Source of the DNA: Methanobacteriota archaeon | GTDB taxonomy: Archaea; Thermoplasmatota; Poseidoniia; Poseidoniales; Thalassarchaeaceae | Direction: 5' to 3' | Assembly (NCBI GenBank): GCA_002730095.1 | Contig: PBZE01000044.1 | Location: 2,904 to 66,903, forward strand | Length of the DNA: 64,000 bases | Shown: in pieces, positions 1 to 64,000 of the stretch | How the letters are laid out: each line of letters opens with the position of its first letter | Numbering within the stretch: position 1 is the stretch's first letter | Notes under the pieces: model-generated | Seen by the model: the letters and a program-made list of their open reading frames with translations, nothing else | What the model was told of the DNA's origin: nothing | Database searches by the model: none | Made by a program: the position numbers and the translations under genes

Positions 1-1
1 A

Positions 2-790
2 GCAGGCGATTTAGCATCAGAGGAAGGTGCTGAATTGGTAAGAGCCGAACATATTTCCAGAGCAAGAGCAATCGCGAAGCCCCTTGAGCAGCAAATCGCG
101 GATAGATACCTGGAAAGGCAGTCAGAGTATGCAATGCTGGTTAACAGGGGAGCTAGAGTTGGAAGGGTAAACGGATTAGCTGTCTTAGGGGCCGACAGCG
201 GACTATCCGATTTCTCAGGGGTAGTACTGCCGGTCGAAGCCATGGTCACCCCCTCGCAAGGTCGATCCGGCCAGGTTATAGCCACAGGGGGGCTATCTGA
301 TCTGGCTAAGGAGAGCGTAACCAACATTAGCGCCGTGGTGAAGAAGCTCACTGGCAAGGACATCAAAGACTTCGATCTGCATGTCCAGTTCCCCGGGACT
401 CACAATGTCGATGGGGATAGCGCTTCAATTACTATGGCTACAGCCATCATTAGCGCCTTTGAGGGAATCCCAATTGAGCAGAATCTGGCTATGACAGGTT
501 CCCTGTCAGTCCGAGGCGAGGTCCTTCCCATAGGTGGCGTAACGGCAAAAATTGAAGCTGCAGCTAAGGCTGGGATTGAGACTATAATTATCCCTCGGTC
601 AAATCTTCAAGATGTCTTAATAGACGAGAAATACGAATCAATGGTCGAGATTAAGCCAGTAGACTCTCTTGACGAGGTATTGCAATACGCCCTTGTTGGA
701 TCTGATGACAAGGTGAGCTTGGTCGAGAGACTGGCGAACGTCATAGATACGATTGATCTACTGTCCCAGGAACACAAATCTACTAGTTGA
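2..790 (+). CDS. lonB: Archaeal Lon protease (LonB), C-terminal proteolytic domain; 5' partial, runs off window start
   Basis: The frame is open from nt 2, with no stop before the listed ORF at 35. Lon S16 domain signatures are present: VNGLAVLG, HNVDGDSASITMATAIISA (catalytic Ser region) and MTGSLSVRGEVLPIGGVTAKIEAAAKAG (catalytic Lys region). Confidence 0.9.
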   Translation, partial: AGDLASEEGAELVRAEHISRARAIAKPLEQQIADRYLERQSEYAMLVNRGARVGRVNGLAVLGADSGLSDFSGVVLPVEAMVTPSQGRSGQVIATGGLSDLAKESVTNISAVVKKLTGKDIKDFDLHVQFPGTHNVDGDSASITMATAIISAFEGIPIEQNLAMTGSLSVRGEVLPIGGVTAKIEAAAKAGIETIIIPRSNLQDVLIDEKYESMVEIKPVDSLDEVLQYALVGSDDKVSLVERLANVIDTIDLLSQEHKSTS

Positions 791-834
791 ACGTTCTAAC
801 TTAAGTCCCACCTCTTCTACGCTCAGCGGGACTT

Positions 835-1629
835 ATGACGGCGAAGATGGCAGTGGTGGCTCACGGAGGGGCGGGGCCAGGTCCCGAAAGGCAAAGTAAC
901 TTGCAGGCTGCAGTAGATGCTGCCTCCAGATTACTCGTCTCAGGCGCATCCGCGGTGGAGGCCGCGGTGGAGGCCTGTGTTATCCTAGAGGATGATCCCG
1001 TATTCAATGCAGGAACTGGAGGTGTTTTCAGAATTGATGGCTCCGTACTCCTGGATGCATCAATACAGACAAGCGATGGTAGAGTAGGATTCGTTATTGC
1101 AATGCCAGATACTCCCAATCCGATCAAGGTCGCGGCAGACTTACTAGATGAGAACATCAATGGCTTGGCAGGTGAAGGAGCTAGGATTTGGGCCGATGAG
1201 AGGGGGCACCCCAAGCGTGAGGTAGAAGGAAGGGCGCCAATCGAAGGGGATGGGGATACAGTAGGCGTGATAGTTCGGGACTCTACGGGGTCAATGGCTT
1301 GTGCCACCAGTACCGGGGGATGCAGCCATAGGCCCCCTGGTAGGGTCGGGGATGTCCCCTTGCCCGGATCAGGTTTCTGGGTTAATGAGAGAATAGCAGT
1401 GGCAGCAACTGGAGAAGGGGAGGAAATTACGAGGGCCTTGCTCAGCTACAGGGTTGGCGAGATGGCTGATAGTGATGAGTGCCATTCTCTTGAGGATGCA
1501 ATGAAATGGGGGCTGGAAAAACTCATCCAAGGAAAGGCTCCGGTCGGCCTCATCGCGATATCAAGCGTAGGTCCCGGAGCAGGCCTATCGAATACGGAGA
1601 TGCCTTGGGCATCGTGGATAGAAGACTAG
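835..1629 (+). CDS. Isoaspartyl peptidase / plant-type L-asparaginase (Ntn hydrolase, Asparaginase_2 family)
   Basis: Motifs AVVAHGGAG, FNAGTGG, GDTVGVIV (autoprocessing Thr) and ATSTGG are typical of this family. Confidence 0.85.
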   Translation: MTAKMAVVAHGGAGPGPERQSNLQAAVDAASRLLVSGASAVEAAVEACVILEDDPVFNAGTGGVFRIDGSVLLDASIQTSDGRVGFVIAMPDTPNPIKVAADLLDENINGLAGEGARIWADERGHPKREVEGRAPIEGDGDTVGVIVRDSTGSMACATSTGGCSHRPPGRVGDVPLPGSGFWVNERIAVAATGEGEEITRALLSYRVGEMADSDECHSLEDAMKWGLEKLIQGKAPVGLIAISSVGPGAGLSNTEMPWASWIED

Positions 1630-1683
1630 CTTAGCGGGGATGTGCTTAAGGAGGGCCCTCAGCCCGCTTGACTCGGTGACCGC

Positions 1684-1962
1684 TTGTCAGACGTGGAGAC
1701 TAGGATTCAGCAAATAGCCCAGGTGTTGGGGCAGCTAGACGATACACAAGTGCCACGGAACATCAGGGCATCGGCAAAAGAGGCCGTGGACAACTGGCTT
1801 CTAAACAAGAATAAGGACATGGACGTCAGACTTGGCATGACTGCCTCGAAGCTAGATGAAATTTTCAACGACGCAAATCTTCCTATTCACTATGGTCCTC
1901 TATGCCTCCAGATACAGACAGCATTAGAGACCCTGATGTCAGAGCACAAAAGAAACAAGTGA
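1684..1962 (+). CDS. UPF0147-family small archaeal protein
   Basis: 92 aa. The pattern DDTQVPRNIRASAKEA...LDEI..DANLP resembles the conserved archaeal UPF0147 family. A TTG start is assumed. Confidence 0.6.
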   Translation: MSDVETRIQQIAQVLGQLDDTQVPRNIRASAKEAVDNWLLNKNKDMDVRLGMTASKLDEIFNDANLPIHYGPLCLQIQTALETLMSEHKRNK

Positions 1963-2227
1963 GATCAAGTCTTCCTTCTCTCAGCGGCCTTAGGCCTGAA
2001 GTTCTTGTAACCGCACTTCCTACACGAACCGGGCTTGCTGCCCCTGTGAGTAGCGGAGCACTTCATGCAAATCCACTTCTTCAGGAGCCTAGCCTCAGCC
2101 ACCGCGTGCCTCTGTGCCATATTGCCGCCGACCTACCAGACCTACATAACCGCTTCGCGAGAAATTCCTGTTCAGAAACCGGCAATACCTTCCAAAGCAT
2201 TCAAACACCCTCTGCACCGGACAACCC

Positions 2228-3577
2228 TTGTTGCCAGCCAGCGTAGTACTCGGAGCCCAGTGGGGGGATGAGGGCAAGGGCAAGGCCATAGATCAGCTAG
2301 CTAACGAGTCCAAGTGGGCTGTGAGGTTCCAGGGAGGGAACAATGCTGGCCACACAATTGTACTCGGGGACACGACTCTCAAGCTTCATCAGATCCCTTC
2401 TGGAGTCACATCTACAGATTGTAATTTGGTATTGGGCGACGGCATGGTAGTCGACCCATGGGTTCTGGAGGAGGAGCTTGATAGGTGGCACAAACTAACA
2501 GGTGAAAGGCCCGAGGGGAAGAGGCTATTCATCAGTGAGAGAGCATCTGTGATCTTGCCATTTCATAGAATGTATGACAGTGCGGATAGGGTCGTTGGCA
2601 CGACAGGTAGGGGAATTGGGCCAGCTTACAGGGATCGCATCGAGAGGGTGGGAATCAGATTTGTCGACATACCATTCGTTATTCAGGACCAAGATAAGAT
2701 TGATGAGACTGTTTCCAGGATGAATAAGCAGTTGGAATCCGTAGGGGTGAACGATAGTTTGGATAGAAATGAATTCGTCTCACAACTACAATGGATAATG
2801 GATAGATTCGGGGATTCAATCAGGCCTACCGGAGCAATGATTGACGAGGCACTGAATAATGGGGAGAATGTCCTACTCGAGGGTGCCCAAGGAGCCATGC
2901 TTGACATCGACCAAGGTACCTACCCATTTGTCACGTCTTCAGTCACTAGCAGGGCAAATGCTACTCATGGTGCCGGAATTCACCCAGGGCACGTGGAAAA
3001 TTGCTTTGGGATTTCTAAAGCTTACACGACAAGAGTTGGCAATGGGCCATTCCCGACAGAGCTACCGTATGAGGAAGGCCCGGGGCAACATATGGCCACG
3101 GTCGGACATGAGTTCGGAACAACTACTGGTAGGCCGAGAAGGACCGGCTGGCTCGACATGGTTTCCCTGAAAGACAGCCACAGGGTAAATGGCTACACGG
3201 GGATCGTTCTCACCAAGTTGGACGTACTTGGCGGACTAGACGAACTGAAGATATGCACCGGGTATGATTTGGATGGACAGATTATCCAGCACATGCCGAC
3301 AAGTAGTCAAGATCTTGCGAGATGTAAGCCTGTTTATGAGATACACAAAGGCTTCCCAGCTCTATCAGATGATGAATGGATAGAGATGGCTGAGCTCTCT
3401 AGATCCGAAAGGAGCGGCTTCGAGGTACTCCCCGAAACGGCTCTATCATATGTCAGGAGGATAGAAGATCTATCGGGGATTCCTATAGTAAGCATCGGCA
3501 TAGGTCCAGATAGAAGGGCATCAATAGCGAGTCTCAATGGGCCTTTCGACCTAGACCCAGAAGTGACAACGTTCTAA
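2228..3577 (+). CDS. purA: Adenylosuccinate synthetase
   Basis: N-terminal VVLGAQWGDEGKGK P-loop, FQGGNNAGHT, GTTGRGIGPAY, and GTTTGRPRRTGWLD near the C-terminal half. Non-ATG (TTG) start. Confidence 0.95.
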   Translation: MLPASVVLGAQWGDEGKGKAIDQLANESKWAVRFQGGNNAGHTIVLGDTTLKLHQIPSGVTSTDCNLVLGDGMVVDPWVLEEELDRWHKLTGERPEGKRLFISERASVILPFHRMYDSADRVVGTTGRGIGPAYRDRIERVGIRFVDIPFVIQDQDKIDETVSRMNKQLESVGVNDSLDRNEFVSQLQWIMDRFGDSIRPTGAMIDEALNNGENVLLEGAQGAMLDIDQGTYPFVTSSVTSRANATHGAGIHPGHVENCFGISKAYTTRVGNGPFPTELPYEEGPGQHMATVGHEFGTTTGRPRRTGWLDMVSLKDSHRVNGYTGIVLTKLDVLGGLDELKICTGYDLDGQIIQHMPTSSQDLARCKPVYEIHKGFPALSDDEWIEMAELSRSERSGFEVLPETALSYVRRIEDLSGIPIVSIGIGPDRRASIASLNGPFDLDPEVTTF

Positions 3578-3600
3578 TTTACCAGCTGTGACGGACGTGT

Positions 3601-3885
3601 ATGGGTTTCAAGTCCAACGCCCGAAAGAGAAGAGATGAATCAGCTGCCTCTGTAGACTCGAAGAAGTCCGAAGAGGAATACATAGGTCAGGTGAAATGTG
3701 ATGTCGCCGGTTGCAATAATTGGGCTGACAAGAAGGTCGGTGGAAGGAAGCTTGCATTCGACAGAGCTGCAGATGTATGGGGCGAGTCTGGATTGAGCAG
3801 GGACTCGAGAAGAATCACGGTCTGCAAATCCTGCTACCGCGCATGGAAGAAGGCGAAGAAGGACGAGCCCACGGAATGGTCCTAA
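3601..3885 (+). CDS. Hypothetical small basic protein with a putative zinc-binding Cys pair set
   Basis: 94 aa with a basic N-terminus. Contains CDVAGC ... CKSC (Cx4C / CxxC). No family recognised. Confidence 0.45.
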   Translation: MGFKSNARKRRDESAASVDSKKSEEEYIGQVKCDVAGCNNWADKKVGGRKLAFDRAADVWGESGLSRDSRRITVCKSCYRAWKKAKKDEPTEWS

Positions 3886-3902
3886 TCTGAAGTGATGACG
3901 GT

Positions 3903-4505
3903 ATGAACGAAGAGATTGGCAGTAGAATCGCCTCGTTGTTTTTCGGCTTGTTCATGTTCTTCTTTGGATTGCCCTTCACACTAGTGCCTTTCCTGATCTT
4001 CAGCGATGGCGCCATCGACATAAACTACCCATTCGAATCGTTGTTCATGATAGCTTTCACGATACCATTCTTGATGGCAGGCCTCTTTGTTCAATTCATG
4101 GCTCTTGGTCTGATAAGGGCAGGGATGAGTGGCACTGTAGACCCGACCTCAATTCCTAGAGAACTTCCCCCAGGTCCCGACGCATTATCGATTACTGAGC
4201 ACCCCGACCAATCATACATCGGCGAGTACCTCAGACAGCCAGAAGCAATAAACGGGAGAGATTGGTACAAGAAACCAGCTGAGACGAAACGACTTTACTA
4301 TTATGCTCAAAATCAAGGAGGCTCAGCTGGTTGGAGTCTAGATGACCGAGAGGACGCAGGTTCTAGGGATTGGTTCGACGGTGGGTGGCTGCCCTACAAG
4401 GGGTTCGAGATCCCCCTGGGGAGGAAGCAATGGAATGTCGATGACGGCAAGTGGGTCTCCATCGAGGAATCTGAGCCTACGGACGTTAAGAAGTGGTGGC
4501 AATAG
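3903..4505 (+). CDS. Hypothetical membrane protein
   Basis: N-terminal hydrophobic helices (IASLFFGLFMFFFGLPFTLVPFLIF, MIAFTIPFLMAGLFVQFMALGLI) followed by a Trp-rich soluble tail. No family recognised. Confidence 0.5.
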   Translation: MNEEIGSRIASLFFGLFMFFFGLPFTLVPFLIFSDGAIDINYPFESLFMIAFTIPFLMAGLFVQFMALGLIRAGMSGTVDPTSIPRELPPGPDALSITEHPDQSYIGEYLRQPEAINGRDWYKKPAETKRLYYYAQNQGGSAGWSLDDREDAGSRDWFDGGWLPYKGFEIPLGRKQWNVDDGKWVSIEESEPTDVKKWWQ

Positions 4506-4565
4506 ACAAAATCTGCCATATCCCCAAACAGTAACAATGTTAGATGGGCCTCACTAGCGGGCACC

Positions 4566-6185
4566 ATGTCTGAGCACCCCAAGAATGAGCCGATACTGGG
4601 ATATGCACCCGGGAGCCCCGAGAGAGCCTCTATGGTAGCAGAGTTAGATAGGCAGATGTCAGAGGTCATAGAGATTCCCTGCATCATCAATGGAGAGGAA
4701 GTTTTCACCGGGGTCACAGTGCAACAGGTTATCCCGCACAGGCACGGACACGTTCTCGCCAATGTCCACCTGGCTGGCAGGGAAGAAATCGAATCCGCCT
4801 GTTCCGCCGCCGTGGAAGCTCAGAAATCTTGGATAGACATCGGCCTCGAGGAGAGATGCAAGATTTTCGAGAGGTGTGCCGATCTCCTCGCAGGAGAATG
4901 GAGAATGAGGGTCAACGCGTCAACAATGCTAAACCAATCCAAGACAGTTTTCCAGGCAGAGATTGACTCTGCCTGTGAGCTCATCGACTTCTGGAGGTTC
5001 AACTGCCATTATGCCAGGGGGTTCCATGATGATTTCCAGCCATTAGTCTCTCCCGAGGGAATTCTGAACTCGACAGAGATCAGGCCACTGGAGGGCTTCG
5101 TACTCTCAATCACACCATTCAACTTCACGAGCATTGCAGCAAACCTGCCAAGTGCGCCTGCAATAGTGGGTTGCACCAGTGTCTGGAAGCCCAGCAGGAA
5201 CTCGTACTACTCAAATTACTTCCTCATGAGACTAATGATGGAAGCCGGACTGCCTCCGGGGGTGATCAACTTCATTCCCGGATCTGGGGCCGAGATAACT
5301 GAAATAGCGCTTTCGAACTCGGATTTTGCAGGACTTCACTTCACTGGGTCTACAGCTACCTTCCAAGGCCTATGGCAGGAAATCGGGCTAGCCCTTCCGA
5401 AGCTCAATTCATATCCTCGAATTGTAGGCGAAACAGGGGGAAAGGACTTCATCGTCGCACATCCAGACTGCGATAGGAGGGGACTAGTCGTAGCTTTGCT
5501 AAGGGGCGCGTTCGAATACCAGGGGCAGAAGTGCTCAGCAGCCAGCCGCGCATACATCCCCAAGTCAGTATGGGGGGAGATATCGGATGAACTATCAGAT
5601 GAGATTGGAAAGATTACAATGGGCGATGCTAGAGACTTCACTAACTTCATGACCGCTGTGATAGACAAGAGAGCGTTCGACAAGATATCCGGATACATCC
5701 AAAGGGCCTCGGAAAGAGACTCCTGCAAGGTATTCTGCGGTGGCGGATATGACGACACTGTGGGCTACTTCATCGAGCCAACAGTTATCCTCACCGAAGA
5801 TCCCAATTCAGAGTCCATGATCGAGGAAATCTTCGGCCCGGTCCTGACAGTGTACCTATACGAAGACAACGAATTCGATGCGATTCTGAAAATATGTGAC
5901 GAGGCTTCCCCATATGCCCTAACTGGCTCAATCTTCTCGGCCAATGAGGAGAACATACAGAAGGCATTCGAGGCACTTCGATTCACTGCTGGAAACTTCT
6001 ACATCAATGACAAGCCAACCGGTGCGGTGGTTGCACAGCAACCCTTCGGAGGCGCAAGAGCGTCAGGGACCAACGACAAAGCAGGCGGTCCTCTGAACCT
6101 ACTTAGGTGGATAAGCCCAAGATCAGTCAAGAGAACCCTCGAGCCTCCCCAGGATTGGACCTACCCGTTCATGCAACAAGATTGA
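4566..6185 (+). CDS. 1-pyrroline-5-carboxylate (L-glutamate gamma-semialdehyde) dehydrogenase, ALDH4-type aldehyde dehydrogenase
   Basis: Aldehyde dehydrogenase motifs FTGSTATF, ETGGKDF and EYQGQKCSAASR (catalytic Cys). The long N-terminal region with EPILGYAPGSPER is typical of P5CDH. Confidence 0.85.
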   Translation: MSEHPKNEPILGYAPGSPERASMVAELDRQMSEVIEIPCIINGEEVFTGVTVQQVIPHRHGHVLANVHLAGREEIESACSAAVEAQKSWIDIGLEERCKIFERCADLLAGEWRMRVNASTMLNQSKTVFQAEIDSACELIDFWRFNCHYARGFHDDFQPLVSPEGILNSTEIRPLEGFVLSITPFNFTSIAANLPSAPAIVGCTSVWKPSRNSYYSNYFLMRLMMEAGLPPGVINFIPGSGAEITEIALSNSDFAGLHFTGSTATFQGLWQEIGLALPKLNSYPRIVGETGGKDFIVAHPDCDRRGLVVALLRGAFEYQGQKCSAASRAYIPKSVWGEISDELSDEIGKITMGDARDFTNFMTAVIDKRAFDKISGYIQRASERDSCKVFCGGGYDDTVGYFIEPTVILTEDPNSESMIEEIFGPVLTVYLYEDNEFDAILKICDEASPYALTGSIFSANEENIQKAFEALRFTAGNFYINDKPTGAVVAQQPFGGARASGTNDKAGGPLNLLRWISPRSVKRTLEPPQDWTYPFMQQD

Positions 6186-6305
6186 CTTAGTCAAAGTTAA
6201 TTTAGCCGACCAGACAGGGAAAGTCACTGGGGAGCATTTGCTGAGAGGCCACCTAGTGTGGCGACCCATGGACCTGATCTGGGTAATGCCAGCGGAGGAA
6301 GAGAA

Positions 6306-7772
6306 ATGGACACGAACGTCGCATACGGATTGATGATTGCAACGCTTGGTATCTTTGGATACATCGCATACCAAGCAACGAACGATGAGGAAATAGGGGC
6401 TGATGAGTACCTCTCAGCTAGAGGATCTCAGGATTGGCTCAGAATAGGGCTGAGCCTGTTCGCTTCAGGGATGGGGGTCTGGGTACTACTCACACCGTCC
6501 GAGGTGGCTTACTACGGCGGATTCTGGGATGTCATGGGTTATGCGGCATCAGCGGCAACCCCCTTCCTACTTCTTGCATACGTGGGGCCCATGATCAGGG
6601 AAAGACTCCCACAAGGGGTCACCCTTGCTGACTATGCAAAACACAGACTCGGCCGTCCAATGCAGGTATATGTGGGCGTGATATCGATACTCTACATGTT
6701 CACCTTCCTCTTCGCAGAATTCACAGCGATCGGGAAGGCCATGGAGCACCTAGTCGGGATGGACCCATTGATGCCCATGATTTTCGTCGGTCTGGTAACT
6801 GCCGCCTACACAGCTTACGGGGGCCTCCCAGCATCTCTGGCAACAGATAGGATACAGGCGTGGGCGATCGTTCTTTTTGTGACGGTACTGATGGTACTAC
6901 TCTTCGGTTTCGATATGGGACAGCTAGTGGATGATGCTAGGGCTTACAACACGGATGATGACTGGTCGTTACTCGGGAGCATGGATTACATGGGCTCCTT
7001 CGAGTCAGGACTGGCACTAGTCGTCGCCATAACCGCAGCGGAGATGTTCTCCCAAGGGAACTGGCAGAGGGCCTATGCCTCCAAGGACGATGACGCGCTC
7101 AAGAGAGGGGCGCTCCTAGCTGCGGGAATGGTCTTCCCCCTGGTCTTCGTCATGGGGGTCCTGGGGACCGTAGCCGCTGGCCAGGGAGGGGTATCAGACC
7201 CATCTCTGGCATTCTTCCACCTGATCGACAAGGGGGACACTCTGATAGTAGGAGCATTCGTCATCCTCGTGATTTCCCTAGTCTGCTCCAGCACGGATAC
7301 CCTTCAGAATGCGATAGTTGCTTCTGTCTCAAGGGATTTATCCGATGGTGAGGTGGACCTACAAATATCGCGTGCAATCACGCTGTCAATGTTGCCTGTA
7401 GCGATCTACCTCGCAACAGGCCCGACCGTTGCGGGCTTCGAATTCAATGCGTGGAGCGTTTTCGGCATATTCCTCTTTGCAGACATACTGGCCGCGGCCA
7501 CAGTCGCACCCGTCCTACTCACACTCTGGAAAGGAGTCTCCTCGAGAGGGGCATTGCTAGGGTGCTTTGCCGGATTAGCGTCTGTAGCCATGTATGGCCT
7601 AGTCGAACCACCTCCAAACTCGGAGTTCTACATGTATCTGTTCCATCCAACCATAGATGCGACCCCCGCACTCGAAGGAGGACTGACCAATCTCTGGCCA
7701 TTCGTCTATGCCATCGTCGGGTCCGCCCTGGTTACAGTTCTAGGGTCGAAAGCACTTCCCGATGAAAATTGA
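6306..7772 (+). CDS. Sodium:solute symporter family (SSS) transporter
   Basis: Polytopic membrane protein with about 13 hydrophobic segments. AYGGLPASLATDRIQ resembles the SSS signature. It lies directly downstream of P5C dehydrogenase. The start is uncertain: GTG at 6258 or ATG at 6306. Confidence 0.7.
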   Translation: MDTNVAYGLMIATLGIFGYIAYQATNDEEIGADEYLSARGSQDWLRIGLSLFASGMGVWVLLTPSEVAYYGGFWDVMGYAASAATPFLLLAYVGPMIRERLPQGVTLADYAKHRLGRPMQVYVGVISILYMFTFLFAEFTAIGKAMEHLVGMDPLMPMIFVGLVTAAYTAYGGLPASLATDRIQAWAIVLFVTVLMVLLFGFDMGQLVDDARAYNTDDDWSLLGSMDYMGSFESGLALVVAITAAEMFSQGNWQRAYASKDDDALKRGALLAAGMVFPLVFVMGVLGTVAAGQGGVSDPSLAFFHLIDKGDTLIVGAFVILVISLVCSSTDTLQNAIVASVSRDLSDGEVDLQISRAITLSMLPVAIYLATGPTVAGFEFNAWSVFGIFLFADILAAATVAPVLLTLWKGVSSRGALLGCFAGLASVAMYGLVEPPPNSEFYMYLFHPTIDATPALEGGLTNLWPFVYAIVGSALVTVLGSKALPDEN

Positions 7773-8604
7773 TAATCGCTTAATTCATGACCTAGTTATA
7801 TCTAGGAAAGGCATGGATGACAGCGCCCCATTGAAGATATTGAGACCTTGGAGGGATGTCTGGAGACCGATCTGGTCACGCAGGGAGTCACTGGGGGGAT
7901 TCTCATTCCTCATCTCCATCTTCTTCGTTGGAATGTTCTCCATAGGTGCTCCCTACTTCATCTCGAACAACATCGCGGCGCACTACCTCGAAACAGTGTG
8001 GGATCCCGAGATTGCCCTGGACAGGAGCCTTCCTGTGATCAACTGGCTGATTATCCCCTATGTTGCACTATACCTGTTCTACCCCGCAACACTGGCCCTG
8101 GCCCCCAGGGACGACAGGGGGAGAATGGAGCTGGCACTGGGCGTCCAGGGCCTGTTCATGGCCACGATGTTCTGCGTGCTTTTCTTCCTCCTTCTGCCAG
8201 CTGAGATAGACCTCAGGGACCAGTTGGACACGCACTGGGAGACCAATCCTCCGAACTGGCTGGAGGAGGCGCTGTTCACGTTTATACACGTCTCTGACAA
8301 CCCATGGAACGCTTGGCCCAGCCTCCACATCGTCCACTCCACCCTTCTGGCCAGACTCATCACGCACTGGGTCCAGAGGGATCATCACGAGAGTCGTTTC
8401 GCCAAGCCCTTCTTGGTACTCCTCTGGGTCGAGTGGGCACTGCTCTGTGTCAGCATCCTGGCTACGAAGCAACACTATCTGTTCGATCTCGTCACAGGGT
8501 TGGTAGTCGCTTTCGTATTCTGGAGGATGTTCATCAGGGTCATCGACATGGTCGAAGAGAGCGGTCCCGACAAACTCGCATCCGAGTCAGGCTGGAGCGA
8601 CTAG
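7762..8604 (+). CDS. PAP2-superfamily (PAP2_3 / inositol-phosphotransferase-like) membrane protein
   Basis: Multi-pass membrane protein carrying WPSLHIVHS and TKQHYLFDLVTG (HxxxD), which resemble the PAP2 C2/C3 motifs. The start is uncertain: 7762 or 7813. Confidence 0.5.
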   Translation: MKIDNRLIHDLVISRKGMDDSAPLKILRPWRDVWRPIWSRRESLGGFSFLISIFFVGMFSIGAPYFISNNIAAHYLETVWDPEIALDRSLPVINWLIIPYVALYLFYPATLALAPRDDRGRMELALGVQGLFMATMFCVLFFLLLPAEIDLRDQLDTHWETNPPNWLEEALFTFIHVSDNPWNAWPSLHIVHSTLLARLITHWVQRDHHESRFAKPFLVLLWVEWALLCVSILATKQHYLFDLVTGLVVAFVFWRMFIRVIDMVEESGPDKLASESGWSD

Positions 8605-8639
8605 TATCAGTTCCTCCATCGTTACAAGTCCAAGATGAA

Positions 8640-10817
8640 TCAGTTGAAAACAATTGGTAGGAATGCGTTAGCCGCTTCCTCACAGGCATTGGCTACATCA
8701 TCCAGTCTCTGCAATACACGATACATGTGAACAGCAGCTAGGGCATCATCTCCGCCAGTTCTGAACACAAATCCTGCAGCGTTGCTTTCAACGAGATCAG
8801 CCTCATGTTCTGCAAGGTTAACCCCCTGGACATACTTCAGCAGTTCTTCCCGGCCTGTTTTAGTGTAGCCAGATAGAGTTAGATCACGTAGGTGGAGCAC
8901 GGTGTCCTCGTAGATTGCAACCGTCTTCTGGACTGCCTCTGCCATTTCCATGACCATTTGCCTTGCTTCATCATTATCGTAGAGCGGTCTGAAAGAGAGT
9001 TGCTCTGCAACATTCTGGGCATAGTCTGCGATTCTATCTTGTCTACCAAGCATGAATAGGAACTCATCAGAGTCAATCAGTAATTTCCATTCTCTGGAAC
9101 TGACCTTTTCTCTTAGGGCGTTCTTTAGGTTGTCCGCAGCCAACTCGGCATCTATTGTCGCCTGAATTTCTGCAGATGCATCTTCACCCTTTGTCGCCTT
9201 ATCTACAGCTGTCAACATGTGGTCAACAGTCACTTCTACAGCTTCTGCATGCTTGTGGAACAACTCGAATACAGTAGGTTGTTTTGTTCCATCTCCGCCA
9301 ACATCAGCCAACGCATCCTCGATAACTACCTCATCATCTCTAGTGACCCAGAGGACATATGCTACCGTAGCAAATGCGATCGGTAATACAACGATTAGAT
9401 TGATTGCAGTACTTCCCATGGCGACGTATAGGGTAACTGCTCCGAATCCAGCAGCAGGAAGACTGGCGACCCATGAGGCGAAAATCTTTCCAAATACTCT
9501 GAAATCTACATTTTTGGCTCCACCTGCTAGGCCAACCCCAACCACTGCTCCGACTAATGTGTGGGTTGTGGATACTGGGACCGCAAGGAATGGCATTGAG
9601 AATACTAGAATTGTAGTAGCTGCACCAAACTCTGCTGCGAATCCTCGTGTTGGAGTAATATCAGTAATTTTGTGGCCAATAGTTTCCATAACTCTCCAAC
9701 CCCATGTTACTACACCTATTGCTATACCAGCAGAACCAAGCAATACTAACCAAAGTGGAACGTCTACCTTTCCAGCCAACTCCCCTGGTGTTGAGTTTAG
9801 TAATTCGTAGACGGTAGCCATCGGCCCAATAGCATTGGATCGGTCATTTGCTCCGTGAGCGAATGCTACGTATGCAGCAGTAATAACTTGTAACCAAACG
9901 AAGATTCTCTCAACACCGTGGAATCCTTCTCCTTGGAATTCGTAATTCTTCAATACCCAATACAAAATCAATGAGCCGATAGTGCCGATGACTAGTGCGA
10001 GGAGTATTGAGTTGATAGGAATCCAAGCACCTTCGTACATGGCATTCAAACATTCATTGGTGATTACATCTGCATCAGCTGGGCAGTAAGGCGTAAATGG
10101 GTCAAATGAACCATTTTCTTTTACTGGTAGCCAATCATACTTATTTGCGACTATACCCTCTCTTTCAAGTCTAGCAATTAGGCCCTTTAGAGCCTTGAAT
10201 TGTAAAGCAATACCAAGTACAAAAAAGGTTGGAAGTGCCATAAGTGGGGCCATCCACCTACTTCTTTCAATAGGATTTGGAGCTTCTAAAATCGTAGCCC
10301 TGACAATGAAGAATGTAAAGAAAGCGAGCAAACCACCCATTAACGGACTTGCTACCCAAGACAAAACAACTTCAGTCAACTTTTCCCAATTGATAAGAGA
10401 TGCATCATATTGTACTTCGAGGACTAATCCGATTCCTACAATTCCTCCAATTATTGAGTGTGTAGTAGATACGGGCAATCCATATCTAGTTGCGATTGTA
10501 ATCCAAACCGCTGCCGCCATCATAGCCGCAATGAATCCGTACATCAGATCATTAGTGAAAGCCGCATTGAAGTAATCCGCCTCTGTATCAAAGTAGAGAA
10601 TTCCTTTCCTTACGGTGTCAGTAACGGCGTCTCCGGCAAAGAATGCACCCATGAATTCGAAGACTGCAGCAATAATCACCGCTTGCTTCAGAGTTAATGC
10701 TCTGGAACCAACAGAAGTCCCCATCGCATTCGCTACGTCATTCGCTCCAATGTTCCATGACATATAGGCACAAACAGCAGTTGCAAGAATCAGGACGAGC
10801 CACATTATCGGTTCCAT
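8640..10817 (-). CDS. PiT-family inorganic phosphate transporter fused to a C-terminal PhoU-like (DUF47) domain
   Basis: The N-terminal NIGANDVANAMGTSVGS and the second-half GANDRSNAIGP are duplicated PHO4/PiT signatures. The last ~210 aa, from TVFELFHKHAEAVE (about nt 8640-9280), are soluble and helical and resemble the DUF47/PhoU-like protein usually encoded as a separate gene next to pit. Confidence 0.85.
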   Translation of the reverse strand: MEPIMWLVLILATAVCAYMSWNIGANDVANAMGTSVGSRALTLKQAVIIAAVFEFMGAFFAGDAVTDTVRKGILYFDTEADYFNAAFTNDLMYGFIAAMMAAAVWITIATRYGLPVSTTHSIIGGIVGIGLVLEVQYDASLINWEKLTEVVLSWVASPLMGGLLAFFTFFIVRATILEAPNPIERSRWMAPLMALPTFFVLGIALQFKALKGLIARLEREGIVANKYDWLPVKENGSFDPFTPYCPADADVITNECLNAMYEGAWIPINSILLALVIGTIGSLILYWVLKNYEFQGEGFHGVERIFVWLQVITAAYVAFAHGANDRSNAIGPMATVYELLNSTPGELAGKVDVPLWLVLLGSAGIAIGVVTWGWRVMETIGHKITDITPTRGFAAEFGAATTILVFSMPFLAVPVSTTHTLVGAVVGVGLAGGAKNVDFRVFGKIFASWVASLPAAGFGAVTLYVAMGSTAINLIVVLPIAFATVAYVLWVTRDDEVVIEDALADVGGDGTKQPTVFELFHKHAEAVEVTVDHMLTAVDKATKGEDASAEIQATIDAELAADNLKNALREKVSSREWKLLIDSDEFLFMLGRQDRIADYAQNVAEQLSFRPLYDNDEARQMVMEMAEAVQKTVAIYEDTVLHLRDLTLSGYTKTGREELLKYVQGVNLAEHEADLVESNAAGFVFRTGGDDALAAVHMYRVLQRLDDVANACEEAANAFLPIVFN

Positions 10818-10941
10818 ATGGACTGAAGCGAAATATATCTAGTATATTGATTAAAAAATATATTGAATATATAGTTAGACCCATTTTCGCTCTACTGCTC
10901 TAAATAAAAAACTATTTATTTAATATCAATGGCCGCTAATC
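10818..10941. promoter_or_regulatory. AT-rich divergent promoter region between the PiT-DUF47 gene and the AbrB-PhoU regulator gene
   Basis: This is by eye the most AT-rich stretch I noticed. It has a direct repeat TATATTGA at 10843-10850 and 10859-10866, plus further TATA-like runs (TAAATAAAAAACTATTTATTTAATAT). It lies between two divergently transcribed phosphate-related genes. Confidence 0.5.
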
Positions 10942-11988
10942 GTGGCAGAAGGTAAGCCTCCAAAGTCAGAGATTAGGAAAATTCAACTCACTGGTGGGTC
11001 AACTTACATAGTCAGCCTTCCAAAGAAGTGGATCAGTGAACACGGCCTCGTTGCGAAGGATCAAGTCAGAGTTGAATGGCGACCTTCAGGTACACTACGG
11101 ATTGTTCCCGAGGCAACGTCATTAGTCAGAAGGAGATTGATTGAGTTAGACCTCAGCAAGATTCCAGATGAAATGGTCTATGACCACTTAGTTGGCTCAT
11201 ATCTGGCGGGCTCACAAGTAATAAAAATAAAATCTCAAAAAGGCTTCAATAGGAGTCTCAGGAAAACATTCAGAAAATTCATAAATTCCACCAGAGGGGT
11301 GGAGATATCCTCCGAGACGGAATTCAGCATAGAGATGATTAATCTTCTCAATCCCTCAGAAATGCCACTTTATTCCAGTTTGAATAGAATGTACCTCCTG
11401 ATTTCAAGTCAGATAAGAGATGTATTGGATGTTCTGTCAGGAGGGGACAAGGAAATCCTAGAGGATTGTCATGACAGAGAACAAGAGGTTGATGCAATAA
11501 GACTCCTCTTGGAGAGGCAGGTTGGCCAGATACTGGAGTCTGCCAGTATAGAAGACTCGCTGGGAACCTCAAGGTGGGAAGCCTCCGAGATTGGGAAAGT
11601 AGTCAGGTCATTGGAAAGGATGGGGGACCACTCATATGCACTATGCAAACTGTCCTTGAATAGGTCTGACGACTCCCCAATTTCAATAAACTCTGCACCC
11701 ATTTCGTCAATACAAACCTGGAAATCCTCCATGAAGCTTTTAATTTCAAATCTAAGGAGAAGAAAAATTTCAGAGATTCATTTGGCCAAAGGACAACTTA
11801 TTAGTGCTATAAAAGCCCTGGATGATTTCGAAATTAGCTTGGTTTCCTCTGAATTGGAATCTTCCGAAGTATTGTTTCTGGGTCGTGTTTCTGAATCAAT
11901 TAGAAGGATGTGTGCCTATTCAATAAACATGGGAGAAGAGCTTCTCAATATACAGTCACACAGGGACTCTATAGAAATTACAGAGTGA
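10942..11988 (+). CDS. Archaeal phosphate uptake regulator: N-terminal AbrB/SpoVT-like DNA-binding domain plus PhoU repeats
   Basis: IRKIQLTGGSTYIVSLPKKWISEHGL is the AbrB/SpoVT swapped-hairpin signature. The remainder has the helical PhoU-like repeats seen in archaeal PhoU homologs. GTG start. Confidence 0.8.
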   Translation: MAEGKPPKSEIRKIQLTGGSTYIVSLPKKWISEHGLVAKDQVRVEWRPSGTLRIVPEATSLVRRRLIELDLSKIPDEMVYDHLVGSYLAGSQVIKIKSQKGFNRSLRKTFRKFINSTRGVEISSETEFSIEMINLLNPSEMPLYSSLNRMYLLISSQIRDVLDVLSGGDKEILEDCHDREQEVDAIRLLLERQVGQILESASIEDSLGTSRWEASEIGKVVRSLERMGDHSYALCKLSLNRSDDSPISINSAPISSIQTWKSSMKLLISNLRRRKISEIHLAKGQLISAIKALDDFEISLVSSELESSEVLFLGRVSESIRRMCAYSINMGEELLNIQSHRDSIEITE

Positions 11989-12073
11989 ATGTATACGTGA
12001 TACTACTTCAGGCCTGTCTAGAAAATACATCAATGGCAGGTTCGGTTGAGAATCCCAAATGATGCACCCAATA

Positions 12074-12472
12074 TTAGGACCTCATGCGATCGAGGGGGAC
12101 AGCTATAGCAGGGAGGTAATCGCTGTATCTGTGCCTGCTGGTCTTGGGTGGATACAGTTTCCCCGATAGGGCCATTTCTACTACCTCCTGCTTCGTCAGT
12201 GTCTCCAAGTCGCTACCCGGCCAGATGTCCAGCTCGATTCCTTCGTCATCCAGATAGTCGACCTTGATGACTGGAAGGCGGAGCAAGCCGATCCTAAGCC
12301 CCACGTGGTATCTGTGGTGGCCATCGAGGATCGTTCCGGTGCGCCCATCCACCAGAAGGGGCTTGGTGTATGCGTTCCAACGGAGTGTTATGTCGTGCAA
12401 GGAGTCCACATTGCCGGGCTTGACCTCCTCATGGGGCTTCAGCCAGGAGATGGGTACCAGCTCGACTTCCAC
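12074..12472 (-). CDS. ParB/sulfiredoxin (ParB N-terminal-like) domain protein
   Basis: 132 aa. LKPHEE ... ILDGHHR matches the ParB/Srx fold core motif. There is no HTH or dimerisation domain. Confidence 0.6.
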   Translation of the reverse strand: MEVELVPISWLKPHEEVKPGNVDSLHDITLRWNAYTKPLLVDGRTGTILDGHHRYHVGLRIGLLRLPVIKVDYLDDEGIELDIWPGSDLETLTKQEVVEMALSGKLYPPKTSRHRYSDYLPAIAVPLDRMRS

Positions 12473-12527
12473 GAATGTCCTGAGGGGCGCTCGTTGAAAT
12501 CATTTCGCGTTGCTCACACCAGCTAAT

Positions 12528-14003
12528 TCATCCGATTATTCCGGAAACTGCCTCGGTCTGCGTCAGGTAGACCAAGAGCCCCAAACCAGCGAAGATCATC
12601 ATCCAAGAGCCAGTCGCCTTGACCACCCCGGTGGATCTCCTGAGGAAGCTAATCATCGCCTGCCGCCCCATTCCGACAAGTACCGTCACCATCACCATCA
12701 GCAAGGTCACAGAGAGGATCAATCCGCCGAGGCCAGCCACGAAGGCCCCCTCTCCGACAACCGCCAACCATGCCACGAACGGGAAAACCGCGGCGGCCGT
12801 ACAATCCACAGACGCGGCGGAGTAGCCTATTCCCCACAGGAACATGTTTCTCCGTGGTGTGAAAACCTCATCGGACTCAACCGTCTGGTACCTGTCCAAC
12901 CACCTCTGCACGAAAGACATCATCTCACTGGTCCAACCAAGAAGCATCAGGCTACCCAGTACCACGAGCAGGCATGCAATTCCGACAGCTATGGTATGGA
13001 AAGTCCCTGATAGGTTAACGACCTCACTCAACCCGAAGATGACTATCCCAACGGACACGAAAAACGTCAGTTGCCCGAGAGCGGCAAAGCTCCCAATCTC
13101 GAGTGAGCCCGGTATCCTCCCGCTTATCTTTCCCTCTGCATGCAACTCCTCCTCCCTCATCCCCAGGCTGAGGTAGTAGGTGATGTACGAAGGCAGGACC
13201 GGGAAGGCGCAAGGGGAAAAGTACACCAATACCCCTAGGAACAGTCCGATGACGAATACGCCCGTGACCGATCTGTCCGATTTCGCTATGCCTATCCTTA
13301 GGTTCTCCGCATCGCCCTCGTTGGCCTTCAGAACCGCGTTGTCAAAAGCCTTCCATCTGTCCAAGGGCGTCCCAGTGTTATCCTTCGCTACCACATATCC
13401 TTCATGGTCAATCACTAGGACCAATGGGAGAAGCTGAGCAGAGTAGTATTCGGCCATGTCGCCCCTCGATCCATTTTCCAGGATTATTGATTCGGTTCCG
13501 CCGTTCACTACAGTCCAATTCATGAATTTCTCAGAATCATAATCCCCGAATGTCGAATTTATCTGTGCGAAGGTTTCACCAAATCTGTACCAGGCCGCCA
13601 CTGAAACCACTACCACGGGATACTCTCCCTCGAGCTCGCTCCACTCAGCGATATTGTTCTCAATATGTTCTTGGACATAGTGACAGTTCGCACAATCTAT
13701 TGCCATGAAGTCCAGGATAACGACACTCCCTCTGAGGGAACTCAACTGTACAGTGCCGTTCTCATCGGCGATAATGCTGTCAATGCCGGTCCTGTTCATC
13801 GACTGAGCTTCAAAATCGTACACCTCATTGACGTCTCCAGAGACCCCGTATATCGAGGAGGTCATTCCGAAAAGGGATAGAGAGGAATATCCGATGACGC
13901 AGAAAAGCACGACTGCGACGCCGAAAGCCCTCCATGTGTCGCCCTCCCTGAGGATACTGAAATCAAGCCTCTGAGTTAGCGAGACTCCTTCTGGCTCACT
14001 CAT
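12528..14003 (-). CDS. Fusion of a TlpA-like thioredoxin domain and a CcdA/DsbD-type transmembrane thiol:disulfide electron transporter
   Basis: N-terminal TM anchor, then a thioredoxin-fold region with VVILDFMAIDCANCH (CxxC), then six or more TM helices with FSPCAFPVLPSY and a second membrane Cys (SVDCTAAAVFPF), as in CcdA. Confidence 0.8.
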   Translation of the reverse strand: MSEPEGVSLTQRLDFSILREGDTWRAFGVAVVLFCVIGYSSLSLFGMTSSIYGVSGDVNEVYDFEAQSMNRTGIDSIIADENGTVQLSSLRGSVVILDFMAIDCANCHYVQEHIENNIAEWSELEGEYPVVVVSVAAWYRFGETFAQINSTFGDYDSEKFMNWTVVNGGTESIILENGSRGDMAEYYSAQLLPLVLVIDHEGYVVAKDNTGTPLDRWKAFDNAVLKANEGDAENLRIGIAKSDRSVTGVFVIGLFLGVLVYFSPCAFPVLPSYITYYLSLGMREEELHAEGKISGRIPGSLEIGSFAALGQLTFFVSVGIVIFGLSEVVNLSGTFHTIAVGIACLLVVLGSLMLLGWTSEMMSFVQRWLDRYQTVESDEVFTPRRNMFLWGIGYSAASVDCTAAAVFPFVAWLAVVGEGAFVAGLGGLILSVTLLMVMVTVLVGMGRQAMISFLRRSTGVVKATGSWMMIFAGLGLLVYLTQTEAVSGIIG

Positions 14004-14158
14004 GCACTGTGAAGTGACGTGTTCTTTTTCATTACAGTGGGTGAATGTTTTCTCTTCGACAGAGAGTGAAATTTCGGTTTTTATCGGATTTTTATCATCA
14101 TGAAAGAAATGATTTCCGCCTCATCATCCTTATGCGTACAGCTCTTTTGCGAGATACG

Positions 14159-14234
14159 GGGCTCGTGGTCTAGGGGTTATGACGTCGCCTTCACATGGCG
14201 AAGATCGCAGGTTCAATTCCTGCCGAGCCCACCA
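14159..14234 (+). tRNA. tRNA-Val (anticodon CAC), CCA encoded
   Basis: Hand-folded cloverleaf. Acceptor GGGCTCG/CGAGCCC. Anticodon stem TCGCC/GGCGA with loop TTCACAT. T arm GCAGG-TTCAATT-CCTGC. Discriminator A followed by CCA. Confidence 0.9.
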
Positions 14235-14959
14235 TCGATCAGATCGTCCAACAGTGACGATGCGCCTATCCTAGCCTCATTCGGATCTCTGGTCGAAACC
14301 CCTTCTCCTTCCATTATTGAGAGCAGGCGTCGTGCGTCTCGCTTGTTTCTAATGCCACCTGAGATCTTCACTCCTTTCCTCTCGCCCATTGTCACGTGGT
14401 GTCTCTTCGCCTCCATGGAAAGTATTCTTGCATCCTCGTCGCTGCATGGTCCCCTTTTACCAGTACAAGTTTTTACGAAATCAGCTCCGGATGCCATTGC
14501 CATTCTGCAAACTGCTCGGATCGAGCGCTCGTCAAGAAGGGGCGTTTCAATGATGACCTTGAGCGTTTTCCCCTGGCATGATTCCTTCATGGATGAAAGC
14601 ATTAGAAGCTCTTCTTCCCCCACCGAAACCCCATCCTCTCTCGGTTCCAATACACAATCTATCTCATCGGCACCACTTTCTATCGCCTCCATAATCGCTT
14701 GGGAAATCTTCGACGGATCCCTCCACCCCCTTGGAAATCCGCCCACAACGGCAGCCACCCTAATGTTCTCCGATAATTTGCTTCTGACATACCTAACATG
14801 CTCAGAGAAAACGCAGACAGCAGCCGTACGATACTTTTCTGCCCTCAGACAAAGGGACGCTAGCTCCTCCTCGGACGCCCCTCTGTCCAGTAAGGTCAGA
14901 TCCAGTATGGAGACTATCTCGGAATCTTCCATAATTCCACTACCCATGAATTGACTCAA
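14213..14959 (-). CDS. deoC: Deoxyribose-phosphate aldolase
   Basis: ILDLTLLD, AAVCV, ADEIDCV, KVIIETPLL and GADFVKTCTGK (Schiff-base Lys region), plus VKISGGIR. The start is uncertain (14959, 14947 or 14932). The 3' end overlaps the tRNA-Val gene by 22 nt on the opposite strand. Confidence 0.85.
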   Translation of the reverse strand: MSQFMGSGIMEDSEIVSILDLTLLDRGASEEELASLCLRAEKYRTAAVCVFSEHVRYVRSKLSENIRVAAVVGGFPRGWRDPSKISQAIMEAIESGADEIDCVLEPREDGVSVGEEELLMLSSMKESCQGKTLKVIIETPLLDERSIRAVCRMAMASGADFVKTCTGKRGPCSDEDARILSMEAKRHHVTMGERKGVKISGGIRNKRDARRLLSIMEGEGVSTRDPNEARIGASSLLDDLIDGGLGRN

Positions 14960-16031
14960 ATCCCCTCATGAAGTCAACTAATGCCTCAACGCTCTCTAGT
15001 GGACATCCGTTGTACAGACTAGCCCTGATCCCTCCGACGCTCCTATGACCTTTCAGTCCACCAAAGCCCTTCTTATCGGCCTCCTCGAGGAACACACTCT
15101 CCATTTCTTGGTCTCGCAGCCTCCATGTCACGTTCATGTTGGATCGAGACCCAGGGTCGGCGTGAGGCACCCAGAATGAAGTCCTGTCCAACTCCCGATA
15201 TAGAAGGGACGCTTTGTGCATGTTCCTTTTTATCGCCCCTTCCAAGCCTCCATTTTCTTCTACCCATTCAAGGACCTTGTCCAGCACAAAAATACCAAAG
15301 GTGTTCGGCGTGTTGAACATAGATCCCTTGGAAATATGGGTCCTGTAGTCTAGCATTGTTGGAAGGTCGCCACCAATCCTGGAAACTGCCCAAGGTGAAA
15401 GGATGACAAGGGTGACCCCGCTCGGACCTAGATTCTTTTGAGCTCCAGCATATATCACATCATGTGCCGAGACATCTATCGGAGCCCCGCATATATCTGA
15501 ACTAGCGTCAACAACAAGCTTCACACCGCCAGTATCTGGAGTATGATGATATTGTGTGCCAAAAAGAGTATTGTTGGAAGTGTAGTGGACATAGTCAGAA
15601 CCATCCCTGACTTCGTATTCTCCGTTCCGGGGGACCGTCTTGAAACCACTCTCGCTACCATCCCAGATAGAAGCGCAGTCTCCTACCCTTCGCCCCTCCT
15701 TGAGTGCCTTCTGAGACCAACCTCCTGTGATCAGGAAATCCGCCTTACTCCCGTCATCGAGAAGATTCAGCGCAGTCATATAGAACTGTGTCGAGGCACC
15801 TCCTTGGAGAAAAAGAACGTGATAGTCATCAGGGACCGAGAGTATCCTTCTTACTCTATTCATCGCCGAGTCAATCACTTCTTGGAAGAAGGAGCTCCTA
15901 TGAGATACCTCTAGAAGGCCGAATCCACTTCCATTGAGATTAGCCATGGATGACGAGACAATATTCACCACTTCCAATGGGAGGACCGCAGGACCGGCCC
16001 CAAAGTTGTGTATGCGCCCGTGTCCGTCCAT
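14940..16031 (-). CDS. serC: Phosphoserine aminotransferase
   Basis: N-terminal NFGAGPAVLPLEV, YAGAQKNLGPSG (PLP Lys) and GGIRASLYN are typical SerC motifs. Confidence 0.9.
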   Translation of the reverse strand: MDGHGRIHNFGAGPAVLPLEVVNIVSSSMANLNGSGFGLLEVSHRSSFFQEVIDSAMNRVRRILSVPDDYHVLFLQGGASTQFYMTALNLLDDGSKADFLITGGWSQKALKEGRRVGDCASIWDGSESGFKTVPRNGEYEVRDGSDYVHYTSNNTLFGTQYHHTPDTGGVKLVVDASSDICGAPIDVSAHDVIYAGAQKNLGPSGVTLVILSPWAVSRIGGDLPTMLDYRTHISKGSMFNTPNTFGIFVLDKVLEWVEENGGLEGAIKRNMHKASLLYRELDRTSFWVPHADPGSRSNMNVTWRLRDQEMESVFLEEADKKGFGGLKGHRSVGGIRASLYNGCPLESVEALVDFMRGFESIHG

Positions 16032-16110
16032 GACACTACGTACGATATCCAGTCTTTCAGGTCATCGATTTCACGGCAGGGTTCTTTTCTGGAAGTCTGG
16101 ACGCAGGGGT

Positions 16111-16701
16111 ATGATTAGGGTAGGTCTCGTGATGCTTCAGGGAGCAAGGCATGCCCATATCAGCTCTCTAAATGAAGCATCAGAAGATTTAGGCTTGGAA
16201 ATTGAGATTTTTGAGATAAGGAAGCTAAGTCATCTAATTTCTTCGAATCCAGATGTCATAGTGCTGCCAGGGGGAGAATCCACGACTATGAGGAAAACAG
16301 GCCAGGATAAGTCATCGAATCTGATACCGGGAATCTTCGAATGGATTAGAGAAAACCCATCAAAGGCAGTTATGGGGACATGTGCCGGAGCGATACTTCT
16401 GGCCGATCCCCAGGATGGCAAACCCCCTCTGATCGGAGCGAAAGTAGATCGCAATGCATACGGCCCCCAGAATGAATCATTCCAAGGCATAGTCCACTCA
16501 ACTCTTTTGGATAGGGAGTTTCCAGGGATATTCATCAGGGCCCCGAAGTTCCTTTCATCGACTGACGAGGTCTGTGCGACTATAGGGGACGAAATCGTGG
16601 GAGTCAGGAACGGCAGAGTAATAGCACTAACTTTCCACCCCGAGTTGTCATTGGACAAGGGCTTCCATAAGTGGCTGCTAGAGAGTGCGAGTAGTGAATA
16701 A
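16111..16701 (+). CDS. pdxT: Pyridoxal 5'-phosphate synthase, glutaminase subunit
   Basis: IRVGLVMLQGA, VLPGGESTTM, GTCAGAILLA (catalytic Cys), VDRNAYGPQ and LTFHPELS. Trimmed to ATG 16111 because the upstream part of the ORF overlaps serC and has no PdxT similarity. Confidence 0.9.
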   Translation: MIRVGLVMLQGARHAHISSLNEASEDLGLEIEIFEIRKLSHLISSNPDVIVLPGGESTTMRKTGQDKSSNLIPGIFEWIRENPSKAVMGTCAGAILLADPQDGKPPLIGAKVDRNAYGPQNESFQGIVHSTLLDREFPGIFIRAPKFLSSTDEVCATIGDEIVGVRNGRVIALTFHPELSLDKGFHKWLLESASSE

Positions 16702-16702
16702 G

Positions 16703-17839
16703 ATGTCAGATCTCACTCAATTCATCGAAATCGAGGAATCTCCAAACTCTATGGATTGTGAAGGGTGCATACAGTGTCAAATGGGCAGCAAGCTAGTTCT
16801 TTTCATCACCGGAAATTGTCATTGGAGGTGCGACTACTGCCCCTTATCCGAAACTAGGAGGGATATCGACTTCATGTATGCAAATGAAAGGCCCTGCAAC
16901 AACTTCGATGAAGTCATCGAGGAAGCCAAAGCAATGAGGGCTACAGGAGCCGGAATTACCGGAGGGGATCCTTTGATGGCCAAAGATAGAAGCATAGAAG
17001 GAATAAGGAGGCTCAAGCAAGAATTCGGTGATGCCTTCCATATTCACATGTATACTAGCATTCCATTCAGGGCACAGTGGGCCAAGGAGTTTGCAGATGC
17101 GGGCCTAGATGAGATAAGATTCCACTTCCTAGATCTTTCTAGCAAGGAATATAGGGAGGTAATCAAGGCATGTTATGAAGCAGGAATATTCACTGGCGTC
17201 GAACTCCCATGTGAGCCAGATAAGGAGGATCAGCTTTTACAGATCATTGAGGATCTGAGGGAGTTCGATGTCAGCTTCATGAATCTTAACGAATTAGAGA
17301 TTACAGTAGGTAATCATGAAAATATGGAACTCAGGGGATTCAACCTTTCCACTGAGATAACAGCTGGGGCCGAGGGGTCATCCCAGCTGGCACAATCGAT
17401 CAGAGACAGGGTCATGGCAGCTTCCATAGGGGCGCCCGATCCTATTGATGGCGTCAAGAGGGAACCATATGGGTTCCATCTGAAATACTGCACCTCTTCA
17501 TACAAGGATGCCGGTCAAATGAGGAGGAGATTCATGCGTAGAGGGGAAGCTACAATCTCTCCCCATGAGACATTGAGTGATGACGCCACATTGCTGTTTG
17601 GAGTGGTTTACACCGAAAAGGATCTCCATGAGTCGTGGATATCGGAGATATCCGATTTCACAGGCCTTCCTGCTAGATTCATGTTTTACGATGAAGAAAA
17701 ATCCAGAATAGAGGTCCCGATAGCCGTCGCTGAGCAGATTGCCGGGGAAGTGTCGGCACCTGTTGCAATCGTCGAGGTGACTCCGACTTTCGATAGAACC
17801 GAAGTGATGCTCATATGGCTCAACAGTCACAGAATTTGA
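16703..17839 (+). CDS. Radical SAM protein of unknown function (archaeal PFL-activase-related group)
   Basis: The CHWRCDYC (CX3CX2C) cluster motif is preceded by FITGNC and followed by a GGDPL glycine motif. About 380 aa. The ATG lies 1 nt after the pdxT stop. Confidence 0.75.
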   Translation: MSDLTQFIEIEESPNSMDCEGCIQCQMGSKLVLFITGNCHWRCDYCPLSETRRDIDFMYANERPCNNFDEVIEEAKAMRATGAGITGGDPLMAKDRSIEGIRRLKQEFGDAFHIHMYTSIPFRAQWAKEFADAGLDEIRFHFLDLSSKEYREVIKACYEAGIFTGVELPCEPDKEDQLLQIIEDLREFDVSFMNLNELEITVGNHENMELRGFNLSTEITAGAEGSSQLAQSIRDRVMAASIGAPDPIDGVKREPYGFHLKYCTSSYKDAGQMRRRFMRRGEATISPHETLSDDATLLFGVVYTEKDLHESWISEISDFTGLPARFMFYDEEKSRIEVPIAVAEQIAGEVSAPVAIVEVTPTFDRTEVMLIWLNSHRI

Positions 17840-17879
17840 CTGATGCCGCGTTGGGTTGATACGTCTCTCGCTACTGTAC

Positions 17880-19730
17880 ATGAACGTGCCAGTTAGTGTC
17901 GCTGACCCGGATACGAACATAGCAGACCCATACAGGAGGCTCTCAGCGTCCCAGATGGTGACATGGCAAGCATGTCCAAGGCTTTGGTATTACAATAATA
18001 TCCTGAAGCTAAGAGGGCCACTGCCTCCGCAGATCATCAGGGGTAATGCAGCCGAGTCATGTATTTCGAGAGTAATGAGGGACTCTCCCTCGCTGGTTTC
18101 CAAAGAGTCAGATGATATCCTTAAGTCCCCTATTTTGGATGATGGCAATCCCGCATATGATTTCGATGAGCTGTGGCCATCTCCGTCCATTCAGCCACTA
18201 GATGAATCCGAGTGGCCCAAAGACAGAGCTTCGCTAGAGGAATGGGCTATGGCAAGGGTGGATGCCCACTTCGGCAGGTGCTGGGACGATGCGGTCAAGG
18301 AATGGGAATCCCTCACAAATAGAGTCGGGGAATCGAGTCATGCAGACATGTCTGAATGCCGAATGATGGTGGAGAATGGTATCAGAATGCACATCGATCA
18401 AGTTGAGATGTGCCTCAATAATATCAGCAATGAGCTGTTGGAATCTTGGAGACAGGGGGGAAATCGACCTGAATGGCCTTCTCCAGATGGATTCCCATTG
18501 CTTTGGACAGAACCCCACCCTTGTGCAATGCCTGCTGGAGATGAAGTGACATGGACAGAGTCATGGGAGATATCCCGTCCATGGTTTGTGGACCCCGACG
18601 CAGACTCGTTTACTCAGACTACATCCCATCCAGAGGGATGGTTCCAGGGAGAATACGATCTAGTTTACAGGTGGACGGGAAAGCCATCGGTAATTGACAT
18701 CAAGGCTTCGCAAGGAAAGGGCGATAGATCGGGGGGGTACATCGAGCAGCTACGACTCTACGCTTGGCTTTGGTGGGAGACTCATGGCAGAATTGAGGAA
18801 TTGGAGTCCCTTGGAATCTGGTACCTCGGGCCAGGAATAGTAAAAGAAGTAGTCAAACCAACTCCGGGGGAACTAGAGAAATACTCTCATGAACTCAAGG
18901 GATTATATTCCAAGATACACGCTTCCAGGCCATCACTAACGGACTGTCCAACTACTCCCTCTCCGTTGAGGTACTTCGAGTCCGGAGGAGTTCCGGCAGA
19001 CCCTCCCACTGACTCCGACCACATGGCAAGATGCAAGACCTGTGACCTCAGGGGGATATGTGAAAACGGGAACTATGAACTAGACCTTCCATCCCATACT
19101 AGGATAGAGAGATTCGGTCATTCTTGGCCTATTACCATGATTGCGGACATCAATACTAGAGTAGACGCTACAGGAACCGTCTCCGACCTAAGGGGTCCAT
19201 CGCTAGATGAAAAAGGAGGAGTGGAGCTATCATTCAGACTACAAGATGGATATGATAGAGCCAAAGTTAGAACAAGTAGGTACGGATCCCCCTCCAATGT
19301 CACAAGATCAATTTCCAATGGCTCTAATGTCAGGATTAGGGATGCCATACCTTCCGTTTGGAGAGGAGAGGTGGTTTTGGATATGGACAGTGAGTCATCA
19401 GTCGATTTGGCCGGGGAGGCAGATGTACATCCGATAGTTGAGATCGAAACTAGAATAAATGTGATCGGAAGGATATGGTCAGTCAACGCCTTTCCCGACG
19501 GCCAAGGAGTATCCCGTTGGTCTGTCACACTCGTAGACAGCTCCGGTACCGCAGGTGTAATCGCCTTCAAGCAATTTATTCCAGTTCTGGCAGCTGGACT
19601 TTCTAGGGGTGATGAGATAGCCATACTCAATGGAGAGGTTGGAGAATTCAATGGACTCAAACAAGTAAAGATAGGTCCCAACACAAGAGTTGTTTCAGTA
19701 AGAACTTCTGAGGACGTTCCAGAATTTTGA
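17880..19730 (+). CDS. Cas4/RecB-like PD-(D/E)XK nuclease with a 4-Cys Fe-S motif, fused to C-terminal OB-fold-like repeats
   Basis: N-terminal LSASQMVTWQACPRLWYY (first cluster Cys), YDLVYRW ... VIDIKAS (D ... DxK), EQLRLYAWLW (QxxxY) and CKTCDLRGIC (CX2CX5C). The last ~200 aa contain two beta-rich segments (VDATGTVSDL..., INVIGRIWSV...GVIAFKQ...EIAILNGEVGEFNG) resembling OB folds. Confidence 0.7.
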   Translation: MNVPVSVADPDTNIADPYRRLSASQMVTWQACPRLWYYNNILKLRGPLPPQIIRGNAAESCISRVMRDSPSLVSKESDDILKSPILDDGNPAYDFDELWPSPSIQPLDESEWPKDRASLEEWAMARVDAHFGRCWDDAVKEWESLTNRVGESSHADMSECRMMVENGIRMHIDQVEMCLNNISNELLESWRQGGNRPEWPSPDGFPLLWTEPHPCAMPAGDEVTWTESWEISRPWFVDPDADSFTQTTSHPEGWFQGEYDLVYRWTGKPSVIDIKASQGKGDRSGGYIEQLRLYAWLWWETHGRIEELESLGIWYLGPGIVKEVVKPTPGELEKYSHELKGLYSKIHASRPSLTDCPTTPSPLRYFESGGVPADPPTDSDHMARCKTCDLRGICENGNYELDLPSHTRIERFGHSWPITMIADINTRVDATGTVSDLRGPSLDEKGGVELSFRLQDGYDRAKVRTSRYGSPSNVTRSISNGSNVRIRDAIPSVWRGEVVLDMDSESSVDLAGEADVHPIVEIETRINVIGRIWSVNAFPDGQGVSRWSVTLVDSSGTAGVIAFKQFIPVLAAGLSRGDEIAILNGEVGEFNGLKQVKIGPNTRVVSVRTSEDVPEF

Positions 19731-19816
19731 TGGCGCCGAGAGAGGGATTTGAACCCCCGCGTCCAATGGACAGTGGATTTCGAATCCACCGCAATACCGG
19801 GCTATGCGATCTCGGC
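19731..19816 (-). tRNA. tRNA-Ser (anticodon CGA) with long variable arm, CCA encoded
   Basis: The reverse complement folds as follows. Acceptor GCCGAGA/TCTCGGC. Anticodon stem GTGGA/TCCAC with loop TTCGAAA. Long variable arm GTCC-ATT-GGAC. T arm GGGGG-TTCAAAT-CCCTC. Discriminator G plus CCA. Confidence 0.9.
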
Positions 19817-19870
19817 AGCGTCCGACCCACCAGCGAATCAGAGATAAGGGTGACTGGGTTCGAGAGATGC

Positions 19871-20071
19871 ATGAAGATAGAGGTCAGGAACGGCGACGAA
19901 CTATATTCGGTTGATTCCGAAGTCCCAATTTCCGTAGGATCAGTGCTCGATAGGCTAGGCATAGCTCATTCGACAGTTCTTGCAGTAGTAGGCGATACCA
20001 TCATCCCCCATACGTCAATAATTACCGATGATGCAAGTTTAGAGCTGGTCATCGTTTCAAGTGGGGGTTAG
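19871..20071 (+). CDS. ThiS/MoaD-family ubiquitin-like small protein ending in Gly-Gly (SAMP-like)
   Basis: 66 aa, MKIEVRNGDELY...ELVIVSSGG, with a diglycine C-terminus. Trimmed to ATG 19871 because the upstream part of the listed ORF lies antisense over tRNA-Ser. Confidence 0.7.
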   Translation: MKIEVRNGDELYSVDSEVPISVGSVLDRLGIAHSTVLAVVGDTIIPHTSIITDDASLELVIVSSGG

Positions 20072-20791
20072 TTCCTTCGTAAGAATTGCCCCTGGCTCCA
20101 CAGTCGTCAAATCACTACCTTTCCTGATTAGTACCGCCTTATTTCCTATGAGTTGGAAAAAGTCCCCCTCACTCCTAAGGTACGACCCCTCGTACATTCC
20201 AATCACCGGGTAATCACTCATTTCATGGAACTCACTGATCCGCCTGGCTCTGCTTTCTCCATAGTGTTTGGACAAATCACCTTCTTCGGATTCTCTAAAC
20301 CATAGTCCTCCTGGGTAGTAATGCGGATTAATCTGAAATGGCACCAAACCTAGGGTTTCGAAAGAGGGTACCATCGTTATTGGCATGTCATTGGTTGTCT
20401 GCATTGTTGGACATGCAACATTGGCCCCCGCACTCACGCCAGCGTAGGGCTTTTCTCCGGCGATCACCGACTCCCTGATGGGGCCTATCAGTCCCCGCTG
20501 ATGCAGTTCCCTGACAAGAAGCCAAGTATTTCCACCTCCAACATAGATTCCATCCATATCATCCAATGCAGATACCGGATCATCGAATCGATGAATTCCG
20601 ATTAGGTCAACCTCCCCTCCTGCAAACTCCCTCATCCTCTCTGTGTAGGAGTCATGGTTATTGGAAGCGTATGGAACAAAAGCAACTCTTTCACACTCAG
20701 AGAAGTTCTCACTGATTAATCTCCTATACGTAGATCTTCTCTCATCAGTGCCTATTCCACCACTGCCTAGGAGTAACTTCACAATAATCAC
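20057..20791 (-). CDS. pepE: Peptidase S51 (dipeptidase E-like)
   Basis: VAFVPYA, GIYVGGGNTWLL and GVSAGANVACPT (nucleophile Ser region) are typical of the PepE/cyanophycinase family. Confidence 0.75.
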   Translation of the reverse strand: MIIVKLLLGSGGIGTDERRSTYRRLISENFSECERVAFVPYASNNHDSYTERMREFAGGEVDLIGIHRFDDPVSALDDMDGIYVGGGNTWLLVRELHQRGLIGPIRESVIAGEKPYAGVSAGANVACPTMQTTNDMPITMVPSFETLGLVPFQINPHYYPGGLWFRESEEGDLSKHYGESRARRISEFHEMSDYPVIGMYEGSYLRSEGDFFQLIGNKAVLIRKGSDLTTVEPGAILTKELTPT

Positions 20792-21556
20792 CTAGACGTA
20801 GAAATCACTTGTCTGAGTCGGCTCTTCTAATCCCATCGCCTCCTCTAAAGAGCTCGAGACCTCGTAGCTTTCCATTAATTTTCTAGCAATCTCTTCCGTA
20901 GAGTCCATATCCAAATCAAGCGGCAAATCCAATCCAGTCTCAATCCAATTAGCCAGTCTACTAGCTGCTAAAACATCTGTAGTGGAGCCCACGGTTTCTG
21001 CTACAAGGGCAAAGGTGTTTACCCCAAAAAGAGGGGACATGGAGACAAGTAGCCCTGCTACTCCAATCATTCCGGCCTCCGGCCTCTCTTTGCTGACGGG
21101 TATGTCATTGTCCTCTAGATCCCTCCTTACATTTTCGTCAGCACAGATGACATGGATCCCCCTATCTTCAGTACCAGAAGCCAAACCCGCCAAGACTAGT
21201 AGCATGGGCGTAGAAGAATCAGAGCACATTGTCAAGATCTCCTCCGCAACTTCATTCTGCCCAGATGATGTCATTGGCTGCATCTCCCCTCCAATCACAA
21301 TAACAGTTTGCCCATCTGGTAGTATCACAGATTTTATCTCCATTCGAGGAGGTCTCATCAGCCCATCTGAATCAAAGGTAGAGTGAGGTGGAAAATCATG
21401 ATTTAAGATCCAACCTAGGGTTCTTGAGGGATGTTTTTCTACCAATGAATCAACTAAGATTTTACCTACATTTCCGACACCAGGTACAGCCTCCAGAACC
21501 GCAGAATGCTCGGGCAGACTATCTCCCACAATCCAGTGTACTCTGCTCCTGTTCAT
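20792..21556 (-). CDS. PAC2 (proteasome assembly chaperone 2)-family protein
   Basis: AVPGVGNVGKILVDSL is the PAC2 N-terminal signature. The gene sits in the conserved archaeal position next to nop10 and aIF2-alpha. Confidence 0.75.
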   Translation of the reverse strand: MNRSRVHWIVGDSLPEHSAVLEAVPGVGNVGKILVDSLVEKHPSRTLGWILNHDFPPHSTFDSDGLMRPPRMEIKSVILPDGQTVIVIGGEMQPMTSSGQNEVAEEILTMCSDSSTPMLLVLAGLASGTEDRGIHVICADENVRRDLEDNDIPVSKERPEAGMIGVAGLLVSMSPLFGVNTFALVAETVGSTTDVLAASRLANWIETGLDLPLDLDMDSTEEIARKLMESYEVSSSLEEAMGLEEPTQTSDFYV

Positions 21557-21765
21557 TCCCCTGCCTCCTCATTAGGCGAGGGAAGCGACTCTGCCCACTC
21601 ATCACTCCCTGCATTCTCTCTCTCACGCCTCCTTTTTCCTTGCGGGTCCTCGGGAGAATACTTGAGCGGAGCCGATGAAACCATCACGTCACCACAAACT
21701 TTGCAATTAGGGCCCAAGCCATACGAATCACAGGACTTGCAATACTGCAGTTTGCTTCTTACCAT
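21553..21765 (-). CDS. nop10: H/ACA ribonucleoprotein component Nop10
   Basis: 70 aa. Zinc ribbon CKSC...CKVCG followed by APLKYSPEDPQGKRRR, and the conserved neighbourhood with aIF2-alpha. Confidence 0.8.
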   Translation of the reverse strand: MVRSKLQYCKSCDSYGLGPNCKVCGDVMVSSAPLKYSPEDPQGKRRRERENAGSDEWAESLPSPNEEAGE

Positions 21766-21824
21766 GCCTATCAGGAGTATAGCGGCACCTAGTAGTCAAT
21801 GAACCATCCGGAAGCTTGGCGTCG

Positions 21825-22613
21825 TCAAGTGCGGTCTATTGATAGAGATCCATCCACCGTGGACATACTTTTCTTGACAGCGTCAACAGCGGATTCCCAT
21901 ACTGACTCAGCAGCTTGATAGTCGGGCGCCCTGATATCTATTCGATAGTTAGGGGCGCCATCGTAATGGCAAGAAAGTGTGACCTCTTCTAATCCTTCAG
22001 CACAAGCCTCAGCGTCTAGCAAAGCATCCCTTATTGCATAGACTCCCTCTTCGCCCCAAACCTGAATCTCTAAAACACCCCTAATTTCGACGAATGGGGG
22101 AATGATGTTTTCCATTGCCAGAGATGTAACTACGTCCGTCCAATCTCCTTCAAATCCCGCATCAGTAAGGGCACTCTCACTAATTGCGCACTCTTCTAGA
22201 GCGCCATACAGGGTTCCGAACGTCTCGATCATTGAATTGGAAATTTCCGTACTCTTGTTATCGTCCCAACCCACTCTCTCAGAGGCCACTCTCATTATCT
22301 GATTGGCCCGTTCTTCGTTTTTCCAGGCCTGAACAGTATCACGCCTCCGTTCCTCTGAGACACTTTTCAGAGAGAGCTCAACTCTCTTCCTATCTTTCTT
22401 GACCTGAATTACCTTGGCAACGACCCTCTGTCCCTCTCTGACATGAGCTCTGATATTTCGAACCCATCCCGCGGCAATTTCACCGACAAACACGAATCCC
22501 TCTCTGCCCTCATAGGAATCTAGGCCCAAGTATGCACCATTCTGCTTTATGTCCTTGACAGTGCATATCAGAAGATCACCTTCTTCAGGCCACTCTTCAT
22601 CAATTTCAGTCAT
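21825..22613 (-). CDS. eif2a: Translation initiation factor aIF2 alpha subunit
   Basis: N-terminal S1 domain (EGDLLICTVKDIKQNGAYLGL...GFVFVGEIAAGWVRNIRAHVREGQ...KVIQVKKDRKRVELSLK), followed by helical and alpha-beta domains of the correct length. Confidence 0.9.
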   Translation of the reverse strand: MTEIDEEWPEEGDLLICTVKDIKQNGAYLGLDSYEGREGFVFVGEIAAGWVRNIRAHVREGQRVVAKVIQVKKDRKRVELSLKSVSEERRRDTVQAWKNEERANQIMRVASERVGWDDNKSTEISNSMIETFGTLYGALEECAISESALTDAGFEGDWTDVVTSLAMENIIPPFVEIRGVLEIQVWGEEGVYAIRDALLDAEACAEGLEEVTLSCHYDGAPNYRIDIRAPDYQAAESVWESAVDAVKKSMSTVDGSLSIDRT

Positions 22614-22625
22614 CTAATGCCCCCT

Positions 22626-22808
22626 TCACTCGAGGACATCAACAACGGTACTTCCTGAGAGAACGGCCTTTCCGCCCCTCGGGATAGCAAGCGTAGAACC
22701 ACAAACTGAGCACATGATCTCAGTTGACGCCCGATCAAAAACAATCGACTCTGCCCCGCAGTCTCTACAACTAACTCTCAGAAACTTACCAGACATTCTA
22801 ATCCTCAC
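22626..22808 (-). CDS. rps27e: Ribosomal protein S27e
   Basis: FLRVSCRDCGAESIVFDRASTEIMCSVCGSTLAIPRGGKA. The four-Cys zinc ribbon is intact. Confidence 0.9.
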   Translation of the reverse strand: MRIRMSGKFLRVSCRDCGAESIVFDRASTEIMCSVCGSTLAIPRGGKAVLSGSTVVDVLE

Positions 22809-23095
22809 TTATCAACTAGCTCGAACTTTCGAGCCCTCTTTCCTCTCGGGGAATGAGCCTTCCCCGTTTCGCTACATCTGTAAACCAGATTGACCCTCTT
22901 TGTTGGCTTCTCGCCTGATGGCTTCGGCCTTGGGAATCCTCTGTAACCCGATGTAACCTTACGGAATCTTCTCTGACCCCACTTCAACTCGCTGGCGCGC
23001 CTCTTCTTGACTCGCTCGACGGTGTGCTCGGTGTGCTTGCCTGCGGCAGGACTGTATCTCTTCACCTTCCTTGGCATCTTCACCATAATTTGCAC
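22805..23095 (-). CDS. rpl44e: Ribosomal protein L44e (eL42); zinc-binding cysteines largely replaced
   Basis: MPRKVKRY.P..GKHTEHTV...KWGQRRF...GEKPTKRVNLVYRC.E.GKAH matches L44e. The true start is probably one of the internal Met codons (23086 or 23077). Confidence 0.9.
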   Translation of the reverse strand: MQIMVKMPRKVKRYSPAAGKHTEHTVERVKKRRASELKWGQRRFRKVTSGYRGFPRPKPSGEKPTKRVNLVYRCSETGKAHSPRGKRARKFELVDK

Positions 23096-23229
23096 CTCGT
23101 TGCCTAGTAGCGAGGCGGGCGACCGATGGCCTGTTTATGAAGTCTATCGAGAGAAATACCCTCAGCAAATTAATGAGTTTGCCTCGTCCGAAACAAAATC
23201 AACAATAATCGCCTTCTACTCCGAGGCCT

Positions 23230-23769
23230 GTGACTGATTGGTGGTTACAGTGGTGGATTGCCCTTTTTCTCATCATTTCAGGCTATTTTATGTCTAGGAT
23301 GGGGCCCGCTTTCGAAAGATCGAAACTCGGCGGTTTGATATTCTTATTTGGCCTATTTTTGGCCCTCTTTCCTCCAGGGGGGTTGATGGGCCCAGAAGCC
23401 GCGGCATCAGAATCACTCAGGGCCACCCTTTCTTGGGCAATACCCGGGGCATTGGGGTTATTCATTGCCGCATCAGGTGCGCCGATTTACTATGTTTCAA
23501 ACCTTCCAAGACTTATTTTGGGCTGGATCCTATCATTGTACTCGCTGAGTGTGATGATCGTGGAATGGAATCCCAACACGGGAATGCTTGCCACTACTGT
23601 CTCGTCCGCTGCAGGGGTATTAGTAACGGTCCTGATATATCTTTACTCGATACGGCTAACAGAATCTATGGGCCAAGGCGATGGCGTTACAAAACCTCTT
23701 GAGGATGACGAGATAGAGCACGTCTCGAAAATTCTTTTGGCAAATTTGGACGAGGGGGGCTTACAGTAA
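23230..23769 (+). CDS. Hypothetical multi-pass membrane protein
   Basis: About five hydrophobic helices. GTG start. No family recognised. Confidence 0.45.
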   Translation: MTDWWLQWWIALFLIISGYFMSRMGPAFERSKLGGLIFLFGLFLALFPPGGLMGPEAAASESLRATLSWAIPGALGLFIAASGAPIYYVSNLPRLILGWILSLYSLSVMIVEWNPNTGMLATTVSSAAGVLVTVLIYLYSIRLTESMGQGDGVTKPLEDDEIEHVSKILLANLDEGGLQ

Positions 23770-24081
23770 ATGAGCGAGCTACTCACATTATTTTTTGGCT
23801 CGATGGCCTTGTCAGCCATTGTGATAGTTATCCACATGATTTCTGCATTTCATCCCTACCACAGGCCGACACCGACTCTTGTGGCATCTCTACTGATACT
23901 CTCGCTGGCAGTCTATGCCATGTCAATGATAAATGGAGAGATGAGTTACATGGAGATAATCAGAAAGTCAGTCTCAGAATCAATCTTGTCATTGCTGAAT
24001 ATTCTGCCCCTGATTTACATCTCCATTGCAATTATTCTTGCTAGGGTGTCGGTCTCACAGAGAAAATCAGGCCCCGTCTAG
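23770..24081 (+). CDS. Hypothetical small membrane protein
   Basis: Three hydrophobic helices. The ATG immediately follows the stop of the preceding membrane-protein gene, so the two are likely co-transcribed. Confidence 0.45.
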   Translation: MSELLTLFFGSMALSAIVIVIHMISAFHPYHRPTPTLVASLLILSLAVYAMSMINGEMSYMEIIRKSVSESILSLLNILPLIYISIAIILARVSVSQRKSGPV

Positions 24082-24160
24082 CTTTACTGAATCCCAATTC
24101 ACAGAGGGGAACGCTGATAACACCCATTCCGGTCGCAGCGCCGTCCAATAGGTGGTTCGT

Positions 24161-24343
24161 ATGTCAAAGGGTACTCCAAGTATGGGAAAAAGGCAGAAGT
24201 CTACACACATAAGGTGTAGGAGGTGCGGAAGGCACTCGTTCCACAAGACCAAGGGAGTCTGTTCAAGTTGTGGCTACGGTCAGACTGCCAAGCTAAGGAA
24301 GTATAGATGGAGCAAAAGGAATCGCTCCATGGGCAGCAAGTAA
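24161..24343 (+). CDS. rpl37e: Ribosomal protein L37e
   Basis: [40 protein letters not shown]. The four-Cys zinc ribbon is intact. Confidence 0.9.
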
Positions 24344-24392
24344 TTTCACGAAAGGGCTAAGTCCCTCGTCCTCGAGCGGTGTTTGGTAGCCG

Positions 24393-25895
24393 ATGTGCGG
24401 GATCATCGGAATTTTGGCTCATCCCGATTCTCAAGTCGCCCAATCGCTCTATGATGGATTGTTGGTGCTCCAACACAGGGGGCAAGATGCAGCGGGAATT
24501 GTAACAAGTGATCGTGAGAATATTTCTCATAGGAGGGCCAACGGACTAGTGAGGGACGTCTTCAGGTCAAAGCACTCAGAGTCTCTCCGAGGCTCCATGG
24601 GCCTGGGGCATGTTAGGTACCCGACTGCAGGTTCGAGCTCTGTCGCAGAAGCCCAGCCATTCTACACGAATACCCCGTTCGGAGTTAGCTTGGCACACAA
24701 TGGCAATCTGAATAACACTTCAGATATTATCTCCGGGCTTCTGGAGTATGATCATAGGAGGATAAATACAAGTTCAGATTCAGAGGCTTTACTGAATCTC
24801 TTCGCCGCAGAAATCCAAAGATCACTGAACGGAAGGCCTGGTGGACTAGATTCACTCTCCAATGAAGATATTTTCAGAGCAGTGGAAAGACTACACCTCA
24901 GAGCAGAAGGAAGCTACAGTGTAGTGGCCATGATAACGGGATGGGGAATAGTTGCATTCAGGGACCCGAATGGAATTCGGCCGCTTTCAATGGGGAGTCG
25001 TGTCGTAGAAGGATTCACTGAGAGGTTATTTTCATCGGAGAGTGTAGTATGCGATACATTAGGTTTCAAACATGACGGCGACGTACCTCCAGGTGAAGCC
25101 ATTGTTGCGAGGATGGATGGAACCATGTCTTCAAAGCAGTGCTCTAGCGATGTGTTGCATAGTCCCTGCATTTTTGAGCATGTATACTTCGCTAGGCCAG
25201 ACTCAGTAATAGATGGCATTTCAGTTCACTCTTCTAGGATAAGAATGGGTGCTGCATTGGCAAGACGAATCACAGAAGAGTTTCCTGATCATGGCATAGA
25301 GTCAGTTGTTGCTGTCCCCGATAGTGGAAGAATTGCAGCACTGGAACTGGCCAGAGTTTTGGGCATCCCTTACAGAGAAGGATTCGTCAAGAACAGATAC
25401 ATTGGCAGAACTTTCATAATGCCAGGACAGACAGTCAGAAAAGACTCGGTAAGGAAGAAGCTAAACACAATTGAGGAGGAATTTTCAGGTAAGGTAGTAC
25501 TCATAGTGGACGATAGTATAGTCAGAGGAAACACATCCAGAAGAATCGTCACAATGGCCAGAGAAGCAGGTGCAAAGAAGGTGTACTTTGCTTCTTGCTC
25601 TCCTCCAATCGTCCATCCAAATGTCTACGGAATAGATATGCCCGCAAAGTCAGAATACGTTGCATATGGAAGAACGATAGAGCAAATCTCCGAAGCTATA
25701 GGATCGGACTGGATGATCTATCAAAAATTGGAAGACCTAGTACATGCTTGTAAGGGCGATTCAAAATCTGATTTAGCGACATTTGATTGCTCATGCTTCG
25801 ATGGAGTCTATGTCACAGGCGGAATAAATGACGAGTATTTGGAAAGAATCGAGAGGATGAGAAGTGACTCGGCCAAGGAAACGGTCTCAATCTGA
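24393..25895 (+). CDS. purF: Amidophosphoribosyltransferase
   Basis: N-terminal MCGIIGI (Ntn Cys1), RGQDAAGI, a PRTase motif VVLIVDDSIVRGNTS, and C-terminal cysteines. Confidence 0.95.
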   Translation: MCGIIGILAHPDSQVAQSLYDGLLVLQHRGQDAAGIVTSDRENISHRRANGLVRDVFRSKHSESLRGSMGLGHVRYPTAGSSSVAEAQPFYTNTPFGVSLAHNGNLNNTSDIISGLLEYDHRRINTSSDSEALLNLFAAEIQRSLNGRPGGLDSLSNEDIFRAVERLHLRAEGSYSVVAMITGWGIVAFRDPNGIRPLSMGSRVVEGFTERLFSSESVVCDTLGFKHDGDVPPGEAIVARMDGTMSSKQCSSDVLHSPCIFEHVYFARPDSVIDGISVHSSRIRMGAALARRITEEFPDHGIESVVAVPDSGRIAALELARVLGIPYREGFVKNRYIGRTFIMPGQTVRKDSVRKKLNTIEEEFSGKVVLIVDDSIVRGNTSRRIVTMAREAGAKKVYFASCSPPIVHPNVYGIDMPAKSEYVAYGRTIEQISEAIGSDWMIYQKLEDLVHACKGDSKSDLATFDCSCFDGVYVTGGINDEYLERIERMRSDSAKETVSI

Positions 25896-25929
25896 ATATA
25901 GTCAATATCAAGCCTACATCCCTCTTCCT

Positions 25930-27432
25930 ATGCATATGGCCAATACCATCGCGGCGTTCTCTGAGATGGTTACGAGCCAAGAAATAGTTTGTGCCACAAA
26001 GACACAAAATGGTTTCGCTATTTCATTGTCGAGTAATGAGATCGTGTTTTTGGACGAAGTATGTGAGATTGTATCTAAGCATATTCCCGATGAAGAAATC
26101 ATAGCACTGAATGATACAGATAGGGGGATATTTGCCGTAAATGTCGAAGGCGATATCATCATGATAAAAAAACATCAGATAGAGAAGATTTTCAGCGGCA
26201 ACGGATGTAAAGACGCATCATTCTCTAAAGACAAATTTTTCATTTTGCAAGAAAGTAATGAGCTATTTTTGATCGACAATGCAGGGGAGTCAAGATTTTC
26301 CACAATCCTCAATGACCCGATAATTATCCATTCCTCTGACCAGGGGGATTATGTTGTCGTGGCTAGTGAGGATGGGTCGTTGACAATATTGGATGATAAT
26401 TTACAGGTATCTCATCACTCAGTCCCTAGGGATGATGATGTGGAGGTAATTTCCAAAATATCTACCGATGGACTTGGAAAAATCCTTGTTTCGAGGTCTT
26501 CATTGGGCTTGGTGGTCGATGAGAGGGCTGTAAATAGAATAGAGCTGTGGGACTTTGAGGAGGGCCTGATTGGAGAGGCCGAGGTGCCATCAAGGATTAC
26601 TTGTATAACGCCATATCGTGATGGATATGTGGCGGGCTGTTTTGAAGGCGAAATAATACTAATAAAGAGTAATTTACAGGTATCTATAATATCAAAAATG
26701 GAATATTCAATTTCAGAAATCTTGGAGTGGGAAGGAGACATAATTGCTTCATATTGGTTTTTTGTTGAAAGACTTAGCCCCTTAGGAAGAAAAATCTGGT
26801 CATTCGAGCATCAGAATCTTGTGAAGGGGCTACTCAAACTAGAGAATGACGGAATACTGATTTTCGGTAACAGCGTAAGTACGAATGACAGTAACCACAT
26901 CACAATTATCCATCCAAATACAGATCCAAAGGAAGACGACATCATCCCCTCTCAGGATTTTGATTCAATCGACTTATCCAATGAGGGACACTCAGGAATG
27001 CTCACCGACAATGAGTCTTCTGCTGCATTATCAAGGTCCACGATAGACGGAATCGAGAGCCTGATTTCTGATATCAATGAGCCTATTGAAGACATTACCC
27101 ACGCAAATGAGCAGGCTAATGAGGACTTGCTACAGTCATTGTCATCAACAGCAAGATCGCTAAACATTCCCCCAGTGGCCAATGCAGGAGAGGATATCAC
27201 CATGGCCTCCAATGAAGATTCAAAGGCGGATGTTACCCTAGACGGTTCCGGCTCATATGATCCAGATGGCGAGATAGTAGCATGGTCTTGGAGTACCGGA
27301 GGCGGAAGGAAGCTGGGGCAATCAAAGATAGTCAGAGTCAGGCTTGTGCCCGGTGTCCACGTTTTTACCCTGAGGGTGACTGACAATATGGGCGCAGAGT
27401 CTGAAAGTAGCATGACTGTCAGAATCATATAG
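25930..27432 (+). CDS. Hypothetical protein: repeat-rich (beta-propeller-like) N-terminal region plus C-terminal PKD domain
   Basis: The C-terminal ANAGEDITMAS...VTLDGSGSYDPDGEIVAWSWS...VHVFTLRVTDNMGAES is a PKD domain signature. The N-terminal 400 aa has recurring beta-strand-rich segments. No N-terminal signal peptide is seen. Confidence 0.6.
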   Translation: MHMANTIAAFSEMVTSQEIVCATKTQNGFAISLSSNEIVFLDEVCEIVSKHIPDEEIIALNDTDRGIFAVNVEGDIIMIKKHQIEKIFSGNGCKDASFSKDKFFILQESNELFLIDNAGESRFSTILNDPIIIHSSDQGDYVVVASEDGSLTILDDNLQVSHHSVPRDDDVEVISKISTDGLGKILVSRSSLGLVVDERAVNRIELWDFEEGLIGEAEVPSRITCITPYRDGYVAGCFEGEIILIKSNLQVSIISKMEYSISEILEWEGDIIASYWFFVERLSPLGRKIWSFEHQNLVKGLLKLENDGILIFGNSVSTNDSNHITIIHPNTDPKEDDIIPSQDFDSIDLSNEGHSGMLTDNESSAALSRSTIDGIESLISDINEPIEDITHANEQANEDLLQSLSSTARSLNIPPVANAGEDITMASNEDSKADVTLDGSGSYDPDGEIVAWSWSTGGGRKLGQSKIVRVRLVPGVHVFTLRVTDNMGAESESSMTVRII

Positions 27433-28359
27433 CTAAAGATTGGCCAATTCATCCCTCAAAGAAGGCAACGCCTCTTCCCAAGTCGCTACTATCCCATAGT
27501 CCGCTACTCCAAAAATAGGTGCGTCTGGATCTTTGTTTATGGCAACTATGTACTTGCTAGAGCGCATCCCTGCTAAGTGCTGTATTGCACCGCTAATTCC
27601 CACGGCGATATACAGGGAAGGATTGACCGTCTTTCCTGTCTGCCCGACCTGCATGCTGTGAGGAATCTCGTCCCATGAATCTACAGCAGCTCGGCTTGCC
27701 CCAACTGCTGCACCGATGATATCAGCAACCTCATTCAAGTGTGAGAAGTTAGCAGGATCCCCCATTCCTCTCCCTCCAGATATAATGATATCAGCTTCAG
27801 AGACATCGAGCCTTTCACCAGCTTTAGCAATGGCTTCTTTCACAGCAACAGATACTTCAGATGAGCTATCCACTGTAACTACCTCTGCACTGCCTCCCAG
27901 ACTTGCGGCCTCAAAGGCATTCTGCCTGAGGGTAATCACGCACGATCCAGAAGCATTGGAAGTCTCGACAGCTTTCCCTGAGTAAATCGATCGAGTCATC
28001 ATGAGGCCATTGTCAATTCCAGTAAGATCCTGAACTACCGGAACTCCCATTTTCGAGGCTATCTGAGCAGCTAATTCCCTGCCCGAAGGGGACGAGGAAC
28101 CCATCACAATGCCGTCGCCACAATGAGGCGTCATTACATGTGACCATGCCCCGCTATCGAAAGAAGAGAAACAATCCCCCTTCAAGGACACTACCTTGGC
28201 CACACCTGAAATTTCAGAGGCCTCTTTCTCCCCTATTCCTCCGGGGCACAATACGGTTACCGTGCCTCCCAATGTACTGGCCGCACCAACGAGTTGACTT
28301 GTGACCGGATGCAATTCATTCCCATTTGATTCAGCAATTATTGTTATGTCCATCTTCAT
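27433..28359 (-). CDS. etfA: Electron transfer flavoprotein, alpha subunit
   Basis: The C-terminal FAD-binding signature [40 protein letters not shown]. Confidence 0.9.
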
Positions 28360-28364
28360 TCCTC

Positions 28365-29123
28365 CTAAATTACATTCGCCTCTTCGCGAAGCTTCGCGAC
28401 AACAGTTGGGACCGATTCCGCCCCCTCGAACTTCTGGCCCGGGGGCTTCTCGGGAGGAGGGGCATGGGAGTTGATCTTCACACCAGATTCTCCAAGATCG
28501 ACGCCCAGGTCTCCCGCGCTGACGGATTCGATGACCTTCTTCTTGGCCATCATAATTCCCTTAACATTAGGTCTTCGGAGCTCTGTCAGGCCTTTATCGA
28601 ATGTGAACAGACACGGTTTTGAAACTACAACCCGTTCATCTCCCGAAGAAATCCCCCTCTGTGCAATAAAGCCGTCTCCCTCTATGCCGACCTCAGAGAC
28701 CATCCCAACGCATGACGCACCAAGTAGACTGGCCACTCCCGGCCCAGTTGACCCAGAGTTTGTGTCTGCAGCTTGCTTACCACACAAGATGATCTCGGCA
28801 CCGCAGTGCTTGATAGCCGCTGCAAGAATAGACTGAATTTGCGTGCTGTCCATCTCGGAGGTATCTGCCACAACATGCAACATCGAGTCCACCCCTACAG
28901 CTGCAGCGTCTGTGAGCATCTTGGAAGACCTAGCTGGACCACAAGTAATAGCTACTAAATCGCCGCCTCCGGCCTCCTTCAACTGAAGTGCATATTCAAG
29001 TGCATATTCGTCATAAGGACTGGTAGACCATTTGGCTACCGAACTCTGGTCAACTCGTCCTCCAGATACGGCAATTTTCGCTGTGGTGTCAGGAACTTGC
29101 TTCAGTAATACTGCTATTGTCAT
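28365..29123 (-). CDS. etfB: Electron transfer flavoprotein, beta subunit
   Basis: MTIAVLLKQVPDT, NPYDEYALE-like SPYDEYALEYAL, and ILCGKQAADTNSG. Trimmed to the internal ATG at 29123. Confidence 0.9.
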   Translation of the reverse strand: MTIAVLLKQVPDTTAKIAVSGGRVDQSSVAKWSTSPYDEYALEYALQLKEAGGGDLVAITCGPARSSKMLTDAAAVGVDSMLHVVADTSEMDSTQIQSILAAAIKHCGAEIILCGKQAADTNSGSTGPGVASLLGASCVGMVSEVGIEGDGFIAQRGISSGDERVVVSKPCLFTFDKGLTELRRPNVKGIMMAKKKVIESVSAGDLGVDLGESGVKINSHAPPPEKPPGQKFEGAESVPTVVAKLREEANVI

Positions 29124-29187
29124 GTAATCCCTAACGTTGCGACTGTAGATTCGCCTATCAAGATTGACCCACGACAATCTCTTCAAG

Positions 29188-30375
29188 TTAGCTTAAATCT
29201 CTGGTAAATGACTGAATTCCAGTGATGTATCTGCCCAAAATTAGATTGTGAATATCATGAGTTCCCTCGTACGTCTTTACAGACTCCAGATTCGCCATAT
29301 GCCTCATTACGGGATATTCATCAAGTATTCCGTTTGCTCCATGGATGTCTCTCGCCACCCTCGCAATCTCCAATGCAATATCGACATTATTCATCTTTGC
29401 AAGTGAGATATGCTCCGGAATCCAATCTCCCGCATCCTTCTTTTGAGAAAGATGGTATGCCAGCAGCTGAGCTTTGGTTATCTCCCTGAGCATCCAAGAC
29501 AATTTATTCTGAACGAGCTGGTAAGAAGCTATTGGGTGATCGAATTGAATTCTGCTGAGAGAATACTCCTTAGCCGAATCAAAACAGGCCTGGGCAGCGC
29601 CTATCGCTCCCCAAGAAATGCCATATCTGGCATTATTTAGACAAGAGAACGGACCTCTCAGACCCTTCACCCCTGGAAGGATCCTATCCTTGGGTATCTT
29701 GCAGTCTTGGAATACCAACTCACTTGTTACAGATGCCTTGAGAGAATGTTTACCCTTCATCTCAGGGGCAGAGAAACCTTCATCCTCGTCCTCGACAATG
29801 AATCCTCTGATCACTCCATCCAACTTGGCCCAGACCACAGCTACTTTGGCAATGGACCCATTGGTAATCCACATCTTCGCACCATTCAAGAGGTAGTGAT
29901 CGCCCATGTCCTCGGCTCTTGTTATCATATCTCCCGGGTTAGAGCCGTAATCAGGCTCAGTAAGGCCAAAGCAGCCAATCCATTCTCCACTGGCCATTTT
30001 TGGGAGATAGTGATTCTTTTGTTCTTCGGATCCAAAATCCCAAATCGGGTACATGGCCAAAGAACCCTGGACAGACGCAAAGGAACGGAGGCCACTGTCC
30101 CCTCTTTCAAGCTCTCTGCAAATAACCCCATATGCCGCATACGATAAGCCCGGGCACCCATATCCCTTCAAAGGAGCGCCGAGAACACCCATTTCTCCCA
30201 AGGTAACTCGCCACTCATCGGGGAAAACGCCATCCCTGCATGCATGCTCTATTTTTGGGAGGACTTCATTGTCAACAAAATCTCGTACCATGTCCCTAAC
30301 CATTCTTTCCTCATCAGTCAGGAGCGAGTCGACATCGTAGAAGTCCAGTGCTTCGAATGGCATATTCTCAGTCAC
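29188..30375 (-). CDS. Acyl-CoA dehydrogenase, glutaryl-CoA dehydrogenase-like
   Basis: LLTDEERMVRDMVRDF, GCFGLTEPDYGSNPGDM, WITNGSIAKVAVVWAK and YEGTHDIHNLILGR. It lies directly upstream of etfBA on the same strand. Confidence 0.85.
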   Translation of the reverse strand: MTENMPFEALDFYDVDSLLTDEERMVRDMVRDFVDNEVLPKIEHACRDGVFPDEWRVTLGEMGVLGAPLKGYGCPGLSYAAYGVICRELERGDSGLRSFASVQGSLAMYPIWDFGSEEQKNHYLPKMASGEWIGCFGLTEPDYGSNPGDMITRAEDMGDHYLLNGAKMWITNGSIAKVAVVWAKLDGVIRGFIVEDEDEGFSAPEMKGKHSLKASVTSELVFQDCKIPKDRILPGVKGLRGPFSCLNNARYGISWGAIGAAQACFDSAKEYSLSRIQFDHPIASYQLVQNKLSWMLREITKAQLLAYHLSQKKDAGDWIPEHISLAKMNNVDIALEIARVARDIHGANGILDEYPVMRHMANLESVKTYEGTHDIHNLILGRYITGIQSFTRDLS

Positions 30376-30411
30376 CGCGAGGTACTTTCACTCATCAAGG
30401 TATGGAATGAA

Positions 30412-31605
30412 CTATCTCTTTCTTCGTCTCTCTTTGAGCTTCTTGCCCTTGCGACGGATATTACGCTGTTTGCCCTTGCCAATGTCCGATATTGACATAA
30501 AAAACGTAATTATCATTCCAGAAATGGCCAATATTACTCCCAATAAAACAATATTTGAAAACATAGAATCTTGACTAGTCTCATTCAAAGGATGGAACGA
30601 TGCAAAGCTCCCTCTGTCTGTGAGAATCCAACCCGAGTCACTCCCGGTCCCCCATGTATAAACCACTGACTCCCCCGAGAGCTGCACACTTCTTTGGGAA
30701 ACATCCAAGTTGCCCAACCAAGGATAAGTCGCATTATCCTCCATATCGTGTTCGATAATGCTGAATGGAGCCAATGAGATCAGGAATCTGTTTTCCTCAA
30801 GAATCGAAATACCAGTAAAAATTCCATCAATACCAACTATCTCAACTCCACCAACAGTAGACTCTTCAGGATTAGATGGGTCAAGCTCAACAGTTCCTAA
30901 GATTTCAGCTGAAATAACTATGCATGAAGGAATCAAATCAGAGCACTCTAAATCAAACCAATTGGTAGAGAAACCCCCTATCCAATTCATTGAATGGTCT
31001 CTTTGGATAACTGCGATACCAGAATAGGAAGTCGATACTACGCAAAGTGAAGAGTCCAGTGAACAATCTATCGATGTAATGGGCCCTATGCCTTCGGTTC
31101 CATTTAGGGGGTGTATCTCAGATCCGCCATCGCCAGATGACCTGAATCTCCAAATTTCTCCTTCATCGGAGCCAATATATGCCCAAGAACCCGAGGGATT
31201 CCAAGTTACGGAAGACAGGTTGTATCCCTCTAATCCATTGTTATCAGCTACAGTCAGTGATTTATCCAGATCCGAGTACCTCAGAATCGTTCCATTATCT
31301 CCCACAATTATTGCTGATTTCCCACCGGGATGGAAGCCAGCGTCATTTAGTGACTCCTGCCCGATTGAGGGCATCTCAATAATCTGAGCAGGGTCTTCAG
31401 AGGAGAATAAAATCACTTTGGAATCCACTCCGTAAGCAAGGACAAGAGACCTATTTGGACTCAATTCAGCCCCATCCAATCCTAGATCGTCGCCTGAAAA
31501 TGAGTCTATTCTTTCGATAAAAACTGCTGATTCAGAGGCCGAAAATGTTGTGGCGGCAGAGATAGCAACAATGACGACAAGGAGCTTCACTCTGATGTCC
31601 TGCAT
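30412..31605 (-). CDS. Hypothetical secreted beta-propeller-like protein with C-terminal TM anchor and a highly basic tail
   Basis: N-terminal signal-like VKLLVVIVAISAATTFSASES, repeated strand-rich segments, a C-terminal helix NIVLLGVILAISGMIITFFM, then KGKQRNIRRKGKKLKERRRKR. Confidence 0.55.
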   Translation of the reverse strand: MQDIRVKLLVVIVAISAATTFSASESAVFIERIDSFSGDDLGLDGAELSPNRSLVLAYGVDSKVILFSSEDPAQIIEMPSIGQESLNDAGFHPGGKSAIIVGDNGTILRYSDLDKSLTVADNNGLEGYNLSSVTWNPSGSWAYIGSDEGEIWRFRSSGDGGSEIHPLNGTEGIGPITSIDCSLDSSLCVVSTSYSGIAVIQRDHSMNWIGGFSTNWFDLECSDLIPSCIVISAEILGTVELDPSNPEESTVGGVEIVGIDGIFTGISILEENRFLISLAPFSIIEHDMEDNATYPWLGNLDVSQRSVQLSGESVVYTWGTGSDSGWILTDRGSFASFHPLNETSQDSMFSNIVLLGVILAISGMIITFFMSISDIGKGKQRNIRRKGKKLKERRRKR

Positions 31606-31696
31606 GATTTCCGATATGCACATCATCTATAGCCCGTTCGTAACTCAAAATGGATGCCTCTCTGATGACAGAATTGAATAGTGTCCCAGTCAGCGC

Positions 31697-32215
31697 ATGG
31701 GCATGGAGCGATTCGACGTACGACGAGGGAAGGTAAAGCAAATCGAGGAAGAAGGAGGGTTATCTGCTCTCGCTGGAAGCTTTTTTGACAATATTGAATC
31801 CGATGACAGTAGCTCATTTTCTGGATCACATGGAATAATGACATCAATTTCAGGAAGATTCGAGGGAAATGCTTTGATCGTAGACGTAACCAATGTCGCC
31901 CCTAACTTCGAAGACCCCGAGGCCATGAAGGTAGCTATGGATGATAGGAAGAGGTGGACTGCATTTCTGGATGAGGCCACGGGATACAACTCGAAGCAAC
32001 GAGGAGATAAGGCCAAGGAGTGGGCAAAGAAAGCCTCCAAAGCAAAGTCCGCCATTTCTTCTGCACGTCACTTCATGGAGATGTCTGAAACCATAAGTCA
32101 GGACAAGAAGGACAAGGCGGAAGAATTAATTTCAGAGATTGAAAGCGCCTTGGAGTCCAATGAAAATACCAAGGCAGCCGGAAGAGCTGAGAAACTGAAC
32201 AAGCTGTTTAACTAG
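31697..32215 (+). CDS. Hypothetical soluble protein
   Basis: 172 aa with coding-like composition and a Lys/Glu-rich helical C-terminus. No family confidently recognised. Confidence 0.45.
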   Translation: MGMERFDVRRGKVKQIEEEGGLSALAGSFFDNIESDDSSSFSGSHGIMTSISGRFEGNALIVDVTNVAPNFEDPEAMKVAMDDRKRWTAFLDEATGYNSKQRGDKAKEWAKKASKAKSAISSARHFMEMSETISQDKKDKAEELISEIESALESNENTKAAGRAEKLNKLFN

Positions 32216-32223
32216 GTGAAAAA

Positions 32224-33339
32224 ATGTCCAATGAGAGCGACTCATTGCCCGATGAAGCAATCCAAATGAAAGTTGAAAGGATGTTTTCAGGCTGCGAAGA
32301 GGTTGTCGGAAAGGAACATGTAGAGAGCGTCCTTTCTGGAAATCCGTCTCATTCAGGAGATGGCAATCTAGTTGCATACATTGGTCTAGAGCCCAGTGGT
32401 AAGGCACATCTTGGTTGGCTTTTACTCTCAGGAACCATCAGGAAAATGTTAGACGAGGGAGTTAATGTGATCATCCTTCTTGCAGATTGGCATGCATGGG
32501 TAAATGACAAGTTCGGCAGGGACATGGAAAAAATCTCACTTGCAGCGGATTATATGTCAGAGGTTTTCTTATCATTATTGGGGCATCCACAGATCGGAGA
32601 TGGCCCAGGGCAAATACGATTCATCAGGGCTTCCGAGATTATGGACTCAGGAAAATACTGGGAAAGGGTCCTAAGATGTTCTAAAAATATGAGCTTATCC
32701 AGGGTTAGAAGGACATTCAGCATAATGGGGAGGGACGAGGACTCCTCCGACCACGACCTCTCAGCATTCTTTTACCCAGCTCTTCAGGCAGCTGATATAT
32801 TCGAGCTTGAGGTCGATATCGCTTTCGGAGGCATGGACCAGAGAAAGGCGCACATGTACATGAGAGAGGTCGCGGACAGAAATAGTTGGATAAAACCCAC
32901 TTGCATTCACACTCCGATGCTTTCCGGACTAAAAGGACCAGGGGGCAGAATGGACTCATTTGATCATAAGATGTCGAAATCAGATCCAAATAACGCCGTT
33001 ATTCTTCACGACACTAAAGAAATACTACAAAAAAAGATGAAGAAGGCATTTCTTGAAGTCGGAAACAGATCTTCAGCCATCTTCGAGATAACTGAACATA
33101 TCATAATTCCAATCTTAGGGGAAATATCAATCACGCCAGATCCAAAATATGGGGAGCCGTCCAATTTTTCTAATTGCCAAAAGTTCGTAGACGCGGTTTC
33201 AGATGGAACTGTACACCCTCTGGATGCCAAGATAGCTGTAGCGGACTCATTATCGGAAATCCTGATGCCTCTGTCAGAATATTTCCAAGATAATCCTGAA
33301 ATTATTGAAATCATGGATTCTATAGCCGCAAAGAGCTGA
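32224..33339 (+). CDS. tyrS: Tyrosyl-tRNA synthetase, archaeal type
   Basis: YIGLEPSGKAHLGW (HIGH-type), ILLADWHAWVN, FYPALQAADI, VDIAFGGMDQRKAHM and KMSKS. Colinear with the M. jannaschii TyrRS as I recall it. Confidence 0.85.
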   Translation: MSNESDSLPDEAIQMKVERMFSGCEEVVGKEHVESVLSGNPSHSGDGNLVAYIGLEPSGKAHLGWLLLSGTIRKMLDEGVNVIILLADWHAWVNDKFGRDMEKISLAADYMSEVFLSLLGHPQIGDGPGQIRFIRASEIMDSGKYWERVLRCSKNMSLSRVRRTFSIMGRDEDSSDHDLSAFFYPALQAADIFELEVDIAFGGMDQRKAHMYMREVADRNSWIKPTCIHTPMLSGLKGPGGRMDSFDHKMSKSDPNNAVILHDTKEILQKKMKKAFLEVGNRSSAIFEITEHIIIPILGEISITPDPKYGEPSNFSNCQKFVDAVSDGTVHPLDAKIAVADSLSEILMPLSEYFQDNPEIIEIMDSIAAKS

Positions 33340-33419
33340 GCCTTACATTTTCGCCTTTTTGCTGGAATTATCAGGGACAGGTATCATAACCCCCATTGCC
33401 ACGCGAGGTCGGTGAAATA

Positions 33420-34970
33420 ATGTCAGATGTTGGTATAGATGATATCGCAATTCACTTCCCTCGACTGTACTTCGATATGAGGGATTTTGCAGATTTTAGG
33501 GGCGCGGACTTTGGAAAGCTCAACAAGGGACTGGGCCTCTCAGCAATGGCGATACCCGATGTTCATGAAGATACGGCAACAATGGGGGCAAACGCCGCAT
33601 CTAGACTTATTGATAGGAATGAGATAGACCCAAATAAAATCGGCCGAATTTACCTCGGTACAGAATCTGCTCTTGATGGCGCGAAGCCGACTGCCACCTA
33701 CATTATGGACATGCTAGAGCAAAGATACTCGACCAAGTATGGCGATAATTGCTTCAGGAACTGCGATGTTGTTGATCTGACATTTGCTTGCATAGGGGCA
33801 GTTGATGCTATGCACAATACTCTAGACTGGGTAGCCAGGGGGGGCGAGGAAAAAGATAGAATCGGAATAGTGGTGTTCGCTGATAATGCCAAGTATGATC
33901 TTGAATCCAGTGGAGAGTACACTCAAGGAGCTGGAGGGGGCGCGATCCTGATCCGTCACAATCCAAGACTTCTCACAATTCCAGATATATGGGGAGTTTC
34001 AACTATGCCAGTACACGACTTCTTCAAACCTAGAAGGGAAGTTAATACAAGGATGATTGTTGAGAATGTGTTGGACGTGGCCAGAGAGAGCGGAGAGAGA
34101 ATAAAGGAGGGTCTCGCCGAGAAGATTCTCAAGTACTTGCCAAAATCATCCAAGAAAGACGATATCATGTTTGAAAATGAGAAGTTGATGATCCACAAGG
34201 ACATGCCAGTCTTCGATGGCCAATTCTCAAATCGATGCTATTCAGAATCAGTAAAAACTGCATTCATAAATTTCAGATCTAAAGCCATTGTAGATGGAAG
34301 GTATAATCCCGAAGAAGATGAGATCCTCACGGAGCAATGGATGAGGATAATAGTACATCTCCCGTATGCGTTTCAGGGGAAGAGGATGTTCCCAGATGTC
34401 TTCAGGCACGATCGGAGGGAACTCCCAGTTTGGGATTCCATAACTGAGGAGATCGGACCTGAGCCGCTTCCCCAAGATTTTCCACAGACTTCAGAAGGAA
34501 TTGAGGAATTTGAACGTGCAAATGATCTCTACAGGAGACTAATATCCAAGACAGATGAGTTCAAGATATTCGCAGAGCAAAGAATCGAAAAAACTCAGAG
34601 GGCATCTAGTTTGATTGGAAATCAGTATACTGGTTCCATCTTCCTGGCCTTAATGTCCACAATGGAAAGTGACTATTTGGATGGAACTGAAATGAACGGT
34701 AAGAAGGTCGGCCTTTGTGGATACGGGTCAGGGGCTAAGGCGAAGGTCTTCGAAGGAGAGGTCCAAGAACAGTGGAAAGAAATCTCATCTCGCTTCGAAC
34801 TGTTCGAGAGACTCTCTAAGAGGACCCCAATCGATAAAACAATTTACGAGTCACTTCACAGGGGCACTAGAAAAGACTCTGTAGTATCTCCAAATGCGGA
34901 GTTTGCATTGATTGGAATTGGCGCAGAGGGAGATCTGGAAGGCCAGAGAAGGTATGCTTGGGTCGAATAG
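33420..34970 (+). CDS. Hydroxymethylglutaryl-CoA synthase, long form with internal insertion
   Basis: Catalytic-residue contexts are present: LGTESALDGAKP (Glu), TFACIGAVDAM (Cys), VHLPYAF (His), plus VFDGQFSNRCY, GNQYTGSIFLAL and CGYGSGAKA. Confidence 0.8.
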   Translation: MSDVGIDDIAIHFPRLYFDMRDFADFRGADFGKLNKGLGLSAMAIPDVHEDTATMGANAASRLIDRNEIDPNKIGRIYLGTESALDGAKPTATYIMDMLEQRYSTKYGDNCFRNCDVVDLTFACIGAVDAMHNTLDWVARGGEEKDRIGIVVFADNAKYDLESSGEYTQGAGGGAILIRHNPRLLTIPDIWGVSTMPVHDFFKPRREVNTRMIVENVLDVARESGERIKEGLAEKILKYLPKSSKKDDIMFENEKLMIHKDMPVFDGQFSNRCYSESVKTAFINFRSKAIVDGRYNPEEDEILTEQWMRIIVHLPYAFQGKRMFPDVFRHDRRELPVWDSITEEIGPEPLPQDFPQTSEGIEEFERANDLYRRLISKTDEFKIFAEQRIEKTQRASSLIGNQYTGSIFLALMSTMESDYLDGTEMNGKKVGLCGYGSGAKAKVFEGEVQEQWKEISSRFELFERLSKRTPIDKTIYESLHRGTRKDSVVSPNAEFALIGIGAEGDLEGQRRYAWVE

Positions 34971-34975
34971 GATCA

Positions 34976-36199
34976 TCAAGGCTTTATCGCGCGATTGATT
35001 ACAATCCTCTGAACTTCCTGAGTGCCTTCATAGATCTGCGTTATCTTGGCATCTCTGAAGAATCTCTCAACAGGGAAATCTGTCGTATACCCATACCCTC
35101 CAAGAACTTGAACGGCCCTTTCTGAGACCCACATGGCAGTATCACCCGCGAATAATTTAGCCATACTGGCCTCCTTTGTGTGCCTTGTACCGCCTTCTTC
35201 GTAATGCTTCTGCTTAGCCCATGCCGCTTTGTAAACCATCATTCTCGATGCTTCTATCTGGGTAGCCATATCTGCAAGAATGTTACCAACACTTTGATGG
35301 TATGAGATCGGCTTCCCAAATGTCTGCCTCTCATAAGAATAATTCAGAGCCGATTCGTATGCTCCCTGTGAAATTCCAAGTGCCTGTGCAGCTATTCCGA
35401 TCCTGGAATTATCCAACGCGTTCATGGCTATGGGAAAACCTTCTCCCGGCTCCCTTAGAACATTCTCAACAGGAACCATACAATCCTTGAGCAGAAGCGA
35501 GCATGTATCTGACGATCTAATCCCTAGCTTATCCTCCTTCTTCCCAACTGAGAATCCCTCAAATCCTTTCTCGACAATGAATGCGGTAGTTCCGCCATGC
35601 TTCTTCACACCATATTCTGGATGATCAACATCCTTGGCAAAAAGAACGTATATGTCAGCACTAGATCCATTTGTAACCCACATTTTTTCACCGTTGAGAA
35701 TGTAATGCCGCCCGTCTTCACTAAGCTTAGCTTTGCAAGACATTGCTGCGGCATCTGTCCCAGATCCAGCTTCAGAAAGTGAATATGCGCCTATTTCATT
35801 TTCTGCCAACCTTGTGAGATACTTACTCTTCTGCTCTTCGCTTCCATGAATCGAAATTGTCTTCGAGCAGAGTCCAACATGAACGCAGTACATCACAGAA
35901 AATGAAGGGTCAACTCTTGCCAACTCCTCTACGATAATGGCCTCCGTGATATCGTCTACTGGGCTTCCACCGTATTCCTCTCCAATAGTAATACCTTGCA
36001 AGCTAGTTTCACAAAATTTCGCCCATTCATCTAATGGTGGCCGTTGTTCCTGATCTCTAACAAGAGTAGTCGGAAGTAGTACCTCCTCCGCGAAATCTCT
36101 TACCATGTTTCGGATCATGTTCTGCTCTTCGGTCTCTTCAAAATTCATGGGCCTCAATACATCCGAAAGGCGGCCCATTGTTAATCTCTCGTCACTCAA
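34976..36199 (-). CDS. Acyl-CoA dehydrogenase (short/medium-chain type)
   Basis: MNFEETEEQNMIRNMVRDFA, AYSLSEAGSGTDAAAM, WVTNGSSADIYVLFAK and IYEGTQEVQRIVI. The start may be the internal Met at 36148. Confidence 0.9.
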   Translation of the reverse strand: MSDERLTMGRLSDVLRPMNFEETEEQNMIRNMVRDFAEEVLLPTTLVRDQEQRPPLDEWAKFCETSLQGITIGEEYGGSPVDDITEAIIVEELARVDPSFSVMYCVHVGLCSKTISIHGSEEQKSKYLTRLAENEIGAYSLSEAGSGTDAAAMSCKAKLSEDGRHYILNGEKMWVTNGSSADIYVLFAKDVDHPEYGVKKHGGTTAFIVEKGFEGFSVGKKEDKLGIRSSDTCSLLLKDCMVPVENVLREPGEGFPIAMNALDNSRIGIAAQALGISQGAYESALNYSYERQTFGKPISYHQSVGNILADMATQIEASRMMVYKAAWAKQKHYEEGGTRHTKEASMAKLFAGDTAMWVSERAVQVLGGYGYTTDFPVERFFRDAKITQIYEGTQEVQRIVINRAIKP

Positions 36200-36260
36200 T
36201 TCTCAAATTCACTCAAACGAATAGTTGAAATTAGACATCGGAGGCCGCGGTGCGAGAATC

Positions 36261-36797
36261 ATGGCCGATAGCGACTATGCCGAGTTCAGTATTGCACACG
36301 ACCGACTTTACACACTTGATCATCTATGGATGCAAGTCCTAGATGAAGACAAGGATGAGGGCACGACTAGTATTAAGATAGGATTGAGCGAGTTTCTAAT
36401 GGCGGAATTCGGTGAAGTGATTCAGATAGTTCTAGCCAGACCAAGGGATGATAGTGATTTCGAGATCGATGCTGACTCTGGACTTTCCGAAGACGACGAT
36501 GAAGATGAGAAGCCATCAAAGTCAGATACAATGGGTGCGCAAGTGGATACAGACGAGTTGCTAATAACTGTCACAACGAGGTATGATGGTGAATTCGATA
36601 GAATGCTAATCAATGCCCCTATATCTTGCACAATTATGGAGCTAAATGGGCATGTTGAGGACAACCCAGACATAGCAAACGAAGATGCCTATGGAGACGC
36701 ATGGTGCGTAATCGTAAAGACATTCACAGATGATTTTGATGAGGATCAGTTCATGGATAAGGACGAATATTTGGCTATGCTAAATGAACTTCCATGA
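36261..36797 (+). CDS. Glycine-cleavage H-protein-like protein lacking the lipoyl-lysine motif, with an acidic insertion
   Basis: YTLDHLWMQV...IKIGLSEFLMAEFGEVIQIVL and the C-terminal NEDAYGDAWCVIVK match the GcvH scaffold. The ESVKA position reads VTTRYDG. There is an insertion DDSDFEIDADSGLSEDDDEDEKPSKSD. Confidence 0.6.
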   Translation: MADSDYAEFSIAHDRLYTLDHLWMQVLDEDKDEGTTSIKIGLSEFLMAEFGEVIQIVLARPRDDSDFEIDADSGLSEDDDEDEKPSKSDTMGAQVDTDELLITVTTRYDGEFDRMLINAPISCTIMELNGHVEDNPDIANEDAYGDAWCVIVKTFTDDFDEDQFMDKDEYLAMLNELP

Positions 36798-38087
36798 TTA
36801 TGGCCACTGAAGTTCCCCCCAATCTTCATGATTAGATCCAACCCAGTCAAAATCGGAAAGAAGTGAAAGGACTTCTTCCTCTGTTTTTAGCCCCCGTTCA
36901 ATTTGTTTTCTGTACAACCAGTCCTTGAGTCTGCCCAGTCTAGGACCAGGGCCAAGTCCTGTTACTTCTGCTAACCTATCGCCCCTAATTAGGGGGGAAA
37001 TCACCCCTTCTTCATTTTCTAAGCCCTCTAATGAAATTCTAAACTCAATCAAATCGGCCCCGGCCTTATCCAAATAATCCAAAATCAACCCTCTTCTAAT
37101 TTCGGGGATTAATGCCTTGAATCTCCTGACTGACTCTATGGATGAATCAACCTTGATAGATCTACAGTCGTGCATCATAGATATCTCAGCAAGTTCCCTT
37201 TTGGAAAGCACTAGCAATTTCCTCAGTGTTTCAGAAAGAGATCCACTGGAAATATTTTGTTTCCTGAATAATAAGGCCAGATTAACTAAGTGATTGCCAG
37301 AGAGTTTGGTCGGAATATCTATTTTATGACCCTCAAAGACTTGGTCTAAAACCCCCAGAGAACTCATCTTTAGGACTATCTGATGAGTATTTTCACCAGT
37401 AAGAATTTTTGAAATCTCAACCCCAATTCTCTCTTTTGATACTCCTGATAGGAAATCCCCGGCCTGTCTGATTCCCGCCTCGAGAGATTCGTCCATCTCC
37501 CTCATCCCTGAAGTTCCAGCATCCAGAAATCTGAAAGCCCTCAGTACCCTTAAGCCATCTTCACTGAATCTCCGTTCAGCAGATCCCACAGTTTTCAGCA
37601 CACCATTGGATAAGTCAGTTAATCCGCCATATGGGTCTATCAGATTTCCATCGACATCCACCGCCATGGAATTAATGGTGAAATCCCTCCTGCTAAGATC
37701 CTCCAAAATACTCTCATCTCCATCTCCCCCTTCAAGAAAAGTTACCCTTTCCGGCCTCCTCCTGTCAAGATAGCCGTCCTCGCTTCTCAAAGTGGTAACT
37801 TGCATATCTTCTTCCGGATCAAATTCACCACTATCCGCCCTAATTATTACAGTCCCGAAGCTAGCACCGACCATTATCGACCTAGGGAAAATAGACTTAA
37901 TTTGCTCTGGAGTCAGTGTGGTAGCTATGTCCATGTCCTCGGTTTTTACTCCCATCAGTGAGTCTCTGACCCAACCTCCGACAATCCATGCAGACCCCCT
38001 GCCTCTCAAGACCTTCAGTACATTCAGGTTAGCTTTTGAAATCGAGGTCAATGCTCGGCTTAGGTTACCTCGCATCAGGTCCTCCAT
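36798..38087 (-). CDS. Class II (bacterial/eukaryotic-type) tRNA nucleotidyltransferase / poly(A) polymerase family protein
   Basis: Motif A IVGGWVRDSLMG..EDMDIAT, RSEDGYLDRRRPE, motif B RRDFTINSMAV, and motif D SEDGLRVLRAFRF. Confidence 0.8.
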   Translation of the reverse strand: MEDLMRGNLSRALTSISKANLNVLKVLRGRGSAWIVGGWVRDSLMGVKTEDMDIATTLTPEQIKSIFPRSIMVGASFGTVIIRADSGEFDPEEDMQVTTLRSEDGYLDRRRPERVTFLEGGDGDESILEDLSRRDFTINSMAVDVDGNLIDPYGGLTDLSNGVLKTVGSAERRFSEDGLRVLRAFRFLDAGTSGMREMDESLEAGIRQAGDFLSGVSKERIGVEISKILTGENTHQIVLKMSSLGVLDQVFEGHKIDIPTKLSGNHLVNLALLFRKQNISSGSLSETLRKLLVLSKRELAEISMMHDCRSIKVDSSIESVRRFKALIPEIRRGLILDYLDKAGADLIEFRISLEGLENEEGVISPLIRGDRLAEVTGLGPGPRLGRLKDWLYRKQIERGLKTEEEVLSLLSDFDWVGSNHEDWGELQWP

Positions 38088-38145
38088 GGCACATGCTGGG
38101 GACTACTAGACATCACTCCTTCGATAGAAATTACGATTTTACATG

Positions 38146-39132
38146 TCATGGGACGAAGTCTTGATGCCTCTTCCCAAAAAGAACTTCATCCGTTTCAGAA
38201 ACCGGCTCAACCAAGTCAAAACCAACCAATCTGCTGAAAGTAGGCCATAGTTCACTTAACCACTCTGCTTCAGTCATCAGAAGCTCTATCACCGGATGCT
38301 CAATAATTTCCTCATCAGTGTAGCTTTCATCGATTTCAGGAAGGCCGGACGGTAAATCTCGGAGGGATTGTACCAATTTTTCAAGCCTGAAAAACTCCTC
38401 AGAATCATCGCCCAATATGGATCCGATTAGTTTTAGAGCGTCCTCAAATTCATCCGCAATGAATAATGGGTCCGGAAATGCACTATCGGACTCAGAAATA
38501 TCCAAAGGCCCGAAAACCACTCCTCCAAGATCAGTTTCATTCCATATATCGCCCTGCCACTCCTTTTTCAGAAGCCGCTGCTGAATTCTGCCTCCGAACG
38601 GCCCCAGAACAAATCCTCCTTCTTCAATCAGTAGTTCTATCTGGTGTGGAATCTCCCTCACAGACCCTGTAAATAGTACTCTATCAACATCTCTAACCCA
38701 TGATGGATCTTCCAATGCCTCTTTTCCTAGGACCCTTATTACTCCATATTGGGATCGCCTCTCAAGAACCGCTGAAGTGTATTGTGAAACCTCCTCATGC
38801 GGCTCTATGATGGTAACTCTTCCTGTAGGGCCGCAAATCTTGTCTACGAGCGTGGCCACATAACCTCCTTTTGATCCCATTAATAGGACATGCAGTCCCT
38901 CCATCAGCTCCAAGTGATGCAACATTGTTACAATCATGTGAGGTGCAGAGATAGTTTTTGTCGCACCCTTCTCGGTCACAAGAAACGGGACTGGATAGTC
39001 TTGCCAGAAACTTTCTAACGGGAAATCAGTAAATTCGGAAGGATCAGTAGACAGAACAGCCTCGACAATGCCCTCACTCATTGGAATCCCAGTTTTTTTG
39101 AGCATTTCGATCAAATCTGTAACCCCGGACAT
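38146..39132 (-). CDS. pcm: Protein-L-isoaspartate O-methyltransferase with C-terminal acidic extension
   Basis: TISAPHMIVTMLHHLEL..GLHVLLMGSKGGYVATLV matches the PIMT pre-motif I and motif I. Trimmed to ATG 39132 because the upstream ORF extension lies antisense over tRNA-Val. Confidence 0.75.
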   Translation of the reverse strand: MSGVTDLIEMLKKTGIPMSEGIVEAVLSTDPSEFTDFPLESFWQDYPVPFLVTEKGATKTISAPHMIVTMLHHLELMEGLHVLLMGSKGGYVATLVDKICGPTGRVTIIEPHEEVSQYTSAVLERRSQYGVIRVLGKEALEDPSWVRDVDRVLFTGSVREIPHQIELLIEEGGFVLGPFGGRIQQRLLKKEWQGDIWNETDLGGVVFGPLDISESDSAFPDPLFIADEFEDALKLIGSILGDDSEEFFRLEKLVQSLRDLPSGLPEIDESYTDEEIIEHPVIELLMTEAEWLSELWPTFSRLVGFDLVEPVSETDEVLFGKRHQDFVP

Positions 39133-39194
39133 GCAAACTCTCAGCACTCCTTTAGCCGCAGTCCATTTGAACACAACGCCCCCCCGGGTAGACA

Positions 39195-39270
39195 GGGTCC
39201 GTGGTCTAGGGGTTATGACGTTGCTCTTACAAAGCGAAGATCGCAGGTTCAATTCCTGCCGGACCCACCA
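39195..39270 (+). tRNA. tRNA-Val (anticodon TAC), CCA encoded
   Basis: Acceptor GGGTCCG/CGGACCC. Anticodon stem TTGCT/AGCGA with loop CTTACAA. The D and T arms are identical to those of the Val-CAC gene at 14159. Confidence 0.9.
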
Positions 39271-39349
39271 ATAATTTTCCAATTAATCTTTCAATTGGCA
39301 GTATCTCATTTCACATCAGATTCAAAAGGTAACGACCTAAGGGCAATGT

Positions 39350-40039
39350 GTGGTCGAAGAGACCGCTGGACTCGCGTCCCGCGTAGCAAGAAGGCTCAGG
39401 AAGAGAGACTGGGTCGTGTCTGTTGCTGAATCTTGTACTGGGGGCTTAGTCGCATCTCTGATCACTGACATATCCGGGGCATCGACATGGTTCAACCAGG
39501 GTTGGATTACATATTCCAATGAATCAAAGATGAGGGAGTTGGGAGTTGAAAAGTCAGCTTTCGACAGTGGGGATGCAGGTGCTGTATCTCATGAAGTTGC
39601 AATTCAGATGGCTCAAGGGGCCAAGTACCAATCTGGATCTGACGTTTCAATAGGGATAACTGGAATTGCTGGGCCAGGCGGTTCGACTGGTGACAAGGAG
39701 GTAGGAAGGGTTCATGTCGCTGTAATTGCCGGGGACTATTTTCTCTCAAGAAGGATGGATTTTGGTGACAATGACAGGTTGGACAACAAGAAGTCGTTCG
39801 CTGCGTTTGCATTGAGGCTGACATTGGAGGCTTTGGACAGAGTAGACGAAAATGATGCTGTTGTTGAAGAGGTGTTGAGTAAAGATGAAGCTGAGATTTC
39901 CTTTGATACTTCTCAGTTAGATCCACTCTCCGAAGAATGGGAAGGCAGTCTGGAGTGGCAGAAAAGCCCTAGGACAGTCGCCGAAGACATCGGCAAAGTA
40001 GACCTAGCTTCCTTGACGGATTGGGATGACAAAGAATAA
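39350..40039 (+). CDS. cinA: CinA C-terminal domain protein (nicotinamide-nucleotide amidohydrolase PncC-like) with acidic tail
   Basis: SVAESCTGGLVASLITDISGAS, WITYSNESK and IGITGIAGPGG. GTG start. Confidence 0.8.
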   Translation: MVEETAGLASRVARRLRKRDWVVSVAESCTGGLVASLITDISGASTWFNQGWITYSNESKMRELGVEKSAFDSGDAGAVSHEVAIQMAQGAKYQSGSDVSIGITGIAGPGGSTGDKEVGRVHVAVIAGDYFLSRRMDFGDNDRLDNKKSFAAFALRLTLEALDRVDENDAVVEEVLSKDEAEISFDTSQLDPLSEEWEGSLEWQKSPRTVAEDIGKVDLASLTDWDDKE

Positions 40040-40086
40040 TTCAACAATTATTTTGCGATATCATCATGAGGTGACTATCCCCCCTG

Positions 40087-41715
40087 ATGGGCATGGCCTC
40101 AGACGATTGGCCTGAAAGACAGCGAATATTGGCTTCTTCAGGTATGCTTGTTATTGGCAGAAAGTCACAAGAGGCCATCCAAGAACTCGAGGATATCCAG
40201 CCATTAATTGAAGCTGCTAGGTCTTCCGGAGTGAAAATACTTGATTTCAGAACAGTAAGCGAATTACTAGCCATGTCTACGAAGGTCCAAACAGGTCCAA
40301 TAGTATCCGATTCTTCCAAAACAGAACAAGTTTCCCTGCCGAGTCCAGATAGCCCTTCTCCAATCGGGAGGACAATAGCGCCTTCCAAATCACTAGAGAT
40401 GGCCCCGGCTCCGAGGCCACATGGCCTAGATCATTACAGTCTAGTGGATTTTCCAATGGTTGCTACAGATGTAGATTCAGAAATTGAGATACATTTTGAC
40501 ATAACTGGAAACTCAGTAACCGAAGGCAAGATGTCAGATATGAGATCCTGCTTTACAGATCGCCTACAGAGAATAAGGGCGATGATGGTGTCTTCTAATA
40601 CGCTCCCTAGGAGGCCAGTGCCCGCTTCGGAGGCATGGAGGAATAGGCAACGACACTCAAGCAGGGAATACGAGGTCACCCTAGTTGGATTGGCTACAGA
40701 TATGAGATGGGCCAAAAGCAAAAATCTGATGTTCGCGGTTGAAGATGAGACGGCTCAGATTAGATGCGTAGTGAAGCCACCCTCAGATGCCTCAGAGGTT
40801 CATCCAGCTCTAGATGGCCTGATGGATGACGATGTCGTTGGCGTCAGTGGCTATTTCTTAGTAGGAGAAGGTGATCCGATTTTCTTCGTCCAAGACATCC
40901 ATCTGCCTCCACTGGGATTCCATTCAAAAACTACATCTGGCGAGGATAGAGCGGTCTCTGCAGCGTTCCTTTCAGACACCCATGTCGGTAGCATGACATT
41001 CCTAGGGCCCCAATGGGAGAAAATGATTCAATGGTTCAACAATGACCCACTTGCTCGAACGATCAAATATTTTGTACTAAGCGGAGATGGTGTCGATGGA
41101 GTCGGGATTTATCCGGGACAAGATCGCCACCTTTCAATCAAAGATTTATTCAATCAATATTCTGAGCTTGCTAGATTACTAGAGGCACTTCCAGATTGGG
41201 TTGATGTGATCATCCTGCCAGGCAATCACGATGCAGTAAGGCCAGCCGAACCACAACCTGCATTGGATCCAGAGGTTCAGCAAGATTACTCAGATGCCAC
41301 ATTTGTAGGCAATCCATGCGACTTTAGCCTGCATGGAGTAAGGGTGCTCTCATACCATGGAAAGAGTATAGATGATTTCGTCGCAACACTCAGGTCTGTC
41401 TCATACTCCCAGCCAGAAAGGGCAATGCAAGCAATGCTAGAGAGGAGGCACCTAGCTCCCTCATGGGGCGGCAAAACTCCTCTCTCGCCCGAGCCAGAGG
41501 ACAATCTTGTAATTTCAAATGTCCCTGATATTTTTGTCACCGGGCATGTCCATGGCCACTTTGTAGGTAATTACAAAGGAACTACAATGGTTCACAGCTC
41601 AACATGGCAGAACCAAACAGACTTCCAAAGAATGCTTGGTTTCCAGCCCAAGCCTTGCATCTTAACGGTCGTCAATCTACATACGTATGCAACAGCATCC
41701 ATCCCATTCGCTTAG
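40087..41715 (+). CDS. DNA polymerase II (PolD) small subunit DP1
   Basis: OB-fold region (MFAVEDETAQIRCVV) plus calcineurin-like phosphoesterase motifs FLSDTHVGS, LSGDGVDGVGIYPGQ, LPGNHD and VTGHVH. Archaea-specific replicase subunit. Confidence 0.9.
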   Translation: MGMASDDWPERQRILASSGMLVIGRKSQEAIQELEDIQPLIEAARSSGVKILDFRTVSELLAMSTKVQTGPIVSDSSKTEQVSLPSPDSPSPIGRTIAPSKSLEMAPAPRPHGLDHYSLVDFPMVATDVDSEIEIHFDITGNSVTEGKMSDMRSCFTDRLQRIRAMMVSSNTLPRRPVPASEAWRNRQRHSSREYEVTLVGLATDMRWAKSKNLMFAVEDETAQIRCVVKPPSDASEVHPALDGLMDDDVVGVSGYFLVGEGDPIFFVQDIHLPPLGFHSKTTSGEDRAVSAAFLSDTHVGSMTFLGPQWEKMIQWFNNDPLARTIKYFVLSGDGVDGVGIYPGQDRHLSIKDLFNQYSELARLLEALPDWVDVIILPGNHDAVRPAEPQPALDPEVQQDYSDATFVGNPCDFSLHGVRVLSYHGKSIDDFVATLRSVSYSQPERAMQAMLERRHLAPSWGGKTPLSPEPEDNLVISNVPDIFVTGHVHGHFVGNYKGTTMVHSSTWQNQTDFQRMLGFQPKPCILTVVNLHTYATASIPFA

Positions 41716-42413
41716 TCCGTCGTAGGAAACTCCTCTCCATCAAAAATATAAGGCCAAATTTTTCTTAAGTCCTTGGCCTCTACTATCGGCACTCCGGCAT
41801 TCTTGAATTCCTCTAATGCCCTGGAACGTGCTGGATTGAATCCAATGAAAGAGGACTCCCCGACTTTCATGGATAGATCCGTACCTGAGTCTCCCACAGA
41901 TATCATTTCTCCAGTTTCGAAACTATTTATCCTTGCAAGCTTCTCCACCATAATTCCCTTATTATGCGAGTAAACTCTTGTTGGTAGCCCTTTGATAAGA
42001 TATCCATCTTCATCCCACTCAAAACCATTAGCTGCCCAGTCATCCACCTTCAGCATATTAGCTATCGCACCCACGAACAAATCTACCCCAGATGAGACAA
42101 TTGCAACATACACACCTCTTCTTTTCAGCTCTTCAATGACATCTCTGGCACCATCAATTAGCCCGATTCCGCTGTAGCACCGGATAATGTCATCCTTGTG
42201 AATCTCAGACTGCACGCTCCTCCAAAGGCGTATGTCATGCTCCACAAATTCCTCTTCAGTAATTTTACCATCAAGGAACTTTTCCAAAGTCCTTTTGTGG
42301 GCTCCGCCATCGTTTGTATCCGTGCCAAACCTCCTATGGATATTCTGCCATGATGAGCCATTGTCAGTTAGTACTCCATCACAGTCGAAAACCACAGCAG
42401 CAACACGACTCAT
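41712..42413 (-). CDS. HAD-superfamily hydrolase, subfamily IB (phosphoserine phosphatase-like)
   Basis: AVVFDCDGVLT (DxDxT), VAIVSSG and SVGDSGTDLSM. Confidence 0.7.
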   Translation of the reverse strand: MSRVAAVVFDCDGVLTDNGSSWQNIHRRFGTDTNDGGAHKRTLEKFLDGKITEEEFVEHDIRLWRSVQSEIHKDDIIRCYSGIGLIDGARDVIEELKRRGVYVAIVSSGVDLFVGAIANMLKVDDWAANGFEWDEDGYLIKGLPTRVYSHNKGIMVEKLARINSFETGEMISVGDSGTDLSMKVGESSFIGFNPARSRALEEFKNAGVPIVEAKDLRKIWPYIFDGEEFPTTD

Positions 42414-42527
42414 GCTTCTCGGACAAACTCCGACTTAATTTACTATAGTTCGTTCCGATGAATTGATTTCTGAGTGCATCGTAAGATGTCCATGAGCGGA
42501 CCCCCGGGCGCTGATAGGAGGGCAATA

Positions 42528-42761
42528 ATGGTCAGGGTCCTATTCTTCGGGCCTTTGGCAGAGTCTCTAGGGGAGAGGGAAGTAGAGATCGCGGTGGAAT
42601 TCGGATCTTCAATAATTGAACTAGTTGAAAGATTGGGGTTACAGGATCTTGTTTCGAGAGGGCTCAGAGTCGCAATAAATAGCAATGTAGTGAGTGATTT
42701 GGATTCTGTGATCGAAGATTCATCCGAGATAGCATTCCTTCCTCCTGTTTCTGGTGGATAA
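42528..42761 (+). CDS. MoaD-family ubiquitin-like sulfur carrier / SAMP-like protein ending in Gly-Gly
   Basis: 77 aa, MVRVLFFGPLAESLGERE...EIAFLPPVSGG. Classic MoaD C-terminus. Confidence 0.75.
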   Translation: MVRVLFFGPLAESLGEREVEIAVEFGSSIIELVERLGLQDLVSRGLRVAINSNVVSDLDSVIEDSSEIAFLPPVSGG

Positions 42762-42816
42762 GTGGGTCTTTTTCCGAAGCATTCAACCGATATGCCCTCT
42801 AGCAGTGTATGATAGA

Positions 42817-43026
42817 ATGGCACTTGGTACAGTCGAAGTCGTTGCTCTCGTTGTTTTTGGAGTACTAATTTTTGGAGTCGACAAGATCCCTAAGCTAGCC
42901 AGAAGTGTCGGACTCGCCAAGGGGGAATACCAGAAGGCCGTGAATGAGGTGGCAAGGCCCTCAAAGGCCGAAATAGATCTTGATAGAGGCGGCCAAACCG
43001 ATGAAGCTCTGTCAGAAGATGAATAG
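42817..43026 (+). CDS. tatA: Twin-arginine translocase component TatA/E
   Basis: Single N-terminal TM helix followed by FGVDKIPKLARSVGLAKGEYQKAV (the FG..K.P hinge and amphipathic helix) and an acidic tail. Confidence 0.7.
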   Translation: MALGTVEVVALVVFGVLIFGVDKIPKLARSVGLAKGEYQKAVNEVARPSKAEIDLDRGGQTDEALSEDE

Positions 43027-43539
43027 CTAGATCCTCTTCAACTTCAACTTACTTCCACAGTCTATGCATTCACCTAGTAGCCCCTTTCTTTTAGCTGGAG
43101 TCTCTGGTGAATCGTATTCTCTTCCGCAGCCTAGGCATTTCAGCTTCCACGTCCAAAACTGAGAAATCCCATCAGAATTCACTGACTCCCATCTTATGCC
43201 CATTCTCTCAGCTAAGTTCTGCATGCGGTAGTCATCAGTAACAAGTACGCCCCCCCTCTCATATGCCGTAGCTACCAAATGCAAGTCAGTGACCGATAAT
43301 CCTCCCATATCTCCAGTTTCCATTGCGAACATCGAAGTGGAGGAAATTGCATCTTGGCTAGGTCCAGAAACTATCACTCCAATGGCATCGATCATGTCTG
43401 CCCTACTCGGAGAATGCCTCTCTAGCTCTTGAATCTGTGATTTTACTATCACTGCTCCAGACAATTCTGTTATCGGCCATGAAATTAGGGCCGAAGTATC
43501 CACTACAAGCTCATCTATCACACACACGCCACTTGCCAT
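43027..43539 (-). CDS. nob1: Nob1-like endonuclease (PIN domain plus C-terminal zinc ribbon)
   Basis: PIN motifs VIDELVVDTSALIS and LSVTDLHLVATAYERGGVLVTDDYRMQN. Zinc ribbon CLGCG...CIDCG. Confidence 0.75.
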   Translation of the reverse strand: MASGVCVIDELVVDTSALISWPITELSGAVIVKSQIQELERHSPSRADMIDAIGVIVSGPSQDAISSTSMFAMETGDMGGLSVTDLHLVATAYERGGVLVTDDYRMQNLAERMGIRWESVNSDGISQFWTWKLKCLGCGREYDSPETPAKRKGLLGECIDCGSKLKLKRI

Positions 43540-43613
43540 CCACTCATTGGTTTTCCCTTTGATAGTCTACATAAAAACCACTATTTCATACACAATGACT
43601 TGGACGAAGGTAT

Positions 43614-44222
43614 GTGAGCATGTTACCCAGTGGATTCTGGGATGTCTGGGATTCCTATGTCCAGTGGGCATTGAATTTAGGATTACCTGGATTGGGAATC
43701 CTTTCCTTTACCGAGGCCATAATCCAGCCAATTCCGCCAGAGGCTCTCACATTTCCAATGTTTCTAGATGCGCAGGATGATCCTCTGACAATTTTCCTAA
43801 TCTGGGCTATTGTCACACTAACCAGTGTCTCTGGAGCACTCGTAGGGTGGTGGCTGGGCAGAATAATTGGGAGGGGTGCTGCTGAGCGATACATTCAGAA
43901 AACGCATATTCAAAGACTGGATAATCTGATTTTGAGATATGGTAGTGCTGGGATATTTGTCGCAGCCATATCCCCCATCCCCTACAAGGTCCTTGCATGG
44001 GTAGCTGGAATGGGGGAGATGGACAAGGGTCAATTCGTATTCGCGGGTCTTTTTGGCAGAGGGCTAAGATTTGGCATTCAAGCTTTGGCGATTGGAATTT
44101 GGGGAGATGAATTGCTTAGGCTACTGGAAAATCCAATTGTTTGGATACTCCTGACACTCATCTCCCTCTTGGCTTTCATACCTGCTAAAAGATGGTGGGA
44201 CGGACTTCTACAGGAAGACTGA
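43614..44222 (+). CDS. DedA / VTT (SNARE-associated) family membrane protein
   Basis: FTEAIIQPIPPEAL and YGSAGIFVAAISPIPYKVLAWVAGMG are DedA-type re-entrant loop motifs. Confidence 0.7.
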   Translation: MSMLPSGFWDVWDSYVQWALNLGLPGLGILSFTEAIIQPIPPEALTFPMFLDAQDDPLTIFLIWAIVTLTSVSGALVGWWLGRIIGRGAAERYIQKTHIQRLDNLILRYGSAGIFVAAISPIPYKVLAWVAGMGEMDKGQFVFAGLFGRGLRFGIQALAIGIWGDELLRLLENPIVWILLTLISLLAFIPAKRWWDGLLQED

Positions 44223-44295
44223 CTCATTCACTGCAGACTTTTCACAACCTTTCTACCCGATTTGATTATGTGGGATGCATATCTCCGACAAGCCA

Positions 44296-44373
44296 GCTCC
44301 TGTGGTGTAGTTCGGTCCATCATACCGGGTTTTCATCCCGGCGACCCGGGTTCAAATCCCGGCAGGAGCACCA
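44296..44373 (+). tRNA. tRNA-Glu (anticodon TTC), CCA encoded
   Basis: Acceptor GCTCCTG/CAGGAGC. Anticodon stem CCGGG/CCCGG with loop TTTTCAT. T arm CCGGG-TTCAAAT-CCCGG. Discriminator A plus CCA. Confidence 0.9.
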
Positions 44374-44376
44374 AAA

Positions 44377-44826
44377 TCAAGTAATTTCGTGTATTTCGAT
44401 AGGTATCATTCTCCTTGAAGCCTCCATGATTACTACTCTGGTCCACTTGCTTGTTGTTGAGGGGATGGCCAGAATATGGCTGGAAGAACCAAGAATCTTC
44501 TCAGTCAATGAATTGGGAGCCTCTGGCCTCCCTCTGTCTTGGAGTCCTATTCTTGGATCATCCCATTCTTCGGAGAATACAGCTATTGGTATAGAATGAT
44601 TAGTGGCCCATCTTTCAGCTAAGTAGTCAACACCACTTGCCCCGCCTACAATAACTAGGTCGGGATATCCATTAATCCCTATCCAAGAGTCGATAATATT
44701 CTCGAAGTTCTCATAGTCATAGTATCTGCTTGAACCCACTACTGCTAGATTGATTATTTCCCCATCTTCGTTCAAATCTCTGCTCCCGAGTCTTTCGACA
44801 ACGTCCTGTCCCGCACTATCTGTCAT
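44377..44826 (-). CDS. SLOG-superfamily protein (DUF2493-like)
   Basis: INLAVVGSSRYYDYENF...DLVIVGGASGVDYLAERWA resembles the DUF2493/SLOG Rossmann-like core. Trimmed to ATG 44826, because the longer ORF would overlap the sufS start region. Confidence 0.55.
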   Translation of the reverse strand: MTDSAGQDVVERLGSRDLNEDGEIINLAVVGSSRYYDYENFENIIDSWIGINGYPDLVIVGGASGVDYLAERWATNHSIPIAVFSEEWDDPRIGLQDRGRPEAPNSLTEKILGSSSHILAIPSTTSKWTRVVIMEASRRMIPIEIHEIT

Positions 44827-44951
44827 GGTATCCAAACAGGGTCTGGAAAAATAAAGCCATTCTAGAAAATAATGTATTTGACGTATAAATTCAAATTTCC
44901 ATACAATCGATTTGAAAGCCTGAACCCCGACGTCGTATGGGGGTTGTTGAC

Positions 44952-46181
44952 ATGGCACTCGACGTAGAATCCATTCGTTCCCAGTTTCCAATACTCCAGA
45001 GAACCCTTCCTAATGGTAAGAAACTTGTATACTTCGATAATGCTGCTACATCTCAGAAGCCATTAGCAGTGATCGATGCAATGTCGGACTTCTACAAGAA
45101 CTACCATGCTAATGCCCATAGGGCTAACCACACCTTGGCTGATGAGTCCACCGCAGCTTTAGAAGGTGCTAGGGACAGGATTTCAAAATTCTTCGGAACT
45201 TCAGAGAGTCAGATGATTTACACAGGTAGTGCTACTGAAGCGATGAATCTAGTGGCATATGGTTGGGCTAGATATAACCTGAGCGAAGGAGACGTGGTCG
45301 TCACTACTGAGATGGAGCATCATGCAAACATAGTTCCATGGCAAGAGTTGTCCAAGGAGAGGGGAATAGAGCTGAGATATGTCCCAGTAGATACCGAGAA
45401 ATTTACACTCGACTACGATGCTATGGAAATTGCAGTTGAGGGTGCTTCTCTGGTTTGCGTGGGCCATGTTAGTAATGTCCTCGGCGTAAGGAATGACATC
45501 GAGAGAGTAATTCGAATGGCACGATCTCAAGGCGCTAGAATAGCAATAGACAGTGCCCAAGGAGCTCCACACGAGAAGATCAAATTCGATGACCTGGGTG
45601 CTGACTTTCTTTCAGTGGCAGCTCACAAGATGGCAGGACCCACTGGAATAGGTTGTCTATTGGTTAGTGAAGAAGCTCTTTCAGAGATGGGGCCATTCTT
45701 GACTGGAGGTTCTATCGTCAAGCGGGTTTCTTTGGAAGATACCCTTTTCCAAGAAGGATATGCGATGTTTGAAACTGGTACTCCTAGGATGGCGGAAGCG
45801 ATCGGGTGGAGGGTCGCAGTTGACTGGCTAGAGGAGAATGTAGATTTTGAAGAGGCCCATAGACATGTACAGAGTATCGCATCATGGATGGCATCAAGAA
45901 TGCGTGAGATTCCTGGAATTACCGTTTTTGGTTTCCCAGAAAGAGAGGAAGCGATAGGAGTAGTTTCATTCCTGCATGACACCATTCAGGCACAAGATCT
46001 CGGATATCTCTTAGATGCTGGCGGATTCGCTGTTAGGACCGGCCATCACTGCGCTCAGCCACTAATGGAAGCCATGGGCGTTGGATCAACAAACAGGGCT
46101 TCTGTCTGGATATACAATACCATGGAAGAGGCAGAGGCATTCGTATCTCATTTGGAAGCTATCGTTTCTAGATTCGGCTAA
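44952..46181 (+). CDS. sufS: Cysteine desulfurase, SufS (group II) type
   Basis: FPILQRT..GKKLVYFDNAATSQKP, SAHKMAGPTGIG (PLP Lys) and RTGHHCAQPL (catalytic Cys loop). Confidence 0.9.
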   Translation: MALDVESIRSQFPILQRTLPNGKKLVYFDNAATSQKPLAVIDAMSDFYKNYHANAHRANHTLADESTAALEGARDRISKFFGTSESQMIYTGSATEAMNLVAYGWARYNLSEGDVVVTTEMEHHANIVPWQELSKERGIELRYVPVDTEKFTLDYDAMEIAVEGASLVCVGHVSNVLGVRNDIERVIRMARSQGARIAIDSAQGAPHEKIKFDDLGADFLSVAAHKMAGPTGIGCLLVSEEALSEMGPFLTGGSIVKRVSLEDTLFQEGYAMFETGTPRMAEAIGWRVAVDWLEENVDFEEAHRHVQSIASWMASRMREIPGITVFGFPEREEAIGVVSFLHDTIQAQDLGYLLDAGGFAVRTGHHCAQPLMEAMGVGSTNRASVWIYNTMEEAEAFVSHLEAIVSRFG

Positions 46182-46221
46182 ATGCCAGAATTGTGAAATC
46201 CTAAACTATGTTCGCACTCAC

Positions 46222-46650
46222 ATGGACGATGACAGCCGATGGTCCGAAGAGGTACAAAGAATCGTTGAAAGATTCCAATCTTGTTTCGACACAATGGAGC
46301 GTTATGAGCTTCTTTTCGAATACGCAAATTTGCACCCTTCTGTCTTATCTATGGAAGATTGGGATGATGAAAACATGGTCCACGGTTGCCAATCAAGAGC
46401 ACATGTCGAATGTTCACTCGATGTTGATGGCGGTTTCATCGCCAGAGGGGGGGCTGATGCTCAGATTGTCCAAGGACTGATGGCCATCACCGCAATCGCC
46501 GTGAATGGACTTCCTCCTGAAGATGTGGCTCGTCACGATCCGTCTTACGTTGAGGAGATGGGCCTCAGTCAAATCCTCACTCCAAGTAGGGCTAATGGAT
46601 TCATGAACATGGTGAAGAAGGTGAAAGAAGAGGCCTCAACGTTGATGTGA
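46222..46650 (+). CDS. sufE: Cysteine desulfuration protein SufE
   Basis: MERYELLFEYA, VHGCQSRAHV (sulfur-acceptor Cys) and ADAQIVQGLMAI. Confidence 0.85.
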   Translation: MDDDSRWSEEVQRIVERFQSCFDTMERYELLFEYANLHPSVLSMEDWDDENMVHGCQSRAHVECSLDVDGGFIARGGADAQIVQGLMAITAIAVNGLPPEDVARHDPSYVEEMGLSQILTPSRANGFMNMVKKVKEEASTLM

Positions 46651-46654
46651 TATT

Positions 46655-46969
46655 ATGTCTGTAGAATCCAGTGTCAGGGAATCTCTCAGATCAGTAGAGG
46701 ATCCAGAGATGAAAATCTCGGTTATTGAGTTAGGACTGATCTATGACATTAAGGCAGAACAAAGGGAAGATGGCATTCATGTGGAGGTAGATATGACTCT
46801 GACAAGTCCCGGTTGCCCTATCGCCCCGGAGCTTATGGCGGCTGTTCACAGGGCAACCGAACAGACAGAGGGAGTTTCCAGCGCCCATGTCAATCTAACT
46901 TTCTCCCCACTCTGGGACCCAAAGAAACACGCTTCCGAAGATGCGTTAATAGATATGGGAATTTTCTGA
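46655..46969 (+). CDS. DUF59 / SufT-like Fe-S assembly protein
   Basis: VEDPEMKISVIELGLIYDI ... MTLTSPGCPIAPEL is the DUF59 (MIP18) signature. Confidence 0.85.
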   Translation: MSVESSVRESLRSVEDPEMKISVIELGLIYDIKAEQREDGIHVEVDMTLTSPGCPIAPELMAAVHRATEQTEGVSSAHVNLTFSPLWDPKKHASEDALIDMGIF

Positions 46970-46980
46970 CTTTCGCTCAC

Positions 46981-47850
46981 TCATTGTTGCATCTCAGTGG
47001 CCCTTACTGTGTTTGACATGAGCATTGCAATTGTCATTGGCCCAACCCCTCCTGGGACAGGAGATAGTGCACCTGCGACCTCTCCAACTTCAGGATGGAC
47101 ATCGCCAGTTAGGTGGTATCCTTTCTCAGAATCGTCATTCACACGATTTACACCTACGTCTATCACTATTGAGCCTGGCTTGACCCAGTCCCGAGTCACC
47201 ATATTTGAGATTCCCACAGCAGCTATTATCACGTCTGCTTCTCGGCACAAAGTAGCCATATCTGCAGTCCTAGAATGAGCTATGGTAACAGTGGCATCCA
47301 CTCCTTTCTGCGACAATAAAATTGATTGAGGCATTCCAACAATCCTACTGCGACCAATGACGACCGCCCTTTTCCCTGTTAGGTCAACATCTGCAGACTC
47401 TAACATATGCATGACCCCGGCAGGGGTGCATGGCAACAAACCACTAGTATCGCCTTGAACCAAGCGACCCAGATTTTGAGCATGGAATCCATCAACATCC
47501 TTTTTCGGGTCGATGAGGTCAGTAATCTTGATCTCATCCATTCCTTCTGGCAGAGGGGACTGGACGAGTATCCCATTCACATCGGGGTCCGAATTCAGCT
47601 TCCTCACTGTGCGGACAACTTCTTCAAATTCCACATCAGATGGGACATCTATACGCACGCTTCTAATTCCTAATCTTGCACATGCACGCTCCTTAGCTCT
47701 AACATACACATGAGATGCAGGATCATCTCCCACAATCACAACAGCAAGACAAGGAGTTACTCCCAAATCTAGCAAATTAGCTACTCTGACTTTCAGGCCA
47801 TTCTCAATTTCTCGGGACATTTCTCTGCCGTCAAGTACCGTTGCAGCCAT
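46981..47850 (-). CDS. folD: Bifunctional methylenetetrahydrofolate dehydrogenase / methenyl-THF cyclohydrolase
   Basis: PCLAVVIVGDDPASHVYVRAKERAC, NGILVQSPLP, VVIGRSRIVGMP and PVPGGVGPMTIAML. Confidence 0.95.
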   Translation of the reverse strand: MAATVLDGREMSREIENGLKVRVANLLDLGVTPCLAVVIVGDDPASHVYVRAKERACARLGIRSVRIDVPSDVEFEEVVRTVRKLNSDPDVNGILVQSPLPEGMDEIKITDLIDPKKDVDGFHAQNLGRLVQGDTSGLLPCTPAGVMHMLESADVDLTGKRAVVIGRSRIVGMPQSILLSQKGVDATVTIAHSRTADMATLCREADVIIAAVGISNMVTRDWVKPGSIVIDVGVNRVNDDSEKGYHLTGDVHPEVGEVAGALSPVPGGVGPMTIAMLMSNTVRATEMQQ

Positions 47851-47891
47851 ATCGTGCCGTCTGGCTACCGCCCTTTGACCTTGACGTATTT

Positions 47892-47968
<77 letters not shown>

Positions 47969-48051
47969 GGCGACCCTTGGAAGGCAAACCACTATTGAAA
48001 CCTATAGGTCACAATGGGGGACTTTGATGAATAGAGTCCCCTAGCCGAACC

Positions 48052-48453
48052 ATGGTTTCGTCCAGTCGCGGGAACACCAGGGTTAACCTAGCCATATCCG
48101 GATGGGCTTGCATCGTCATAGGAAGTGGAATTATTTTGAGTTCCGGAACTTCAGGATTATCACTGGCAATAGCGGCACCGATTTCCATCTCCGGCATAGT
48201 ACTACTGATGGCGGCAATTGGCATGTCTAACGAAGAAGGAATCAGTATTGAGGAGGTTCACGCTTGGTCTCCAGAAGAGGATTTACTTCCTGATGCAGGA
48301 GGTCCGATGTATAGGATCGACACAACTCTGATTGATCCAATCAGGACTACCATATTGTGCGGGAGGTGTGGTAATCTGGAGATGATCGAGGGCCGTCGAC
48401 CTAGTATGTATAGGTGTGAAATATGTGAAGTAGACTTATGGGAGGAGGAATAA
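48052..48453 (+). CDS. Hypothetical membrane protein with C-terminal zinc ribbon
   Basis: Two N-terminal hydrophobic helices, then CGRCG...CEIC. No family recognised. Confidence 0.45.
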   Translation: MVSSSRGNTRVNLAISGWACIVIGSGIILSSGTSGLSLAIAAPISISGIVLLMAAIGMSNEEGISIEEVHAWSPEEDLLPDAGGPMYRIDTTLIDPIRTTILCGRCGNLEMIEGRRPSMYRCEICEVDLWEEE

Positions 48454-48497
48454 GCCCTCACGGCAGTATCAAGTGGGATAGCCTTCTGGATAGGGTA

Positions 48498-49997
48498 ATG
48501 GTCGCTGAATTGAGCAACAACGACAAGGCCATGCTAAAGGCGATGCTTACTGATTGCGATAGGGATTGGACTGTTCAAGAACTACTGGATTTAACGGGCT
48601 GGAATGACCAAGTCCATGTTGCAGGGTCAGGAAAATCCCTCAATGAATTGGGCCTAGTAAAAATTACTGAAAATCAAGTCAAGCTCATTTCATTGGATTC
48701 AGAGGGCAAGAGGGCATTAGAATTCGGACTCCTGGAGAATAGGATTTGGGATTGGTTTCTTGAGTCAGAAATAGAAGGCCGAACAATGAATAATCTCTTC
48801 AAAGCAGGTTTTCAGAGAAACGAAGCGGGTCCCGGCATAGGCCTTCTAAAGTCCATAGGGGTCAATCTTGAATCCGGTAGACTAGTGGCGGCCGATGAAG
48901 AAAAAATATCTTCAATCATCTCCAAAAGAGCCGAATTCATCTCGTCGATTTCGACTGAGTCTACTGACTCATCAGATCTAGATCAACAATTAATACAACA
49001 TTTTTCTGGTAGAAAGGGACTAATATCAATCGAGGAAAGGGTTTCGCGGACATGGGCACTGACCGAAAAGGGAGCAACAGTCGATGTTAGTGAACTATCT
49101 CACGTTGAAATGATTGGCGAATTAACGCCCGAACTGTTGAAGGGAGACTCATGGAAGGGAATCAAGTTCAAGCCATTCGACATCAATGCTCCTGCAATAA
49201 CTCCAACAGGTGGAAGGCCGCATCCAATGCAGGCGCTAATTGAGAGGATCAGGAAGGTGTTCTTGGAAATGGGGTTCTCCGAGATAGAGGGAAATTTCGT
49301 ACAGTCAGCAGGATGGAACATGGATGCCCTGTACATACCACAGTCACACCCTGCGAGAACCATGCAGGATACGTTCTACCTCTCCAATCCCGAGAGGATA
49401 GATGTCGATGAAAGGTATCTGAATTTGTGGTCCAAGGTTCATGAGCATGGACATGATACTGGTAGCAGAGGATGGGGCGGAGTATTCGATAAGGACGAAG
49501 CCCAGAAAGGCTTGCTCAGAACACACACAACAGTCAACACTGTCAAGCATATAGCAGAGAATCCAGATGTTCCTTCTCGGGTATTCGGTATTGGCAGAGT
49601 TTTCAGACAGGAGACCATCGATAGGACGCATTTACCAGAGTTCCACCAAATAGAGGGAATTATCCACGAAGAAAATGCAAATCTGCCAATGCTCATCACA
49701 ACTTTGAAGACATTCTATTCCAAAATGGGATATGATGACGTCAGGGTGAGGCCTGCCTACTTCCCTTACACGGAGCCCAGTGTCGAGGTGGATATCCTTT
49801 GGAGGGGAGAATGGCTAGAGCTGGGCGGGGCAGGAATTTTCCGTCCAGAGGTTACTGAGCCACTCGGGACCGAATGGCCCGTTTGTGCATGGGGAATGGG
49901 CCTTGAGAGGCTTGCCATGTTAGTTCTTGGACTCACTGATATAAGGCAGCTTTATCAGCCCGATTTGGAGAAATTGGGACAGATGCCAATACTCTGA
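48498..49997 (+). CDS. pheS: Phenylalanyl-tRNA synthetase alpha subunit, archaeal type
   Basis: HPMQALIERIRKVFLEMGF, QSHPARTMQDTFYL, LRTHTT, FRQETIDRTHLPEFHQIEG and GAGIFRPEV...WGMGLERLAM (class II motifs 1-3). Confidence 0.9.
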   Translation: MVAELSNNDKAMLKAMLTDCDRDWTVQELLDLTGWNDQVHVAGSGKSLNELGLVKITENQVKLISLDSEGKRALEFGLLENRIWDWFLESEIEGRTMNNLFKAGFQRNEAGPGIGLLKSIGVNLESGRLVAADEEKISSIISKRAEFISSISTESTDSSDLDQQLIQHFSGRKGLISIEERVSRTWALTEKGATVDVSELSHVEMIGELTPELLKGDSWKGIKFKPFDINAPAITPTGGRPHPMQALIERIRKVFLEMGFSEIEGNFVQSAGWNMDALYIPQSHPARTMQDTFYLSNPERIDVDERYLNLWSKVHEHGHDTGSRGWGGVFDKDEAQKGLLRTHTTVNTVKHIAENPDVPSRVFGIGRVFRQETIDRTHLPEFHQIEGIIHEENANLPMLITTLKTFYSKMGYDDVRVRPAYFPYTEPSVEVDILWRGEWLELGGAGIFRPEVTEPLGTEWPVCAWGMGLERLAMLVLGLTDIRQLYQPDLEKLGQMPIL

Positions 49998-51963
49998 CAG
50001 ATACCACTGCAAGTATCAGTAAGCCTAGCAACTCCCCTCCCGGAGGTTCCGTGGCAATGATATCACCAATAGTGCCAGAGATCTCGGAGGACTGTCCGTT
50101 TTGACCTCCTTGGCCACCGCCTCCACAACCGGCAGGAGGAGGCCCTATTCCTGGTCCCCAAGTCTCACCATATCCGGAGCAATCATCATCTCCACCTCCA
50201 TTATTATCTCCTCTGGCATCATCAATTGAAACCTCTCCCCTGTAGCAATTGATGAAGTAGGGGAATCCAATTTCCCCTTCGCCATTCTCCCAAGTGCTGT
50301 GATAGTGATAAATTCCATCTGGATGGTCAGGAGTAGCTCCAAAATGCCCATTGCAAGAATCCAGATCCCCAAGTCCCTGAACATATTCGTAATCTACGAT
50401 TCCATTGTATCCGGTCTCCCCGTCTTTCAAACGATATGAGGACTTCATTTCTGAAATATTCCCCTCTTCATCCCATCCAACGAATCCATAAATGGGATAC
50501 CCATCGAATGCGAATCCAATAATTTCGGAATGTCTCGAGAGTGTTCGAGAAGAGTTGATACTGTAGTCCATCCATGTTTGATTAGTTTCCTCGTCTGGAT
50601 GCCAGTGGGCGCAGTTAGCGTCTGCATGGTAGTGGTACGCCCCTCCAGGACCTGAATGGCCGTGACAGATTCCCAACCAAATGTGTTGCCTGTCTTCATC
50701 ATAGGCACCCTCATGTCCAGCAACTGCATCTCCACCAGGGCCATCTTCAGGCCCGAAAATTGGAACCCCATTCACCGAGAAGGCCACAGAATCTCGCTCT
50801 GGAGCCATAGTGCAACCATCTGTTGAAATGGAAGGTTCACAACCTGTCTGATTAATTGGGGTGAGTGGGATAGTCCATTCAAGGTTCTGCTCACTCGTGC
50901 AGCAACCAGGTCCAGACTCTAGGTCATGGTTGGGTATCCCATTAGACTGAATTACTATTTCCGACTCACCTATCTCAAAACTCAGTTGACAAATATGATT
51001 GTCAGACTCAGTGGTATTGTAGTCATCTACCGGACTCACTTGTTCGGTCGAGTCACAGAGAAGCACCTTCTCCCACCAAGCCTTGGAACCGGTGCTATTG
51101 TCCACTGGTTCTTCGTCATATAAGCAGGATCCATCATCTTCGGTGGCATCCTCATCATAATTCAATGCGTTTTGATCCATGCATCCCAGTACTGGCTCCG
51201 GCTCAGTCTCGTATTCACAGGAGCCATCATCCTCTTCGGCATCATCATTGTAGTTGGTCGCCTCTGAATCAGTACAGCCAGTAACTATTTCCTGAACTAC
51301 TGTAATTTTCGTAGTTACCACAGAGGAAGTCTCGGTCCAAAGGCCGCATGTTGCTTCCATAGAAATCGTGGTATTTTCTTGAATGTTGGAGAGCTCCAAT
51401 TCGAAACTACCAGTATCGGAGATTGGCAGCCCAAGGCTGGACTCCGAAATATCCCCTGAGGACCACCTAAGGGAGCAGGTGTCAACATAGTCATGGATGA
51501 CAATACCGGAAATTGGTGCCGTCCCTCCTTTTGATATCTCCAGTGTCTCAGGGGTAATAGAGACGGCTGTATTACTCTCAGAGGGATGATTGATTGAGAA
51601 TACCTTGATGAATGTAGAATCCTGTCCAAGACTATCTGTGGCTACAACACTAACTACGTGACTTCCAACATCGAGATGCGAGATATCTAGAGATGCATTT
51701 CCATTAGAATCTAGATCATTATTCACCTGCTCATCATTCAATGTAATTAGTAGGGACAGGCCTCCCATTTCCTCATCAAATACTGTAATATTAATGGTTC
51801 CTAATTCCCCCATTATCATCGAATCGGGAACATCTGAATCAATAGTAGGAGCCTTATTTACTCCTTCATCTTCTATCCCAAAGAATAGTATCCCAGTCAT
51901 CACACTAGTTATCATAAGTGCCGCCAGGAATAGTGATCTCGCCGCCCCATTGTCTTCTGCCAT
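49933..51963 (-). CDS. Surface protein: N-terminal anchor, Ig-like domains, two Cys-bounded NY...DDGSC modules, YHYH domain, Gly-rich linker and C-terminal TM helix
   Basis: Two YHYH motifs (GGAYHYHADANC, DGIYHYHSTWENG) with NGIPNH and FDGYPIYG, as in the uncharacterised YHYH family. N-terminal helix LFLAALMITSVMTGILFF. C-terminal helix LLGLLILAVVSV. The 3' end overlaps the convergent pheS by 65 nt. Confidence 0.7.
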   Translation of the reverse strand: MAEDNGAARSLFLAALMITSVMTGILFFGIEDEGVNKAPTIDSDVPDSMIMGELGTINITVFDEEMGGLSLLITLNDEQVNNDLDSNGNASLDISHLDVGSHVVSVVATDSLGQDSTFIKVFSINHPSESNTAVSITPETLEISKGGTAPISGIVIHDYVDTCSLRWSSGDISESSLGLPISDTGSFELELSNIQENTTISMEATCGLWTETSSVVTTKITVVQEIVTGCTDSEATNYNDDAEEDDGSCEYETEPEPVLGCMDQNALNYDEDATEDDGSCLYDEEPVDNSTGSKAWWEKVLLCDSTEQVSPVDDYNTTESDNHICQLSFEIGESEIVIQSNGIPNHDLESGPGCCTSEQNLEWTIPLTPINQTGCEPSISTDGCTMAPERDSVAFSVNGVPIFGPEDGPGGDAVAGHEGAYDEDRQHIWLGICHGHSGPGGAYHYHADANCAHWHPDEETNQTWMDYSINSSRTLSRHSEIIGFAFDGYPIYGFVGWDEEGNISEMKSSYRLKDGETGYNGIVDYEYVQGLGDLDSCNGHFGATPDHPDGIYHYHSTWENGEGEIGFPYFINCYRGEVSIDDARGDNNGGGDDDCSGYGETWGPGIGPPPAGCGGGGQGGQNGQSSEISGTIGDIIATEPPGGELLGLLILAVVSVRVLASVPISPNRADKAALYQ
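51118..51276 (-). repeat. Tandem coding repeat: two ~22-aa C-x-D-x2-A-x-NY-x2-DA-x2-DDGSC-x-Y modules
   Basis: CTDSEATNYNDDAEEDDGSCEY and CMDQNALNYDEDATEDDGSCLY, separated by an acidic/Pro linker. These are aa 230-282 of the YHYH protein. Confidence 0.8.
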
Positions 51964-52033
51964 GTTGTGATGTATATTCGCTATAGCATATAATTGGAAC
52001 AGTGCAAATGGGTAAAAAAATCCAAAAAAGTTG

Positions 52034-53134
52034 TCACTCGTCCACTAGGGTAATCACATCTTGCAAGAAATCATCAGCATCCCAGTGGATTCCCGAATAT
52101 GCGACCCTCTTCCTCATCTCTTTCCCAACGATGAAAGTTGTTGTAGAATGGCCAACCTCATATTCTCCCAGTGACTGATCATGTGGGTCAGTTGCATCGG
52201 ATATTTCAGAATCTCCAGAACCTTCGATCACACATGAAAGCCAATCGCTACTAGGTCTTTCATATCCCTCATTGCACATGCAATGAGCGCTTTCCCCTGA
52301 GCCCATTATCCACCCATCTCCATTGCAATCGACCCCTGGTGGGGCCAAGCTAAGATTGGAGTTACTCGCAATCCAAGCCAAATGTGTATCTCCGCTGACC
52401 TCTATAGATGAGCTAGACGACTCTGATTGATTCCAACTCTCACTTTGTGAGTCCCAGTAGTGCAGAACCCACGACCAATCGCTGTCCGTACTCCAATTGC
52501 CTATTGTCCCCTCGCTAATCGGACCATCGCTGACTACGAAGTTCGAACCCGACTCGTTCAGTGAATCGGATATGAACTCTGAGCCGTTCATTCCGAACCC
52601 CTTCATATCTATTGTCGAGCTTGTGTTGTCTGGATACAGGACGACCAAACGATTCAGATTATCTTCAGGAGGCTGACTCGCCTCGATATGCTCGTTATCG
52701 ATAATTACGTTCCATGAACGATAAATCTGTTGAAGTTCAGATGCAGGTCCAGTGAGATGAGGCCATTCATAACCTCTGCTGTCAGTCCACTCCGATAGGT
52801 GGTTTATCGTGTCTCTAGCTGGGTCAATTGTCACGGATAGGATCAATACCTCTTCAGATCTATAGCCTAGATTGTCATACACATAATCAAGGTTTGAGGA
52901 TATTATCAAGCAAATATCCGGGCAGGATGTGTAGACAAAAGCAACCACAATGACCTTGCCTTGATGCTCACTGAGTCTAAAGGCATCACCATCCTGATCG
53001 AATAGCGTGAAATCAGGGGCATCTGGGGGGTCCCTGTACTCTATCCCGAGGAACTCAGGGTCTTCTCCTTGACCAAGACATCCAGATGAAAGAAGTAAGA
53101 ATCCGACGACAAATACGCCAAACCTCATTTTCAA
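52034..53134 (-). CDS. Sco1/SenC-family copper chaperone / thiol-disulfide oxidoreductase with ~170-aa insertion; lipoprotein-like signal
   Basis: KVIVVAFVYTSCPDICLI (CxxxC) and the distal EYEVGHSTTTFIVGKE (His ligand strand). They are separated by a Ser/Trp/Cys-rich insertion. N-terminal FVVGFLLLSSGC. Confidence 0.8.
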   Translation of the reverse strand: MKMRFGVFVVGFLLLSSGCLGQGEDPEFLGIEYRDPPDAPDFTLFDQDGDAFRLSEHQGKVIVVAFVYTSCPDICLIISSNLDYVYDNLGYRSEEVLILSVTIDPARDTINHLSEWTDSRGYEWPHLTGPASELQQIYRSWNVIIDNEHIEASQPPEDNLNRLVVLYPDNTSSTIDMKGFGMNGSEFISDSLNESGSNFVVSDGPISEGTIGNWSTDSDWSWVLHYWDSQSESWNQSESSSSSIEVSGDTHLAWIASNSNLSLAPPGVDCNGDGWIMGSGESAHCMCNEGYERPSSDWLSCVIEGSGDSEISDATDPHDQSLGEYEVGHSTTTFIVGKEMRKRVAYSGIHWDADDFLQDVITLVDE

Positions 53135-53862
53135 GACCCCTCCTCAATTAGAATCTTGATATCCTCCATTGCAAGTTCTACATTCCAGTCAGTATCTCCC
53201 CACCAAACCCTCTGCCTGAGTTGCTTATCCAGAATGATGGTCCCAGTAGTGTGATCGACCCAATAGTCCAGAGGATGATGTTTTACAGAAACATCTCCCT
53301 CATCACCTTCTTGCTGAGTTTCAACTCCACATCCATTATTGTCTACTTCCTCTCCTTCTGGAGTGCCCAAGCAAGTATCAAAGCCATCTGAAACCCCATC
53401 ACCATCCGAATCGGTGGAATATGTCTGAAGTCCAACATCGAACTCTAGCCATACACCCTCTAGATCTTCCACAGAACCTGTAAGATGGGGCCAATGAAGC
53501 CCCCTCTGCTCGCTGTAGTTGTGTAATACAGAGCTATTGTCCGTCCATGGGTCTACTGTGATGGTGAGTATCTCCACTGTTTCGCCATAGTCGTCTCCAA
53601 GCATATTGGAAAGATAATCCAGATTTGCACTTACTATGGGGCAGATATCCGGACATCGCGTGAATAGAAATGTGACCACAACTACCTTTCCTTGAAACTC
53701 AGAGAGCTGGAAAAGCTCACCATTTTGATCTGTCAGAACGAAATCACTAACTGGAACGGGGGGACTAATATCCTCGCCATAAAAAATGTCAGACTCGGAA
53801 TCTCCCATACAACCTGGTACCAGCAGCGTCAAAACTAGAAATAGGGCCATTTCTTTTTTCAT
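53131..53862 (-). CDS. Sco1/SenC-family copper chaperone with ~55-aa insertion containing a DSDGDGVSD calcium-binding-like motif; lipoprotein-like signal
   Basis: KVVVVTFLFTRCPDICPI (CxxxC) and the distal YWVDHTTGTIILDKQ. N-terminal LVLTLLVPGC. 4-nt overlap with the downstream Sco gene. Confidence 0.85.
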   Translation of the reverse strand: MKKEMALFLVLTLLVPGCMGDSESDIFYGEDISPPVPVSDFVLTDQNGELFQLSEFQGKVVVVTFLFTRCPDICPIVSANLDYLSNMLGDDYGETVEILTITVDPWTDNSSVLHNYSEQRGLHWPHLTGSVEDLEGVWLEFDVGLQTYSTDSDGDGVSDGFDTCLGTPEGEEVDNNGCGVETQQEGDEGDVSVKHHPLDYWVDHTTGTIILDKQLRQRVWWGDTDWNVELAMEDIKILIEEGS

Positions 53863-53863
53863 C

Positions 53864-54394
53864 TCATTTCCTCCTGATGGTGAGGGTAATAATTCCAAGA
53901 ACTACAACCAATCCAATTGGGGCCATGTATGAGTTCCCAACACTTTCAGATTTATCATTATCTTCAACCTCCCCAAATGAGTATCCAGAAGGGGGGCCAG
54001 ACTCATTGTGGACATCTTCTAATAAGATCAAGTTGAGGACATTCCACAGACTCGAATTGGAAAAAATCTCGATTTGATAGTTTCCTGCAGACCAGTTCAG
54101 AGGATCAAGCCAAAGTCTGCATTCATCCTCAGTATTGGATGAGTTCATACTGGTCGTAATACATTCGAACTCAGGATTTCCATCGGAATCAACATCTAAC
54201 ATTATGCTCCTATTATGGCTCGCTACGTTATAGAAAATCAGAGTGTCATTTTGCACCACTTCCGCAGATTCGGGCTGGAGGGCACCCTCTCTCATGATGA
54301 ATGAGAACGAGTTTGCACCATGGGCGGAAACCGTGGGCATGAGAAGAACAATCACTAGAAGAACTGTGATTATTCCCCCTCTAGGAGTTCTCAT
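53864..54394 (-). CDS. Small secreted cupredoxin-like protein with predicted N-terminal His after signal cleavage and a C-terminal TM anchor (paralog of 58198-58794)
   Basis: Signal IITVLLVIVLLMPTVSA then HGANS. LIFYNVASHNRSIMLDVDSDG resembles the first-His strand of cupredoxins. Two Cys (FEC...DEC). C-terminal helix APIGLVVVLGIITLTI then RRK. Confidence 0.6.
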   Translation of the reverse strand: MRTPRGGIITVLLVIVLLMPTVSAHGANSFSFIMREGALQPESAEVVQNDTLIFYNVASHNRSIMLDVDSDGNPEFECITTSMNSSNTEDECRLWLDPLNWSAGNYQIEIFSNSSLWNVLNLILLEDVHNESGPPSGYSFGEVEDNDKSESVGNSYMAPIGLVVVLGIITLTIRRK

Positions 54395-56367
54395 TGGTCA
54401 CTAGCCTCCGCTGTCCATAGTGGTGGATAATCGTACCTAGAGTCGCGATCTTCATCAAACTGAACTACATACACTCCAGAGACCATCTCTGAGATGAAGA
54501 CGAAACCTCTGGGGTCATATTGTAGCCCCCAGTCAAAAGGTATCATGCAAGACGCCCAACAATCGGCCATGTCATACCCCAGTTCAGTCGTGGGGTCCTC
54601 GATCCAATACGGTCCTGCTGGCAAGTAATAACCCAATGTGTGTGAAGGCGCCAATTCAGAGATTGCCTGGAAACCCCTCTCTGGTTCTGGAACGCCATTC
54701 TCCCAGACCAACTCGTCCCAGATGTGGCCATGGTCTGTAATCCAAACTCCAGCATGATAATGGGTCCAGTAGACATGCCCACTCAGTCCAGTATCGCCAT
54801 TGTGGGGGCTGAAAATATACCCTCCTGGGATGTAGTGATGAGGGTGTGAAGTTCCATCTGGCAGGGTACTCTCGCCTGGTAGCTTCCATTTGGAAACAAG
54901 GAAAGGCTGAGTTGGGTCAGTAGTATCGATAGTCCACAAATATCCAGTGTGATTGGTATTGGAGCCGTACTCCGGGGCGATGTAGGTGTAATGCCTCCAA
55001 TTGACGCCATATGTGGCATCAGAAGGTCCTATACCGCATTGTTCAGGCCATGTTTCAACTGGATCATACTCACTTATGCCGGAGCAAATCAGGTTATCTT
55101 GGGGGACCGCGTAGTGAATGTTGTCATTACCATCATTTGCATCTAGCCACACCTCAGGCGCCATGTTTGCATGACCTCCTCCCTCTGGGCCGTACCATCC
55201 GGAGTCATCCGTTGGGCACCCAAGCCATCTGCTAGTTTCAGGTGGCCATGAAATCCCCAGTGGGTCAGCAATTTGGGGCGGTTCGGAAACATCGACAAGC
55301 CTAAGTCCAGCGCCCCAGTATGACACTGCCAACAATTTTTGTTTGGTAATTGGATGGATGAAGAAAACATTGTCATGATTGAAAATGGACCCCCCACAGG
55401 TTGTCTGAGGCTCTGGCGTATACCCTCCCCAACGTATTATCTCCCTACTTGCGTTTTGTTGTTCTTCGTTGTTTGTAGGATTGAGTCCAGCGAAGTCTAT
55501 CAAGGCATAGAAAATCTGTGTTCCTTTGTAGAATGTCCCACTCGATCCTTCTACCATCTCTGGATAGGGGTCGGCACCGAACAGGAAGAGGTGACAGTCA
55601 TCTTGCCAAATTGCCGTTGGATTTGCTGGCGTCCAGTCGCAATATACATGCAAATCCTGATTGTGGAATCCAGCGGGCGGGTTATCCCATTCTGCGACCT
55701 TTATTGGGCTAGTCTTGTCCCCGACATATATCAGGTCTAGTCGATTTGCACCACTGTTGGCGTCATCATCATTGGGTATGGGGTCCAACTCAGAATTTGT
55801 CAGCTCATGATTCACCAAAACCCAGTTGTTATCAGCTGTGACTTTGATGTCTATCATTCTGGCAATTTCCGCGTAATATGTCGACAATAGCCTAATTTCG
55901 TTCGGCTTGCTGATATCCAGAATTTCGAATTGATTGTACGATGAGACGTAGGCGAAACATCCTCCCGTGCCGTCCCCATAAATCTCACAGTCATCTAGAA
56001 AGTTACCTTCTATGGCTATCTCCGAATTATCCCCGGGGGTTGGGCCGACATTCTTGAATTCATCAAGACATGGCCTACCCGCAACATTGTCTAGGTCTGC
56101 CGGCGGCTTAACATTGCCATCACAGTTCAAGTTGTGATAGTCAATCAGCTTGGCATTAGGCGTGGAAAGTCGATGTGCAAGCAAATCATTGTGTGAGTGA
56201 TTCCCATCCTCTATTTCTGTGACAGGATCTATCCACCAATCTTCTCCATCATCTCCTCCAGAGCCATCCGAGGAAGACAAGCAACCAGATAGTGGGGCCA
56301 AAATCATCAAGGAGGTCAATATCCATACCGGACGCACAAACATGAGCCTGCGGACTAAAGGAGACAT
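54391..56367 (-). CDS. Secreted LVIVD-repeat-type beta-propeller protein, histidine-rich (paralog A); lipobox LSGC
   Basis: Repeated strand motifs FEILDISKPNE, GLRLVDVSEPP, GVWITD and GVYVVQFD. Many conserved His are shared with paralog B. The start is set at ATG 56367, giving the signal MSPLVRRLMFVRPVWILTSLMILAPLSGC. Confidence 0.7.
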   Translation of the reverse strand: MSPLVRRLMFVRPVWILTSLMILAPLSGCLSSSDGSGGDDGEDWWIDPVTEIEDGNHSHNDLLAHRLSTPNAKLIDYHNLNCDGNVKPPADLDNVAGRPCLDEFKNVGPTPGDNSEIAIEGNFLDDCEIYGDGTGGCFAYVSSYNQFEILDISKPNEIRLLSTYYAEIARMIDIKVTADNNWVLVNHELTNSELDPIPNDDDANSGANRLDLIYVGDKTSPIKVAEWDNPPAGFHNQDLHVYCDWTPANPTAIWQDDCHLFLFGADPYPEMVEGSSGTFYKGTQIFYALIDFAGLNPTNNEEQQNASREIIRWGGYTPEPQTTCGGSIFNHDNVFFIHPITKQKLLAVSYWGAGLRLVDVSEPPQIADPLGISWPPETSRWLGCPTDDSGWYGPEGGGHANMAPEVWLDANDGNDNIHYAVPQDNLICSGISEYDPVETWPEQCGIGPSDATYGVNWRHYTYIAPEYGSNTNHTGYLWTIDTTDPTQPFLVSKWKLPGESTLPDGTSHPHHYIPGGYIFSPHNGDTGLSGHVYWTHYHAGVWITDHGHIWDELVWENGVPEPERGFQAISELAPSHTLGYYLPAGPYWIEDPTTELGYDMADCWASCMIPFDWGLQYDPRGFVFISEMVSGVYVVQFDEDRDSRYDYPPLWTAEASDQ

Positions 56368-56407
56368 ATCAAATTCCCGCTGTAGCGTTCGGCCCCTAAG
56401 GGGCCGA

Positions 56408-58144
56408 TCAAACCGAACCATAGGGCGCATCTATGTCCAGCTGAACAATGTACAATCCACTTGTGATGCACGAGAGATAGGTGTACCCATTATGATATTC
56501 CGCTGCCCATAGAAAAGGAGTCCAGCCGAAGTCATAAAATGAACTGTCGAGGGGAGTTCCATCCGCCCCATGTGGAAGGTGATATCCTATTGTAGACAGG
56601 CTATGGGCGTCAGTCTTGTTCCCTCCGGTCAAACCCTCGACCATCAAAGTCTCAATATCAATTACCCAGAGTCCGGCGTGATAACTGCTAAGGTAGATCC
56701 TACCGTCCCATGCCCCTCCGAAACTATTGTCTGGAAGTCCCGGGAGGCCAGTTTGGAAGATTTGAGTGTCAGCATTATGGGGGCTGAAAAGTAACCACTC
56801 CTCTCCTTCAGGGATGTGATGGTCCATTGCGAAAGGAATCTCCCAACCGTGAATTAACCGAGGAAGAAAGCGGAAATTTCCATTATTCATCTCATACGAA
56901 GTAGTATCTAATAGGTAACTCATACCTGTACCGACAGTCGTACTAAGTACTTCTGTGGCAACAATAGTGAGGTGCATTTTGCCTGTTGGATAGCCCAAAT
57001 GACTTGCATCGACCATATCGTCAATCGGTTCAGCGTAGTGAATGTATGAAGCACGTCCCCCATTCTCGTTACTAGTACAGCCACAGTCAATCTCGCCATC
57101 CCCGTCAAAATCCTCGAACTCCATCCATTGGCCCACTTCTGGTGCCCTCCAATTACAACCCAATTGCGTACCAAAAGATCCTCTACAAGCAGCAGCAATG
57201 GCTAGATATTCTGCCATGTCATTTCCAGGATGAGGGACGTCGGATACATCGAAAATCCTCAATCCTGCTTCCCAATAAGCACCGTAAACAAACGTCCTTC
57301 CAAATCTAGGGTCATTGGAATCCTCTCCCGGCCAAGTTTGAACCGTCATGTCATGTATGTATATCCATCCCCCAAGCGTCGACTCCCAGCTAACTTCGGC
57401 CTCTCCAACTTTCACTATTCTGGGGAGGTCCCCATATCCAGCGAAGTTTAGGTGGGCAACTGTTATTCCCCCGCATGCATCACCTTGCCCGACATCGCAT
57501 TGTTCGTAATCAGGGTTGGCCACGAAGATGTACCACTCGTTATCTATCATGTGTGTGTAGAGATTATGCGGGCCACTCGGGTGATCCGCGTCATACCAAG
57601 AATCAACCCAGCTCGGATTAGACTTGTCAGTAACATCAACTAGTGTCACGGTAACTTGTGCTGGGTCTTCCCATGAGCCCACATTGGGGTCCGCTGCTCC
57701 AGGGTCGACTAATTGATTCTGTACAATCACGTACTCCCTAGCATTGTATTGAAGATACTTCACATCCAAAACCTGTGTGTTGGGGTCATAATATACCCCT
57801 GTCACAGTTGTATTTTCAGGATTGGTGACGTCGACAATGTGCATTTCAGACCATCCAGCAATGTAGGCATAGGTCTTACCATCCGGCGAATCGGCTACTT
57901 GGACTTCAGCATTTCCCGGCGCGGTTAGGGGGTTGTAACTGATTGGAGCGATATTCTCTGTAAACAAGACATGCTGACTTGCATTTCTGTGGTCATGCCC
58001 TTCTGTCTGGATCAAAGGATCGACCAAAGATTCGGATTCCATGTCATTATCTAGTTCATCATTGAATAATAGAAAAGATGTTGAAATTGCAACTGCGATA
58101 CATGCGAACAACCCAGCCGCAACTAATGATCTTTCCAGGCCCAC
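56408..58144 (-). CDS. Membrane-anchored LVIVD-repeat-type beta-propeller protein, histidine-rich (paralog B)
   Basis: N-terminal anchor LVAAGLFACIAVAISTSFLLF. Strand motifs MHIVDVTNPEN, GLRIFDVSDVP, GLWVIDIE and GLYIVQLD. GTG start. Confidence 0.7.
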   Translation of the reverse strand: MGLERSLVAAGLFACIAVAISTSFLLFNDELDNDMESESLVDPLIQTEGHDHRNASQHVLFTENIAPISYNPLTAPGNAEVQVADSPDGKTYAYIAGWSEMHIVDVTNPENTTVTGVYYDPNTQVLDVKYLQYNAREYVIVQNQLVDPGAADPNVGSWEDPAQVTVTLVDVTDKSNPSWVDSWYDADHPSGPHNLYTHMIDNEWYIFVANPDYEQCDVGQGDACGGITVAHLNFAGYGDLPRIVKVGEAEVSWESTLGGWIYIHDMTVQTWPGEDSNDPRFGRTFVYGAYWEAGLRIFDVSDVPHPGNDMAEYLAIAAACRGSFGTQLGCNWRAPEVGQWMEFEDFDGDGEIDCGCTSNENGGRASYIHYAEPIDDMVDASHLGYPTGKMHLTIVATEVLSTTVGTGMSYLLDTTSYEMNNGNFRFLPRLIHGWEIPFAMDHHIPEGEEWLLFSPHNADTQIFQTGLPGLPDNSFGGAWDGRIYLSSYHAGLWVIDIETLMVEGLTGGNKTDAHSLSTIGYHLPHGADGTPLDSSFYDFGWTPFLWAAEYHNGYTYLSCITSGLYIVQLDIDAPYGSV

Positions 58145-58197
58145 GGGCTTCGGAAGGAGCAGGTCATGTTGAAGTCATCGCCCCTGCACGCAGGTCC

Positions 58198-58794
58198 ATG
58201 CGCGGAGCCGCGGTAGCCACACTAGCATTCTTGGTGATTCTAGCTATGCCCTTTGTGTCAGCACACGAACCCAAAGAATACACGGTTCTGTTGAAAGACG
58301 ATGGGCCGACCCCCAATGGAATTTCCTCAGGGATTTTAGTTTCATCAGATTCTCTCTTCTTCTATAACGTCGATAAGAGAGAAAATGTGACACATAGGAT
58401 CCTCATTGATGTTGAAGGAGACGGAGATTTCCAAGGCTTGGACGATATTTCAACTCCTTGGCTTAGTGGCGAATGCCAACTCAATGAGACAGGAGACAGG
58501 GTCGATCCCGATTGTCAAGTAACCAACCTACTATTGCTCGACCCATCTAATGGCTTGCTGCCTTCAAATATTTCAATGATCCATCAGATTGATGTCAATG
58601 GCACTATCGAGGAGTTTCTCTTTTCAGTCTCTTTCTCAGAAGACACTCACTCAGAGGATCAAGATTTACCAACCGGTCCATCTGAGCAAAGCGATGCAAA
58701 ACAAGATGGTGAAGATTTGCTGAAAACCTTACTGTTGCTGTCATTAGTAGGCATGTTAGTGCTTATTCCAAGATTCCTAGCTAGTGATAGCTGA
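58198..58794 (+). CDS. Small secreted cupredoxin-like protein with predicted N-terminal His and a C-terminal TM anchor (paralog of 53864-54394)
   Basis: Signal AAVATLAFLVILAMPFVSA then HEPKE. LFFYNVDKRENVTHRILIDVEGDG. Two Cys (GEC...PDC). Acidic linker. C-terminal helix LLLLSLVGMLVLI. Divergent from paralog B with a 53-nt spacer. Confidence 0.6.
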   Translation: MRGAAVATLAFLVILAMPFVSAHEPKEYTVLLKDDGPTPNGISSGILVSSDSLFFYNVDKRENVTHRILIDVEGDGDFQGLDDISTPWLSGECQLNETGDRVDPDCQVTNLLLLDPSNGLLPSNISMIHQIDVNGTIEEFLFSVSFSEDTHSEDQDLPTGPSEQSDAKQDGEDLLKTLLLLSLVGMLVLIPRFLASDS

Positions 58795-58847
58795 TGGCCC
58801 TACTCAACGGTTGACCTCAATAACCCCTAGCCCTCCCGGGGGGTTAG

Positions 58848-58924
58848 GGGCGCTTAGCTCAGCTTGGAAGAGCGCCTGGTTTGCAACCAGGCGGCCGGGG
58901 GTTCAAATCCCCCAGCGTCCACCA
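58848..58924 (+). tRNA. tRNA-Ala (anticodon TGC), CCA encoded
   Basis: Acceptor GGGCGCT/AGCGTCC includes the G3:U70 Ala identity pair. Anticodon stem CCTGG/CCAGG with loop TTTGCAA. T arm GGGGG-TTCAAAT-CCCCC. Confidence 0.9.
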
Positions 58925-58958
58925 TACAACTAAGTCAGAAGAATCATTATTCTATACT

Positions 58959-59783
58959 TCAATCGCCCTTCTTTCTTGCAATTTTCACGAGCTCAACAAT
59001 TTCCTTTCTCGCTTCATCACTATCCGATACTTCAGTTTTGAAAGCGATCCTAATGGGCCTCGGACCATTTTCGGTCATTGCGGACATTTCCATCCCATAT
59101 CTGTCAATACCAGTCATAGTCGCCCCAGTCGTATCTTTCGCCTTACTCATTTCCTTACATATTATGACCATTGCATCCTCATGATCTTCATTCATGTGTT
59201 CGATAATTCCGTCCGAGAAGGGCATCAATGGATCTGGCTCAGATGACCGCCAATCATTCTCTCCAACCCATGACATTCTCCCGAATCCACCAATATATCT
59301 TACAGATTTCACTTCCAATCTAAAAAAATGAAAATCACCAAAATCAGCATAGAATTTTGCATTTTCATGCTTTCCAATGAATATATCTCGCACTCTCTTT
59401 TTCTCACCATCAGGAACGATCTTGCAATCACCAATCAATGTCACTCTACCAAGCGCCAATGGGTTTTCGTCACCGCCTTCAGCAACTAGAAGTGAGGCTT
59501 TGGATTCTTTCATCAGATTTTTTGTATGCTCAGCTAATCCGCTAATTAGGAATATCGGATCGCCCGAATCTAGCGCGTAGGTTACGAATGAGCCATATGG
59601 ATATCCTTTGCCATCGGAGGAAATCGTGCATAATGTCGCAGTCCCAATTTTCTCGGCCAATGTCCTCGCCTGCTCAGCATGTGAGGATGTCGGAACATTC
59701 GGATCATACAATAGATCCTGCCTCTGTGAAGGGGTGCCCTTAGGAAGCTGATGTCGGGAGGGGGAATTATCTTCCATTGGCAT
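58959..59783 (-). CDS. PNPOx-like split-barrel plus DUF2470 protein (HugZ/HOZ-like putative heme-binding or heme-degrading protein)
   Basis: The N-terminal ARTLAEKIGTATLCTISSDGKGYPYGSFVTYALD..GDPIFLISGLAEHTKNL is a pyridoxamine-phosphate-oxidase-like FMN/heme barrel. The C-terminal IIEHMNEDHEDAM...GIDRYGMEM...IRIAF matches DUF2470. Confidence 0.65.
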   Translation of the reverse strand: MPMEDNSPSRHQLPKGTPSQRQDLLYDPNVPTSSHAEQARTLAEKIGTATLCTISSDGKGYPYGSFVTYALDSGDPIFLISGLAEHTKNLMKESKASLLVAEGGDENPLALGRVTLIGDCKIVPDGEKKRVRDIFIGKHENAKFYADFGDFHFFRLEVKSVRYIGGFGRMSWVGENDWRSSEPDPLMPFSDGIIEHMNEDHEDAMVIICKEMSKAKDTTGATMTGIDRYGMEMSAMTENGPRPIRIAFKTEVSDSDEARKEIVELVKIARKKGD

Positions 59784-59853
59784 CTATATCGCCCTCTCCA
59801 TACGTTTCTCATTATCGCCTACTATCTTTCTCTCATATCCAAACATTTTCTCA

Positions 59854-60642
59854 CTAATCCTTTGTAATTTCATCATTAATGAATATCCTGAGTATTCCAT
59901 CCTCGTCCACCACTTGCCTACTAGTTACCTCAAATACTAACTCAATATTTTCTGGAGTTAGCACATCTGATGGTTTACCATTGGAGACTATCTTTCCTTC
60001 GTGTAAAAGAATTATTCTATCTGAAAACCTCGAAGCTACATTAATATCATGTATTGCTATTAGAGCAGCCTTCCCATTTTCTTCAGAAACTATCTTTCTC
60101 AGCTCCTTCATGACTTCTATCTGATTTTTTAAATCAAGGTCACTAGTAGGCTCGTCGAACAAGAAAATATTAGGCTCCTGAGCTACGGCCTTCGCTATTA
60201 TTACTCTCTGCCTTTCGCCTCCTGAAAGCCTGTCAAATCTCCTAAACGCAAAATCAGTCAATCGCATTTTTTCAATGGTTTTACTCACTATCTTACGGTC
60301 TAACTCGCCCACGGACCAATTAATGTATGGCCTCCTGCCAAGAAGTATTACATCGAATACGTCCATAGAGAAGTTACTGGTTATTGATTGTGGGACGTAT
60401 GACATTTTCTTAGAAGTGGCAATGAGGCCTATTTCTCTTATATCCTCTCCATGAATCATAATCTTCCCTTGATCTGGTTCGAGAATCTTGTTCAGACACT
60501 TCAATAAGGTGGATTTACCCGCTCCATTCTTTCCCAAGATGGAAACTATCTCATTTTCCCTTAGAACAAAATCTACAGAATCAATAACCAAGTTATCGCC
60601 CCAACTGAATTTCAAATCCTCCACCTTCATGATTTCGCTCAT
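59854..60642 (-). CDS. ABC transporter ATP-binding protein, iron-complex/hemin/cobalamin (FepC/HmuV/BtuD) type
   Basis: Walker A GKNGAGKST, signature LSGGERQRV, Walker B IFLFDEPTSDLD, and IHDIN (H-loop). Confidence 0.85.
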   Translation of the reverse strand: MSEIMKVEDLKFSWGDNLVIDSVDFVLRENEIVSILGKNGAGKSTLLKCLNKILEPDQGKIMIHGEDIREIGLIATSKKMSYVPQSITSNFSMDVFDVILLGRRPYINWSVGELDRKIVSKTIEKMRLTDFAFRRFDRLSGGERQRVIIAKAVAQEPNIFLFDEPTSDLDLKNQIEVMKELRKIVSEENGKAALIAIHDINVASRFSDRIILLHEGKIVSNGKPSDVLTPENIELVFEVTSRQVVDEDGILRIFINDEITKD

Positions 60643-61745
60643 CAGTGGCCCCCCCTATTAGTTAGCAGCAGATAGATGAAAAGTGGCCCTCCTACAACTG
60701 AAAGCATCAATCCAACTGGGAGGACCACAGGTGCTATGATGGTCCTCCCGATGGTATCGGCTATCAGCATCAATAAGGCACCAAAAATAGCCGAGCAAGG
60801 TATTAACTTACGGTAATCATTTCCTATGATCAGTCTACTCATGTGAGGGGCAGCAAGTCCAACAAATCCAATCATCCCAGTGAAGGAGATAATCAAAGCG
60901 GTAAGTAGTGAGGAAAGTACGAGTATTTTTTTCCGCGTGTCAACAGGATCCACTCCCGTTGAAATTGCAAACTCATCTCCGCCTATTGATAGTGAGTTAA
61001 GATCCCATGACCATTCGAGAGCTTTAGGAACTAGAAATATGACTACTCCTCCGATTAGCCAAACTTCACGCGAGTCTACTCTGGCCAAGCTACCAAATGA
61101 CCAATGAGTCAATTGGGAGAGCTCTTCCGCAGTAGCAAAGTATACCATGGTCTGAACTATTGCTCCTGCAATGAATGTAATGGCGATACCAACAAGAATA
61201 TACGACTCCGCAGTAACTCCTCTTACGCTACCAAGTTTGATTATTATGTAAACGACAAATAGCGCGAAAAAGAACGCATTCAAGACCAGATCAGAACCTA
61301 CAAACGAAATTACCGGTATGGCCGGGATGATCTCTGTAACTACTGACCAGAGGACTGCTAATAACTCACTTACAAATGTCAAATCGAGGAAAATAGCGAA
61401 AGCTGCCCCCAACGCTGCGCCCGAGGCCACTCCCAGTGTCAGGGGAGATACTAGTGGATTTCCCAGCGCGCCTTGCATCAGGGCCCCAGCTACAGCTAAT
61501 CCGATTCCAGCTATGATTGCAAAAACTACTCTCGGAACTCTATACTCCCATAGGATCAGCCTCTGAATTTCACTCCCTTCTTCTATCTGAAGTAAAATCT
61601 TGGCCGTAGTGAGCATGTCAAGGTTGACTGAGGACCCCTGTCCCAATGCGAAAATCGCGATTACGATGGTGCATAATCCGAGAAGGAGAATTTTGACAAC
61701 GTGGTCACGGTTCTTATCCTCGTATTTACTTGATAGTGAATCCAT
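60642..61745 (-). CDS. FecCD-family ABC permease (iron-complex/hemin/cobalamin type)
   Basis: About 10 TM helices with RVVFAIIAGIGLAVAGALMQG..GNPLVSPLTLGVASGA and the C-terminal GRTIIAPVVLPVGLMLSVVGGPLFIYLL, typical of the BtuC/HmuU fold. Start at ATG 61745 (alternative 61787). Confidence 0.85.
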   Translation of the reverse strand: MDSLSSKYEDKNRDHVVKILLLGLCTIVIAIFALGQGSSVNLDMLTTAKILLQIEEGSEIQRLILWEYRVPRVVFAIIAGIGLAVAGALMQGALGNPLVSPLTLGVASGAALGAAFAIFLDLTFVSELLAVLWSVVTEIIPAIPVISFVGSDLVLNAFFFALFVVYIIIKLGSVRGVTAESYILVGIAITFIAGAIVQTMVYFATAEELSQLTHWSFGSLARVDSREVWLIGGVVIFLVPKALEWSWDLNSLSIGGDEFAISTGVDPVDTRKKILVLSSLLTALIISFTGMIGFVGLAAPHMSRLIIGNDYRKLIPCSAIFGALLMLIADTIGRTIIAPVVLPVGLMLSVVGGPLFIYLLLTNRGGH

Positions 61746-61749
61746 TATT

Positions 61750-62844
61750 TCACCCAGATATTTCGTATTCGCATACGAATTTACCAACTCGTTCTATTCC
61801 ATGATAATCAGTGAAATAAGAATCTAGGTAGCTATCAGGCTCAATGTCCTCAAACAAATCTGGATGTAACATCTTAGCCAAGGTGGGAAGTCCATGAATC
61901 ATCATAGGGCCCGCAAATTCCCCAGACATAATGGCCATGTTACCGTTAACCACAGCTGCCATTCCGTCAAATCCAGGCCTGTCTGCTATGAATTCCATAT
62001 GGGATTTACATCTGTCTTCTTCGTCAAAAGAATCAAATCCTATATCAAAAGTTATTCCGTCAAACATTAACATATCTGGATTAGAATCCAAGATAGCTTC
62101 CATGTCGACGTGTGTGGTGTGACCAGGTAAGTTTGAGAAAACATTCACCCCTCCCGCCATGTGTATGATGTCATTCCACTGAGAGGTTCCAGTCAGTACC
62201 ACTGGGTCCCTAGTAAGAGAAGCATGGTGTTCCATTACGATGCTTGGCCTACTTGAGTCATCTATGCTGCCAATCCTCGAGCTTACCATGGCTTCGATTT
62301 CATCGAAATTATCGAACAATGATTTCGCTTCTGTCTGCTTTCCGAACAATTCGGCAATAACGCCAATCTCGTACCTAAGATTATCATATTTGTAGAAATC
62401 CAAGCCCATCACCTTTATCCCAGCTGGCTCTAGTTTTTCCCGAATCGCATCTGTGTCGACCATCCCGTTAGTAGCGAATACGATATACAAGTCTGGCCTC
62501 GAATCAAGTAGTGCCTCGAAGTCAATTTCCGAGTGCGCACTTTTCTGGATCATAGGCGTATCTGCATATTCGGGCCATAGAGTTGATCCATGGAAATCAC
62601 CCGATACCCCAACGACAATTTCCGAATCAACATTCAGCATTCTCATCACCGTCGCAGCGTATGTGTTGGTTATAGCAACACGATCTGGGGAGCCTGAAAA
62701 TTTGTGATTTACCCCATTTGAATCAGTAACTTCGATATTGAATTCTGCAGCCTCCATCGTCCCATCTTCAGTAAATTGATAAGCACTAAGGGAAAAGGTG
62801 ACTATTATCGCGATCTGAATCAACGCTATACTGTATTTCTGCAA
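61750..62844 (-). CDS. Periplasmic-binding-protein type 2 (FepB/HmuT/BtuF-like) substrate-binding protein
   Basis: N-terminal anchor IALIQIAIIVTFSL. RVAITNTYAATVMRML, PDLYIVF and DMLMFDG. Operon position upstream of the FecCD permease. Confidence 0.75.
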   Translation of the reverse strand: MQKYSIALIQIAIIVTFSLSAYQFTEDGTMEAAEFNIEVTDSNGVNHKFSGSPDRVAITNTYAATVMRMLNVDSEIVVGVSGDFHGSTLWPEYADTPMIQKSAHSEIDFEALLDSRPDLYIVFATNGMVDTDAIREKLEPAGIKVMGLDFYKYDNLRYEIGVIAELFGKQTEAKSLFDNFDEIEAMVSSRIGSIDDSSRPSIVMEHHASLTRDPVVLTGTSQWNDIIHMAGGVNVFSNLPGHTTHVDMEAILDSNPDMLMFDGITFDIGFDSFDEEDRCKSHMEFIADRPGFDGMAAVVNGNMAIMSGEFAGPMMIHGLPTLAKMLHPDLFEDIEPDSYLDSYFTDYHGIERVGKFVCEYEISG

Positions 62845-62848
62845 CTAA

Positions 62849-64000
62849 TCACCCTACTTCTCCTTTCCCTAGGTCTCCCTGTTTTCTGAGAAATACCCCT
62901 GTCAACATTGCCAAGAAAACAGAGCCTCCGAAGATCATGACGATGCTAAAATCTCCGCTTTCCGATTCCTCGACAGTCACAAACACGGAATCAGAGTATT
63001 CGGAAACCTTTCCAAATGCCATCGTATTTACTCTGATACGATTTAGGCCAATTTCTGAGATTTCAATTATAGCACTGGTCTCCGTACCGTTGTAAGCTTC
63101 AATTGTACGGCCATTCTCAGATTGGACGATGACTGAATACCATTCTGACCCCTCAACCACATCCCAACTGAGAGTTATCGAGTCCCCCTCAGTAATTACA
63201 GAAGTAGGGGCCCTTACATTCGGTTTCGAGGGAACAAAGTCAACAGTTATCGATAGACTGTCTCCATCAATACTGTAACCATCCATCAGTGCCGAGATAA
63301 CATAGTTGTATTCCCCATCCAAAGCGTCTGAGAAATCTACTGAGGTTTCTGTACCCTGGTATATTATTGCTCCATTCTCAAATAAACGATACCCCGTCGA
63401 ACCAGGGTACTCGCCCCATTCGATCGTAAAGTCCATCGTGGCCAAATCAGAATCCTGGGTGATAAATTGGGGTGTCGTCGGAACGTTGTAAGACAACAGC
63501 TCATATTCGACCCTCTCCGAATGAGATCCAGACAGCCTGTCTACAATCCTTACCCAATTTTTTACCGAATTATTGTACCAAAGTTCCCAAGAAACGATTC
63601 CATCTTCATTATCTATGATTCTGTAATATGTGGTTTCGAAATCCCCTGCTGGCGTGGTGACTAAAACGCCCTCTTCCTTGATGATGGTGTTGAATGTGTC
63701 ATCATACCCATCGGGATGGCCAGGCACCCCAATCACATTGGTTCTATTGAAGTGAACGAAGATTTCCTGGGATAAACCAAATAATCCCGTTGAAGCTCCA
63801 TCAGAGTCGGTAAAGTTCCATCCAAGTGTTCCCTCTGTGTAGTAAGATGAAGACTCGGGATCATCTACCCAGTAGGTATGGACGTTTAGGAGATTTTCAG
63901 AATCAACCCACCTGTAGGATCTTTCTTCAGGCATCTGATAATCTCCTGTGAGCCTCATTAGAAAGGCCTGTTTTTCTGTTCCGAAGGAATCCATAATCAT
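62849..64000 (-). CDS. Surface protein with two fibronectin-III-like domains and a C-terminal TM anchor; 5' end may lie beyond the window
   Basis: TIEWGEYPGSTGYRLFENG...YNYVISAL and ITLSWDVVEGSEWYSVIV...NRIRVNTMA are FN3-like. C-terminal helix IVMIFGGSVFLAMLTGVF then RKQ. The ORF reaches the window edge exactly at an ATG, so the true start is undetermined. Confidence 0.6.
   Translation of the reverse strand: MIMDSFGTEKQAFLMRLTGDYQMPEERSYRWVDSENLLNVHTYWVDDPESSSYYTEGTLGWNFTDSDGASTGLFGLSQEIFVHFNRTNVIGVPGHPDGYDDTFNTIIKEEGVLVTTPAGDFETTYYRIIDNEDGIVSWELWYNNSVKNWVRIVDRLSGSHSERVEYELLSYNVPTTPQFITQDSDLATMDFTIEWGEYPGSTGYRLFENGAIIYQGTETSVDFSDALDGEYNYVISALMDGYSIDGDSLSITVDFVPSKPNVRAPTSVITEGDSITLSWDVVEGSEWYSVIVQSENGRTIEAYNGTETSAIIEISEIGLNRIRVNTMAFGKVSEYSDSVFVTVEESESGDFSIVMIFGGSVFLAMLTGVFLRKQGDLGKGEVG

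Follow-up and report, generated by a model that had tools for sequence, protein, structure and literature searches.

Is the gene cluster described here an extracellular copper enzyme encoded together with its own copper supply, or a group of surface proteins with separate tasks? It lies in a 64,000-nt stretch of DNA (the window) whose source, a member of the Thalassarchaeaceae, belongs to the Marine Group II archaea, which rank among the commonest in the ocean. The seven open reading frames of the original prediction, which had placed two propellers in a copper-dependent system, were all found at the coordinates and with the spacings and domain assignments that it had given.

Five of the genes follow one another on the minus strand. 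The first, propB (56408..58144), encodes a seven-bladed LVIVD beta-propeller of the Sb-PTE type, and its paralog propA (54391..56367, with the ORF opening at 56430) follows after 40 nt if Met22 (56367) is the start of propA, as is probable, or overlaps it by 23 nt if the first ATG is used. The start of small1 (53864..54394), which encodes a protein with a cupredoxin-like fold, overlaps the stop of propA by 4 nt. ScoA (53131..53862, ORF opening at 53898) is about 1 nt away from small1 with a start at Met13 (53862) and overlaps it by 35 nt with a TTG start, and it shares a 4-nt overlap with ScoB (52034..53134). On the plus strand, small2 (58198..58794, ORF opening at 58078) is transcribed divergently from propB and encodes a second membrane-tethered small beta-sandwich; its start is probably ATG 58198, since the lengths of its orthologs (197-203 aa) support this position, and the spacer to propB is then 53 nt. 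The core unit is thus propB-propA-small1-ScoA-ScoB with the divergent small2. The earlier statement that all products are exported holds in that signals were present in all seven, but propB has an N-terminal TM anchor and no conserved lipobox. The propA product is a lipoprotein (lipobox LSGC, found in 32/36 orthologs), as are ScoA (VPGC) and ScoB (SSGC).

Both propellers are homologous to Sb-PTE, a phosphotriesterase from Sphingobium. Their Pfam LVIVD scores (propB 29.3 bits, propA 22.8 bits) exceed the cut-off of 20.2 bits, and the two are paralogs of each other (24% identity, E 3e-27). A profile of the propeller family matched 5hrm/5ioj in the PDB at E 1.7e-21, and 5hrm was also the best Foldseek match of the AF2 model of propB (pLDDT 83, pTM 0.86). 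Both entries (PDB 5HRM, 5IOJ) are structures of Sb-PTE, which in Sphingobium sp. TCM1 is a haloalkylphosphorus hydrolase (phosphotriesterase). It is an LVIVD-type propeller of seven blades, contains a binuclear Mn centre and is the one homolog with a solved structure. Its metal ligands, reported by Mabanglo et al. 2016 as E201, H258, H317, H389, E407 and H475, are indeed the residues at those positions of its sequence. As read from the alignments, propA and propB conserve a counterpart to every one of them (D127, H193, H264, H369, E398 and H456 in propB numbering); in a glocal alignment H258, H389 and E407 map exactly to propB H193, H369 and E398, and the other three land in the same blades as their counterparts. 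An SBP56- or NosZ-like nature of the propellers, suggested by the precedents first invoked for them, was rejected, with no Pfam match to either family and neither among the best 50 Foldseek matches.

The candidate metal centre at the hub of propB comprises H50, H52, H58, E80, D127, H193, H264, D265, H369, E398, D413, H456 and H489, all 13 of which are conserved in 92/92 sequences. It amounts to eight His and five carboxylates because an N-terminal HxHx5H arm and H489 add to the Sb-PTE-type ligands, and the description of the propellers as His-rich is justified by the invariance of these residues. The corresponding set in propA (H78, H80, H86, D194, H256, H352, D353, H439, E487, D502, H543 and H559) is conserved in 78-79/79 orthologs, and among distant family members the candidate-centre residues are at least 90% conserved. 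From homology, the histidines would be expected to cluster in space.

The main alternative to a copper enzyme, which we consider somewhat unlikely, is that the propellers are non-copper binuclear hydrolases (with Mn, Zn or Fe) which resemble Sb-PTE and cleave phosphoesters or other esters outside the cell to acquire nutrients. The Sco and His1 proteins (small1 and small2) would then serve other cuproproteins (cytochrome oxidase CuA, halocyanin, plastocyanin), and the adjacency would reflect co-expression of surface proteins. The profile match, the Foldseek match and the conserved ligand counterparts all argue for it. Moreover, since the one relative that has been characterised is a phosphotriesterase that depends on Mn, and its ligands are conserved, the histidines alone are no pointer to copper. 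Copper dependence of the propellers is in our estimate plausible, at somewhat less than even confidence. On the other hand, four conserved histidines (H50, H52, H58 and H489), which include those of the HxHx5H arm added by the archaeal family, are not among the Sb-PTE metal ligands. Where the alignment is readable, H489 corresponds to Ala in Sb-PTE, and H456, the canonical blade-6 residue, to Arg; the bridging Glu is replaced by Asp in the archaeal family. The sequence identity to Sb-PTE in the structural alignment is about 12%. The archaeal propellers are also a membrane-anchored paralog pair, and they are co-transcribed with Sco and His1 proteins, a linkage that has not been reported for Sb-PTE.

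The genomic context likewise points in both directions. The compact cluster described earlier proved to be conserved, with small2, propB, propA, small1, ScoA and ScoB colinear in 80 GTDB species-level loci; propB identity across these was 76-94%, small2 was divergent from propB in 80/80, and the upstream flank was variable. A propB relative is encoded by 221 species genomes. In the window PheRS and FolD flank the cluster on one side, and a HugZ-like gene and a FecCD ABC transporter on the other; because the synteny of PheRS and FolD, downstream, matches that of the cluster itself, gene order in Poseidoniales alone is weak evidence. No Sco, YHYH or small-protein gene was found within about 8 kb of propeller relatives outside Poseidoniales (seven annotated and about nine unannotated contexts), and these relatives carry the same histidines, as the hydrolase alternative would have it. 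The same alternative is favoured by two loci (L111 and L114) in which a solitary propA-like gene (69% identity), without Sco, adjoins a gene for a PI-PLC-like phosphodiesterase. Against it, propA, small1, ScoA and ScoB are translationally coupled, and Sco stays beside a propeller both in a rearranged locus (L105), where it still follows one, and in a more divergent marine clade (propB 73%, PheRS 59%) that has a reduced cluster of small2, propB, propA and one Sco. The earlier observation that no heme-copper oxidase subunit is encoded nearby was confirmed, with no cox motif in the 64-kb window or in 1.64 Mb of related loci; neither a cox nor a halocyanin gene was present near the cluster in any locus examined, and this too speaks against the hydrolase alternative.

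The sixth minus-strand gene (49933..51963) encodes a surface protein that has TM segments at its N- and C-terminus, Ig-like repeats in its N-terminal part and a YHYH domain (Pfam 121 bits, residues 362-576). Within the 70 nt that separate it from ScoB (51964..52033) the operon is likely to end and a separate archaeal promoter to follow, as judged from the sequence: immediately past the ScoB stop come two oligo-T tracts (T6 at 52029-52024, T7 at 52020-52014), which were found after none of the other operon genes, and a TATA-like element, TTATAT (51993-51988), is centred about 27 nt ahead of the YHYH ATG. An oligo-T run of at least 5 occurred within 150 nt past ScoB in 34/60 orthologous loci. 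Among 60 species loci spanning ScoB to PheRS, the YHYH gene was present in 48 and absent from 12, and its size was variable. It is dispensable, not a core member and probably a separate transcription unit, and YHYH has been predicted to be a metal-dependent (Zn) hydrolase (PMC7824862). The proposal that it is an accessory copper handler or electron partner is not supported, and a hydrolase as neighbour would fit propellers that are themselves hydrolases.

The two small proteins are membrane-tethered and, according to the models, have a cupredoxin-like fold. They are paralogs (32% over 79 aa, E 1e-10) without a Pfam family, and small1 had no sequence match in the PDB. Each has a Sec signal (...VSA|HGA in small1, ...FVSA|HEP in small2) and a C-terminal TM helix. 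The AF2 core of small1 (pLDDT about 90) was matched by Foldseek to 4hcf, 8vuk, 5fc9, CuA domains and EfeO, in agreement with the predicted cupredoxin-like nature, and the mature N-terminal His that had also been predicted is invariant. In small1 this His1 (H25) is accompanied by a CopC-like D127-x-H129 motif, and H25, N56, C92, D127 and H129 are conserved in 74/74 sequences; in small2 the mature His1 (H63) and D189-x-H191 are invariant in 87/87 orthologs. By analogy, His1 and Asp-x-His appear to follow the logic of the Cu(II) site of CopC, since in PfCopC His1, Asp83 and His85 bind Cu(II) (PMC7529816), although N-terminal His proteins can bind Ni instead of Cu (PMC12537917). CopC is likewise a small secreted beta-sandwich whose mature form begins with His and whose Asp-x-His lies close to the fold's C-terminal end. 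However, small1 and small2 have no Pfam CopC match, CopC was not among the best 50 Foldseek matches, a CopD partner is missing, and both are anchored by a C-terminal TM helix and contain a conserved pair of Cys.

The Sco proteins match Pfam SCO1-SenC (ScoA 91.8 bits, ScoB 88.6 bits), and their copper-ligand set is complete: C82-x3-C86 and H216 are conserved in 78/78 ScoA orthologs, and C71-x3-C75 and H329 in 71/72 ScoB orthologs. The PDB proteins that ScoA matches best are genuine Sco proteins; first among them is 2k6v, the Sco of T. thermophilus, whose CxxxC and VDHT motifs align with those of ScoA. ScoA has an acidic, thrombospondin-type-3-like insertion at about residues 162-198, and ScoB an insertion of about 170 aa with a conserved Cys/His/Met motif, C-x3-GW-x-MG-x4-AHCMC...C. 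Both proteins have a thioredoxin fold and also match Pfam AhpC-TSA and Redoxin, which raises the possibility, improbable in our judgement, that they are mainly extracytoplasmic thiol-disulfide oxidoreductases that form or repair disulfides of the operon's Cys-paired surface proteins and deliver no copper. Candidate substrates would be the closely spaced Cys pairs in the insertions of propB (C216/C224, C320/C330 and C353/C355), the conserved C78 and C92 of small1, and the four conserved Cys of the ScoB insertion. T. thermophilus Sco1, the best PDB match of ScoA, is reportedly a disulfide reductase while PCuAC supplies copper. Yet both Sco proteins have an invariant His as copper ligand, a residue missing from plain reductases of the TlpA or ResA type, the His1/DxH proteins indicate metal handling, and the reduction of client cysteines fits, and is usually part of, copper delivery. 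The Sco proteins have obvious other clients, because Marine Group II archaea respire and highly transcribe halocyanin and plastocyanin genes (PMC9723583); high halocyanin transcription in Thalassarchaeaceae (PMC9723583) implies a need for copper delivery outside the cell, in line with the hydrolase alternative.

With two His1/DxH proteins of the high-affinity type and two Sco proteins, all membrane-tethered, the module might also serve to capture or buffer the scarce, ligand-bound copper of seawater at the cell surface, the propellers binding or breaking down copper-ligand complexes or serving as scaffolds for docking, without being copper enzymes. A membrane copper transporter would be unneeded if the clients are outside the cell, and the upstream neighbour in the window is an ABC system of the metal or heme uptake type. 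This neighbour is not conserved, however, the strict conservation of the Sb-PTE-type centre speaks for a catalytic role, and such a function of LVIVD propellers has no precedent. We regard this explanation as quite improbable.

Copper dependence finds parallels in other systems. In NosZ, a propeller of seven blades, seven His surround the CuZ cluster at the hub; it resembles the archaeal propellers in its multi-His hub centre, its extracytoplasmic location and its need for dedicated extracytoplasmic copper maturation, but it has no sequence similarity to them, is absent from the best 50 Foldseek matches, and has a fused CuA domain and nosDFYL genes, which are not found here. The radical copper oxidase GlxA is mononuclear and has a Tyr-Cys cofactor; ECuC resembles PCuAC and binds through Met/His ligands, not through His1/DxH. 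In Streptomyces lividans, copper passes from ECuC to Sco and on to GlxA and cytochrome oxidase (PMC4736821), a route from a small extracytoplasmic chaperone through a Sco lipoprotein to a membrane-associated non-cox cuproenzyme; there, an operon that begins with sco and ecuc lies at a different chromosomal site from the client gene glxA (PMC4736821). The mtoX-SCO1/senC-mauG arrangement of the SBP56 Cu-dependent methanethiol oxidase is operon-like and widely conserved, and the copper dependence of mtoX was first suggested partly by its adjacency to SCO1, with His ligands proposed (PMC5739008). Its order, an extracytoplasmic enzyme gene and then a SCO1/SenC gene, is that seen here, in an archaeal host, with propellers lacking an SBP56 Pfam match, two Sco and two His1 proteins and no mauG homolog. 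The idea that Sco can supply non-cox clients accordingly has precedent in both methanethiol oxidase (PMC5739008) and GlxA (PMC4736821).

Taken as a tentative reading to which we give a little less than even confidence, the unit is a surface-anchored pair of paralogous seven-bladed metallo-propellers, copper-dependent and equipped with its own extracytoplasmic copper relay. At the cell surface, Cu(II) would be captured by the His1 proteins and handed to the Sco proteins, which would metallate both propellers; the Sb-PTE scaffold would here have become a copper-dependent, probably oxidative enzyme for an extracellular substrate, and the separately transcribed, hydrolase-like YHYH protein would stay outside this machine. 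The proposal is weakened because the characterised homolog is a Mn-dependent hydrolase and its ligand set (four His, two carboxylates) is the conserved part. The cluster is a good candidate for a novel extracellular metalloenzyme in abundant marine archaea.

The gene set and spacing of the original prediction were reproduced by the ORF table. The minus strand carries the paralogous LVIVD propeller genes propB (56408-58144, 578 aa) and propA (54391-56430, 679 aa), the small cupredoxin-fold protein gene small1 (53864-54394, 176 aa), the SCO1/SenC lipoprotein genes ScoA (53131-53898, 255 aa) and ScoB (52034-53134, 366 aa), and a neighbouring gene, YHYH, for a YHYH-domain surface protein (49933-51963, 676 aa); small2 (58078-58794, 238 aa) is divergent, on the plus strand. 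The propellers are paralogs (24% identity, E 3e-27), as are small1 and small2 (E 1e-10). Overlaps of 4 nt were found at propA/small1 and at ScoA/ScoB, and the remaining junction spacings hinge on the start codon chosen: a start at Met22 (56367) gives propA a 40-nt spacing, Met13 (53862) gives ScoA a spacing of about 1 nt, and Met41 (58198) gives small2 a 53-nt spacing. Ortholog lengths agree with these three starts.

Export of all seven products had been predicted, and a lipobox, Sec signal or TM segment was indeed seen in each of them. Lipoboxes were read in propA, ScoA and ScoB; small1 and small2 show Sec signals ending in ...SA, followed by H, together with C-terminal TM helices, and YHYH has a TM segment at each end. 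The anchor of propB is an N-terminal TM segment, and it has no conserved lipobox. A Tat signal in propA (RRLMF) was ruled out, the RR pair being present in only 5 of 36 orthologs. The predicted lack of a heme-copper oxidase gene nearby also held, since motif scans detected no cox motif in the window or in 1.64 Mb of related loci, and no CuA motif was found anywhere in the window. The cluster, whose genes have no annotation beyond domain names, is flanked by PheRS and FolD on one side and by a HugZ-like gene and a FecCD-type ABC importer on the other.

Both propellers were confirmed as LVIVD proteins by Pfam (PF08309), which scored propB at 29.3 bits and propA at 22.8 bits (gathering threshold 20.2); scores among distant relatives reach 68.7 bits. 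The AF2 model of propB (pLDDT 83, pTM 0.86) has seven four-stranded blades and thus the seven-bladed propeller fold, and Foldseek searches of the PDB with this model placed 5hrm, the haloalkylphosphorus hydrolase (phosphotriesterase) of Sphingobium sp. TCM1 (Sb-PTE), at the top (E 5.7e-11), followed by generic seven-bladed propellers. Single-sequence PDB searches with propB and propA returned nothing significant; Sb-PTE (5hrm/5ioj) was found only by the family profile, of which it was the one matching solved structure (E 1.7e-21). Nitrous-oxide reductase (NosZ) and SBP56 had been offered as precedents for these propellers, an analogy that had to be given up: SBP56 (PF05694) gave no match at E <= 0.1 for either propeller, NosZ gave none in Pfam, NCBIfam or PDB sequences, and neither was among the Foldseek top 50. 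NosZ-, thiocyanate-dehydrogenase- and SBP56-like identities were all considered and are unsupported by Pfam and the Foldseek top 50.

The propeller family is narrow. Searched exhaustively at E <= 1e-3, 1.84 billion representative proteins yielded 177 matches, many of them ortholog fragments; among the remainder are full-length LVIVD proteins, about 450-520 aa long, with 25-39% identity. The closest full-length relative found outside the cluster of the Marine Group II type is P0174 (L007:2-5202, 39% identical to propB), whose gene is one of two or three LVIVD propeller genes in tandem, separated by a SnoaL-like gene, so tandem duplication of the propeller recurs.

When 23 diverse members were aligned, the invariant or nearly invariant residues were H50, H52, H58, D127, H193, H264-D265, H369, E398, D413, H456 and H489 (propB numbering), in the contexts HxHxxxxxH after the lipobox (H50/H52/H58), GxHN (H193), HD (H264-D265), H...PE (H369, E398), SPHN (H456) and YHAG (H489). 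The same residues and E80 are conserved in 92 of 92 propB and in 78-79 of 79 propA orthologs of Poseidoniales. The metal ligands of Sb-PTE, which we take to be E201, H258, H317, H389, E407 and H475, reportedly form the binuclear Mn centre described by Mabanglo et al. in 2016, with E201 bridging the metals, H389, H475 and E407 on one metal and H258 and H317 on the other. Residues 172-573 of Sb-PTE, rebuilt from HMMER output, have Glu or His at all six of these positions. The mapping of ligands was based on glocal hmmalign alignment and LVIVD strand counts, as MAFFT --add placed Sb-PTE inconsistently. Sb-PTE and the archaeal propellers have seven LVIVD strands each and matching C-termini, and the colinear register is therefore the natural one; the best local alignments slipped by one or two blades, as is to be expected of repeats. 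In the glocal alignment H258, H389 and E407 of Sb-PTE share exact columns with H193, H369 and E398 of propB, and E201 lies 2-3 residues off D127. H317 and propB H264 match at the level of the motif (PHEVSIS against IHDMTVQ), and H475 and propB H456 lie in the same blade but in different columns, Sb-PTE having Arg at the canonical position. The archaeal propellers differ from Sb-PTE in an added N-terminal arm of three His and in H489, where Sb-PTE has Ala. These alignments lead us to regard the His, Asp and Glu residues conserved in propA and propB as probable homologs, in kind and position, of a real hub metal centre, that of Sb-PTE.

The "cupredoxin-like" character ascribed to the small proteins was supported for small1 by its AF2 model (core pLDDT about 90). 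Foldseek matched the model to a B. anthracis Cupredoxin_1 protein with bound Cu (4hcf; E 3.8e-6, target-normalised TM-score 0.65-0.72) and to Brucella FtrB (8vuk; target-normalised TM-score 0.74), and also to the Nitrosopumilus purple cupredoxin (5fc9), CuA domains, plastocyanin and the EfeO N-terminal domain. The type-1 Cys-His-Met loop is absent from small1, whose invariant residues are H25, D50, N56, C92 (with C78), D127 and H129; as modelled, the protein fits the cupredoxin fold but not the type-1 blue copper ligand set. A His as first mature residue and an Asp-x-His directly after the last strand are each invariant in small1 (74/74) and small2 (87/87). In PfCopC, Cu(II) is bound by His1, Asp83 and His85 (PMC7529816), and judged on the motif the small proteins share with CopC this ligand logic of a Cu(II) site. 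They fall outside CopC (PF04234) as a family, with no Pfam match at E <= 0.1, no PDB sequence match and no CopC in the Foldseek top 50; a PDB search with the small-protein profile likewise gave nothing significant. Secreted His1 proteins can alternatively bind nickel (PMC12537917). Relatives were seen only in Poseidoniales (34 clusters with a single-sequence query, 321 with a profile), without names or Pfam matches, and small1 and small2 define a Poseidoniales-specific His1/DxH family.

The two Sco1/SenC assignments of the original prediction stand, PF02630 being matched by ScoA (91.8 bits) and ScoB (88.6 bits). CPDIC and a distal His (VDHT in ScoA, GHST in ScoB) are present in both, and the C, C and H ligands are kept in 78/78 ScoA and 71/72 ScoB orthologs. 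Among solved structures, ScoA is closest to T. thermophilus Sco, Bradyrhizobium ScoI and yeast/human SCO1, with the motifs aligned. ScoA carries at residues ~162-198 an acidic insertion, DSDGDGVSDGFDTC...NNGCG, which resembles a calcium-binding thrombospondin type-3 repeat and gave weak Pfam TSP_3 and NCBIfam PA1041-anchor matches. In ScoB an insertion of about 170 aa (residues ~150-320) separates the Sco core from the copper-ligand His; its motif C-x3-GW-x-MG-x4-AHCMC...C is conserved across orthologs, with DCNGDGW in the window and DCNGHGW in most orthologs, and may represent a disulfide knot or an additional metal site. Two lesser alternatives bear on these accessory genes. The Sco proteins, with their intact copper ligands, might act as disulfide oxidoreductases, which we consider improbable, and we regard as more improbable still that the genes form a copper-capture module of which the propellers are not clients.

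When GTDB was scanned with one genome for each species, using the narrower propeller alignment A3 because the broader A2 was too diverse, a propB relative was found in 221 species genomes. The best 80 of these (76-94% identity) are all Poseidoniales, close Thalassarchaeaceae, and tblastn of the seven proteins against these 80 loci showed the order small2(-), propB, propA, small1, ScoA, ScoB wherever the contig was long enough. Judged on the full cluster in these best 80 of 221 loci, the operon appears widespread in Poseidoniales. The order alone is weak evidence, since PheRS and FolD downstream are as syntenic as the cluster itself. The upstream flank differs among genomes, with a TSP3 protein in locus L001, integrases in L004 and the ABC system in the window, and the boundary of the unit was therefore placed at small2.

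Several features of these flanks may be recorded. Upstream of the small2 homolog in L004 (1-5435), on a 1.68-Mb Marine Group II scaffold, lie two phage-type integrase genes, a GIY-YIG gene and a DUF4379/zinc-finger gene, so that the cluster boundary there may be a hot spot of integration. Directly upstream of small2 in the window (58959-62844, minus strand) lies a CREG/PNPOx-like gene with DUF2470 (HugZ-like, of the heme-utilisation type); beyond it, an ABC ATPase, a FecCD permease and a Peripla_BP_2 binding protein make up an importer of the iron, heme or cobalamin type. This flank occurs in few related genomes, the 274-aa ORF at 58959-59783 being present in 6 of 80 loci. Between FolD and PheRS, a 133-aa ORF (48052-48453, plus strand) has N-terminal TM segments, a C-terminal CxxC...CxxC zinc-ribbon-like motif and no Pfam match; genes of similar size (125-140 aa), also without Pfam match, occupy this position in L001-L005.

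Four kinds of context were obtained from a metagenome scan with distant propellers as queries, followed by HMM searches and tblastn on the loci. A more divergent marine clade (propB 73%, propA 70%, PheRS 59%) has small2(-), propB, propA, a single ScoA-like Sco and YHYH; in one locus of this clade (L115, 4811-9369) PheRS is inserted between Sco and YHYH. Locus L105 (1-4977), another variant from a divergent marine clade, is rearranged to propA, small2(-), propB and Sco. In L111 (3348-6454) and L114, variants likewise from such a clade, a lone propA-like gene is preceded by a PI-PLC-C1 gene, of the Ca-dependent phospholipase C-like kind, and followed by an MMPL transporter. Propellers occur singly in high-GC soil loci, where Sco, YHYH and small proteins were all absent within 8 kb, and no copper-related neighbour was seen in seven annotated contexts of distant propeller relatives; the contexts of soil and distant relatives were read from pre-called genes. 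The propeller-Sco link therefore extends through the order Poseidoniales, but the propeller family at large does not share it. These contexts bear on the main rival explanation, namely that the propellers, like Sb-PTE, are hydrolases (using Mn, Zn or Fe) and that cytochrome oxidase and the strongly transcribed halocyanin/plastocyanin (PMC9723583) are what the copper genes supply. The ligand homology to Sb-PTE, the distant relatives without adjoining Sco and the position of the lone propA beside a phosphodiesterase-like gene all speak for it, and we consider it a serious if rather unlikely explanation.

The YHYH domain had also been called correctly, PF14240 being matched over the whole profile (positions 1-193) with 121 bits and with both motifs, AYHYHA and IYHYHS, present; a single-sequence PDB search gave nothing significant. 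Of the 60 loci spanning the interval from ScoB to PheRS, 48 have YHYH there, with an approximately threefold variation in size; it is missing from the other 12, in which ScoB ends 12-280 nt from PheRS. In the window, T6 and T7 tracts follow directly after the ScoB stop (51964-52033), and the YHYH ATG has a TTATAT centred some 27 nt ahead of it. Archaeal transcription terminates at oligo-T and uses a TATA box at about -27, so these elements fit the end of one transcript and a separate, leaderless YHYH transcript. A sigma-70 promoter/terminator scan, uninformative for an archaeon, gave 17 sites against 16.4 expected. Since YHYH has a promoter-like element to itself and is lacking in one species out of five, it is regarded as a neighbour, and not as the accessory copper handler that had been proposed. 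A His3-Asp Zn site and hydrolase activity were predicted for the YHYH domain by Iyer and colleagues (PMC7824862). Between the N-terminal Ig-like part and the YHYH domain (51100-51250, residues ~227-280) there are tandem Cys-bracketed acidic motifs, CTDSEATNYNDDAEEDDGSCEYE and CMDQNALNYDEDATEDDGSCLYD, and the 3' end of the gene overlaps convergently by 65 nt (49933-49997) with that of the PheRS alpha-subunit gene (plus strand, 48438-49997).

The explanation that we favour, although tentatively and at somewhat less than even chances, is that the six-gene unit is a surface pair of Sb-PTE-type metallo-propellers with a dedicated copper relay. The His1/DxH proteins would hand copper to Sco, and Sco would hand it to the propellers. 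The compact operon, its order-wide conservation, the intact Sco copper ligands, the CopC-like motif and the invariant hub residues of both propellers are observed; the direction of transfer, the propellers as clients and the oxidative chemistry are what we infer, and the copper assignment of the propellers is circumstantial. Sco proteins serving enzymes other than cox have precedents in the mtoX-SCO1-mauG operon (PMC5739008) and in the maturation of GlxA by Sco with ECuC (PMC4736821). A more specific version of the relay is doubtful in our estimate: an Sb-PTE-type scaffold turned into a new polynuclear copper centre (eight His, five carboxylates, and the N-terminal HxHx5H arm as a cap) would be loaded extracellularly by a lineage-specific relay made up of CopC-like His1 proteins and two specialised Sco proteins, and would work as a surface copper oxidase on an abundant dissolved or particulate substrate.

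We rate the cluster as a putative Sco-linked extracytoplasmic metalloenzyme operon. Known families (LVIVD/Sb-PTE, SCO1/SenC, YHYH) or a known fold (cupredoxin) account for all its parts. The combination, the pairing of propellers that have an extended centre of eight His and the His1/DxH small-protein family are undescribed in the literature searched, and searches on LVIVD with copper, LVIVD alone and YHYH returned no functional study of the cluster. The Marine Group II archaea (Poseidoniales) rank with the most abundant archaea of the plankton and are uncultured, and their surface action on organic matter is largely inferred. Under either explanation, hydrolase or copper enzyme, the His1/DxH family is directly testable for Cu(II) binding. 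Sb-PTE degrades flame retardants, and to our knowledge its native function is unknown; should the propellers prove to be Mn or Zn hydrolases, the Sb-PTE family would have natural representatives in them, and they would be candidates for marine organophosphate turnover. If they are copper enzymes, they would represent a new copper centre on a hydrolase scaffold and a new Sco client, and would link oceanic copper availability to archaeal heterotrophy.

Follow-up and report, generated by a model that had tools for sequence, protein, structure and literature searches.

Copper sites of the histidine-brace type occur in LPMOs, pMMO/AMO, CopC, YcnI, PmoF and the fungal Bim1/X325 proteins. A small anchored protein encoded in a 64,000-nucleotide stretch of the Poseidoniales contig PBZE01000044.1 (hereafter the window) was suspected, from a sequence-only reading, to begin with histidine once its signal peptide has been removed, and it raises the question of whether these archaea possess a copper brace of their own. 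We asked (i) whether a mature N-terminal histidine is predicted throughout the family of this protein (the target); (ii) which residues might join it in a metal site; and (iii) what role such a protein could have among the genes that surround it (Table 1).

The reading frames of the target and of its paralog are real and transcribed, and the two proteins (BLASTP E = 2e-10) are members of one unannotated family, neither having a Pfam or NCBIfam assignment. None of the 34 close homologs of the target carries a protein name, and searches of PDB chain sequences with the target and two family profiles returned nothing meaningful. Most of the paralog's 117 homologs are 198 residues long, which agrees with its start at position 58198. 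Metatranscriptome contigs, which may include contaminating DNA, cover the target gene and bridge its gene junctions. All 78 target-subfamily loci recovered from genomes belong to Marine Group II archaea.

Table 1. Positions in the window of the target gene, its parts and the neighbouring genes
Feature	Position	Strand	Basis or remark
Target gene, 176-aa precursor: signal peptide, cupredoxin-like domain, acidic linker, C-terminal TM anchor, RRK tail	53864-54394	-	ORF list and sequence; ORF confirmed
Sec-type signal peptide, residues 1-24, ending V-S-A	54323-54394	-	
His25 codon (cat), predicted mature residue 1, proposed bidentate Cu ligand (amine + imidazole)	54320-54322	-	
Mature cupredoxin-like domain, precursor residues 25-137, eight beta-strands	53984-54322	-	AF2 and Foldseek
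D67-V-D69-S-D71-G72 (DxDxDG loop), between strands 4 and 5	54179-54196	-	
Cys78 (54161-54163) and Cys92 (54119-54121), on strands 5 and 6	54119-54163	-	AF2 model
L96-D97-P98-L99-N100 block, loop joining strands 6 and 7	54095-54109	-	
Asp127-Val128-His129 (gat gtc cac), D-x-H directly past the last strand	54008-54016	-	
C-terminal transmembrane anchor, about residues 156-173, then RRK	53876-53929	-	Read from sequence
ScoA (SCO1/SenC): lipobox-like signal, CPDIC, VDHT His, TSP3-like acidic insert	53131-53898	-	Pfam SCO1-SenC, E = 4.6e-26
ScoB (SCO1/SenC): CPDIC, GHS His, Cys-rich insert	52034-53134	-	Pfam SCO1-SenC, E = 4.5e-25
YHYH-domain surface protein, final gene of the conserved cluster	49933-51963	-	Pfam YHYH, E = 7.5e-35
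LVIVD1, 679-aa beta-propeller lipoprotein	54391-56430	-	Pfam LVIVD
LVIVD2, 578-aa beta-propeller	56408-58144	-	76-94% identical across the order
Paralog, 198 aa, divergent from LVIVD2	58198-58794	+	His23 codon 58264-58266; D149-T-H151 58642-58650

Conservation in the wider family is given below for representatives, taken from clusters at 50% identity, and for a deep alignment of 64 diverse members with a mean column identity of 16%. Only six columns of this alignment are conserved at 90% or above: A24, H25, C78, C92, D127 and H129. The cysteine pair, which had been noticed as common to both paralogs, is invariant (64 of 64) and probably forms a disulfide. The LDPxN block and the C-terminal transmembrane helix, noted in the same comparison, are indeed found in both proteins; L96, D97 and P98 are invariant in the target-subfamily alignment, the block being weaker across the wider family, and a hydrophobic C-terminal segment occurs in 63 of 70 family representatives. 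Within the 64-sequence alignment, the DxDxDG loop is largely retained (D67 in 55 of 64, D71 and G72 each in 52 of 59) and, judged by motif likeness, is possibly a structural Ca2+ site.

The N-terminus of the target reads MRTPRGGIITVLLVIVLLMPTVSA followed by HGANS, with predicted cleavage between the two; its signal peptide has a positively charged n-region, a hydrophobic core and small residues at positions -3 and -1. The paralog had been read in the same way, and its signal peptide does end ...ILAMPFVSA directly before HEPKE. Every complete sequence of either subfamily has histidine at the +1 position, as have all 93 representatives that align over the N-terminus, a frequency far above chance. 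H25 is invariant in the target-subfamily and mixed-family alignments, and its column in the 64-sequence alignment holds His in 62 members and Asp in the remaining two; Asp replaces the +1 His in four distant representatives. Among the 93 representatives, the -1 residue is always small (Ala in 82, Gly in eight, Ser in two, Thr in one), the -3 residue is Ala, Val, Thr, Ser or Gly in 91, and a hydrophobic core is present in 90. Cleavage one residue earlier was rejected, as position -2 is small in only 45 of 62 sequences of the 64-sequence alignment and is Gln, His, Tyr or Asp in some. Since position -1 is small in 64 of 64, the Ala-His junction is the sole predicted family-wide site that satisfies the -3/-1 rule, which upholds the earlier proposal of cleavage right before His. 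A mature N-terminal histidine is a strongly supported prediction. No Tat signal, lipobox or class III (pilin-type) signal is conserved in the family sequences, and they have no twin-arginine motif.

The sequence-only reading had paired this histidine with a second, invariant one located in a strand. An invariant second histidine does exist in both subfamilies, namely H129, which that reading had overlooked, but the strand residue H60 is not conserved: its column holds Gln, Tyr, His, Leu or Lys in the target's own subfamily and has no His majority in the 64-sequence alignment, where the adjacent column has His in just 29 of 64. The strand histidine of the THRILID segment is invariant in the paralog subfamily only, and H60 was rejected as brace partner on conservation. 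Conversely, no complete member of either subfamily lacks D-x-H, with D127 present in 60 of 61 and H129 in 63 of 63 members of the 64-sequence alignment (69 of 71 and 71 of 71, respectively, among the representatives). Furthermore, H25 and H129 co-occur in all 54 representatives that cover both positions, the spacing from H25 being 102 residues for D127 and 104 for H129. As read from these alignments, the predicted partner of His1 is H129 together with D127, a His1/Asp/His set of the CopC type and not a type-1 remnant. At least three His lie within 30 residues after D-x-H in seven representatives (one of them a frameshifted fragment), and a C-x4-C motif follows it in 16.

These patterns bear on whether the protein handles metal at all. 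We consider it very improbable that it is a non-metal or Ca2+-only surface protein, for example a membrane adaptor for LVIVD, in which His25 and His129 serve folding or contacts. The DxDxDG loop does look like Ca2+-binding loops, and the many N-x-S/T sequons would suit a glycosylated surface protein. However, the near-invariance of H25, D127 and H129 at 16% mean identity is hard to explain by a non-metal role, the near-invariant residues other than cysteine including the first mature His and D-x-H; the same is true of the His-rich or C-x4-C segments directly after D-x-H in relatives, and the linkage to Sco genes described below would be left unexplained.

The cupredoxin-like fold proposed from the sequence was borne out by the AF2 model (mean pLDDT 87.5, pTM 0.78), an eight-stranded sandwich in which pLDDT drops to 68 near D127/H129. 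Almost all of the best 50 Foldseek matches in the PDB are cupredoxin domains (E about 1e-5, TM 0.5-0.68); the matches listed comprise 4hcf (Cupredoxin_1, the top match), CuA domains, laccase domains, FtrB (8vuk) and EfeO (7wgu and 5fc9). At the sequence level, 11 of the 64 members match Cupredoxin_1 (PF13473) below the gathering threshold (best E 0.0024), and the target itself has no match. The model has the Greek-key cupredoxin beta-sandwich of type-1 proteins. The type-1 set His...Cys-x(n)-His-x(n)-Met was not found in it, strands 7-8 having no such loop, the cysteines lying on strands 5 and 6 and a strand-4 His occurring in just 29 of 64 members; a Cys-His-Met ligand loop is absent from both paralogs, as had been stated at the outset. 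The alternation of strands in the model would place the N-terminus and D127/H129 at one pole, together with the D50 turn and the DxDxDG and LDPxN loops.

In PfCopC, Cu(II) is bound by His1, Asp83 and His85 (PMC7529816). Compared as a sequence motif, the set in the target is identical in ligands and order (His1, then D-x-H some 80-105 residues on); both proteins are small beta-sandwiches, and the role proposed for the target, like that of CopC, is in copper trafficking. The target family differs in that its D-x-H lies past the last strand, with a linker and a TM anchor downstream, and in that it has neither a CopD partner nor a Met-rich Cu(I) site. The CopC Pfam model matched neither the target nor the paralog (E <= 0.1) nor any of the 64 members (E <= 1), and hhalign of the family profile with the verified PsCopC sequence gave a probability of 0.2%.

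YcnI of Bacillus subtilis (DUF1775) is a Cu(II)-binding protein with a cupredoxin fold, in which a signal peptide precedes His1 and a TM helix lies at the C-terminus (PMC8424229); it exchanges Cu(II) with YcnJ-CopC, likewise a tethered His-brace domain (PMC12362106). The target shares with it a signal peptide (its cleavage being predicted), the conserved His, a cupredoxin-type fold, one C-terminal TM helix, an extracytoplasmic location and an operon of copper trafficking. However, YcnI has a mono-His brace of His1, Glu and Trp, whereas the target family has His1 with Asp-x-His; in its 64-sequence alignment Trp is not conserved, and Glu nowhere reaches 90%. YcnI is bacterial, with CopC/CopD partners, while the target family is archaeal, with Sco and LVIVD partners. 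YcnI is not among the best 50 Foldseek matches, and DUF1775 matched neither the target nor the paralog (E <= 0.1) nor any of the 64 members (E <= 1).

The CuB site of PmoB, a protein with two cupredoxin-like barrels, consists of His33 (amine and imidazole), His137 and His139 (PMC12576850). The resemblance of PmoB/AmoB to the target in an N-terminal His with ligands about 104-106 residues on (102/104 in the target) is one of analogy only, because hhalign of the family profile with PmoB 33-186 (sequence verified against the PDB) gave a probability of 0.16%; PmoB, moreover, has H-x-H rather than D-x-H, has further strands downstream and is a subunit of a membrane monooxygenase. A fourth equatorial Asp is typical of transport proteins (CopC, X325/Bim1) and not of LPMO-type catalysts (PMC7529816, PMC10952591); the conserved Asp beside the second His resembles the former, unlike LPMOs, for which there was no Pfam match among the 64 members and none among the best 50 structural matches. 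Fungal Bim1/X325 proteins share C-terminal surface anchoring (GPI in fungi), a His brace with Asp and an implication in copper acquisition, but they have an LPMO-like fold, are eukaryotic and unrelated in sequence, and have the positions of Asp and internal His swapped relative to CopC. PCuAC proteins (DUF461) have the motif H(M)x10Mx21HxM; no Pfam match to them was obtained for the 64 members, and the 64-sequence alignment contains no conserved Met. As no sequence relationship to CopC, PmoB, YcnI or PCuAC was found, the site of the target would be convergent.

The Sco-containing operon pointed out in the sequence-only reading proved to be strictly maintained. The target is flanked by an LVIVD gene on one side and two Sco genes on the other, and the order paralog (divergent), LVIVD, LVIVD, target, Sco, Sco, YHYH is kept in 78 of 78 loci, all from Poseidoniales (for YHYH, in loci that are long enough). 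The stop codon of LVIVD1 and the start codon of the target overlap (ATGA); the ScoA frame as listed overlaps the target as well, and its true start is likely the ATG right after the target stop, which has AGGAGG ahead of it. CxxxC and His are intact in both Sco proteins. The conserved cluster contains no copper transporter, no CopD and no Ftr1/EfeU-type permease, and no CuA or type-1 client came up in a motif scan of the window.

With moderate confidence, we favor a function of the target as a Cu(II) chaperone with a histidine brace and a membrane tether, which would be an analog of YcnI and CopC and belongs to neither family. It would be exported by Sec and cut by signal peptidase after Ala24, leaving His25 as residue 1 of a mature sandwich of about 110 residues and eight strands, stapled by the Cys78-Cys92 disulfide. 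The amine and imidazole of His1, with His129 and Asp127, would make a CopC-type Cu(II) site at the membrane-proximal pole, on the far side from the canonical type-1 site. The protein could then capture or buffer Cu(II) at the cell surface and hand it, perhaps with exchange through the paralog, to the two co-encoded Sco lipoproteins, which would supply cuproprotein clients, the candidates being the two His-rich LVIVD propellers and/or a respiratory oxidase. The acidic DxDxDG loop, which could mean Ca2+ or another role for the conserved pole, speaks against a copper chaperone, as do the +1 Asp in four distant representatives, the lower pLDDT around D127/H129, the missing copper transporter, the want of a CuA or type-1 client in the window and the need for a convergent origin of the site.

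That the N-terminal His site takes Ni, Co, Zn or Fe, as in 'anglerase'/DUF4198 proteins, appears quite unlikely. N-terminal His sites of DUF4198 bind Ni2+ and related families bind other metals (PMC12537917), the His-rich tails of some members are not metal-specific, and a metal/haem ABC importer is encoded close by. Nevertheless, Sco with intact CxxxC and His is a copper-specific partner and is always linked to the target gene, the His1/Asp/His set equals the high-affinity Cu(II) set of CopC (PMC7529816), and no Pfam match to DUF4198, DUF6702 or HupE/UreJ was obtained for the 64 members.

We also regard as unlikely a redox or catalytic copper center of His1, Asp and His, acting either as an electron-transfer or oxidase partner of LVIVD or as an FtrB/EfeO-like ferroxidase module. 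The best structural matches of the target are Cup-I/Cup-II proteins (4hcf, Cupredoxin_1, FtrB and the EfeO N-terminal domain), and FtrB and EfeO are among its closest fold relatives. FtrB lacks type-1 ligands and binds Cu2+ via a C-terminal Asp/His pair, D118/H121, which it has been proposed to use as a Cu2+-dependent oxidase of ferrous iron; D118A abolishes binding (PMC11966278). Furthermore, the target start is translationally coupled to LVIVD1, and distant members of the paralog subfamily, at 28-36% identity, likewise stay divergent beside LVIVD2 orthologs. In the window, as in several related loci, iron/haem uptake genes (Peripla_BP_2, FecCD, ABC, HugZ-like) lie next to the cluster, but they are missing beside it in other genomes, e.g., L001. 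Cup-I/Cup-II proteins are parts of iron-uptake systems that include Ftr1-type permeases, which the cluster lacks; they are soluble or fused and have no conserved N-terminal His, while FtrB has D-x-x-H rather than D-x-H and micromolar affinity. The transport-type Asp at the fourth equatorial position (PMC7529816, PMC10952591) and the two Sco chaperones of the operon are a better fit to metal delivery.

A broader reading, which we hold to be rather unlikely, is that the seven-gene cluster, universal in Marine Group II archaea, is a new extracellular copper enzyme system and the LVIVD propellers novel cuproenzymes. Assembly of the propellers' metal centers at the cell surface would fall to the two Sco proteins and the two histidine-brace cupredoxins, and the target would then be the first archaeal representative of a class of His1/Asp/His copper chaperones that is new and arose independently. 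Ten invariant His are common to LVIVD1 and LVIVD2. Generic propellers are the only structural matches of the LVIVD2 model (AF2, pLDDT 66, pTM 0.74), and a homolog search with LVIVD2 gave only close unnamed MGII orthologs. PDB sequence searches with LVIVD1, LVIVD2 and YHYH produced no match, and searches of the literature on LVIVD, YHYH and Poseidoniales copper yielded nothing informative on function.

Marine Group II archaea rank among the most abundant archaea in surface ocean waters, whose copper is scarce and organically bound, and we know of none in culture. An invariant, transcribed operon offers a testable route to their copper acquisition or distribution and to the role of the LVIVD propellers. 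In this family the CopC ligand set would have been reinvented, apparently independently, on a Cup-I/II-like scaffold with YcnI-like tethering. A new family model could be built on its simple signature: a signal peptide ending in Ala before His, followed by Cys, Cys, D-x-H, a linker and a TM helix. N-x-S/T sequons are numerous in the target family.

The target protein and its paralog, which represent two subfamilies of one family (BLASTP E = 2e-10 between them), matched none of the Pfam and NCBIfam models, nor any PDB chain by sequence. Their close relatives, 34 for the target and 117 for the paralog, all derive from marine metagenomes, and none of them carries a functional name. A profile of both subfamilies retrieved 128 representatives at E <= 0.001 from 1.84 billion cluster representatives, and when one genome per species was scanned with patterns taken from the target's subfamily, 78 loci were identified, all in Marine Group II (MGII) archaea (Candidatus Poseidoniales) and covering both Poseidoniaceae and Thalassarchaeaceae. 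A paralog homolog, P0126, is labeled 'Gammaproteobacteria bacterium' by NCBI; as every other line of evidence assigns the family to MGII archaea, the contig was probably mis-binned. The family is undescribed and so far known only from MGII archaea.

Genes of the cluster and conserved features of the target family. Positions of genes and of the DVDSDG loop are window coordinates; those of other features are mature (precursor) residues of the target. Counts refer to cluster representatives at 50% identity.
Feature	Position	Strand	Observation
YHYH	49933-51963	-	
ScoB	52034-53134	-	
ScoA	53131-53898	-	
ScoA, listed TTG start	53862-53898	-	inside target gene
Target ORF	53864-54394	-	176 aa; start MRTPRGGIITVLLVIVLLMPTVSA-HGANSFSFIMR; end, hydrophobic helix then RRK
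Target DVDSDG	54179-54196	-	
LVIVD1	54391-56430	-	
LVIVD2	56408-58144	-	
Paralog	58198-58794	+	198 aa; start MRGAAVATLAFLVILAMPFVSA-HEPKEY
Haem oxygenase/ABC genes	58959-62844	-	
His1	1 (H25)		four residues ahead of strand 1 (model); His in 93/93 aligning at profile position 1
Residue -1			A 82, G 8, S 2, T 1 (93 representatives)
Residue -3			A/V/T/S/G in 91/93
Hydrophobic core ahead of site			90/93
D26	26 (D50)		strand 2-3 turn (model)
D-x-D-x-D-G loop	43-48 (D67-G72)		between strands 4 and 5 (model)
L-D-P-x-N	72-76 (L96-N100)		between strands 6 and 7 (model)
D-x-H	103-105 (D127-H129)		two to four residues past strand 8 (model); His 71/71, Asp 69/71
Both His together			54/54 covering both positions
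C-terminal anchor			hydrophobic in 63/70

In every complete member of both subfamilies, a signal-like segment is followed by A|H and, about 103-127 residues further on, by D-x-H; the four sequences missing D-x-H seem to be fragments, either truncated or frameshifted. Among 64 diverse full-length members, whose columns average 16% identity, only A24, H25, C78, C92, D127, and H129 occupy columns reaching at least 90%. Because the position preceding A24 is small in just 45 of 62 sequences of this alignment, the predicted A|H cleavage is the only one that fits the -3/-1 rule family-wide. The sequence-only reading, which had proposed a copper-binding brace between an N-terminal His and a strand His (H60), holds up well at its core, namely His as predicted mature residue 1, a putative copper role, and a cupredoxin-like fold, but not in its choice of partner: described as invariant, H60 varies among Q, Y, H, L, and K inside the target's own subfamily, and an equivalent strand His occurs in 29 of the 64 members, being invariant in the paralog's subfamily only. 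The latter subfamily has two more invariant His that are absent from the target's, one at the start of strand 4 (THRILID, the canonical type-1 His position) and one in strand 7 (M-x-H-Q), so that its putative metal site may have more nitrogen ligands. In four further distant representatives (P0232, P0239, P0259, and P0274), the predicted first mature residue is Asp rather than His (A|D); the last three carry additional His near the C-terminal motif.

AlphaFold2, supplied with a 20-sequence alignment, modeled the mature target domain with eight strands (mean pLDDT 87.5, pTM 0.78). The best 50 Foldseek PDB matches were almost exclusively cupredoxin domains (E about 1e-5, TM 0.5-0.68), including the Bacillus anthracis Cupredoxin_1 protein 4hcf, CuA domains, two-domain laccases, Brucella FtrB (8vuk), the EfeO N-terminal domain (7wgu), and a Nitrosopumilus cupredoxin (5fc9). 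Consistent with this, 11 of 64 members gave sub-threshold matches to Pfam Cupredoxin_1 (best E = 0.0024); the DUF1775, CopC, PCuAC, and LPMO models matched none of the 64. Judged by the model, the fold is closest to that of the Cup-I/II (Cupredoxin_1) group, with sub-threshold sequence support. Although the fold is shared with type-1 cupredoxins, the canonical type-1 ligands are absent from the target family. If the strands follow the up-and-down alternation of cupredoxins, His1, D26, DxDxDG, LDPxN, and D103-x-H105 would share one pole, which would lie opposite the type-1 site and from which the chain would leave for the membrane anchor (local pLDDT 83 for mature residues 1-10 and 68 for 101-110).

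The DVDSDG loop is largely conserved in the family, and ScoA contains a thrombospondin-type-3-like DSDGDGVSDGFD insert; by sequence, both resemble Ca2+-binding loops, the two surface proteins being encoded in one operon. That the target is a structural or Ca2+-only surface protein is very unlikely, as this would leave the conservation pattern unexplained. About ten residues past D-x-H, where the target has GYSFG, 16 representatives (including P0189, P0194, P0195, P0198, P0199, P0201, P0222, and P0226) carry a C-x4-C motif (e.g., GDCFGIGCE), which may represent either a linker disulfide or an additional site of thiolate type (Cu(I)?). Distant members P0174, P0176, P0186, P0224, P0239, and P0274 have a His-rich acidic stretch right behind D-x-H (e.g., SDSHDTEHSSHSHEGGHDE), reminiscent of the metal-capturing tails of some chaperones; a similar stretch was seen by eye in P0231. 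Both kinds of addition would agree with a metal-handling site there.

With two Sco proteins encoded downstream, the simplest role, and one that we favor modestly, is that the target captures or buffers Cu(II) on the cell surface and hands it over to Sco, from which it would be delivered to client proteins, be they the His-rich LVIVD propellers or a respiratory oxidase. Following Sec export, cleavage at A24|H25 would free the His1 amine, which, together with the His1 imidazole, His129, and Asp127, would form the Cu(II) site. This putative ligand set is that of Pseudomonas fluorescens CopC (His1, Asp83, and His85; PMC7529816), while the overall architecture is that of Bacillus subtilis YcnI, a Cu(II)-binding protein with a signal peptide, His1, a cupredoxin fold, and a C-terminal TM helix (PMC8424229). 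YcnI sustains growth when copper is limiting and swaps Cu(II) with YcnJ, through the latter's tethered CopC domain (PMC12362106, PMC13344008); the two tethered paralogs recall this pair. FtrB, one of the structural matches, is a Cup-II cupredoxin without type-1 ligands that binds Cu2+ via a C-terminal Asp/His pair, binding being abolished by D118A (PMC11966278). The PmoB CuB site (His33, His137, and His139; PMC12576850) has a similar His1-to-ligand spacing, as an analogy only. The target is proposed to function in the manner of YcnI or CopC but belongs to neither family, because, besides the lack of HMM matches, hhalign of the family profile against CopC and PmoB (PDB-verified sequences) gave probabilities of 0.2% or less, the family has neither of the YcnI ligands Glu and Trp, and its conserved cluster contains no CopD partner. 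Encoded in an invariant surface-protein operon, the family brings together a Cup-I/II-like scaffold, tethering of the YcnI type, and a His1/Asp/His motif of the CopC type.

Gene order and orientation, with the divergent paralog followed by LVIVD2, LVIVD1, target, ScoA, ScoB, and YHYH, are kept in 78 of 78 loci, contig-cut loci being counted where the remaining part fits. ScoA and ScoB match SCO1/SenC (Pfam, E about 1e-25 each), with CPDIC and the D/G-H-T/S histidine intact in both. While N-terminal His proteins are known for Ni (PMC12537917), this universal Sco linkage favors copper, making another metal at the site, such as Ni, Zn, or Co, quite unlikely. Even very divergent paralog-subfamily members (28-36% identity) are encoded divergently beside LVIVD2 orthologs (62-72% identity).

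The target's start codon and the stop codon of the upstream LVIVD gene overlap within ATGA, and the target gene itself ends immediately ahead of the likely ScoA ATG, which is preceded by AGGAGG. This ATG (MKKEMALF...) is a more likely ScoA start than the listed TTG, and its position would imply tight target-ScoA translational coupling. Contigs of four marine metatranscriptomes cover the operon at 95-100% identity and bridge the LVIVD1/target, target/ScoA, and ScoA/ScoB junctions, DNA carry-over being possible.

A copper centre with a redox or catalytic role alongside the propellers, or an FtrB/EfeO-like ferroxidase, would suit the fold relatives and the adjoining haem/iron uptake cluster; given the absence of any Ftr1-type permease, the variability of this flank, and coordination blocked by Asp, we consider it unlikely. 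The flank encodes a HugZ-like haem oxygenase (CREG/PNPOx + DUF2470) and an ABC importer, with ORFs of about the same size as the ABC_tran-, FecCD-, and Peripla_BP_2-matching genes of three related loci (L004-L006), and is paired with the cluster in several loci, not all.

Both LVIVD beta-propeller genes show much stronger conservation than the target: across 52 MGII species, LVIVD2 has 76-94% identity, as against only about 40-76% for the target in the same loci. LVIVD2 orthologs and LVIVD1 share ten invariant His (H50, H52, H58, H193, H264, H369, H391, H442, H456, and H489 in LVIVD2), which suggests a multi-His metal centre; given this conservation, both propellers are candidate client cuproenzymes. 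Neither PDB sequence searches nor the moderate AF2 model of LVIVD2 (pLDDT 66, pTM 0.74), whose structural matches were generic propellers only, revealed a specific relative. An insert of about 200 residues separates the CxxxC region of ScoB from its conserved His; this insert holds a Cys-rich, EGF-like stretch (CNGDGWIMGSGESAHCMCNEGYERPSSDWLSC).
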